Shown piece by piece: positions 1 to 19,160 of a DNA stretch of 19,160 nucleotides. A model generated the notes under the pieces. It was given only the letters and a program-made list of their open reading frames with translations, was not told the origin of the DNA and did not search any database. Origin of the DNA: Bermanella sp. Its GTDB lineage: Bacteria; Pseudomonadota; Gammaproteobacteria; Pseudomonadales; Oceanobacteraceae. The stretch is taken from the NCBI GenBank assembly GCA_036960565.1, contig JBALXQ010000013.1, positions 96,051 through 115,210 of the forward strand, given 5' to 3'. Within the stretch, counting starts at the first letter, position 1; each line of letters starts with the position of its first letter. A program made the position numbers and the translations under genes.

Positions 1-175
1 CGTATCCTGTTTTTGCAGGAGCAAAAAACGGGGTAGTGTAGGGATGAACCGTATCCTGTTTTTGCAGGAGCAAAAAACGGGGCCGTGAAGAGATGGGCGG
101 TACCCTAGAATTGCAGGAGCAAATTACGTTCAGGGATGAACGGTATCCTAGAATTGCAGGAGCAAATTCTAGGGT
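1..175. repeat. Four tandem hairpin units with a conserved GCAGGAGCA core and covarying stem arms: units starting ~1 and ~50 (33-bp conserved core plus 16-18 bp variable) and ~101 and ~144 (cctagaatt-GCAGGAGCA-aattctagg)
   Basis: Direct reading. cgtatcctgtttttgcaggagcaaaaaacgggg occurs twice, 49 bp apart. Units 3 and 4 keep the gcaggagca centre but carry different, still complementary arms. An agGGATGaacgg motif recurs in the spacers. The array is cut by the window edge. Confidence 0.6.
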
Positions 176-685
176 TTTAATGTATTCGTTAATCTAATTT
201 AAGTCATATTTGAACTAGCAACACTTCTGAGCACTTGTACCCAATTCCAGTACCTACGCCAGTAAGCCCTTCATTATTTTTCATGTAACAAGTCTCGACC
301 TAACTAATAAATAAAGAACCATTACTGTTCAGTTAATAATTTAACAGATCTTCTTCCCTCTCAATTTTTATCTAATGAATTAGCATTAGATTTCGCTGTT
401 GGCTTTAAGTGTCCCATATTGGTTTTATTTTGTATGATTAATGATCAAATTTAATAAAAAGAGCCAAGCTAATAAAAGATGGCGAGAAATGACTTGCGCC
501 TTAATCAAAGCCGACTATTTTTAAATCAAAGGCTAAGGAATAGCCCAAAGGACAATACAACAGGATGTTGTAAACAGGACGTAAAGGAAAAAAATCTAAG
601 GAGTTGGCCACGGATGGCCTGTCAGGAAGACACCTAGGGTGAGCAAAGGGAGGAGGCCAAAAGCTTCTTCCCTTTTTTTATGTAC

Positions 686-832
686 AGGATGTACGGTATG
701 AAGCGTGCACAGGGATGTGCAAAAGCTTCGATGTACAGGATGTGCAAAAGCTTCGATGTACAGGATGTGCAAAAGCTTCGATGTACAGGATGTACAGGAT
801 GTACGGTATGAAGCGATGCCAGGATGGCAAGG
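686..832. repeat. Tandem ~25-bp repeats (gatgtacaggatgtgcaaaagcttc x3 perfect plus degenerate flanking copies) within a dense array of cAGGATG motifs, next to a very AT-rich stretch (180-560)
   Basis: Three perfect consecutive copies at ~731-805. Related gtacaggatgtacgg units lie on both flanks. More GGATG cores occur at 560-575 and 611-616. The overlapping 82-aa ORF 596..844 (-) is repeat-derived and judged spurious. Confidence 0.6.
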
Positions 833-1175
833 AGCGGTATCCAATATATTTCTAAACCTAATTAAAGTTTAACGGCTTACTTCTATGTGTTTTATAGTAA
901 GCGCGGCTATATAATTAGGTTCTCTTGACCTGCCCAGTTAGACCCCCCATGTGATTATGTATTTATCCAAGCGCTCAATCTTACTTGCAACATCATTCCC
1001 TATCTTACATAGAAATTGATGATAGCTAATTGGCAGCTCTTTCGCTTCTGAAGGCAGTGCGGTAAGGTGGCTCATATTTTCTAAGTAGATTGGTACTTTT
1101 TGACTTAATTTGTCTACTTGGTATGCCACTGTAAAAAGGAATTACACTGTGTTTGCAATATTATTAACGGAGGGC

Positions 1176-1841
1176 ATGAATCCGTTTTATCAAAATATAT
1201 CCTCTTTCCCCACTGTATTTTTTACCTTCTTCTTAGCACTGACTACCTTGTATTGGCTGGTGGCCGTTCTTGGTTTGATTTCCATCGATATTCTAGATTT
1301 TGATCTTCCTTATATTGAAGGGGCTGATTTAGACATGAGTAACGCATCCGATTTAACCAACGCCAACGCACTGGCAGGGCTCATGTTACGTTTTGGCTTG
1401 AACGGCGTGCCAGTCACAATAATTATTTCCCTGATTTCACTTTTTGGCTGGATATTAAGCTATTACGCTGTTTATTTTTTATTCAGTTTCATCCCTGATG
1501 GATTACTTCAATATATTGCAGGTGTTCCCGTTTTGTTTTTGTCACTTTACTTGGCAGCCATGATGACTGCATTAGTGATAAAACCACTTCGCCCGCTATT
1601 TAAAAAAGCACATCAAGAAACTGAAAAATATGTGTTAGGCCAGGTGGCTGTGGTGAGGACATCACGTGTAGATGAAACATTTGGCGAAGCAGTAATGGCT
1701 GATGGTGGCGCGGGTTTAATTTTAAAAGTAAGAAGCAGTAGCGACAGTCATTTTAAAAAGGGTGATAAGGTCGTGCTTTTTGAATATGTAAAAGAAACCA
1801 ATGTTTATCGCGTTATCTCAGAACAAGAGTTCAACGCGTAA
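1176..1841 (+). CDS. NfeD-like / YqiJ-like (DUF1449-type) inner-membrane protein with C-terminal OB-fold, partner of the downstream flotillin
   Basis: Several hydrophobic TM segments in the N-terminal two-thirds. The C-terminal soluble beta-rich tail (VLGQVAVV...KGDKVVLFEYVKETNVYRV) is typical of NfeD OB-fold. It sits directly upstream of an SPFH protein, as NfeD/YqiJ genes do. The ORF track starts at a TTG (1110). ATG 1176 is preceded by GGAGGG and gives a ~221-aa product. The start is uncertain. Confidence 0.6.
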   Translation: MNPFYQNISSFPTVFFTFFLALTTLYWLVAVLGLISIDILDFDLPYIEGADLDMSNASDLTNANALAGLMLRFGLNGVPVTIIISLISLFGWILSYYAVYFLFSFIPDGLLQYIAGVPVLFLSLYLAAMMTALVIKPLRPLFKKAHQETEKYVLGQVAVVRTSRVDETFGEAVMADGGAGLILKVRSSSDSHFKKGDKVVLFEYVKETNVYRVISEQEFNA

Positions 1842-1903
1842 AGTTCTTAATAATCTAATAACTCAAATCTAACTATTAATATCTTGGAAATGGAATAACC
1901 ACT

Positions 1904-3787
1904 ATGGCCGATCTTTCAGTACTTATGCCTATCATCATGGGCGTTGGACTTATTTTTGTTTTACTTATGGGAGTGGCATCACTCTTTAAATCTTTTTATA
2001 TAAAGGTAGATCAAGGCACAGCGTTAATTGTCAATGATATGAGTCATTCGCCTAAGGTTCATTTCACGGGTGCTTTGGTTTACCCCATTATAAATAAAAA
2101 AGAATTAATGAAAGTATCACTTATTACCTTGGAAGTTGACCGTCGTGGAAAAGACGGGCTTATTTGTGCTGATAATATGCGTGCCGACATCACTGTAGCC
2201 TTTTATTTACGCGTGAATGAAACCACCGAAGACGTTCTAAAAGTGGCTAAGTCAATCGGTGCTGATAGAGCGTCCGATAAAGATGCTGTAAATCAGTTAT
2301 TTAATGCCAAATTTTCAGAAGCCTTAAAAACCGTCGGTAAGCAAATTGAATTTGTTAATCTGTTTGAAAACCGTCAGGAATTTCGCGAGAAAATCATTGA
2401 AGTGATTGGCGATGACCTAAACGGTTACATACTTGAAGATGTTGCCATTGATTACCTAGAGCAAACTCCTAAATCATCTTTGGACCCTACAAATATCCTA
2501 GATGCTGAGGGTATTCGTAAAATCACCGAATTAACCGCTAAGCAAAATGTTCAAACCAACGATTTAGAACGTGACGAAGAATTGGCCATTAAGAAAAAGA
2601 ACGTTGAAACAGTAGAAGCGATGTTAGAGCTAGAGCGTCAGCAATCAGATGCCGAAGCCAAGCAAGAGCGTGAAATTGCAACGATTCGTGCACGTGAAGA
2701 AGCCGAAACTAAAAAGGTACAGGAAGAAGAACGCCTTAAAGCTGAAGGTACCACGATTCAAGTTAATCAGGACCTTGCGGTACAAACTGAAAATCAACAG
2801 CGTGAAATTGAAGTAGCTGAGCAAAATCGTCAACGTGCAGTGGCCATCGAGCAAGAAAAAGTAACTCGTGCTCGTGATTTAGAAATTGTTTCTCGTGAAC
2901 GAGAAGTAGACCTTCAAAGAATAGAAGCTGAAAAAGCCATTGAAATTGAGAAAAAAGAAATTGCGAATGTAATTCGTGAACGAGTGGTGGTCGATAAAAC
3001 CGTTGCGGTTGAAGAAGAGCGTATTAAAGAAGTGCGTGAAATTTCTGAAGCCGATCGAGATAAACAAACAAAAGTTCTCGCAGCCGAAGCTAAAGCCGAA
3101 GAAGAAAAGATTAAACAAGTGAAGGCGGCAGAAGCTGAAGAAATTTCAGCCAAACATAAAGCCATAGAAATCACCACATTGGCCCAGGCTGACTTAGAAG
3201 CCGTGGCTAAAGAAGCGGATGCTAAGAAAAAAATGGCTGAAGGCGTTCAAGCCGAGCGTGCTGCACCCGGTCTTGCCGATGCGAAAGTTCAGGAAGCGCG
3301 TGCTGATGCTCTTGAAAAAGAAGGTTATGCAGAAGCGAACGTTATTAAAGCTAAGGGAGACGCTGAAGCTGATGCCTTGTTAGGTACTGGCCGAGCTGCT
3401 GCAGAAGTGACTCGTGAGCAATTTAAAGCCGAAGCCGATGGCCTTGTTGATAAATTTGATGCCATGAACAACATGAGCGATCAAGCCCGTGACCACGAAG
3501 AGTATCGTATGGGTCTTGAAGTGGCATTGAAAGAAGCACTGGCCACCATTGAAGCTGGTAAAGAAATATCTAAAGAAAATGCTTCTGTTCTGGCGACCGC
3601 GCTTCAGAAAGCCAAAATTGATATTGTTGGTGGTGAAGAGCACTTCTTCGATAACTTTGCCAAGTCACTGTCTATCGGTAAAGCCGTAGATGGTTTAGCA
3701 CAGAAAAGTAGTGTGATATCAGGATTGATTAATAAGGTGGTGCAGCCTGCTGCAAAAACGACCAGTGATGAAAACGTGAAAGCCTAA
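1904..3787 (+). CDS. Flotillin-like SPFH/band-7 family membrane protein (YqiK-like) with long E/A/K-rich coiled-coil region
   Basis: N-terminal TM helix (LSVLMPIIMGVGLIFVLLMGVASLF). The SPFH core (VDQGTALIV...ITLEVDRRGKDGLICADNMRADITVAFYLRV) is followed by a ~280-aa EA-rich flotillin-type coiled coil. It is paired with the NfeD-like gene upstream. Confidence 0.8.
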   Translation: MADLSVLMPIIMGVGLIFVLLMGVASLFKSFYIKVDQGTALIVNDMSHSPKVHFTGALVYPIINKKELMKVSLITLEVDRRGKDGLICADNMRADITVAFYLRVNETTEDVLKVAKSIGADRASDKDAVNQLFNAKFSEALKTVGKQIEFVNLFENRQEFREKIIEVIGDDLNGYILEDVAIDYLEQTPKSSLDPTNILDAEGIRKITELTAKQNVQTNDLERDEELAIKKKNVETVEAMLELERQQSDAEAKQEREIATIRAREEAETKKVQEEERLKAEGTTIQVNQDLAVQTENQQREIEVAEQNRQRAVAIEQEKVTRARDLEIVSREREVDLQRIEAEKAIEIEKKEIANVIRERVVVDKTVAVEEERIKEVREISEADRDKQTKVLAAEAKAEEEKIKQVKAAEAEEISAKHKAIEITTLAQADLEAVAKEADAKKKMAEGVQAERAAPGLADAKVQEARADALEKEGYAEANVIKAKGDAEADALLGTGRAAAEVTREQFKAEADGLVDKFDAMNNMSDQARDHEEYRMGLEVALKEALATIEAGKEISKENASVLATALQKAKIDIVGGEEHFFDNFAKSLSIGKAVDGLAQKSSVISGLINKVVQPAAKTTSDENVKA

Positions 3788-3810
3788 ATAACGTTAGTTT
3801 TAGGATTTAC

Positions 3811-3840
3811 AAAGGGCGCTTAGCGCCCTTTATTTCATTC
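3811..3840 (+). terminator. Rho-independent terminator or attenuator after the flotillin gene
   Basis: Stem aaagggcgc / gcgcccttt with loop tta (3811-3831), followed by tatttcattc. It lies only ~25 bp before the ATG of the giant ORF. Confidence 0.55.
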
Positions 3841-3863
3841 AACTGGCTAAAAAGGATGCTGAC

Positions 3864-6800
3864 ATGGCACAGCCTAATGAACCTTCTGCTGCTGATAATC
3901 TTGTAGATGAAGCCGTTGCACAAGGAGGGGCTTATGAAATTATTCGTAAGCGCCTTGTGGAGCAGGGAAAGCAGTTAAACAGCGAAACCTCTCAATTAAA
4001 CCAAGCAAGACTTAAAGAATTTGGTGCCACGGATATTGATGTGGTGGCTCGGGTGCGAGTGCGCACAGAAAATAACTGCATTGCCCGAGATATTGTTCAG
4101 GTAGGCGAGCATCTATTATTTGGCTATAACGTTTTTATAGGCTTAAAAAAAGAAACTAAAATAGAAGATGTTTTTGCTCTGTTTGATGTAGTTGAGACAG
4201 ACGGCAACTTTGAAATGAAGCCTGTTTCTATGGCGGGTTCTTTTTTATCACAAAGTGGTTTTGTAAATGATTTTGAAGAACTGTACCGCTATTACAAACA
4301 TACCAAGCTTGTTCAGCTCACGATTAAAGGTGGCCGTTTATTGGCGGGCTTTCAAATTGGTGAACGTCTAGAAGATATTCGTGTTTTCCGCTGGTCTATT
4401 TCAGCAGACGGCAAAGATATTCAATATATTGATAACCGTGGCGAACGAGACATTCAGTTACCGCCTGCTTATGATTTTGAGTGGATAGAAACACATCGCG
4501 ATCACCGCATTAATGGTCGCCACCCTCACGTTAATATTCTAGATAAAATATTTGTAGAGACCATTAATGGCGATCTAACCATTAAGGTGGAAAACAATAC
4601 CGAGGATGGCTTTGGCATATACCGAGAGCCAGTAGAAGATAAATCTCAATCACTAGATGATGCAAAAATAAGTTATGCCCAGGTAGGCAGTCTTATATTA
4701 TTAAAAATACTGCCTTATCGCGAAGAGCAGTGGCGTTATCTTATTTTTAATACGACTACTCAAGACGTATTACGAGTGGATGCCATTGGTCAGTCTTGTG
4801 TTCAGTTGCCAGAAGATCACGGTATTATTTTCCCCGGTGGATACTACTTACAAAGCGGTGAATACAAGTCTTTTGATGGTGAAGAAAACAGCCTTACCTT
4901 TAAAAGGGCCATCAAGTCTCCAAATGGCGAAGATGTATTATTTGTATTTTACGACCCAGAAGAAGGTTCAGTAGGGTTATTCTTTTACAACCTAATTAAT
5001 AAAGAATTACAAAACCCTATATATGGGCACGGTTATGCCTTAGCTGAAGATGGCCGACTGGTTATTTTCTCAGCCGAAAACGAACCCACCCGCATTCATC
5101 CTATGCAAATCTGGTCAACACCTTATGTTAGCGATGAATACGCCAGTCAAATCCCAGCTAGCCAAACTTTCTTAGGGAAAATTGGTAATGCTGAATTGGT
5201 TCGCGGGGTATCGGATTTATACAGTGTTTACCGAATGCTGGAAAAACAAGATGTATCTTCTCGTTTATATGAGGAAATCAGCAAGTCGGCCAAAAAAATA
5301 TTTGATGATCACTATTGGATAGAAAGTAGCGACACCCAAGCGATATTTGATGCGTTAAAAAATATTGCTGCTACCTCAGAGCTTGTAATTGATGAATTTG
5401 AAAAAGTTCAGAGTATTCGTCAGCAGTCTGTTAAAGCATTATCGGATGCTCAAAAACAGCAACAATCAATTATTCAAGAAGTGCGCCCAGACAATTGGCA
5501 AACGGCAGAAGAATTTGTAGATGCGCTAGGAAAAATCCGTCGCCAGCGTGGCCATTTAATTACCATTAAAGAATACCGGTATATTGATGTCACCAAAATT
5601 GAGTCTTTAAATACCGATCTTACTAAGATTGAAGACTCGTTAAGTCGACAAACTGTATCCTTTTTATCAGATGAGAAAGCCATAGAGCCCTACCTTGATA
5701 AAATAGACAATATCAATAGAGAAATTGAGCAAGCCCAAACCATTGCCGTGCTTAACCCACTAATTGAAATAGTGGAAAGTACGGCATCTGGTTTAGATTT
5801 ATTGTCAGAATTAATGGGTTCGTTAAAAGTACAGGATCCTACGGTTCGCACTAAAATAATAGATGCTATTTCTCAAGTTTATTCTAAGCTGAATCAAACC
5901 AAAGCCCGTGCCAAGCACAAGCAAAAAGGTTTAGGCTCGGAAGAGGCCATTGCCCAGTTTGGTGCTCAGTTTAAACTGTTCTCGCAAAGTATTACCAACG
6001 CACTAGGCTTGGCCATCACGCCAGATAAATGTGATGAACAGCTATCTAGGTTGCTGGTGCAACTAGAAGAGTTAGAAAGCCAATTCAGTGATTTTGATCA
6101 GTTCATTGCCGACATTTTAGATAAGCGTGAAGAGATCTATGAATCCTTTGAAAGCCACAAACAAAGGCTGTTAGACGAGCAACAACGTAAAGCGCAGTCG
6201 GTGTTTGATGCCTCAAGTCGAATTTTGTCTAGCATAGAAAAGCGTTCACTTAAATTTAGTGAAAGTGATGAGCTAAATACCTACTTTGCCTCCGATTCAC
6301 TGGTCATGAAAATTCGTGAGCAAGCGGATGTATTGCGTGGCCTTGGCAGTGAAGTAAAAGCCGATGATATAGATGCGCGCTTTAAAGCCATTAAAGAACA
6401 AGCGATACGCTCCCTAAGGGATAAAAGCGATATCTATGAAGCCGGCGGCAGTATTATTAAACTGGGTTCACGGCATAAGTTTTCGGTCAATACTCAAGAA
6501 CTTGATTTAACGATCTTGCCAAAAAATGGCGAGCTGAATGTCCATTTAACGGGCACCAATTATTTTGAAGCCATTACCAAACCCCAGTTATTGGCATTAA
6601 AAGATTATTGGGAAATGTCTTCTGAATCTGAAACCCCTCAGGTCTATCGTTCAGAATATTTGGCATTTTTAATATTGCAGTCAGCGCGCTCTGGAGATTT
6701 TGGTCTTTCATTGGAACTATTGAATAATGCAATAGCCGATACAGATCAGCTTAATAAGCTAGTGCAAGAATTCGCGGCACCGCGCTACAAAGAAGGTTAT

Positions 6801-9158
6801 GAAAAAGGCGTTCATGATCACGATGCACAATTAATATTAAGCGCACTGGTGCCAGCCATAACACGGGCAGAAGAACTAAGTTTTGATCCCTTATGCCGTG
6901 CCGTCGCGCAAGTTTTTTGGGCTAACATTAAAGGCAAAGAAACGGGGCGCAAAACACTTAATGATAAACCTAGCGAGGGGTTATCTTATAGTACTTGGGC
7001 AGAGCGCGCTCAATCGGCCAAACAAATGCAATCGGTATTCTCAAGCACCGATGCGCTTAATTTGCTGGCTAAAGAGATTGAAGACGCTATCACGCAGTTT
7101 TTAGCCATTAACCCGATAGATGTCACGCCGTTGGATATTAAACGTGCTGCTGACTATTTGGTGGCTGAATTGTCTCGTGAACGTTTAGAATTTATATCCA
7201 GCAAATACGCCACTGAATTGGTTGAGGAGTTAAAGCGCTCTTTAGATGAAAGCTCTTGGCGTCAGTACCAAGGCGCGTTAAAAAAGATGTTGGGCTTTCC
7301 GGCTCAGCGTTGGAATTTAACCCGTGCTTGGTTAGAAGCATTAATACGAGACAAAAAGTTAGATCACCTGGCTCGTTATATTCCTGAAGCCATTGCATTA
7401 ATTAATGCCGATGAACGTATCTCTAGGCGCGCTACTCAAGCAGATCTTGAGTTAAATATTGAAGGTTTATTGGGAGATCACCGCACCATAGAAAGCCAAA
7501 AGCTATCGTTTGCTATAGATGCGTTTTTACAGCGACTAGAACACCATCAGCAAGTGGTAGTACCAGCTTATCAAGAATACTTAAAAGTAAGGCAAGACAT
7601 TATTGCAACCGAGCGAGCAGACTTAAAGCTGGAGTCCTTTAAGGCGCGGCCATTAAGTTCGTTTGTTAGAAACAGGCTGATTAACGAATCTTACCTGCCG
7701 CTCATTGGCGATAACTTTGCCAAGCAGATGGGCACAGTGGGGGATAATAAGCGTACCGACCTCATGGGTTTGTTAATGATGATCTCACCGCCTGGTTACG
7801 GTAAAACCACGCTCATGGAATATGTGGCCAGTAAGCTGGGTTTAATTTTTATGAAGATCAACTGTCCCTCTCTTGGGCACGATGTGTTGTCTCTTGATCC
7901 AGCACAAGCGCCTAATGCCACCGCTCGCCAAGAGTTAGAAAAACTCAACCTAGCGCTTGAGATGGGTGAGAATGTGATGTTGTATCTTGATGATATTCAG
8001 CACACCCATGCTGAGTTTTTACAAAAGTTTATTTCCTTGTGTGATGGTACTCGCCGTGTGGAAGGTGTGTGGAAGGGCGAACCCAAAACATACGACATGC
8101 GCGGCAAGAAGTTTAGCGTGGTCATGGCCGGTAACCCTTATACCGAATCGGGTGAAGCCTTTAAAATCCCCGACATGCTCGCCAACCGTGCAGACATTTA
8201 TAACCTAGGCGACATCCTTGGCGGAATGGATGAACAGTTTGCCTTAAGCTATATCGAAAACTCACTCACCTCCAACCAAGTGCTGGCGCCTCTCGCCACG
8301 CGTGAAACCAGCGATGTATACAAGTTAATTAGTTTGGCGCAAGGCGCAAACGTAGCGGCGACAGATTTAAAACACCAATACAGTGGTGCCGAAATTAATG
8401 AGATCACTCAAATATTTAAAAAAATGTTTGTGATTCAAGATGTGGTTCTGAAAATTAACATGCAATACATTGCCTCAGCCGGGCAAGATGATAAATACCG
8501 TACCGAGCCTTCGTTTAAATTACAGGGCAGTTATCGCAACATGAACAAGATGACCGAAAAAATTTCATCGGTTATGAATCATGATGAGTTAATGCAAATG
8601 ATCAATGATCATTACATTGGTGAAGCTCAGTTGCTTACAGCAGGGGCCGAGGGCAACCTGTTAAAACTTGCCGAACTGCGAGGCAATTTAACCCAAGAGC
8701 AAGACCTGCGCTGGAAACAGATTAAAAAGGACTTTTTAAGAAACAAAACCATGGGCGGTGATGACGCCGATGTAGGCGCTAAAGTAGTGGTGCAATTGGC
8801 TGACCTAGCCGAAGGCATGAAAAATATCAGTAATGCCGCACTTATGGCCGCTAAACAAAATGCCATTAAAAAGCCTGATGTTAACCAAGCACTGTCTAAT
8901 ACGTTAGAGCAGGGCATGGATAAACTATTAAAGGTGATTAAAGACAATAAACCTAATGTGGAAGTGGTTAATCAGCCGGTGCCGGGTATTGGAAAAATAT
9001 TAACGGTTTTGGCCGACACCATAGAACACAGTATTTTCCCTATTGTAAAAAGTATGGATAAAAAGCTCGATATCGATCTTAAAACTCATGAAAAAATGAA
9101 AGAAATTTCTGAGCAATTAAGAAACCTAGAAATAGATGCGGCCATTAAAAAACTATGA
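3864..9158 (+). CDS. Giant (1764-aa) uncharacterized protein: long N-terminal non-ATPase region and coiled-coil middle, with one AAA+ (AAA_5-like) ATPase module near the C-terminus
   Basis: Uninterrupted ORF with an AAGGA RBS 7 nt upstream. Walker A is MISPPGYGKTTLMEYV (~nt 7785-7812). Walker B is VMLYLDDIQH (~nt 7981-8001), DD rather than DE. A sensor-like VVMAGNPYTE...ANRADIY motif follows. No other recognisable catalytic motifs are seen by eye. Confidence 0.75.
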   Translation: MAQPNEPSAADNLVDEAVAQGGAYEIIRKRLVEQGKQLNSETSQLNQARLKEFGATDIDVVARVRVRTENNCIARDIVQVGEHLLFGYNVFIGLKKETKIEDVFALFDVVETDGNFEMKPVSMAGSFLSQSGFVNDFEELYRYYKHTKLVQLTIKGGRLLAGFQIGERLEDIRVFRWSISADGKDIQYIDNRGERDIQLPPAYDFEWIETHRDHRINGRHPHVNILDKIFVETINGDLTIKVENNTEDGFGIYREPVEDKSQSLDDAKISYAQVGSLILLKILPYREEQWRYLIFNTTTQDVLRVDAIGQSCVQLPEDHGIIFPGGYYLQSGEYKSFDGEENSLTFKRAIKSPNGEDVLFVFYDPEEGSVGLFFYNLINKELQNPIYGHGYALAEDGRLVIFSAENEPTRIHPMQIWSTPYVSDEYASQIPASQTFLGKIGNAELVRGVSDLYSVYRMLEKQDVSSRLYEEISKSAKKIFDDHYWIESSDTQAIFDALKNIAATSELVIDEFEKVQSIRQQSVKALSDAQKQQQSIIQEVRPDNWQTAEEFVDALGKIRRQRGHLITIKEYRYIDVTKIESLNTDLTKIEDSLSRQTVSFLSDEKAIEPYLDKIDNINREIEQAQTIAVLNPLIEIVESTASGLDLLSELMGSLKVQDPTVRTKIIDAISQVYSKLNQTKARAKHKQKGLGSEEAIAQFGAQFKLFSQSITNALGLAITPDKCDEQLSRLLVQLEELESQFSDFDQFIADILDKREEIYESFESHKQRLLDEQQRKAQSVFDASSRILSSIEKRSLKFSESDELNTYFASDSLVMKIREQADVLRGLGSEVKADDIDARFKAIKEQAIRSLRDKSDIYEAGGSIIKLGSRHKFSVNTQELDLTILPKNGELNVHLTGTNYFEAITKPQLLALKDYWEMSSESETPQVYRSEYLAFLILQSARSGDFGLSLELLNNAIADTDQLNKLVQEFAAPRYKEGYEKGVHDHDAQLILSALVPAITRAEELSFDPLCRAVAQVFWANIKGKETGRKTLNDKPSEGLSYSTWAERAQSAKQMQSVFSSTDALNLLAKEIEDAITQFLAINPIDVTPLDIKRAADYLVAELSRERLEFISSKYATELVEELKRSLDESSWRQYQGALKKMLGFPAQRWNLTRAWLEALIRDKKLDHLARYIPEAIALINADERISRRATQADLELNIEGLLGDHRTIESQKLSFAIDAFLQRLEHHQQVVVPAYQEYLKVRQDIIATERADLKLESFKARPLSSFVRNRLINESYLPLIGDNFAKQMGTVGDNKRTDLMGLLMMISPPGYGKTTLMEYVASKLGLIFMKINCPSLGHDVLSLDPAQAPNATARQELEKLNLALEMGENVMLYLDDIQHTHAEFLQKFISLCDGTRRVEGVWKGEPKTYDMRGKKFSVVMAGNPYTESGEAFKIPDMLANRADIYNLGDILGGMDEQFALSYIENSLTSNQVLAPLATRETSDVYKLISLAQGANVAATDLKHQYSGAEINEITQIFKKMFVIQDVVLKINMQYIASAGQDDKYRTEPSFKLQGSYRNMNKMTEKISSVMNHDELMQMINDHYIGEAQLLTAGAEGNLLKLAELRGNLTQEQDLRWKQIKKDFLRNKTMGGDDADVGAKVVVQLADLAEGMKNISNAALMAAKQNAIKKPDVNQALSNTLEQGMDKLLKVIKDNKPNVEVVNQPVPGIGKILTVLADTIEHSIFPIVKSMDKKLDIDLKTHEKMKEISEQLRNLEIDAAIKKL

Positions 9159-9194
9159 ATAAACAACTAGCCCAATACCTAGTGAGTAAAGGAT

Positions 9195-10043
9195 ATGCTT
9201 AATTGGTGTAGGCAGTTAATTCATCGCCTTTTTTCAAGCTCGGTAATTGATACGCCGCTATTAAAGGGCCAGTGGTCACCAGATTGGAGTGAGTTTTTAA
9301 AAGACACTGTCGCTTTTTATAAGGATTTATCAAATAGCGATCAAGACCTTTTTAATAGGCGTGTCTTTTTATTCTTGCAAACCACCAGTGTGGAGTCTTC
9401 GTACAGTGACGTCACCGATGAAGATAAATTGTTGGTGGCTGCCAGTGCCATTATTCCAGTTTGGGGTTTCATAGATTGGCATTACTTTAATTTAAAGGCG
9501 GTACACCTATTACCGGCATCCTTTAATGACAAGTTTGAATGTTATCAGGCCGACTCGCAAATAACCGGCATGGTGGGCACGGGCGCCATGAATGGCAAGA
9601 TGGCGCTAAGCAAACCGGCGCTTTATCAGGGTTTTAGTAATAGTCGTGATAAACAAAATGTAGGCATTCATGAGTTTGTTCACTTAATTGATATGAGCGA
9701 TGGTGAGTGTGATGGTTACCCTGAACGCTTAAAAGAGTTTTCCTTTTCAATTCCTTGGTTTGAACTGGTCGGGCGAAAAATTAAAGCCATTAAAGACAGC
9801 GACAGTAATATTCGTGAATACGGGGCTACAAATCGCCAAGAGTTTTTTGCGGTGGCGTCAGAATATTTTTTTGAACGCCCAGATATGCTTAGCCGTAAAC
9901 ACCCCAAGCTATATAAATCGCTAAGTGATTTTTACCAACAAGACATTAAAAATATAGGCAATGATATAAAGCCCAAGAAGAAGGCACCTTGCCCATGTGG
10001 CAGTGGTAAGCGTTATAAACATTGTTGTATGCCAGCACGCTAA
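9195..10043 (+). CDS. MtfA-like (peptidase M90 family) HExxH zinc-dependent peptidase with C-terminal SEC-C-type zinc-binding motif
   Basis: IHEFVHLIDMSDGECDGYPE and ...NRQEFFAVASEYFFERPDMLSRKHPKLYKSLSDFYQQD closely resemble the E. coli MtfA core (IHEVAHKLD...ECFAVLSEYFFSAPELF...FYQQD). The extreme C-terminus CPCGSGKRYKHCC is a SEC-C motif. A good RBS (AAAGGA) is present. Confidence 0.7.
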   Translation: MLNWCRQLIHRLFSSSVIDTPLLKGQWSPDWSEFLKDTVAFYKDLSNSDQDLFNRRVFLFLQTTSVESSYSDVTDEDKLLVAASAIIPVWGFIDWHYFNLKAVHLLPASFNDKFECYQADSQITGMVGTGAMNGKMALSKPALYQGFSNSRDKQNVGIHEFVHLIDMSDGECDGYPERLKEFSFSIPWFELVGRKIKAIKDSDSNIREYGATNRQEFFAVASEYFFERPDMLSRKHPKLYKSLSDFYQQDIKNIGNDIKPKKKAPCPCGSGKRYKHCCMPAR

Positions 10044-10077
10044 AAACACCATTTAAAATAAGAAGTGATAAAAAATA

Positions 10078-10611
10078 ATGAACTGCCCACAATGCAAAGG
10101 CTACACCCTAGAGCCCACAGAGATTGAACCCGGTTTAGTGGCGGGCAGTTGCAGTAAATGTAAGGGCAGCTTGTTGTCTTTAATGAATTACCGCTTCTGG
10201 GCGGACAGGCAGGCTTCTGTGGAAAAACCCACCGAACCTATGCCGGTGGCGGAAGATAATCAAAAGGCCCTCGCTTGCCCCAAGTGCACACGCTTAATGA
10301 CCAAGTTTAAAGTGGGCAGCCAAACCACCCACCGAATAGATTTATGCACAGGCTGTGATGAAGCTTGGTTAGATAACGGCGAATGGTCTTTGCTTAAGCA
10401 GTTAGATCTACACGATAAGTTGCCGAAGATATTCACCGATGCCTGGCAGCGCAATATTCGTATTAAACGCCAACAAGATTTTATAGATGATAAGTATCAG
10501 GCTTTACTGGGGCTGGAAGATTTTGAGCGACTATCAAGTTTTAAAAAGTGGTTAGATGAACAGCCGCATAAAGAAGATATTAAGCAATATCTTATCAATA
10601 AGCCCAGTTAA
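10078..10611 (+). CDS. Double zinc-ribbon (zf-TFIIB-like) domain protein
   Basis: The pairs CPQC...CSKC and CPKC...CTGCDEAWLDNGEW match the 'transcription factor zinc-finger' pattern (C-P-x-C...idvC..C.g.WlD.gE). Last gene of the + strand cluster before the bidirectional terminator. Confidence 0.6.
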   Translation: MNCPQCKGYTLEPTEIEPGLVAGSCSKCKGSLLSLMNYRFWADRQASVEKPTEPMPVAEDNQKALACPKCTRLMTKFKVGSQTTHRIDLCTGCDEAWLDNGEWSLLKQLDLHDKLPKIFTDAWQRNIRIKRQQDFIDDKYQALLGLEDFERLSSFKKWLDEQPHKEDIKQYLINKPS

Positions 10612-10641
10612 CAAAACTAGCTAACGTTAAACAGCAGACAT

Positions 10642-10669
10642 AAAAAAACGGCTATTAAGCCGTTTTTTT
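10642..10669. terminator. Bidirectional rho-independent terminator between the convergent zinc-ribbon gene (+) and fdxA (-)
   Basis: Perfect 11-12 bp stem aaaaaaacggc / gccgttttttt with loop tattaa. Both strands get an A/T run on the correct side. Confidence 0.8.
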
Positions 10670-10717
10670 ATGCACAGTATGAAGCGGGCATTAATGCATG
10701 CCCTAATTAAGCGTGGA

Positions 10718-11041
10718 CTATCTTTCCAAGTGCTTAATCTTACCTTCAACACCATCCCACTCTTCGGCGTCGGCAAGTTTCTCTTTCATTTCTGTGATGT
10801 TTGGCCAAATTTCAGCTAGCTCAGCATTTAGCTCGGTAAACTTCTCTTGTCCTGCTGGCACTTCATCTTCGCTGAAGATGGCTTCTGCTGGACATTCTGG
10901 CTCACACAAAGCGCAATCGATGCACTCGTCAGGGTGAATTACCAAAAAGTTAGGGCCTTCGTAGAAACAGTCTACAGGGCACACTTCAACACAGTCTGTG
11001 TATTTACACTTGATGCAGTTATCAATAACAACGAAGGTCAT
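10718..11041 (-). CDS. fdxA: 7Fe ferredoxin (Azotobacter-type ferredoxin I), [3Fe-4S][4Fe-4S]
   Basis: [55 protein letters not shown] is the canonical FdxA cysteine pattern. 107 aa. Conserved convergent neighbour of mutS in many gammaproteobacteria. Confidence 0.9.
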
Positions 11042-11210
11042 GGTCTTTTCTCTGTCTCATCGGCGCTATGATAGCTGCGCTCTGTTTTAATCTTGTGGAC
11101 ACTTTCTGGGCGGCTATTCTAGTGATGCAGCCCAGATTGAGCAAGTGTTTGGCCCAATTCTTAATATAGCGGGCCTTTTAAAAAGGCCGCCAAGGTACCT
11201 GATTTTACCG

Positions 11211-11236
11211 TTTTGTAAAAGGTGCTTTTAAGCACC
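11211..11236 (-). terminator. Probable intrinsic terminator downstream of mutS
   Basis: Stem ggtgct/agcacc (loop ttta) at 11221-11236. On the minus-strand transcript it is followed by UUUUACAAAA (reverse complement of 11211-11220). A second hairpin ggcctttt/aaaaggcc at 11173-11189 lacks a U-tract. Confidence 0.4.
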
Positions 11237-11355
11237 CTAGTACAATTATCTGTGTACTTTATACGCTTTTTATCTATAGCTTTAAAATCGTTTAAAGTAA
11301 TGAATCTAATCTATTTACTGAATTAACGATTATGATCAAAAGTACCTGCTAAAAC

Positions 11356-14052
11356 CTACAGTTTTGCCTTTAGTTCATAGAGTAGTTCAAGTGCTTGGCG
11401 CGGGCTTAAATCATCTGGGCTAATCTCTTTAAGCGCTTCTTCTACTTTAGAAGGTGCCGCCATAGCAAACATATCGCCTTGCGGAGAGAGTGCTTGCGGT
11501 GAAGGTTTAGTTGCCTTAGCGGGCTTCACATCGCTGGCAGGCTCTTCAACTTTTTTAACCACCGCAATAGCTGCCTGTTGCTCAGCCTCAACACTGCCGT
11601 CTTCTAGCATTACCAGTTTAGATTTGGCCTGATCAATTACTTCAGTGGGCACACCCGCTAACTTGGCCACTTGTAAACCATAGCTTTGGCTAGCTGGGCC
11701 TTCTTCCACGTGGTGCATGAAAATAATATGGTCATTGTGTTCGGTGGCGGTAAGGTGAACATTCACCACGTCGTCATCTAAGTCGGCTAACTGGGTCATC
11801 TCAAAATAGTGAGTGGCAAACAAGGTGTAAGCACTCACTTTACTTACTAGGTGCTGAGCACAAGCCCAGGCTAAAGATAAACCATCAAAGGTGCTGGTAC
11901 CGCGGCCCACTTCATCCATTAATACCAGGCTGTGTTCGGTGGCGTTATGCAAGATATTCGCGGTTTCGGTCATTTCCACCATGAAGGTAGAGCGGCCACC
12001 GGCTACATCGTCGCTAGAACCCATGCGGGTAAATATTCGGTCAATCAGGCCAATAGTGGCAGCCTCGGCAGGTACATAACTGCCAATGTGAGCCATTAAC
12101 ACTATGTGCGCGGTTTGACGCATATAGGTCGATTTACCACCCATGTTCGGGCCGGTAATCATTAGCATTTTGCGCTGTGGGTTAAACGCCACATCGTTGG
12201 CCACAAAGGGATCTTCAATTACCGCTTCTACTACCGGGTGGCGACCCTGGGTAATGTTAAAGCCGGTATCGGTATTTAATACTGGGCGCACATAGTTTTG
12301 AGTCACGGCGCGCTCGGCCAAATTCGACAATACATCCAGCTCGCTAATGGCGGCGGCAGTGACTTGTAGATCGGCAATTTGTTGCGCCAAGGCTTCTACA
12401 ATTTCTTCGTAAAGTGCTTTTTCACGGGATAACGCACGGCTCTTGCTAGATAGAGCCTTGTCTTCAAATTCTTTTAATTCAGGGGTAATAAAGCGTTCGG
12501 CGTTTTTAAGCGTTTGCCTGCGTACATATTCAACCGGCGCTTTGTCCGACTGCGCCTTGCTGATCTCAATGAAATAACCGTGCACACGGTTGTAGCCCAC
12601 TTTTAAGGTGCTAATGCCGGTGGCGGCACGTTCGCGGGTTTCTATATCAATTAAGAACTGGCCCGCGTTTTCACTTAAACCGCGTAATTCATCTAGTTCG
12701 CTATCAAAGCCTTCGGCTATTACGCCGCCGTCACGCACCACTACCGGTGGGTTTTCAATAATGGCTTTTTGTAAATTGGCCACGGTTTCTGGGTAGGTGC
12801 TAATTTGCTTGCCCAGCATGGCAACGGGGGCGGCATCTACTTCGTTAATGGCGTTTTGCAAACTTGGCAGAGTAGCCAGTGCATCACGTAGGCGGGCTAA
12901 ATCGCGTGGGCGTGCCGAGCGTAATGCAATGCGGCTTAAGATACGTTCTATGTCACCAATTTGCTTTAACACGCTGTGGATATTTTCATAACCGTAGCTG
13001 TCTATCATGGCGCTAATGGCCAGTTGGCGATCGTTTAACACACTGTGATCGCGCAGCGGCCTATTTAACCAGCGGCGCAATAATCGGCTGCCCATAGAAG
13101 TGGCAGTACGATCTAGCACCCAGGCTAGGGTGAAGTCGCTGTCGCCATTAAGGTTAATGTCTATTTCTAAATTCTTACGGCTGGCCGCATCCATCACGAT
13201 GGAGTCGTCGGCTTGTTCAACCATAATGGTGCGAATATGGGGTAACTCGGTACGCTGGGTTTCTTGTGCGTAGTGAATAAGGCTACCGGCGGCTTCAATG
13301 CCTTGCTGTAAATCTTGGCAACCAAAACCGTGTAAATCTTTAGTTTGAAATTGCTGCGTTAATAGACGGAATGCGGTTTCAAATTCAAACTCCCATGGTG
13401 GCAGCTTCTGGCAACCACTGCGCTCGCTAATGGCGCTTGGGTATTCTTTGTCTTCACTAATAAGTAACTCGGCAGGGCGGAGGCGCTGTAATTCAGCTTC
13501 TAGCGCTTCTTCGCTGGATACTTCCATCATGGTAAAGCGGCCAGAGCTAATGTCTAAACTGGCAATGCCGTGATTTTGTTTTTGGGTGCGGCCATCTATG
13601 TGTGTGCTTACCGCCACCAACAAAGAATCACGCTTTTCGTCTAGAAAGCTCTCATCGGTCAGGGTACCTGGGGTAATAACCCTAACCACTTTGCGCTCAA
13701 CCGGGCCCTTGCTGGTGGCAGGGTCACCTATTTGCTCAACCACCGCCACGCATACACCCATTTTCACAAGCTTGGCAATGTAGCCCTCGGCACTATGATA
13801 CGGAATACCGGCCATGGGAATGGCGTTGCCACCGGTTTTACCACGGGCGGTAAGGGTGATATCCAGTAGGCGGGAGGCTTGTCTGGCGTCGTCATGAAAC
13901 ATTTCATAAAAATCGCCCATGCGATAAAAAACCAAGTGGTTTTTATGCTCGGCCTTAATGCGATTATATTGCTGCATCATGGGCGTCTCTGCGGGTTTAG
14001 CAGATGGTTTAGCGGCCTTTGATTTGTTTGTGGGTTTAGCTACGTTTGTCAT
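11356..14052 (-). CDS. mutS: DNA mismatch repair protein MutS
   Basis: Conserved [14 protein letters not shown]...[11 protein letters not shown] mismatch-binding N-terminus. Walker [22 protein letters not shown]-signature region and the usual C-terminal dimerisation tail. The 898-aa product is longer than typical because of a ~25-aa Lys/Ala/Pro-rich N-terminal extension before the conserved PMMQQY. Confidence 0.95.
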
Positions 14053-14198
14053 GTTAACTCTATATAAATCAAAGGGTTGTGAATGTGGTTGGCATTTAAC
14101 TGTGTGGACAAAGGAATCGCCTGACTAGCTGCCCATTCACTTGGTATTAGGAATGGCGCACAGGATAGCAAAACTCACCTTAAACCACTATCGGGGAT

Positions 14199-14284
14199 GG
14201 CGGATTGTGGCGGGCGTTTTAGGAAATGAGGGCTATGGGAGTGAGGGCGAACGGGTGGAGAGGAGTGAGTGCTTAAATTGAAGA
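14199..14284. repeat. Copy A of a ~85-bp GA-rich direct repeat (tggcggattgtggc...gagggcgaacgggtggagaggagtgagtgcttaaattgaaga), ~90 % identical to copy B at 16491-16581
   Basis: Direct alignment of the two regions. They differ mainly by a short indel (gggcg vs cggaattctaa) and three point differences. Copy A lies between the hipA-like stop and the mutS start. Confidence 0.7.
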
Positions 14285-14387
14285 AGGAAGTAAGACTAAT
14301 AAGCTGCTGAATTCTAACGGGCCAGCTTGCATGGGGCCGCAGGGTCCATGTGGTTGATTATATCTAACCCGGGAGGTTCAGGATCAA

Positions 14388-15890
14388 TTACTCTCGCCGA
14401 TTGTGGTTTGATCCAAAGGGCTTAGTCTGCTTGTGTTTAGAATCAGGGTGATTGGCGGTAGCGCCATGTGTGCGTTTTGATTCAAAGGGCTTAGTCTTCC
14501 TGTTTTCAGGTCCTGGGTAAACAGGGGTAACGCCATGTGAATACTCCTCAAGCCTTTTCACTAAAAGCGTGTGATTGGCAGTTGAGATGTCAGCCAATTT
14601 ACTCACCATTCTAATTTCACTGTCTAAATACAAATCAGCCGATACTTCCTTAATGACAGATAAGATTGAAGACAAAGCTTCATCACAAAACCTTAAATAA
14701 ATTTTCATTAGTTGCCTGCCCCCTAAACCCGTATCTTGAAAATACAGATCAAGGTCGGATCGTTTTATCTCTTGTACACATCGTACTGCCCCAAAATTCA
14801 TGGCCATTAGATGCTCCAACGGATATACCTGCGTTGAGACCAAATCATAGGCGGGCGTGAGTGTTAAGCGGCCGTTGTCTAAATGCAGGAATGAAAAATT
14901 CTTGGCATGGGCATCATCGTTACCGCAAATAATGCTAAAAAATATTCTGAAACCGCATTCTTGCAAATCCTTAATAGGTAACGTGCTCTTGTCTCTAATG
15001 GTGGTAAATAATTCTTTAATTCCGGGTCCAGCTTTATACCCCGGCATTCCGGTATCTGTATTCATTTCATATTTACTGCCAGGGGGAAAACCGCATATTT
15101 GGCAAAGGTCTTCTTGATGAATACGTTCAATATGGCCGCCCGAAATCTTACGGTCGTATCTTTCTACCAATAAGGCAGTGTCTTCATCACCATCGGCGTT
15201 GTGGTAATCCAGTAATGTGACAGGGGCAACCGTTAAACCTGATCGGGCCGCGGCAGTCATGCAAATATACTCATTAATCACAAGGTAGGGGAACTCTTTA
15301 TCGTTACGTGGAGGCTTAATGATATGAGTGGAAGGCTGGTCTAGGGAGTCATAAAAATTTAGGTTTCCATCATCATTTATTTCCACAAATACAGGCAGCT
15401 TAGGCTGGGCCCCGGCCAGACTCATACGCGTTCTATTTGGAGTTCCGTCTTCTTTATGATTTTTATCATTTACGTGAAATGGATTAACTTCAATCTTGTT
15501 AATGAGGTTGCTTAGCTGGGTTTCATTTAGTTTTTTAGATTGGCCTAAAGCCGGTTTTAAATAGTCTTGTGGGAACAATTCAATGGCACCGGCGAAATCC
15601 CCACCCATCACTTCAATTAAACGCTGAATATCCTCTGAGTTTAAACGCAGAATTTTTTCAATTCGCTCCATAACCTTTCCTTCGGGGAAGAGGTTGCTTA
15701 AAAATATGAAGGTTTCTTTATTGTTATAGGCTTCACTTCTAATAGGAAACCGCACAGACAATATAGGTGTGCCTGCCACAGCATTATCAACGTAATCTTT
15801 TGAATATTGGAAGGCCATAGTGGCGTCGTCATTAAACGTTAGTTGCCCTACGTTTTTTGACAGAAGGTAAACATCAAATACAGCACTCAT
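14388..15890 (-). CDS. HipA-like Ser/Thr protein kinase toxin (HipA N-terminal plus catalytic domains) with a repeat-derived C-terminal tail
   Basis: MSLAGAQPKLPVF (HipA P-loop-like motif) and catalytic-loop GNDDAHAKNFSFL (DxHxKN). ~450-aa HipA-sized core plus a ~48-aa tail encoded by a ~65-bp tandem duplication. The start codon overlaps the upstream HTH stop (ATGA). Confidence 0.8.
   Translation of the reverse strand: MSAVFDVYLLSKNVGQLTFNDDATMAFQYSKDYVDNAVAGTPILSVRFPIRSEAYNNKETFIFLSNLFPEGKVMERIEKILRLNSEDIQRLIEVMGGDFAGAIELFPQDYLKPALGQSKKLNETQLSNLINKIEVNPFHVNDKNHKEDGTPNRTRMSLAGAQPKLPVFVEINDDGNLNFYDSLDQPSTHIIKPPRNDKEFPYLVINEYICMTAAARSGLTVAPVTLLDYHNADGDEDTALLVERYDRKISGGHIERIHQEDLCQICGFPPGSKYEMNTDTGMPGYKAGPGIKELFTTIRDKSTLPIKDLQECGFRIFFSIICGNDDAHAKNFSFLHLDNGRLTLTPAYDLVSTQVYPLEHLMAMNFGAVRCVQEIKRSDLDLYFQDTGLGGRQLMKIYLRFCDEALSSILSVIKEVSADLYLDSEIRMVSKLADISTANHTLLVKRLEEYSHGVTPVYPGPENRKTKPFESKRTHGATANHPDSKHKQTKPFGSNHNRRE
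14405..14540. repeat. Imperfect ~65-bp tandem duplication (ttgatYcaaagggcttagtct...gcgccatgtg) inside the 3' end of the HipA-like ORF
   Basis: Two consecutive similar units are read directly. They encode the KTKPFESKRTHG / KQTKPFGSNHNR repeats in the predicted C-terminus. Confidence 0.5.
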
Positions 15891-16294
15891 GTTTTAAACT
15901 CCATTTTCACACCCAGTGTATGCAAGGCGACTAAAACCTTATCTAGCATCAGTGTTGGCTTGTTAGCTTCAAGATTTGATATGAACTTAGTAGAGAGGCC
16001 ACTAAACCCTGCAAGTGATGCCTGTGTAAAGCCGAGAACCGACCTGCTTTCTTTTACTAATTTACCAAGGTCAATATCTTTGCTGATAGGGTGCAAACGA
16101 ATACCAAGGGTAGAGGTAAGGGCTAAAACTTTATCGAGTTGAACACTTGTTTTACCGCATTCAAATTGCGAGATAAATTTTACGCTTACATTTGCATACA
16201 TTGATACGGTGGCCTGATCTAAACCCAGCTCCTTTCTCCTTTGATTGCAAAGCAACCCTAGATAGCTGGCATCATGTGTTTGTTCAAAAAACAT
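15887..16294 (-). CDS. Tandem-XRE (two helix-turn-helix domains) transcriptional regulator, HipB-like antitoxin partner
   Basis: Two XRE-type HTH units: LGLDQATVSMYANVSVKFISQFECGKTSVQLDKVLALTSTLGIRL and LGFTQASLAGFSGLSTKFISNLEANKPTLMLDKVLVALHTLGVKM. ATG at 16294 is preceded by GAGGGA. The longer track ORF to 16381 would be read through the operator repeats and is rejected. The stop overlaps the hipA-like ATG. Confidence 0.7.
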   Translation of the reverse strand: MFFEQTHDASYLGLLCNQRRKELGLDQATVSMYANVSVKFISQFECGKTSVQLDKVLALTSTLGIRLHPISKDIDLGKLVKESRSVLGFTQASLAGFSGLSTKFISNLEANKPTLMLDKVLVALHTLGVKMEFKT

Positions 16295-16317
16295 AAATCC
16301 CTCAATAGGCGTTAGTT

Positions 16318-16490
16318 TTACCGTACGGACATATCTTACACATAATAGCTGGAGTTGGCAGGGGTTTAACCGTACGTACATATCTTATATTAAATAGAGC
16401 GAATTTGATGTGAATATAACCGTACGTACATATTTTGTATGAAATAGGGAGGTATGGAGCTGATTTTACCGTACGGACATATTATCGGGT
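16318..16490. promoter_or_regulatory. Array of four ~20-bp direct repeats (TWACCGTACGKACATATYTT) spaced 49-50 bp, covering the promoter and 5' region of the HTH/HipA-like operon
   Basis: The CCGTACG cores start at 16321, 16370, 16420 and 16469. Each contains a CCGTACGG or GTACGTAC palindromic core. The first unit lies ~27 bp upstream of the HTH start codon. Probable operators for the tandem-HTH repressor. Confidence 0.55.
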
Positions 16491-16581
16491 TGGCGGATTG
16501 TGGCCGGAATTCTAATTAGGAAATGAGGGTTATGAGAGTGAGGGCGAACGGGTGGAGAGGAGTGAGTGCTTAAATTGAAGA
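16491..16581. repeat. Copy B of the ~85-bp GA-rich direct repeat (see 14199-14284)
   Basis: Direct alignment with copy A. It lies just outside the operator array and ~280 bp upstream of the HIT gene. Confidence 0.7.
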
Positions 16582-16873
16582 CGCAATGGCGCAATGACGC
16601 TAAGGGGTGGTGTTAAGTGTTGGCGTTAAATGGTGGCGTGTTGAGTGGGCGCTGCCCTTGATTTAGGTCATTACCTTAATGTTAAGAACGGTAAATCCCA
16701 CATGGAAGAGTTGGAGAAATAGCATACAAGTCTGTATAAAGGTGTGGATTTGGGAAAACGTACCAGTTTTGGGCGATTTTTCTTCGGTATTCAATATTAA
16801 GTATCAGGCCAAAATGAACGGCGCTGCTCTGCTTAAACACGAGTGGTTTGCTTAGGTTGGAGTGGTTGGGTAC

Positions 16874-17296
16874 ATGGATATAAAGCACTTAGGCGAAGCT
16901 GCTAAGCCCTGCCCATTTTGCCAGATTTTTGCTGGCACCATTAATAAAGAAATACTGTTCGAAAACGAAACAGGCTTTGTAGTACGTGATGGCTTCCCCA
17001 TTACCAAAGGCCACACCCTAGTTATCCCCAAGCACCATGTGGGCAGCTTTTTTAAAATTACTCAGCAACAGCGCCAAGACTTGTTTGCCCTAATAGACCT
17101 AGCCAAAGTCCAGCTTGATAAAGAATTCCAGCCTGAAAGTTACAACATAGGCATAAACGATGGTGAAGCCGCAGGGCAAACCATCCCCCATTTACACATA
17201 CACCTAATTCCCCGTTATACAGAAGCAGGCAAAGACCCACGCGGTGGTGTGCGCTGGTTGGTGCCTGAAAAAGCCGACTATTGGAGCAATCCATGA
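16874..17296 (+). CDS. HIT (histidine triad) family nucleotide hydrolase/transferase
   Basis: Histidine triad motif IPHLHIHLIPR. The KGHTLVIPKHHV region matches the HIT fold. ~140 aa. The track ORF starts at a GTG (16862). The in-frame ATG at 16874 is preferred. The stop overlaps the next gene's ATG. Confidence 0.75.
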   Translation: MDIKHLGEAAKPCPFCQIFAGTINKEILFENETGFVVRDGFPITKGHTLVIPKHHVGSFFKITQQQRQDLFALIDLAKVQLDKEFQPESYNIGINDGEAAGQTIPHLHIHLIPRYTEAGKDPRGGVRWLVPEKADYWSNP

Positions 17297-18639
17297 GCTT
17301 AACCTCTTATCTAGCGGCTTTTTCCAAAATTAAAATGAACGCATCCACGGGCCATAGCAGCCCACATAAAGCGTGTTTGCTACTCGCCATTATGGATTTA
17401 GTGGCAAAAGAGCGTATTGCCAATAACCGCATTTTTTTAAATGACGAACTTACGCAGCACTTTAACCAACACTTTAGCCAAGTGGCCCAAGCCAGTGATA
17501 AAGCCGATATAAGTCAGCCGTTTTTCTATTTGCAGTCATCCAGCTTTTGGCATCACAAAGTTATCGCCAGTTTCGCGCAAGAATATAAACAACGCACAGC
17601 CCCCAAGCAGCGCAATCATGGCGGTATTAACAAAGTAAACCAGCTTATTCAATACGCCCATGTAGACCCCGAATTGTTTGAATACTTTAAAAGCCATACC
17701 GCCCGCGAAGCACTCACCCAAACACTATTAAGTAAGCTAAATTCCCAGCAACAACAAAAGCTACTTATACCAGCCAATGGTTGGAACTGGCATGAGTGTG
17801 AACTTATCGTAAACGACTATTTTGAAATGCTGGCACAAGAACTAAAGGGCAAAAATTACAATAAAGCGCAGCATAATCGCGACCTAGTGCAAGCCATGAA
17901 TGAAAGCCGAAATAGAAGTGCCATTGAGAACAAGCACCAAAATATCAGCGCTATATTAAATGAAATGAGAATGCCCATTATTGATGGCTATAAGCCCCTC
18001 AGTAATTACCAGCGTAATATCCTGCCCGATGTCATTGGTGCAACCTTGGCGCAGCGCCAAGATATTCATAAGCTTATTAAGCAAATAAACCAACAGCCTG
18101 TGGCAGTGCCCACGGTAAAAAACATACTGGATGCATTGGTAGCAACACCCCAAGCCAAAAAAGCGCCCACCAAAAAGAACCAGCAAGCAGAAAAAAGGGC
18201 GCAATACGATGTAAAGCCCTATCCACTGCCTAAAAAAGATTACCTAGCGCAAGAAGCCGTAAACCAAGCGTTAGGCCTAAAGGGTGAAGAATATGTACTT
18301 AACTACGAAAAAGCGCGCTTAATCCTAGCTGGAAAAGAAACCCTAGCCGACAAAATAGAGCACCTAAGCCTAGAAGATGACCGCTACGGTTACGACATTC
18401 ACTCGTACAGTAACAACGGCCAAGACCGCTTAATAGAAGTAAAAACCACCAATTACGACCGTTATACTCGGTTTTATGTGAGCCCCAACGAGTTAAACGT
18501 GTCCAATAAACGGGGGCAAGACTACCACCTATACCGTGTATTTAATTTCAGCACCGCCCCCCAACTATTTATTAGCCAAGGCAGTTTAGAAAGCGGGTAC
18601 AATCTCGCCCCATCTGCCTACGCCGCAAACATAAAGTGA
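17293..18639 (+). CDS. Uncharacterized protein with C-terminal DUF3883-like PD-(D/E)xK nuclease-fold domain, and an N-terminal domain of unknown family
   Basis: C-terminal YDIHSY...(N)...DRLIEVKTT...YHLYRV fits a D...ExK restriction-endonuclease-like core, as seen in DUF3883 domains common in R-M and defence loci. ATG 17293 overlaps the HIT stop (ATGA). The track start at 17281 is a TTG. Confidence 0.6.
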   Translation: MSLTSYLAAFSKIKMNASTGHSSPHKACLLLAIMDLVAKERIANNRIFLNDELTQHFNQHFSQVAQASDKADISQPFFYLQSSSFWHHKVIASFAQEYKQRTAPKQRNHGGINKVNQLIQYAHVDPELFEYFKSHTAREALTQTLLSKLNSQQQQKLLIPANGWNWHECELIVNDYFEMLAQELKGKNYNKAQHNRDLVQAMNESRNRSAIENKHQNISAILNEMRMPIIDGYKPLSNYQRNILPDVIGATLAQRQDIHKLIKQINQQPVAVPTVKNILDALVATPQAKKAPTKKNQQAEKRAQYDVKPYPLPKKDYLAQEAVNQALGLKGEEYVLNYEKARLILAGKETLADKIEHLSLEDDRYGYDIHSYSNNGQDRLIEVKTTNYDRYTRFYVSPNELNVSNKRGQDYHLYRVFNFSTAPQLFISQGSLESGYNLAPSAYAANIK

Positions 18640-18643
18640 ATCT

Positions 18644-19160
18644 ATGACCACCACCCTATTACAAGCGGAAGAACAAACGTTTCTTAATACGCTAGAAAAG
18701 AAACTCTGGACCAGCGCCAACAAGCTATTACCATCGCTTGATGCATCCCAGTACAAGCACGTTATGCTGGGCTTGGTTTTTATAAAGTATGTGAGTGATG
18801 CCTTTGATATTCGCCGCGAACAGCTTAAAACCCAGCTACTAGACCCAAAACACGATTACTACTTCGACCCAGACGAGTTTGAAAACGGCGTAGACGACGA
18901 AGAATACCAAGCCGAAATTCAGCACGAACTAGAGCAGCGCGACTACTACGCCGAGCAAAATGTATTCTGGGTGCCAACCCAAGCGCGCTGGTTATTTTTG
19001 CAAGATAATAACAAGGTCGCCATTGGCGGTGCCGATCTCACCTTTAAAGATAAAAACGGCGAAGACAAAATCTTAAAAGTAAGCTCAGTAGGCCACTTAA
19101 TAGACAACGCCCTAGACGCCATAGAAATAGACAACCCAAAACTGAAAGGCGTACTCAACA
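18644..19160 (+). CDS. hsdM: Type I restriction-modification system DNA methyltransferase subunit HsdM, N-terminal part (truncated by window end)
   Basis: LWTSANKLLPSLDASQYKHVMLGLVFIKYVSDAF is the characteristic HsdM N-terminal domain motif. The ORF is open to the end of the window. Confidence 0.75.
   Translation, partial: MTTTLLQAEEQTFLNTLEKKLWTSANKLLPSLDASQYKHVMLGLVFIKYVSDAFDIRREQLKTQLLDPKHDYYFDPDEFENGVDDEEYQAEIQHELEQRDYYAEQNVFWVPTQARWLFLQDNNKVAIGGADLTFKDKNGEDKILKVSSVGHLIDNALDAIEIDNPKLKGVLN

Follow-up and report, generated by a model that had tools for sequence, protein, structure and literature searches.

A conserved YqiJ-flotillin-giant ATPase core in Bermanella sp., probably an abbreviated member of a PspA-associated operon family, with a peptidase and zinc-ribbon tail

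Introduction

Within a 19,160-nt stretch of Bermanella sp. DNA (the window), the gene for a giant 1764-aa AAA+ protein lies between a membrane protein/flotillin gene pair and the genes for a peptidase and a double zinc-ribbon (ZnR) protein. Which of these genes form one system, and what might that system do? In databases, the giant goes by the name "DNA repair ATPase," and its partners are entered as "hypothetical protein." The first-pass annotation had grouped the giant, peptidase, and ZnR genes as a unit attached to an NfeD/flotillin pair, and knew of no described system of this composition. This novelty claim fell once the literature was searched, as Ravi et al. 2024 (mSystems, PMC11237479) had already described the operon in silico as a CesT/Tir-PspA dyad followed by YqiJ/YuaF, band-7/flotillin, and "beta-propeller + coiled-coil + AAA-ATPase" proteins. 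They interpreted it as sub-membrane chaperone or remodelling machinery, and they also described abbreviated operons that lack the PspA dyad, and noted PLD in some of the proteobacterial operons. A second paper (PMC10936438) cites an SPFH protein needed for PspA localisation in Bacillus subtilis, as well as cage formation by HflK/C. A Pseudomonas aeruginosa SPFH paper (PMC13086221) does not treat this operon, and our search of the searchable literature found no experiment on any operon member.

Results

Layout of the locus and its transcription

The open reading frames called in the first pass for the giant, the peptidase, and ZnR are real and correctly placed. The features discussed below are as follows.

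1149..1841, + strand: YqiJ/NfeD-like inner-membrane protein with three transmembrane segments and a C-terminal beta domain (hhalign against E. coli YqiJ, transmembrane prediction)
1904..3787, + strand: YqiK-type flotillin (hhalign against E. coli YqiK)
3811..3831, + strand: GC-rich hairpin followed by a T-rich stretch, a terminator-like site between the flotillin stop and the giant start
3864..9158, + strand: giant ATPase, 1764 aa, soluble (ORF, Pfam domains)
4038..5117, + strand: predicted beta-propeller of the giant, residues 59-418 (AlphaFold2 model, Foldseek)
5133..5963, + strand: predicted helical-bundle region of the giant, residues 424-700 (AlphaFold2 model)
7767..8144, + strand: single AAA+ core of the giant, residues 1302-1427 (Pfam, motifs)
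9195..10043 (ORF), + strand: zinc peptidase of family M90 (MtfA-like), 282 aa, ending in a SEC-C zinc knuckle (Pfam)
10078..10611, + strand: soluble double zinc-ribbon protein, 177 aa (Zn_ribbon_TFIIB, two stretches)
10638..10673, no strand assigned: bidirectional intrinsic terminator, common to the convergent fdxA (16-bp perfect stem, A7 and T7 flanks)

Inspection of start codons placed the likely start of the YqiJ-like gene at GTG 1149 or ATG 1176, while the mechanical ORF runs from TTG 1110. All three ORFs from the giant onward are on the + strand, with gaps of 36 nt (giant/peptidase) and 34 nt (peptidase/ZnR), and no terminator-like site was found in either gap before position 10638. There, the terminator previously assigned to 10642-10669 was recovered as a perfect 16-bp hairpin with its A7 and T7 arms. 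An Rfam search of the window returned no match. Every motif reported earlier was also found again (GYGKTT, LYLDDIQH, AGNPY, NRADIY, HEFVH, CPCGSGKRYKHCC, and four CxxC pairs).

The assumption of one transcription unit stands only in part. It agrees with the absence of terminator-like sites between the giant, M90, and ZnR genes, but the hairpin before the giant leaves a uniform five-gene unit in some doubt. This hairpin has a 9-bp stem with 6 GC pairs and is terminator-like; the intergenic fold has a dG of -21.1 kcal/mol (z -2.7). Hairpins of other sequence occur at the same flotillin-giant position in Cellvibrionaceae and Gilvimarinus loci. It is possible that the hairpin is a partial terminator or attenuator, and its conservation suggests that expression may not be uniform across the five genes.

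The upstream membrane pair

Neither upstream protein of the window matched Pfam or NCBIfam even at E=10, and 22 flotillin orthologues likewise found no match in Pfam. Because these databases were silent, we took the identity of the pair from hhalign comparisons, which bear out the NfeD/flotillin assignment of the first-pass annotation. With a 22-sequence alignment as the query, the YqiJ-like protein scored 90.7% against E. coli YqiJ in hhalign (E 1.3e-6). It has three hydrophobic segments (residues 14-32, 77-95, and 117-135) and a weak match to YuaF in the PDB, and some of its orthologues have weak YqiJ_N and NfeD Pfam matches. The flotillin scored 99.9% against E. coli YqiK (E 1.2e-34, 30% identity over 418 columns), and its profile matched Flotillin-2 (9l3g, E 0.0056); its orthologues carry the name "YqiK" at JGI.

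The flotillin begins with a transmembrane segment (residues 6-24) and a divergent SPFH/band-7 domain (~31-200), continues as a long E/A/K-rich coiled coil (~201-520, with 49% charged residues in 201-520), and is flotillin-like beyond it at the C-terminus. It is ~80% identical across genera. Its AlphaFold model, built from a shallow 48-sequence alignment (81-97% identity), had pLDDT <50 across residues 32-205, the SPFH domain, and was left unused. The pair is homologous to E. coli YqiJ-YqiK and B. subtilis YuaF-FloT. Like these, it consists of a transmembrane protein that ends in a beta domain and, after it, a transmembrane-SPFH-coiled-coil-flotillin protein. However, the Pfam models Band_7 and NfeD do not recognize so divergent a pair, and the E. 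coli yqiJK locus, unlike the window, has no giant ATPase downstream.

The giant protein

The giant runs from an N-terminal helix through a predicted beta-propeller, helical bundles, a helical middle, and a single AAA_5-like module to a conserved C-domain and a variable tail; no transmembrane segment was predicted. Pfam matched DUF3686 (E 8.6e-207; residues 38-484, DNA 3975-5315), DUF7902 (residues 605-688, DNA 5676-5927), and one AAA module at residues 1302-1427 (AAA, AAA_22, and AAA_5).

PDB sequence and profile searches found no relative for residues 1-700, the N-terminal part up to which our AlphaFold2 model extends (m956c067ab7f2, pLDDT 89.8, pTM 0.79). The model places a helix at 23-53, a beta region of ~26 strands in 6-7 blades at 59-418, and helices at 424-700, which take in DUF7902. 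Foldseek against the PDB gave 91 matches at E<=1e-3, and the 50 listed were mostly beta-propeller proteins, including Elp1, CyRPA, prolyl oligopeptidase, paraoxonase, clathrin NTD, and Ski8 (TM 0.13-0.33, ~10% identity among the propellers listed). Thus, the N-terminal "globular region" of the earlier description is a beta-propeller in the model. The model shows DUF3686 as a beta-propeller, which forms its core, followed by helical bundles, a new structural result at the level of prediction.

The single AAA_5-like module recognized in the first pass was supported on further inspection. A motif scan found only one P-loop, with Walker A SPPGYGKTT (DNA 7785-7814) and Walker B MLYLDDIQH (DNA 7977-8003), followed by sensor-1 MAGNPY and NRADIY. 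In 28/28 orthologues, AAA_5 (PF07728) matched nearly end to end, over positions 2-125 of its 139-position profile (26-29 bits against a cut-off of 22; best E 8e-9), whereas PF00004 matched in its first half only (positions 2-69 of 131). PDB searches of the ATPase region gave matches that cover the P-loop only. The core sits within a highly conserved block (residues 1251-1650, DNA 7614-8813), and mean identity to the window across residues 1251-1450 was 0.77-0.88 in 74 aligned sequences. Homologues number >6128 at the level of 90% clusters, with 944 representatives at 50% identity that are mostly 1600-1900 aa long, and identity across genera is 66-75% over the full 1764 aa.

The database label suggests that the giant could be a DNA-repair ATPase acting with genes of the mutS/recA region, with the membrane proteins incidental. 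Both the Pfam description of DUF3686 and RefSeq names say so, mutS adjoins the operon in the window, five Vibrio loci hold the block between mutS and cinA-recA-recX, and Hymenobacter and Dokdonia have a LexA-family regulator gene upstream. However, Pfam and NCBIfam found no DNA-binding, nuclease, or helicase domain in the giant, and its N-terminus is modelled as a propeller and helical bundles. Moreover, most loci have no mutS adjacency, whereas flotillin adjacency is nearly universal. DUF3686/PF12458 was named in no paper in the searchable literature, where we also found no link to DNA repair. Because it has neither a supporting domain nor a consistent context, we reject this reading as very improbable.

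A conserved YqiJ-flotillin-giant core

Gene-neighbourhood conservation, proposed as a check in the first pass, gave a split outcome: flotillin and giant are syntenic, and the peptidase and ZnR genes mostly are not. In 75/77 related loci, the gene immediately before the giant is that of the flotillin, an adjacency too well kept to be due to chance. The YqiJ-like gene is at position -2 in 59/76 loci and was found by tblastn in 67/76, with further ones found by clustering. Loci with this gene order come from Gammaproteobacteria, Myxococcota, Bacteroidota (Hymenobacter), Actinomycetota (Streptomyces), and Deinococcota. These counts show that the conserved core, collinear in at least 5 phyla, is a YqiJ-like protein, then a YqiK-type flotillin, then the giant. 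The original grouping, which centred on the giant, peptidase, and ZnR, must be redrawn around this triad, as just 6/73 loci at species level, along with many from metagenomes, have M90 beside the giant, and ZnR is in the operon tail in 16/73.

Further upstream, a YjfI(CesT/Tir)-PspA dyad (DUF2170 + PspA_IM30) is found in 28/70 loci, and pQBR103 carries a whole yjfIJKLMC-like set plus a rhomboid gene upstream of the triad. Neither pspA nor yjfI is present in the window's 1.1 kb upstream of the triad or in Bermanella relatives.

Compared to the operon of Ravi et al., whose contexts we recovered independently, the window has the same three core proteins (flotillin, 3-TM YqiJ/YuaF-type protein, and propeller/AAA protein), which also match in gene order and architecture. 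It differs from the full form in having no CesT/Tir (YjfI, DUF2170)-PspA dyad, as the abbreviated form allows, and in having an M90/SEC-C peptidase and ZnR but no PLD. Because the core association had already been published in silico, we treat the window as an instance and extension rather than a new kind of system.

The peptidase and zinc-ribbon tail

The assigned M90 and SEC-C identities of the peptidase were confirmed by Pfam (Peptidase_M90, PF06167, E 8.9e-57; SEC-C, E 2.2e-7). At least 90% of 26 orthologues keep its HExxH zinc site (H159, E160, H163), E223/E227, and C266/C268/C277/C278; the M90 domain and this zinc site place it in family M90. It has the Peptidase_M90 fold family and HExxH in common with E. 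coli MtfA (Mlc titration factor), but differs in its SEC-C knuckle, which lies outside the M90 domain match, and in its genomic context. We also considered the peptidase as an MtfA orthologue and rejected this, since it scores 46.8 bits on the NCBIfam MtfA equivalog NF011939 against a cut-off of 400; membership is at the level of family M90 only. The double zinc ribbon, too, was as described, with two Zn_ribbon_TFIIB stretches holding the four CxxC pairs (C3/C6/C25/C28 and C67/C70/C90/C93); the C-terminal half is helical.

The operon tail elsewhere carries TelA (27/73), PLD (26/73), or rhomboid (13/73) genes, and also genes for an MscS-like protein and a 77-aa protein. M90 and ZnR are lineage-restricted accessory add-ons, not core. 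The peptidase/zinc-ribbon tail appears to be undescribed so far; M90/SEC-C and ZnR, along with the rhomboid, TelA, and 77-aa gene of sister loci, are absent from the main text of PMC11237479.

Are M90 and ZnR then an independent two-gene module that certain marine Gammaproteobacteria co-transcribe 3' of the triad and that plays no mechanistic role in it? In favour of this, M90 is scarce beside the giant, M90 orthologues of 66-68% identity stand alone in two loci (L088 and L089), an M90-ZnR dyad occurs without the triad in another (L129), and ZnR homologues of 40-45% identity lie outside the operon tail in unrelated contexts. Because M90 orthologues and the dyad occur outside the operon, any role of theirs in the system may be loose. 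Still, nearly all ZnR homologues of at least 52% identity are in the operon tail where contigs are long enough to show neighbours, and loci whose giants range over ~66-97% identity share the order giant-(rhomboid)-M90-ZnR-(77-aa gene)-(PLD). The short, terminator-free gaps also argue against independence, as do the ZnR-containing partners noted in the B. subtilis PspA/band-7 ydj operon (PMC11237479). We consider an independent module a serious alternative, albeit a rather unlikely one. The contexts of the distant ZnR paralogues and of the lone dyad held no informative neighbours.

Discussion

We favour the reading of this locus as an abbreviated member, without the PspA dyad, of the PspA-associated flotillin/giant-AAA+ family and as an envelope-stress and remodelling module, which we hold to be probable but far from certain. 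The accessory genes of the family, being membrane-themed (TelA, PLD, rhomboid, MscS-like), are in line with this, and the membrane-microdomain remodelling that the first-pass annotation had suggested agrees with it. Patchy distribution, megaplasmid carriage, and the variable mutS flank would also fit an accessory or conflict function.

The first pass also considered defence, with the locus as an anti-phage or conflict system. The flotillin and YqiJ-like protein would sense phage perturbation of the membrane, the giant would transduce the signal, and the peptidase (elsewhere PLD or TelA) would be the effector. PLD and TelA partners occur in phage-resistance contexts. The operon is patchy within genera, is carried on megaplasmids (pQBR103, Deinococcus, Streptomyces, Hymenobacter), and in the window lies in the variable mutS flank, one gene group from hipBA and a PDC-S36/HIT (ThsC-like) pair. 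Yet PADLOC-DB v2 gave no match for the YqiJ-like protein, flotillin, giant, or ZnR, and matched M90 only via a 20-aa SEC-C motif, and no homologue was found among 50,697 phage records. The identity of giant and flotillin across genera is also unusually high compared to typical fast-evolving defence genes, and linkage to PspA/YjfI and polyamine genes points to housekeeping stress physiology. The defence reading thus found no positive support, and we consider it improbable.

Under the favoured remodelling reading, YqiJ and flotillin would build, at the cytoplasmic side of the inner membrane, an SPFH scaffold or cage on which the giant would dock via its propeller and helical arms; we infer this physical interaction of giant and flotillin from synteny only. 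The giant would oligomerise via its AAA+ module and may spend ATP to assemble, remodel, or disassemble the flotillin polymer, and the PspA/ESCRT-III-like polymer where present, in a role analogous to that of Vps4 on ESCRT-III or FtsH inside HflK/C. Alternatively, it could extract client proteins during envelope stress. In the Bermanella lineage, a peptidase that is catalytically intact by sequence and a putative double zinc-ribbon adaptor would have been added 3', and these probably supply regulated proteolysis or an adaptor/titration step. The hairpin 3' of the flotillin gene may reduce expression of the ATPase relative to the scaffold.

Known AAA+ systems resemble parts of this scheme. As in HflK/C-FtsH, an SPFH scaffold is co-encoded with an AAA+ ATPase, and many loci add a protease (rhomboid and/or M90). 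Unlike FtsH, the giant has no transmembrane segment and no fused Peptidase_M41, and its ATPase resembles AAA_5, not the classical FtsH type. An SPFH scaffold, an AAA+ machine, and a protease are also combined in the mitochondrial SLP2-PARL-YME1L (SPY) complex. Both likenesses are analogy rather than homology. As with Vps4/ESCRT-III, the AAA+ protein is genomically coupled to a PspA/ESCRT-III-like polymer in the dyad-bearing loci, and PMC11237479 proposes a remodelling role for the PspA-coupled ATPase; however, the giant has no MIT domain, its ATPase is not Vps4-like, and PspA is absent from the window. The near-complete AAA_5 match and an NP...R pattern after Walker B recall MoxR/AAA_5 proteins (e.g., RavA-ViaA). 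Still, at 1764 aa the giant is five times larger than MoxR-size proteins (~300-500 aa), with a predicted propeller, helical arms, and other partners, and Pfam found no VWA domain in the window's called proteins.

A bolder proposal, which we regard as unlikely and offer as speculation, is that the giant is a dedicated ATP-driven disassemblase or extractase docked on a flotillin/YqiJ cage, joined by a zinc-ribbon adaptor and separately encoded proteases (M90/SEC-C in the window, rhomboid in sister loci) in a bacterial SPFH-AAA+-protease quality-control hub. If true, this would be a counterpart of HflK/C-FtsH and the mitochondrial SPY complex made of unrelated parts, and the giant could also be the "Vps4-like" motor so far missing for the polymers of bacterial flotillin and PspA.

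Apart from this proposal, the peptidase/zinc-ribbon/rhomboid tail suggests that proteolysis has been recruited, echoing SPFH-protease partnerships elsewhere. To our knowledge, no partner that spends energy on remodelling is known for bacterial flotillins or for most PspA/ESCRT-III-like proteins. Because it is nearly always encoded beside the flotillin across at least 5 phyla, the giant is the obvious candidate for this role.

A five-gene operon in the window

Open reading frame (ORF) calls, with start codons checked, place five co-directional genes in the window, followed by a hairpin.

Genes and terminator of the operon
1149/1176-1841, + strand: YqiJ/NfeD-like gene, about 221-230 aa
1904-3787, + strand: flotillin-like gene, 627 aa
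3864-9158, + strand: giant ATPase gene, 1764 aa
9195-10043, + strand: M90/SEC-C peptidase gene, 282 aa
10078-10611, + strand: double zinc-ribbon protein gene, 177 aa
10638-10673, both strands: bidirectional hairpin terminator, 16-bp perfect stem with A7/T7 on either side

The hairpin is a bidirectional terminator common to the operon and the convergent fdxA. A perfect bidirectional terminator had been noticed in the first-pass annotation, and the motifs cited there were all found in the window proteins. The nearest public relatives of the locus are Bermanella metagenome-assembled genomes; the flotillin has a Bermanella counterpart of 100% identity, and the related locus L001 shares 93% identity with the window over the giant. 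In the ~1.1 kb 5′ of the operon (1-1100), the sole ORF is an odd one of 82 aa on the minus strand, which is not convincing, and an Rfam search of this stretch gave no match. It includes a 13-bp terminator-like hairpin (645-675). In the relative L081, the operon is preceded by a gene for a DEAD-box helicase and an ORF of 78 aa.

Searches of Pfam and NCBIfam gave no match for either upstream protein, even when relaxed to E = 10 or extended to 22 orthologues; the small protein gave only sub-threshold YqiJ_N and NfeD matches in Pfam. We therefore compared profiles with reference proteins from Escherichia coli K-12. The 627-aa family matched the flotillin YqiK (99.9% probability, E 1.2e-34, 30% identity over 418 columns), and the small protein matched YqiJ (90.7%, E 1.3e-6). 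By hydropathy, the YqiJ-like protein has three transmembrane segments and the flotillin one, and none were found in the giant, the peptidase, or the zinc-ribbon protein. Given these matches and segments, the NfeD/flotillin pair recognized at first pass is indeed such a pair, of the YqiJ/YqiK type. The family's flotillin and YqiJ-like proteins are missed by Pfam Band_7, Flotillin, and NfeD and by all NCBIfam models. Most of their database records read “hypothetical protein”; the giant is entered as “DNA repair ATPase,” a name that lacks support.

Anatomy of the giant ATPase

Pfam assigned DUF3686 to residues 38-484 of the giant (E 8.6e-207), DUF7902 to residues 605-688, and a single AAA module to residues 1302-1427, matching AAA, AAA_22, and AAA_5. 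This agrees with the earlier call of one AAA_5-like module, as there is only one P-loop. The family is compact, with 944 representatives at 50% clustering, mostly of 1600-1900 aa. In an alignment of homologues, conservation runs along the entire length; mean identity to the window reaches 0.77-0.88 in the ATPase core (residues 1251-1450), and the last ~110 residues are variable or missing.

For residues 1-700, AlphaFold2 was run on a diverse 70-sequence alignment (pLDDT 89.8, pTM 0.79). The model begins with an N-terminal helix at residues 23-53; about 26 strands make up the beta region that comes next (59-418), and helical bundles complete it (424-700). The N-terminal part, called globular at first pass, is predicted to be a protein-interaction propeller with helical arms. 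Within the ATPase core, AAA_5 spans nearly end to end in 28 of 28 orthologues, and PF00004 covers only the N-terminal half. The pattern past Walker B (helix, probable hairpin, MAGNPY, NRAD) points to a MoxR/dynein type, but this clade assignment is provisional because PDB profile matches of the region span only the P-loop.

The conserved unit and its prior description

To determine which neighbors accompany the giant, we sampled 80 species-level loci with homologues at 43-93% identity, with further loci from plasmids and metagenomes. Neighbor frequencies came from tblastn and ORF clustering, and accessory genes were confirmed with Pfam.

Neighbors of the giant gene across sampled loci
Flotillin immediately 5′, same strand: 75/77 loci having enough flank
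YqiJ-like gene 5′ of the flotillin: 67/76 by tblastn (clustering adds more)
DUF2170 (YjfI) and PspA_IM30 dyad upstream: 28/70
TelA downstream: 27/73
PLD downstream: 26/73
Double zinc-ribbon protein downstream: 16/73
Rhomboid downstream: 13/73
77-aa protein downstream: 10/73
M90 peptidase downstream: 6/73
MscS-like downstream: 2/73

The order YqiJ-flotillin-giant was kept in Cellvibrionales, Oceanospirillales, Vibrionaceae, Gilliamella, Psychrobacter, Proteus, Dyella, and myxobacteria, as well as on a Hymenobacter plasmid, Streptomyces linear plasmids, and Deinococcus megaplasmids. Together with the neighbor frequencies, this establishes the triad as the conserved unit. The first-pass annotation had instead grouped the giant with the peptidase and zinc-ribbon protein; yet it is the flotillin that nearly always adjoins the giant, and synteny with the other two is confined to a minority of loci.

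On the Pseudomonas fluorescens SBW25 megaplasmid pQBR103 (84437-97641), the triad forms the downstream end of one co-directional 10-gene array. Its 5′ part is a complete set resembling the E. coli yjfIJKLMC polyamine/PspA genes (YjfI, PspA, DUF2491, DUF350, DUF1190, and a glutathionylspermidine-synthase-like protein) plus a rhomboid.

The core of this operon has been described in silico. Ravi et al. 2024 (mSystems 9:e00847-23, PMC11237479; preprint with a 2020 bioRxiv DOI) reported a PspA neighborhood class combining CesT/Tir-PspA, a band-7/flotillin protein, a beta-propeller/coiled-coil/AAA-ATPase, and a 3-TM YqiJ/YuaF protein, with PLD in some Proteobacteria, and found abbreviated operons without the dyad to be more widespread. 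The layout of the Hymenobacter plasmid locus is the same as one given there. The first-pass statement that no such system had been described therefore does not hold. Its main text is silent on rhomboid, TelA, and MtfA, and on peptidases altogether, so the peptidase/zinc-ribbon/rhomboid/TelA tail appears to be undescribed in the searchable literature. We found no paper there naming DUF3686 or PF12458. Our locus is a variant of this operon family, sharing its core but lacking the PspA dyad and bearing an added peptidase/zinc-ribbon tail.

The peptidase and zinc-ribbon tail

Pfam matched the 282-aa protein to Peptidase_M90 (E 8.9e-57) and SEC-C, and the 177-aa protein to two Zn_ribbon_TFIIB ribbons, the type named at first pass. 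The peptidase had been called MtfA-like; the M90 family and SEC-C stand, but NCBIfam rejects an MtfA orthologue (46.8 bits, where the cut-off is 400). Its HExxH motif, downstream glutamates, and four SEC-C cysteines are kept among orthologues, so the enzyme is probably active.

M90/SEC-C orthologues are frequent among marine Gammaproteobacteria. One sampled orthologue lies within a full operon (L090), and two others, at 66-68% identity, stand alone without it. At locus L129 (9074-10423), an orthologue (69% identity) sits directly 5′ of a divergent double zinc-ribbon protein (33%), with neither flotillin nor giant found within 9 kb, so the two genes can form a free-standing dyad. Such occurrences could mean that they are an independent passenger module, a reading we consider possible but rather doubtful: when the zinc-ribbon protein was searched in reverse against metagenome contigs, homologues at ≥52% identity lay nearly all in the operon tail (on contigs long enough to show neighbors), and those at 40-45% in unrelated contexts. 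From these patterns, we conclude that both are lineage-restricted accessory genes, the zinc-ribbon protein tied tightly to the operon and the peptidase facultatively. The fullest operon reads PspA-YqiJ-flotillin-giant-rhomboid-M90-zinc ribbon-77aa-PLD (L099, L110, L115).

In the closest relatives, the 77-aa gene lies 3′ of the zinc-ribbon gene (L001 10355-10588, L081 16775-17008, L096, and L097), and its product has a weak TerB-like match (E 0.09). The window lacks it and has the terminator directly 3′ of the zinc-ribbon gene.

The mutS flank and alternative functions

In the Bermanella window, the block stands beside mutS, with fdxA-mutS downstream (10718-14052); in five Vibrio loci (L044, L046, L064, L068, L069), it lies between mutS and cinA-recA-recX. 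Speculatively, such adjacency may have given rise to the giant's database name. That the giant is itself a DNA-repair ATPase, as this name and the occasional mutS/recA proximity would have it, is very improbable, since no domain supports it.

The window and L081, its 93% relative, are unlike each other on the far side of mutS, which suggests a variable flank. In the window, a 500-aa HipA-like kinase gene (HipA_C and Couple_hipA; 14388-16381, − strand) overlaps one for a protein of 164 aa that bears two HTH domains (Y4mF/HipB-type antitoxin); lying next to mutS, the two look like a hipBA-type toxin-antitoxin pair. Beyond them (16862-18639, + strand), two further genes share 16 nt, one for a HIT-family protein (PADLOC ThsC-like, E 2.4e-15) and the other for a 452-aa NOV_C-domain protein matching the PADLOC candidate PDC-S36 (E 7.6e-89) and PD-T4-1, a probable small defence module.

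These hipBA and PDC-S36 neighbors, a patchy distribution, and carriage on megaplasmids would fit a defence role for the locus itself. We nevertheless find this unlikely, as the operon proteins had no PADLOC match beyond SEC-C-only ones, a phage collection of 50,697 records held no homologue, and conservation is very high.

A proposed role in membrane remodeling

We lean instead toward envelope-stress membrane remodeling by the flotillin scaffold and the giant, with much less confidence in any specific substrate. This reading is based on the membrane localization signals of YqiJ and flotillin, the soluble giant with one highly conserved AAA+ module, the near-obligate triad synteny, and the recurrent linkage to PspA and membrane-related accessory genes. 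YqiJ and flotillin would form an SPFH scaffold at the cytoplasmic face of the membrane, on which the giant would dock, spending ATP under envelope stress either to reshape or take apart assemblies of flotillin and/or PspA, or to pull out client proteins. In the window's lineage, the peptidase and zinc-ribbon protein might contribute proteolysis or adaptor steps.

Downstream of the flotillin stop codon lies a GC-rich hairpin (3811-3831, ΔG −21 kcal/mol) that carries a T-rich tail, and hairpins of differing sequence occupy the same place in other lineages (L004, L006). This recurrence suggests an internal attenuator that may set scaffold-to-ATPase stoichiometry, holding the scaffold in excess.

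Overall, the first-pass observations stood, and their interpretation was only partly supported. The window reveals no new kind of system, and the YqiJ-flotillin-giant system it carries is a good experimental target.

Follow-up and report, generated by a model that had tools for sequence, protein, structure and literature searches.

A predicted hipBA toxin-antitoxin cassette with a tandem-HTH antitoxin, lying between direct repeats upstream of mutS in Bermanella sp.

Overview of the locus

The segment lying upstream of mutS in a contig of Bermanella sp. (GCA_036960565.1, JBALXQ010000013.1:96051-115210) would correspond to a self-contained hipBA type II toxin-antitoxin (TA) operon, bracketed by two ~100-bp direct repeats (R-L on the left and R-R on the right, collectively R) which would represent a recombination scar and not the sites of a dedicated recombinase. 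Taken together, these two statements are considered rather likely. The assignment as a TA system relies on the domain matches, the solved relatives, the invariant catalytic motifs, the ATGA overlap of the two genes and the conserved operators. On the whole, a TA cassette of this sort within a defence island is mostly ordinary, and two features can be regarded as modestly new, the single-chain tandem HipB antitoxin and, as far as a predicted motif can tell, a conserved flank carrying a G-quadruplex (G4) motif. The coordinates, counted along the whole stretch of 19,160 nucleotides that was analysed (the window), are collected in Table 1.

Table 1. Features of the hipBA locus and of its surroundings in the window.
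Feature	Position	Strand	Remarks
mutS	11356-14052	-	898 aa, core gene; Pfam MutS_I-V
Conserved mutS-upstream block	14140-14192	-	last core-genome homology; kept in L095-L100 (83% and 78%); putative promoter or regulatory role
R-L, left direct repeat	14194-14289		96 nt; outer edge = core/island junction
Canonical G4 motif, G3N4G3N5G3N4G3	14230-14255	+	within R-L; regex scan; predicted
Spacer, hipA stop to R-L	14290-14387	-	98 nt; restricted to the present locus
hipA	14388-15890	-	HipA-family Ser/Thr kinase toxin (predicted), 500 aa; Couple_hipA + HipA_C
Tandem duplication, 69 nt x 2 (23-aa repeat)	14402-14539	-	hipA 3' end; builds the extended HipA tail
hipB	15887-16294	-	single-chain tandem-HTH antitoxin/repressor (predicted), 135 aa
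Four 19-bp operator-like repeats	16316-16482	-	same orientation, 49-50 bp spacing; O1 16316-16334, O2 16365-16383, O3 16415-16433, O4 16464-16482
Sigma-70-like promoter candidate, TTCACA-16-TAATAT	16387-16414	-	between O3 and O2; consensus scan only
R-R, right direct repeat	16487-16586		100 nt; begins 4 nt from O4; orthologous to the single R of L081/L094-type loci
Island DNA common to L081-type loci	16587-16797		includes the HNH_2 remnant
HNH_2 endonuclease pseudogene remnant	16702-16797	+	first ~32 codons of a divergent gene; stop at codon 7 (alignment A2)
Remainder of the defence island, up to the window end	16862-19160	+	
HIT-family gene	16862-17296	+	Pfam; PADLOC ThsC2-like HIT, 2.4e-15
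PDC-S36/NOV_C nuclease-like gene	17281-18639	+	PADLOC PDC-S36, 7.6e-89
HsdM-like open frame	18644-19160	+	runs off the window end; translated motif read, no profile match

The hipBA operon and the HipA toxin

All the genes of the cassette are located on the minus strand, and hipB and hipA are the only genes occurring between the two repeats. The stop codon of hipB overlaps the start codon of hipA by ATGA (positions 15887-15890, which read TCAT on the plus strand). The two-gene module put forward in the original prediction, a regulator with tandem HTH domains overlapping a HipA-family kinase, is confirmed by these coordinates, by the Pfam domains and by two matches to TIGR03070. Within this operon, HipB would both neutralise the HipA toxin and repress transcription.

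HipA matches the Pfam domains Couple_hipA (PF13657, 2.3e-18) and HipA_C (PF07804, 6e-49), and its residues 6-105 form the N-terminal HipA subdomain recognised by TIGR03071 (couple_hipA, 1.3e-15). Owing to this N-terminal Couple_hipA domain fused to the kinase, the toxin is assigned to HipA and not to HipT or HipS. Among the solved structures, HipA from Shewanella oneidensis is the closest (PDB code 4PU5, 1.7e-32), and the protein was aligned to both 4PU5 and 3TPD. The P-loop, the catalytic Asp and the Mg-binding Asp are intact, and the motifs SLAGAQPK, GNDDAHAKN and PAYD are invariant across the HipA alignment (A3). At its C-terminus, the polypeptide continues into a basic, lineage-specific extension of ~40 residues, its relatives stopping at 458-481 aa, and the homology to L081, L084 and L085 stops in the region of this tail, at positions 14477-14522. 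The 69-nt tandem duplication in the hipA tail had not been noticed in the original prediction.

The spacer that separates hipA from R-L has no BLAST match in any of the compared loci, and a minus-strand scan for terminators gave no terminator-like site in it. As no such site was found before mutS, transcription from the autoregulated TA promoter could extend into this gene, which would link the derepression of the TA operon to mismatch-repair expression.

HipA relatives are absent from the viral contigs searched and those found on plasmids share at most 32% identity (29-32%); there is no evidence for a phage- or plasmid-borne cassette.

The tandem-HTH antitoxin

The likely start codon of hipB is the ATG at 16294, which yields a chain of 135 residues matching the NCBI annotation of an identical protein; the ORF-maximal start, at 16381, falls within the operators. 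The chain matches TIGR03070 (couple_hipB) over two stretches (2.2e-34), corresponding to two HTH domains that are 40% identical to one another. In the AF2 model, a confident two-domain one (pLDDT 85.9, pTM 0.76), a short strand follows each HTH domain, and each of them superposes on the solved HipB of S. oneidensis at 0.8 Å, the values for solved HipB being 0.8-0.9 Å overall.

The hipBA operon of Escherichia coli is a type II TA system consisting of the HipA kinase and the HipB repressor, with four operators. Compared to the systems of S. oneidensis MR-1 and E. coli K-12, the present cassette displays the same Couple_hipA + HipA_C kinase core with its P-loop and catalytic motifs, and the same organization with hipB located upstream of, and overlapping, hipA. 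However, the similarity of the toxins only reaches E-values of ~1e-32 (S. oneidensis) and ~1e-25 (E. coli), with ~40 additional C-terminal residues in the present HipA, and the small single-HTH HipB of ~70-90 residues, which forms homodimers, contrasts with the two HTH domains borne here by one 135-aa chain. We infer that the single HipB chain replaces the usual homodimer as an intramolecular pseudo-dimer binding the 19-bp operators. The Y4mF/Y4mE-type hipBA operons of rhizobial plasmids have the same gene order, the 4-nt overlap and the TIGR03070 and TIGR03071 matches in common with the present one, but their HipA is 29-32% identical and is associated with single-HTH partners of 75-76 residues.

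Tandem-HTH operons with the same two-gene architecture occur in marine Gammaproteobacteria, i.e. in Bermanella sp. WJH001 (L102), in a Pseudomonadales metagenome-assembled genome (L101) and in the metagenomic loci L081-L092. In none of them is the operon enclosed between R copies or located beside mutS, R occurring once and in the L081- and L094-type loci only. The tandem architecture is kept in L087 (59% HipA identity) as well as in L101 and L102 (35-39%), and the double-HTH partners of the relatives, of 132-164 residues, display the 4-nt overlap with hipA and the same layout. Because it is retained down to 35% HipA identity, the tandem HTH appears as a family trait of a HipA subfamily. The partner is indeed atypical, as originally proposed, when compared to the characterised HipB and to the Y4mF-type partners, with a single HTH, that accompany the best plasmid relatives, but its conservation throughout a subfamily does not agree with a peculiarity of one single locus. 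The tandem-HTH hipBA operons of marine Gammaproteobacteria are annotated, and no description of them was found in the literature searchable. They form a subfamily whose antitoxin, with two diverged HipB domains joined covalently, would be a pseudo-dimer, and it is associated with oriented quasi-palindromic operators. In the HipA-HipB-DNA repression complex, both the stoichiometry and the symmetry should change with such a pseudo-dimer, and this antitoxin offers a simple system for probing the importance of the HipB dimer symmetry.

Operators and promoter

The four putative operators, with the consensus ATATGTMCGTACGGTWAWA in gene orientation, lie around the promoter candidate. In this respect, the cassette resembles the hipBA operons of S. 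oneidensis and E. coli, which likewise possess multiple operators, but it differs from them by 19-bp quasi-palindromes that share one orientation and are 49-50 bp apart. The 19 operator-like sites collected from five loci exhibit an invariant quasi-palindrome with asymmetric positions. The number, orientation and sequence of the operators are conserved across the window, L081, L084, L085 and L094, and operator-like ACCGT(A/T)CGGT motifs occur upstream of the operon even in L102. These operator-like direct repeats are an addition to the features originally reported.

Two other candidates were rejected. A degenerate operator following R-L, with a weak likeness to O4, turned out to be the conserved mutS-upstream block, which is present in the cassette-free relatives; the sequence following R-L and O4 have only a 4-nt GATA microhomology in common. 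A TTGCTA-N17-TAATAC promoter in the same block matches the consensus poorly and was not returned by the promoter scan.

The core/island junction beside mutS and the portability of the cassette

The location of the module immediately upstream of mutS is confirmed. Downstream of mutS, the genes for an fdxA-like protein, a Zn-ribbon protein, an M90 peptidase and a DUF3686 giant ATPase are syntenic in the relatives; this fdxA-like 3' side is conserved in L095-L097, L098 and L105, the variable DNA being located on the 5' side. The window displays 85% nucleotide homology to L095-L097 from 10710 to 14078, and its homology to L095-L100 stops at 14192-14194, which coincides with the outer edge of R-L. 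In the upstream DNA of L095-L097 and L098, homology to the window begins only at GATAGTGG. In L105, no match to the conserved mutS-upstream block was detected, nor was a second copy of it found elsewhere in the window. Depending on the relative, mutS is preceded by FAA_hydrolase/AraC genes without any cassette (L095-L097, 93% MutS identity), by a permease gene and recA (L105), or by an island comprising an integrase and a type I restriction-modification (RM) system (L098), the integrase of L098-L100 being of the P4 type. Rhs genes are found near mutS in L001 (Oceaniserpentilla sp.), the closest species-representative genome, which was discarded as an empty-site reference as too distant (78% MutS identity).

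The cassette is thus absent from the close relatives L095-L097, and no trace of the repeat occurs in cassette-free mutS-upstream DNA. In enteric bacteria, the hypervariable region separates the 3' end of mutS from rpoS. The analogy drawn with this region holds as a loose parallel only: the neighbourhood of mutS likewise varies among relatives, but it is here the 5' flank of mutS that varies and the 3' flank that is syntenic, and no rpoS is present. The locus provides a base-precise example of a TA cassette seated at an island/core junction beside a mutator gene.

The cassette unit, from the operators to hipA, was found in at least four other unrelated genomic contexts with a HipA 59-93% identical, and can therefore be considered portable. 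Its neighbours are GmrSD, RM and HNH_2 genes in L081, other genes in L084 and L085, and MazG and Fic genes in L087, and the homology among the copies breaks off at O4 at one end and within the hipA tail at the opposite end. The original prediction of a mobile or acquired cassette agrees with these contexts and with the close mutS relatives devoid of it.

Sequence and distribution of the direct repeats

The direct repeats, first described as ~85 bp long and ~90% identical, prove to be slightly longer and are ~92% identical, with 8 substitutions and one 4-nt indel between R-L and R-R. A further TATC common to both extends them to 14189 and 16483, respectively. They are rich in G on the plus strand (69-73% purine, 41-47% G, 7-9% C). 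The central 46 nt (14239-14284 and 16536-16581) are identical in the two copies, the eight substitutions all being confined to the outer 50 nt (Fisher p = 0.006). A 34-nt core probe matches R-L and R-R only, where shuffles expect 0. The G4 motif of R-L is the only one in the window (shuffle mean 0.06 per window; 27 regex matches in 1.74 Mb of loci); L081 and L094 carry it in their R copies as well, and it is broken in R-R by a GGG to GAG change. R contains neither hairpin nor inverted repeat, and its minimum free energy (-0.1 to -5 kcal/mol on the minus strand) is associated with z-scores that are not significant on either strand; the imperfect, hairpin-forming inverted repeats that define integron attC sites do not occur. 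No Rfam family was found for R or the leader at gathering and permissive thresholds. A 16-codon small ORF in R was discarded, the substitutions between the copies being non-synonymous and the L081 version differing downstream.

Outside the window, R was found only in the sister loci L081-L083 and L094, as a single copy directly upstream of the operators, contiguous both with them and with HNH_2, and no additional copy turned up either within the window or among 1.74 Mb of compared loci. R is absent from the L084, L085 and L087 cassettes. A stretch of 42 nt of R-L (14207-14248) is 100% identical to the single R of L081-L083 and L094, whereas the cassettes of the window and of L081/L094 are only ~90% identical. 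In the same way, L081 and L094 are identical across R, as read from alignment A5, for 91% identity overall. Both identities hint at selection or at a more recent exchange.

Origin of the duplicated flank

As judged from the sister loci, the two repeats are copies of a non-coding, G-rich island DNA, which occurs there once, between the operators and the divergent HNH_2 gene. R-L and R-R agree in a derived version of their centre and in an insertion of 10 nt, both absent in L081 and L094. Since these derived features are common to the two copies, the second one, located between hipA and mutS, would result from a lineage-specific duplication by recombination, in a two-repeat linkage that is known from a metagenome-assembled genome. 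Recombination-generated flanks, already evoked in the original prediction, stay the best reading of the repeats on account of this shared core and insertion. The duplication might have occurred through the Campbell-type homologous insertion of a circular segment comprising R, the operators and hipBA, or through a tandem duplication followed by a deletion via the shared GATA microhomology, after which the R copies would have been partly homogenised by gene conversion. Neither a single R beside mutS nor a tandem cassette, the intermediates of such recombinations, was found among the compared loci. Direct repeats of ~100 bp would also permit the RecA-dependent loss or amplification of the cassette.

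The 42-nt identity within cassettes that are otherwise ~90% identical is not predicted by a pure scar and counts against it. This identity, together with that of L081 and L094 across R, speaks for a functional cis-element selected in both places, either a regulatory or promoter-leader sequence of the divergent HNH_2/hipBA pair or a G4 element which, upstream of hipBA and mutS, would affect transcription or recombination. The conserved G4 motif is consistent with such a role, and so is the situation of R-R just upstream of the hipBA operator array and of R-L just upstream of the conserved block preceding mutS. However, R-R, which occupies the native position, has lost one G-tract and carries seven other changes, three cassettes (L084, L085, L087) get by without R, neither an Rfam match, a significant fold nor a conserved small ORF (the copies being read directly) was found, and recombination also yields an uneven divergence. 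A cis-element is thus regarded as unlikely.

Less likely still are attL/attR-type sites, which would make the cassette a small integrase-less element mobilised in cis by a recombinase encoded elsewhere, by a CIME-like accretion at a mutS-proximal attB. The repeats are located exactly at both boundaries, one at the core/island junction and the other at the cassette/operator edge, a P4-type integrase island occupies the same mutS-upstream junction in L098-L100, and the cassette is present in several contexts. Against this, no integrase domain occurs in the 10 ORFs of the window that were scanned, which lie outside the HsdM-like frame at 18644-19160, and the junctions of the cassette-free L095-L097 and of L098 resemble R within the null range of local alignment scores. 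Other cassettes either have no R (L084, L085, L087) or a single copy (L081, L094), R possesses neither inverted repeats nor a stable fold, and the mutS-upstream block is not duplicated elsewhere in the window. No tRNA or tmRNA gene was found as an integration target. The att-type flanks, one of the two possibilities originally put forward, are not supported in view of the missing integrase, of the cassette-free sites devoid of R, of the unflanked copies and of the lack of inverted repeats.

A more speculative idea, to which little credit is given, is that R could be a conserved G4-forming recombinogenic element comparable to the pilE G4 of Neisseria, which would initiate exchange, homologous or illegitimate, where the island comes closest to mutS and thereby capture, duplicate or swap cassettes such as hipBA; from its template-strand position upstream of mutS, it might also modulate mutS expression. 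Hardly more than a slight chance, and a smaller one, is left to an assembly artefact, in which two strains would have been chimerically joined through the identical 46-nt core: the source is a metagenome-assembled genome, related strains carrying different alleles are found together in public metagenomes, and the central 46 nt are identical between differing flanks, but a mis-join creates one hybrid repeat instead of two copies with separate unique flanks, the left copy still requires a real R downstream of hipA and a real R beside mutS, and the point where homology to L095-L100 breaks off matches the outer edge of R-L to the exact base. The least probable reading, a dispersed REP/MITE-like intergenic repeat family unrelated to the cassette, as the unusual composition and non-coding, intergenic position of R might suggest, is largely refuted by the collection scans, which require exact matches: the 22-nt core has none in 185,579 species-representative genomes, a 30-nt degenerate core matches two contigs only in the JGI metagenomes, both L081-type loci, and none among viral contigs, and the compared loci and the window hold no dispersed copies.

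The surrounding defence island

The cassette forms the end nearest to mutS of a mosaic defence island (HIT, PDC-S36, type I RM) which extends past the window. Its placement between mutS and an RM locus, as first described, is accurate on the mutS side, which it adjoins; on the other side, the HIT and PDC-S36/NOV_C genes precede the HsdM-like frame. Island DNA is shared with L081, where 9979-7747 shows 90% nucleotide homology to positions 14522-16797 of the window and where the counterpart of the pseudogene remnant is an HNH_2 gene. This HNH_2 remnant is a further feature absent from the original prediction.

The hipBA operon and its kinase

The two genes preceding mutS, and sharing the minus strand with it, are predicted to form a toxin-antitoxin operon of the HipBA type, in which HipB is one chain of two domains. 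The best solved relatives of the kinase are HipA from S. oneidensis (4PU5, 1.7e-32) and E. coli (about 1e-25), and its P-loop SLAGAQPK, catalytic GNDDAHAKN and PAYD motifs are invariant among relatives. The longest open reading frame of hipB begins at 16381, within the operator-like repeats, and the start at 16294 (GAGGGA-N3-ATG) gives the length annotated at NCBI for the 100%-identical Bermanella sp. MAG protein P0121, which accompanies the HipA protein P0001. The tail of HipA (within 14388-14539) consists of a basic C-terminal extension of ~40 residues, absent from all relatives (458-481 aa), which originates from a change of reading frame close to the usual stop together with a tandem duplication of 69 nt x 2, encoding a 23-aa repeat.

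Features of the window and extent of nucleotide homology with related loci
Feature	Position	Strand	Characteristics
Intergenic tandem array	13-166		49 nt x 3.3, 76% identity
Intergenic tandem array	713-804		perfect 25 nt x 3.2, then 9 nt x 2.8
Conserved three-gene block	1110-9158		243-aa membrane-like ORF; 627-aa coiled-coil protein, no Pfam match; 1764-aa DUF3686/DUF7902/AAA ATPase ('ATPase involved in DNA repair')
mutS	11356-14052	minus	five MutS domains
Conserved 53-nt block	14140-14192
R-L, mutS-side repeat	14194-14289		to 14189 with shared TATC
G-quadruplex motif	14230-14255	+	in R-L
hipA	14388-15890	minus	500-aa HipA-family kinase; Couple_hipA 2.3e-18, HipA_C 6e-49
hipB (HTH gene)	15887-16294	minus	135 aa; ATGA overlap with hipA
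O1-O4, operator-like repeats	16316, 16365, 16415, 16464		19 nt each
R-R, operator-side repeat	16487-16586		to 16483 with shared TATC
G/T-rich stretch	16587-16680		13 nt x 2.6 tandem GGTGGCGTTAAAT at 16606-16639
HNH_2 endonuclease gene remnant	16702-16797	+	about 32 codons, stop at codon 7
HIT-family gene	defence island		ThsC2-like in PADLOC, 2.4e-15
PDC-S36/NOV_C protein	defence island		PADLOC 7.6e-89
HsdM-like frame	defence island		runs off window end
Homology, L081-L083	14522-16797		takes in R-R and HNH_2 start
Homology, L084	14514-16483		ends at O4
Homology, L085/L086	14477-16473		ends at O4
Homology, L087-L092	14682-16491		two pieces (14682-16236, 16365-16491), 65-72% identity

A single-chain HipB with two HTH units

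The operon is a variant of HipBA with a single-chain, double-HTH HipB. The protein matches the HipA-coupled TIGR03070 domain twice (2.2e-34), with 40% identity between its halves (6e-15). An AlphaFold model built on 16 aligned sequences has confident scores (pLDDT 85.9, pTM 0.76) and comprises two HTH units of four helices; a short strand follows each. Either unit can be superposed on the HipB structures of S. oneidensis, L. pneumophila and E. coli, at 0.8-1.9 A, and none of the solved chains matches the two jointly.

The idea that the tandem HTH is unique to this locus is contradicted by the double-HTH partners, of 135-164 aa, occurring in all close metagenomic relatives (L081-L092, HipA 59-93% identical) and in two distant loci, from a Pseudomonadales MAG (L101) and Bermanella sp. 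WJH001 (L102), with HipA 35-39% identical. In addition, an exhaustive profile-free search yielded, at 50% identity, about a dozen clusters whose 133-135-aa proteins match the HipB query along its full length. The tandem HTH is a family trait. In contrast to this 135-aa chain, the best plasmid relatives (HipA 29-32% identical) possess single-HTH partners of the Y4mF type, of 75-76 aa. A two-HTH HipB is mentioned neither in the HipA phylogeny paper (PMC8262856) nor in the other literature searched.

The four repeats upstream of hipB all share one orientation, 49-50 bp apart, with a sigma-70-like candidate site in the O3-O2 interval. Their consensus ATATGTMCGTACGGTWAWA, drawn from 19 sites in five loci, consists of a palindromic core, CCGTACGG, and invariant asymmetric positions. 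We infer that the single-chain HipB could behave as an intramolecular pseudo-dimer and read the oriented quasi-palindromes. Repeated TACCGTTCGGT motifs resembling the operator core also occur upstream of the distant hipBA of L102 (2597-5533, 35% HipA identity), which adjoins an HNH_2 gene 70% identical in nucleotides to that beside the L081 cassette, but located on the opposite side.

A portable cassette in a mosaic defence island

The extent of nucleotide homology to the window differs between relatives. Since homology ends at O4 (in L084 and L085, 4 nt from the inner edge of R-R) and in the 3' end of hipA, the common unit runs from O4 to the hipA 3' end. Its neighbours are different in every context: GmrSD, AAA_15, methylase/Bse634I and HNH_2 on one side and an AMP-binding fragment and lysozyme on the other in L081, MazG-like and Fic genes in L087, and other genes again in L084 and L085. 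Homologous cassettes among such differing neighbours bear out the original prediction of a mobile, acquired cassette.

In the window, a mosaic defence island begins on its mutS side with the cassette and includes the HNH_2 remnant. The HNH_2 gene, intact in L081 (316 aa), is replaced from 16798 on by the HIT and PDC-S36 genes. The G/T-rich stretch adjoining R-R contains 21 nt absent from L081.

The junction at mutS

Three contigs (L095-L097) with a MutS 93% identical share the whole downstream synteny of the window, and carry an FAA_hydrolase gene and an AraC regulator upstream of mutS, with neither cassette nor island. Their homology to the window extends through mutS to 14078, resumes in the conserved 53-nt block and then stops. 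The same block and break point occur in L098-L100 (82% MutS), where a type I RM/FRG island begins with a P4-type integrase (Arm-DNA-bind_3 and Phage_integrase; 8431-9800 in L098); no att sites of this island were detected in the 10 kb covered. The block may be an integration hotspot. L105 (83% MutS) exhibits a permease gene and recA-recX upstream of mutS. Between the block and the mutS ATG, the window lacks about 190 nt present in L095-L097.

When R and its flanks were compared by Smith-Waterman alignment to cassette-free mutS-upstream DNA, the scores fell inside the shuffled range. Because R has no similarity at these sites and homology ends at R-L, R is island DNA, neither native mutS-upstream sequence nor an attB-derived core, and R-L marks the island/core junction. 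No intrinsic-terminator-like site was found on the minus strand from the hipA stop to the mutS start (14053-14387), so that hipA read-through into mutS might occur.

The repeat R and the origin of its second copy

The two direct repeats noted at first are real. They are set apart by 8 substitutions and one 4-nt indel, with an identical 46-nt core; their plus strand contains 41-47% G and 7-9% C. A third copy was not found in the window, where shuffles expect none. A 22-nt core had no match in species-representative genomes, and a 30-nt degenerate core matched no viral contig and two JGI metagenome contigs, both L081-type loci. BLAST with R over 1.74 Mb of fetched loci retrieved only L081-L083 and two further loci, L093 and L094. 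Sister loci possess a single R directly upstream of O4, contiguous with a spacer and the start of a divergent HNH_2 gene, and R-R is the orthologue of that copy.

In a four-way alignment, a central sequence version and an insertion of 10 nt are common to both window copies and absent in L081 and L094; in the mutS- or operator-proximal third R-L keeps the L081/L094 state and R-R has diverged. The 8 substitutions between R-L and R-R are confined to the outer 50 nt, the central 46 nt being free of them (p = 0.006), and only GATA is common to both R junctions. This mosaic fits a duplication in the lineage of the window with later gene conversion or further exchange, and recombination is the favoured origin of the second copy, as one of the two proposed readings of the flanks had it. 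Two routes are conceivable, Campbell-type homologous insertion and a tandem duplication with subsequent microhomology deletion, and the data do not distinguish between them.

As a less probable rival to this recombination origin, R may be a functional cis-element, since its conservation and G-quadruplex motif are not what a mere scar would show. Over its outer 42 nt, R-L has 100% identity with L081 and L094, in cassettes about 90% identical, and L081 equals L094 across R, by eye, despite 91% overall identity. The sole canonical G-quadruplex motif of the window is also found in the copies of L081 and L094, but is broken in R-R. Neither strand of R shows a significant fold, and Rfam gave no match. 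The other proposed reading, att-type sites, is not supported, R being absent from cassette-free sites and present once only in sister loci, and lacking any inverted repeat. A mis-join during assembly is an unlikely cause, since it would produce a single hybrid copy instead of two.

Other regions of the window

The 627-aa and 1764-aa genes of the three-gene block, the two scanned with PADLOC, gave no match; their syntenic counterparts in L095 encode 649 and 1763 aa, and the larger gene is also syntenic in L096 and L097, whose contigs end within it. Tandem arrays related to those of the window, with a ~51-nt period, occur in L096 and L097 at the corresponding position downstream of fdxA.

Follow-up and report, generated by a model that had tools for sequence, protein, structure and literature searches.

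A four-copy operator-like repeat array upstream of a hipBA-type module with a predicted fused-HipB antitoxin in Bermanella sp.

Multi-operator hipBA promoters and the Bermanella locus

HipBA is the classic persistence toxin–antitoxin system, in which the assembly of HipA and HipB on multi-operator promoters is central to the control of the toxin; in E. coli the palindrome recognized by HipB is TATCC-N8-GGATA. HipB autoregulates transcription (PMC8262856), and the hipBA promoter of E. coli K-12 contains four HipB operators, O1–O4, through which HipB and the HipA–HipB complex exert autorepression (PMC8262856, PMC4150777), the gaps between those operators being uneven at 10, 21, and 10 bp (PMC4150777). 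In hipBA of S. oneidensis MR-1 (SO0705/SO0706), Wen et al. (2014) described four operators “equally separated by 34 bp” (PMC4150777), each with a spacer 2 bp shorter than that of the E. coli operator (PMC4150777). There, HipB by itself does not bind neighbouring operators cooperatively, and the DNA, which is touched by HipA as well, is bent by about 125° (PMC4150777). The C repressor of phage P2, an HTH homodimer that acts on two closely spaced, non-palindromic direct half-sites and not on inverted repeats (PMC2995052), offers a functional analogy only, since it is unrelated to toxin–antitoxin systems and lacks a 49-bp phased array.

We analyzed a stretch of 19,160 nt of Bermanella sp. DNA, hereafter the window, in which an array of four repeats sits upstream of a minus-strand operon composed of an antitoxin gene followed by the gene for a HipA kinase:

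15887–16294, minus strand: tandem-HTH antitoxin gene, 135 aa, with two HipB/Y4mF-type HTH domains
14388–15890, minus strand: HipA-family kinase gene, 500 aa, with Couple_hipA and HipA_C domains

As in other hipBA loci, the HTH antitoxin gene is located directly upstream of hipA and is translationally coupled to it, the two genes overlapping by 4 nt at the hipA start (15890). The toxin is a HipA-family Ser/Thr kinase (PF13657, 2.3e-18; PF07804, 6e-49) whose translation shows the motifs SLAGAQPK, GNDDAHAKN, and PAYDL, which we take, after the E. coli HipA, to be the phosphorylation loop, the catalytic motif, and the Mg-binding motif, respectively; and in a structure-library search with this HipA the closest solved structure was the S. 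oneidensis HipA (4pu3, E = 1.7e-32), with the E. coli HipA also among the closest. The antitoxin belongs to the Y4mF-family NCBIfam model TIGR03070 “couple_hipB”, against which it scored 117.2 bits in two matched stretches, above the curated cutoff of 71.65, and it matches HTH_3/HTH_19 as well. Where a hipBA antitoxin would be expected to have a single HTH and to dimerize on palindromic operators, this one carries two HTH domains in one chain, whose halves are 40% identical to one another. The kinase, the gene order, and the family of the antitoxin all make this locus a hipBA module, and its departure from the classical form, as read from the sequence, is a fused antitoxin together with polar, quasi-palindromic putative operators at an invariant period of 49–50 bp. 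A Bermanella sp. MAG has an annotated antitoxin of exactly this sequence, and a tblastn search of a plasmid collection found nothing, thus giving no sign of plasmid carriage.

The 34-bp gaps of S. oneidensis, when added to sites of 16 bp, amount to a 50-bp period, which matches the 49–50 bp observed here (PMC4150777). An initial annotation of this DNA had set the repeats apart from the operators of classical HipB, which distinction stands with respect to the sequence of the E. coli sites, but not with respect to the architecture, already known from the 50-bp-period array of S. oneidensis. In E. coli the gaps are uneven and HipB is a homodimer, whereas the period of the Bermanella array is constant. 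The S. oneidensis operators are true palindromes (GTGTA-N6-TACAC) for a homodimer of a single-HTH HipB, whereas the Bermanella sites have another sequence, unequal arms, and a fixed polarity, and face an antitoxin that is one chain with two diverged HTH domains; furthermore, the fourth S. oneidensis operator is inside hipB, whereas here all four copies are upstream of the preferred start codon. In the literature searched we found no description of a two-HTH or tandem-HTH HipB or of arrays such as these, and the terms “tandem” and “two HTH” are absent from the survey of Hip kinases by Gerdes et al.

We propose, with a probability of about 0.8, that the four repeats constitute the autoregulatory operator array of this hipBA-type module with its fused-HipB antitoxin, which protein we infer to be the one that binds them.

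As to the surroundings, mutS, identified from its translation, is situated further left of the operon, while to the right of the array a HIT-domain gene and a NOV_C-domain gene are on the plus strand. The HIT-domain gene (16862–17296) shares 16 nt with the NOV_C-domain gene (the region spanning 16862–18639), whose 452-aa product has its NOV_C domain at the C-terminus and gave a faint match to a model of a phosphorothioated-DNA restriction endonuclease; these two genes may form a defence-type pair. Elsewhere in the window, the ORFs 1110–1841 and 1904–3787 gave no Pfam match, and 3864–9158 is an ORF of 1764 aa. The HipA of the window, at 500 aa versus 458 aa in its relatives, has a C-terminal extension, the additional 42 residues being encoded by a 69-bp tandem duplication (14402–14539; 1.9 copies, 76% matches).

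Sequence, spacing, and conservation of the repeats

The region 16314–16485 contains four copies of a motif of 19–20 nt. The initial annotation had reported four direct repeats with cores starting at 16321, 16370, 16420, and 16469, and we confirm both the repeats and those positions. The copies, numbered from the gene outward, are the following:

16316–16337, minus strand: putative operator copy 1, proximal; gene-strand motif ATATGTCCGTACGGTAAAA, running from 16334 to 16316
16365–16386, minus strand: putative operator copy 2; ATATGTACGTACGGTTAAA
16415–16436, minus strand: putative operator copy 3; ATATGTACGTACGGTTATA
16464–16485, minus strand: putative operator copy 4, distal; ATATGTCCGTACGGTAAAA

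A 15-nt core, ACCGTACGKACATAT, is present in four copies starting at 16320, 16369, 16419, and 16468, at start-to-start distances of 49, 50, and 49 bp; that count was reached in 0 of 200 dinucleotide-preserving shuffles, whose mean was 0.04. The 20-mer TWACCGTACGKACATATYTT, of which no match would be expected by chance, is perfect at 16318, 16367, and 16417 and has one mismatch (…ATATTAT) at 16466, with no fifth match on either strand of the whole window. Tandem Repeats Finder assigned a period of 49 bp and 3.4 copies to 16314–16482, and a repeat search recovered the same four copies (16316–16334, 16365–16383, 16415–16433, and 16464–16482). The full 49–50-bp units are only weakly alike, at 66–74% identity, the strongly conserved part being the 19-nt motif, which on the gene (minus) strand reads ATATGTMCGTACGGTWAAA. 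The motif of copy 1 begins 40 nt ahead of the ATG at 16294 and overlaps a candidate –10 element, and copy 2, at position –89/–90, carries a “GTAC…GGTTA” variant that is retained in nearly all the close relatives.

The sites had been thought to lie five helical turns apart and thus on one face of the DNA, which interpretation the spacing contradicts: at 10.5 bp per turn, 49 bp correspond to 4.67 turns, or about –120° per step, so that neighbouring sites face directions some 120° apart. Roughly the same face would be shared by copies 1 and 4 only, which are separated by 148 bp or 14.1 turns, and the placement of all the copies on one face would require 9.87 bp per turn.

We rejected a CRISPR, whose identical repeats would have about 23 nt or more, because the motif has only 19–20 nt and the “spacers” are mutually homologous (the 66–74% unit identity) as well as conserved between genomes; the nearby ORFs that were scanned gave no cas-like domain. 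The iteron and transposon-end readings were also discarded, since both fail on anatomy.

For comparison we assembled some 20 close loci, at 62–99% identity (L001–L009 and L024–L033), from a protein search, exact-protein look-ups, and a metagenome scan; when a genome-contig collection was scanned with the antitoxin alignment, all that came up were remote relatives with a single HTH, at 26–42% identity, and the tandem family was not found there. L024 and L025 share the gene neighbourhood of the window; others of the close loci are found in different contexts, where the neighbours are a phage-type integrase, a 709-aa ORF, or MazG-like and Fic genes. All the close loci have the motif upstream of the antitoxin gene in the same orientation, in 2.5, 3, 4, or 5 copies, spaced mostly at 48–50 bp with single intervals of 46 and 52, and with the proximal copy beginning 40 nt ahead of the ATG (50 nt in the L001 group). 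Over 35 distinct copies the information content was high along 19 positions, maximal at C12-G13-G14-T15 and A17, and low in most of the spacer. Between orthologous loci, the substitutions per site were 0.046 in the motif and 0.162 between motifs, compared with about 0.18 at the third codon positions of the gene, and copy-specific variants were conserved.

The internal 8-bp palindromes that the initial annotation had pointed out are present in the array, as CCGTACGG in copies 1 and 4 and as GTACGTAC in copies 2 and 3. Their standing as the key feature was nevertheless not sustained by the relative at 62% identity, in which ACGAACGG or ACGAGCGG replaces CCGTACGG in all three copies and only CG-NN-CG survives; this changed core indicates that the 8-bp palindrome is not what is conserved, and that motif and protein vary together. 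The conserved core is the central CG-NN-CG/CCGWWCGG.

The DNA homology between this module and those located in unrelated contexts stops at 16482/16483, where the distal copy ends and thereby marks the module boundary, and at about 14514–14528, which is the normal end of hipA. Since the homology stops at the end of the array, the array belongs to the mobile unit, together with hipA and the antitoxin gene. On both sides of the module, at 14194–14289 and 16487–16586, stands one copy of a directly repeated element some 100 bp long (94% identity over 71 nt), whose right copy starts 4 bp past the distal operator and to which an element adjoining the L024 array is related; this bracketing repeat might have arisen as an att-like duplication or as the scar of an insertion, or it might be an intergenic element of dispersed type.

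A full-library HMMER search yielded about ten further clusters of two-HTH proteins of some 134 aa, at 26–40% identity. Upstream of the antitoxin gene, all 7 of the distant lineages having at least 100 nt of sequence there displayed 2–3 direct repeats at 49 or 50 bp:

L069: motif ATATTACCGTTCGGTAC, spacing 50 and 49 bp
L070: motif ATATTACCGTYCGRTG, similar to that of L069, spacing 49 and 49 bp
L072/L073: motif TATAACCGATAGGTAAAA, spacing 49 and 49 bp
L075/L076: motif GTCGCCGTTCTTGCATAT, spacing 49 bp
L077: motif TAATATGCATGTAC, spacing 49 and 49 bp
L078: motif ATAACCGAACGGTTAT, spacing 50 and 50 bp
L079: motif TATCGAACGGTAAT, spacing 49 bp

Wherever the contig continues (L069, L070, L071, L072/L074, L078, and L079), hipA follows the antitoxin gene, the exception being L075/L076. 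In these two loci (L075, 2916–3405; L076, 953–1442) the tandem-HTH gene and its two repeats at 49 bp have no hipA called downstream, and in L075 a Tn7 TnsA-like/rve gene is located upstream; the tandem-HTH gene there may be an orphan antitoxin or a regulator. The L078 sites are almost perfectly palindromic, for which reason the asymmetry of the arms is not a universal correlate of a fused antitoxin.

The strongest evidence for a functional array whose spacing is itself under selection is that the period stays fixed as the motif diverges along with the protein. The proposal that these are operator-like sites of the HTH/HipA operon was supported upstream of every tandem-HTH/hipA relative examined, where position, orientation, and spacing are all conserved. 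The same observation weighs against the notion that the array is a functionless minisatellite, or else a recombination or transposition end of the mobile module. That notion might be encouraged by a copy number varying from 2.5 to 5, by the coincidence of the distal copy with the module boundary, and by the occurrence of other tandem repeats in this genome, including another of 49-bp period at 13–166; but a spacing of 49–50 bp is kept across lineages with 26–40% protein identity and diverged motifs, the copy-specific variants are shared by orthologous loci, and the repeats are on the promoter side of the module only, with no recombinase gene as a constant neighbour, so that we find this explanation hardly credible. 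The repeat at 13–166 (3.3 copies, cut by the window edge) has units that look hairpin-like by eye, and a perfect 25-bp repeat of 3.2 copies occupies 713–793; both of these repeats fall between genes, and neither has a sequence related to that of the four-copy array.

Phased arrays occur in single-HTH relatives as well. In the Y4mF-type (TIGR03070) loci L036–L067, from high-GC metagenomic contigs, we observed 2–5 perfect 16-bp palindromes, CCGCACGTWCGTGCGG, spaced at 61 bp in 22 of 35 intervals and at 59–62 or 30–31 bp in the rest, and the next gene was hipA in all 6 loci checked; no description of these arrays was found in the literature searched. These loci resemble those of the fused branch in belonging to the same TIGR03070 family, in their rigid spacing, and in a central CGTWCG, whereas they differ in the period (61 or 30–31 bp versus 49–50) and in having perfect palindromes instead of unequal arms. 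Phased multi-operator arrays with a central CGWWCG therefore appear to be common in the family, beyond the fused branch.

Start codon, promoter, and alternative functions of the repeats

The assignment of the repeats to non-coding DNA depends on where the antitoxin gene starts, and the elements relevant to that question and to the promoter are these:

16299–16303, minus strand: Shine–Dalgarno sequence GAGGG, separated by 4 nt from the ATG at 16294 and shared by every close relative
16333–16338, minus strand: candidate –10 element TAAGAT, inferred from the alignment; TARAAT in relatives (TAGAAA in L007)
16356–16361, minus strand: candidate –35 element CTGCCA (4/6), 17 nt upstream of TAAGAT
16387–16414, minus strand: alternative promoter-like site TTCACA-16-TAATAT from a consensus scan, between copies 3 and 2

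If translation started instead at the ATG at 16381, a 164-aa protein would result, whose N-terminus would be encoded by copies 2 and 1. In agreement with this possibility, the frame from 16381 is open, and close relatives as well as the L001 group likewise have an open frame from their corresponding ATG; gene callers gave 164-aa versions (P0003 and P0007); and the differences within the extension show a mild excess at third positions, their fraction there being 0.46 versus 0.59 in the gene. The 30-codon open stretch has, however, an estimated chance probability of (61/64)^30, or about 0.24, and the ATG at 16381 is part of the ATATG motif of copy 2 and lacks a Shine–Dalgarno sequence. Moreover, the long ORF spans only 2 of the 4 copies and reads them in different frames, 49 not being a multiple of 3; at first codon positions, substitutions accumulate in the extension at about 3.4 times the rate seen in the gene; in L069 inspection reveals an in-frame TAA within the proximal repeat, 7 codons ahead of the ATG; and in all the distant lineages the array is upstream of the annotated start. 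It is mainly the Shine–Dalgarno sequence, the frame arithmetic, and the distant loci that make the long ORF probably incorrect, and we regard a coding function for the repeats as most improbable. The preference of the initial annotation for the short start is accordingly upheld by the GAGGG conserved before the ATG at 16294 and lacking at 16381, which preference leaves the repeats non-coding. The 164-aa public gene models (P0003 and P0007) thus probably add 29 residues that are not translated. In several relatives the public gene calls start at an ATG inside the –90 repeat, which pattern looks like a systematic annotation artefact.

The candidate –10 TAAGAT overlaps the first 2 nt of copy 1, and the –35 is kept as CTGCCA, CTGCTA, or CTACCA in close relatives. 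With these elements the proximal copy lies, as had been claimed, between the promoter and the start of the HTH gene, in that it overlaps the conserved –10-like TARAAT and precedes the ATG; and the proximal copy, at least, is probably in the 5′ UTR. The promoter consensus scan found fewer matches in the region than in shuffles, and since it did not select the TARAAT/CTGCCA pair, we place the promoter there tentatively; the alternative TTCACA-16-TAATAT that it proposed is not conserved in relatives.

These elements raise the question of whether the repeated units might themselves be tandem promoter modules, with the AT-rich arm (TAAGAT, TAAAAT, or TAATAT) acting as a –10, or else sites for a host factor. 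A –10-like hexamer precedes or overlaps every copy in close and distant lineages alike, and the consensus scan placed its second promoter-like site between copies 3 and 2; the resemblance of the upstream arms to –10 boxes implies that part of the conservation could reflect RNA polymerase and not the antitoxin. The most invariant positions, however, are CGGT.A and CG and not the AT-rich arm, the –35-like elements of the distal units are poor or absent, and the G+C core both co-varies with the antitoxin lineage, which neither RNA polymerase nor a host factor would explain, and resembles the palindromic operators of the single-HTH relatives. We consider this explanation decidedly unlikely.

Tandem direct repeats upstream of a toxin operon also recall the ToxI-type arrays, and this likeness, together with the probable location of at least the proximal copy in the 5′ UTR, would be compatible with a function as RNA, either as a type III antitoxin-like array or as a structured leader. 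The array, though, had no Rfam match at E <= 1, and its predicted folding did not surpass that of shuffled sequences (z = –0.13); conservation within each 49-nt unit is confined to 19 nt, the toxin, which is paired with a protein antitoxin, is a kinase and not an endoribonuclease, and a scan found no terminator-like site between the array and the genes. A function as RNA consequently seems to us very improbable, and a type III ToxI-like array in particular was rejected on the conserved 19 of 49 nt, the lack of an Rfam match, the z of –0.13, and the kinase toxin.

Predicted antitoxin structure and a model for occupancy

A first AF2 run with 7 close sequences (pLDDT 72, pTM 0.45) was set aside in favour of a more diverse alignment, and the deeper and diverse alignment yielded a compact model (pLDDT 88.8, pTM 0.79), in which each half is predicted to consist of four helices plus a short strand (66–68 and 132–134), the halves being joined by a short linker at about residues 69–75. 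Each HTH domain superposes on HipB of L. pneumophila and of S. oneidensis at 0.8–0.9 Å (0.8 Å for S. oneidensis), the putative recognition helices being SVKFISQFE in domain 1 and STKFISNLE in domain 2, and Foldseek against the PDB matched single HTH domains only, with no solved single-chain tandem analogue among the matches. In HipB dimers such strands form a small sheet between the two molecules, which contributes to keeping the dimer together, and because of that sheet we read the antitoxin model as an intramolecular pseudo-dimer, which geometry is suggested by the AF2 confidence and the secondary structure. The model further suggests that one antitoxin chain fills one 19–20-bp site; that a chain should bridge repeats 49 bp apart is argued against by the short linker and the compactness of the model. 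The quasi-symmetry of CCG-WW-CGG would fit two equivalent HTH units, and the unequal arms would fit the divergence of the HTH domains.

On the operator-array reading, each putative 19–20-bp site would be composed of the quasi-palindromic core CCG-WW-CGG between unequal AT-rich arms, which on the gene strand are ATATGT upstream and TWAAA downstream, and would be taken by one antitoxin chain, which probably carries HipA and whose two HTH domains, paired within the chain as a pseudo-dimer, would each occupy one half-site. Given the overlap of the proximal site with both the –10-like TARAAT and the predicted transcription start, its occupancy should exclude RNA polymerase and so block transcription, while the upstream sites at 49–50 bp would add further antitoxin or antitoxin–toxin units. 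By analogy with the S. oneidensis array, the distance at which adjacent HipA–antitoxin–DNA complexes pack or touch most likely accounts for the invariant spacing; yet a cooperative reading of the 49-bp spacing is without direct precedent, given that the S. oneidensis HipB alone binds without cooperativity.

A more specific version, which we judge rather unlikely, would make the 49-bp spacing the structural ruler of a three-start helical nucleoprotein filament. Three steps of 49 bp amount to 147 bp, or 14.0 turns, and HipB pseudo-dimers with HipA would then occupy successive operators, each rotated by a third of a turn, with the HipA molecules touching along the array and with repression and toxin sequestration set by the number of filled sites. 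If this were true, the array would act as a sensor of the toxin:antitoxin ratio, peculiar to a fused-HipB branch not described before.

The locus does not reveal a new kind of system. In practical terms, 164-aa gene models beginning inside a repeat are probably wrong, and further copies of ATATGTMCGTACGGTWA elsewhere in the Bermanella MAG would point to a wider regulon. The protein may serve as a natural single-chain HipB for dissecting half-site recognition. Together with its relatives, the locus defines a branch in which the antitoxin dimer appears to be fused into one chain and the 49–50-bp period is kept at 26–40% identity; and the spacing rule, with 49–50 bp here, 50 bp in S. oneidensis, and 61 or 30–31 bp in the high-GC single-HTH loci, points to a higher-order assembly on DNA.
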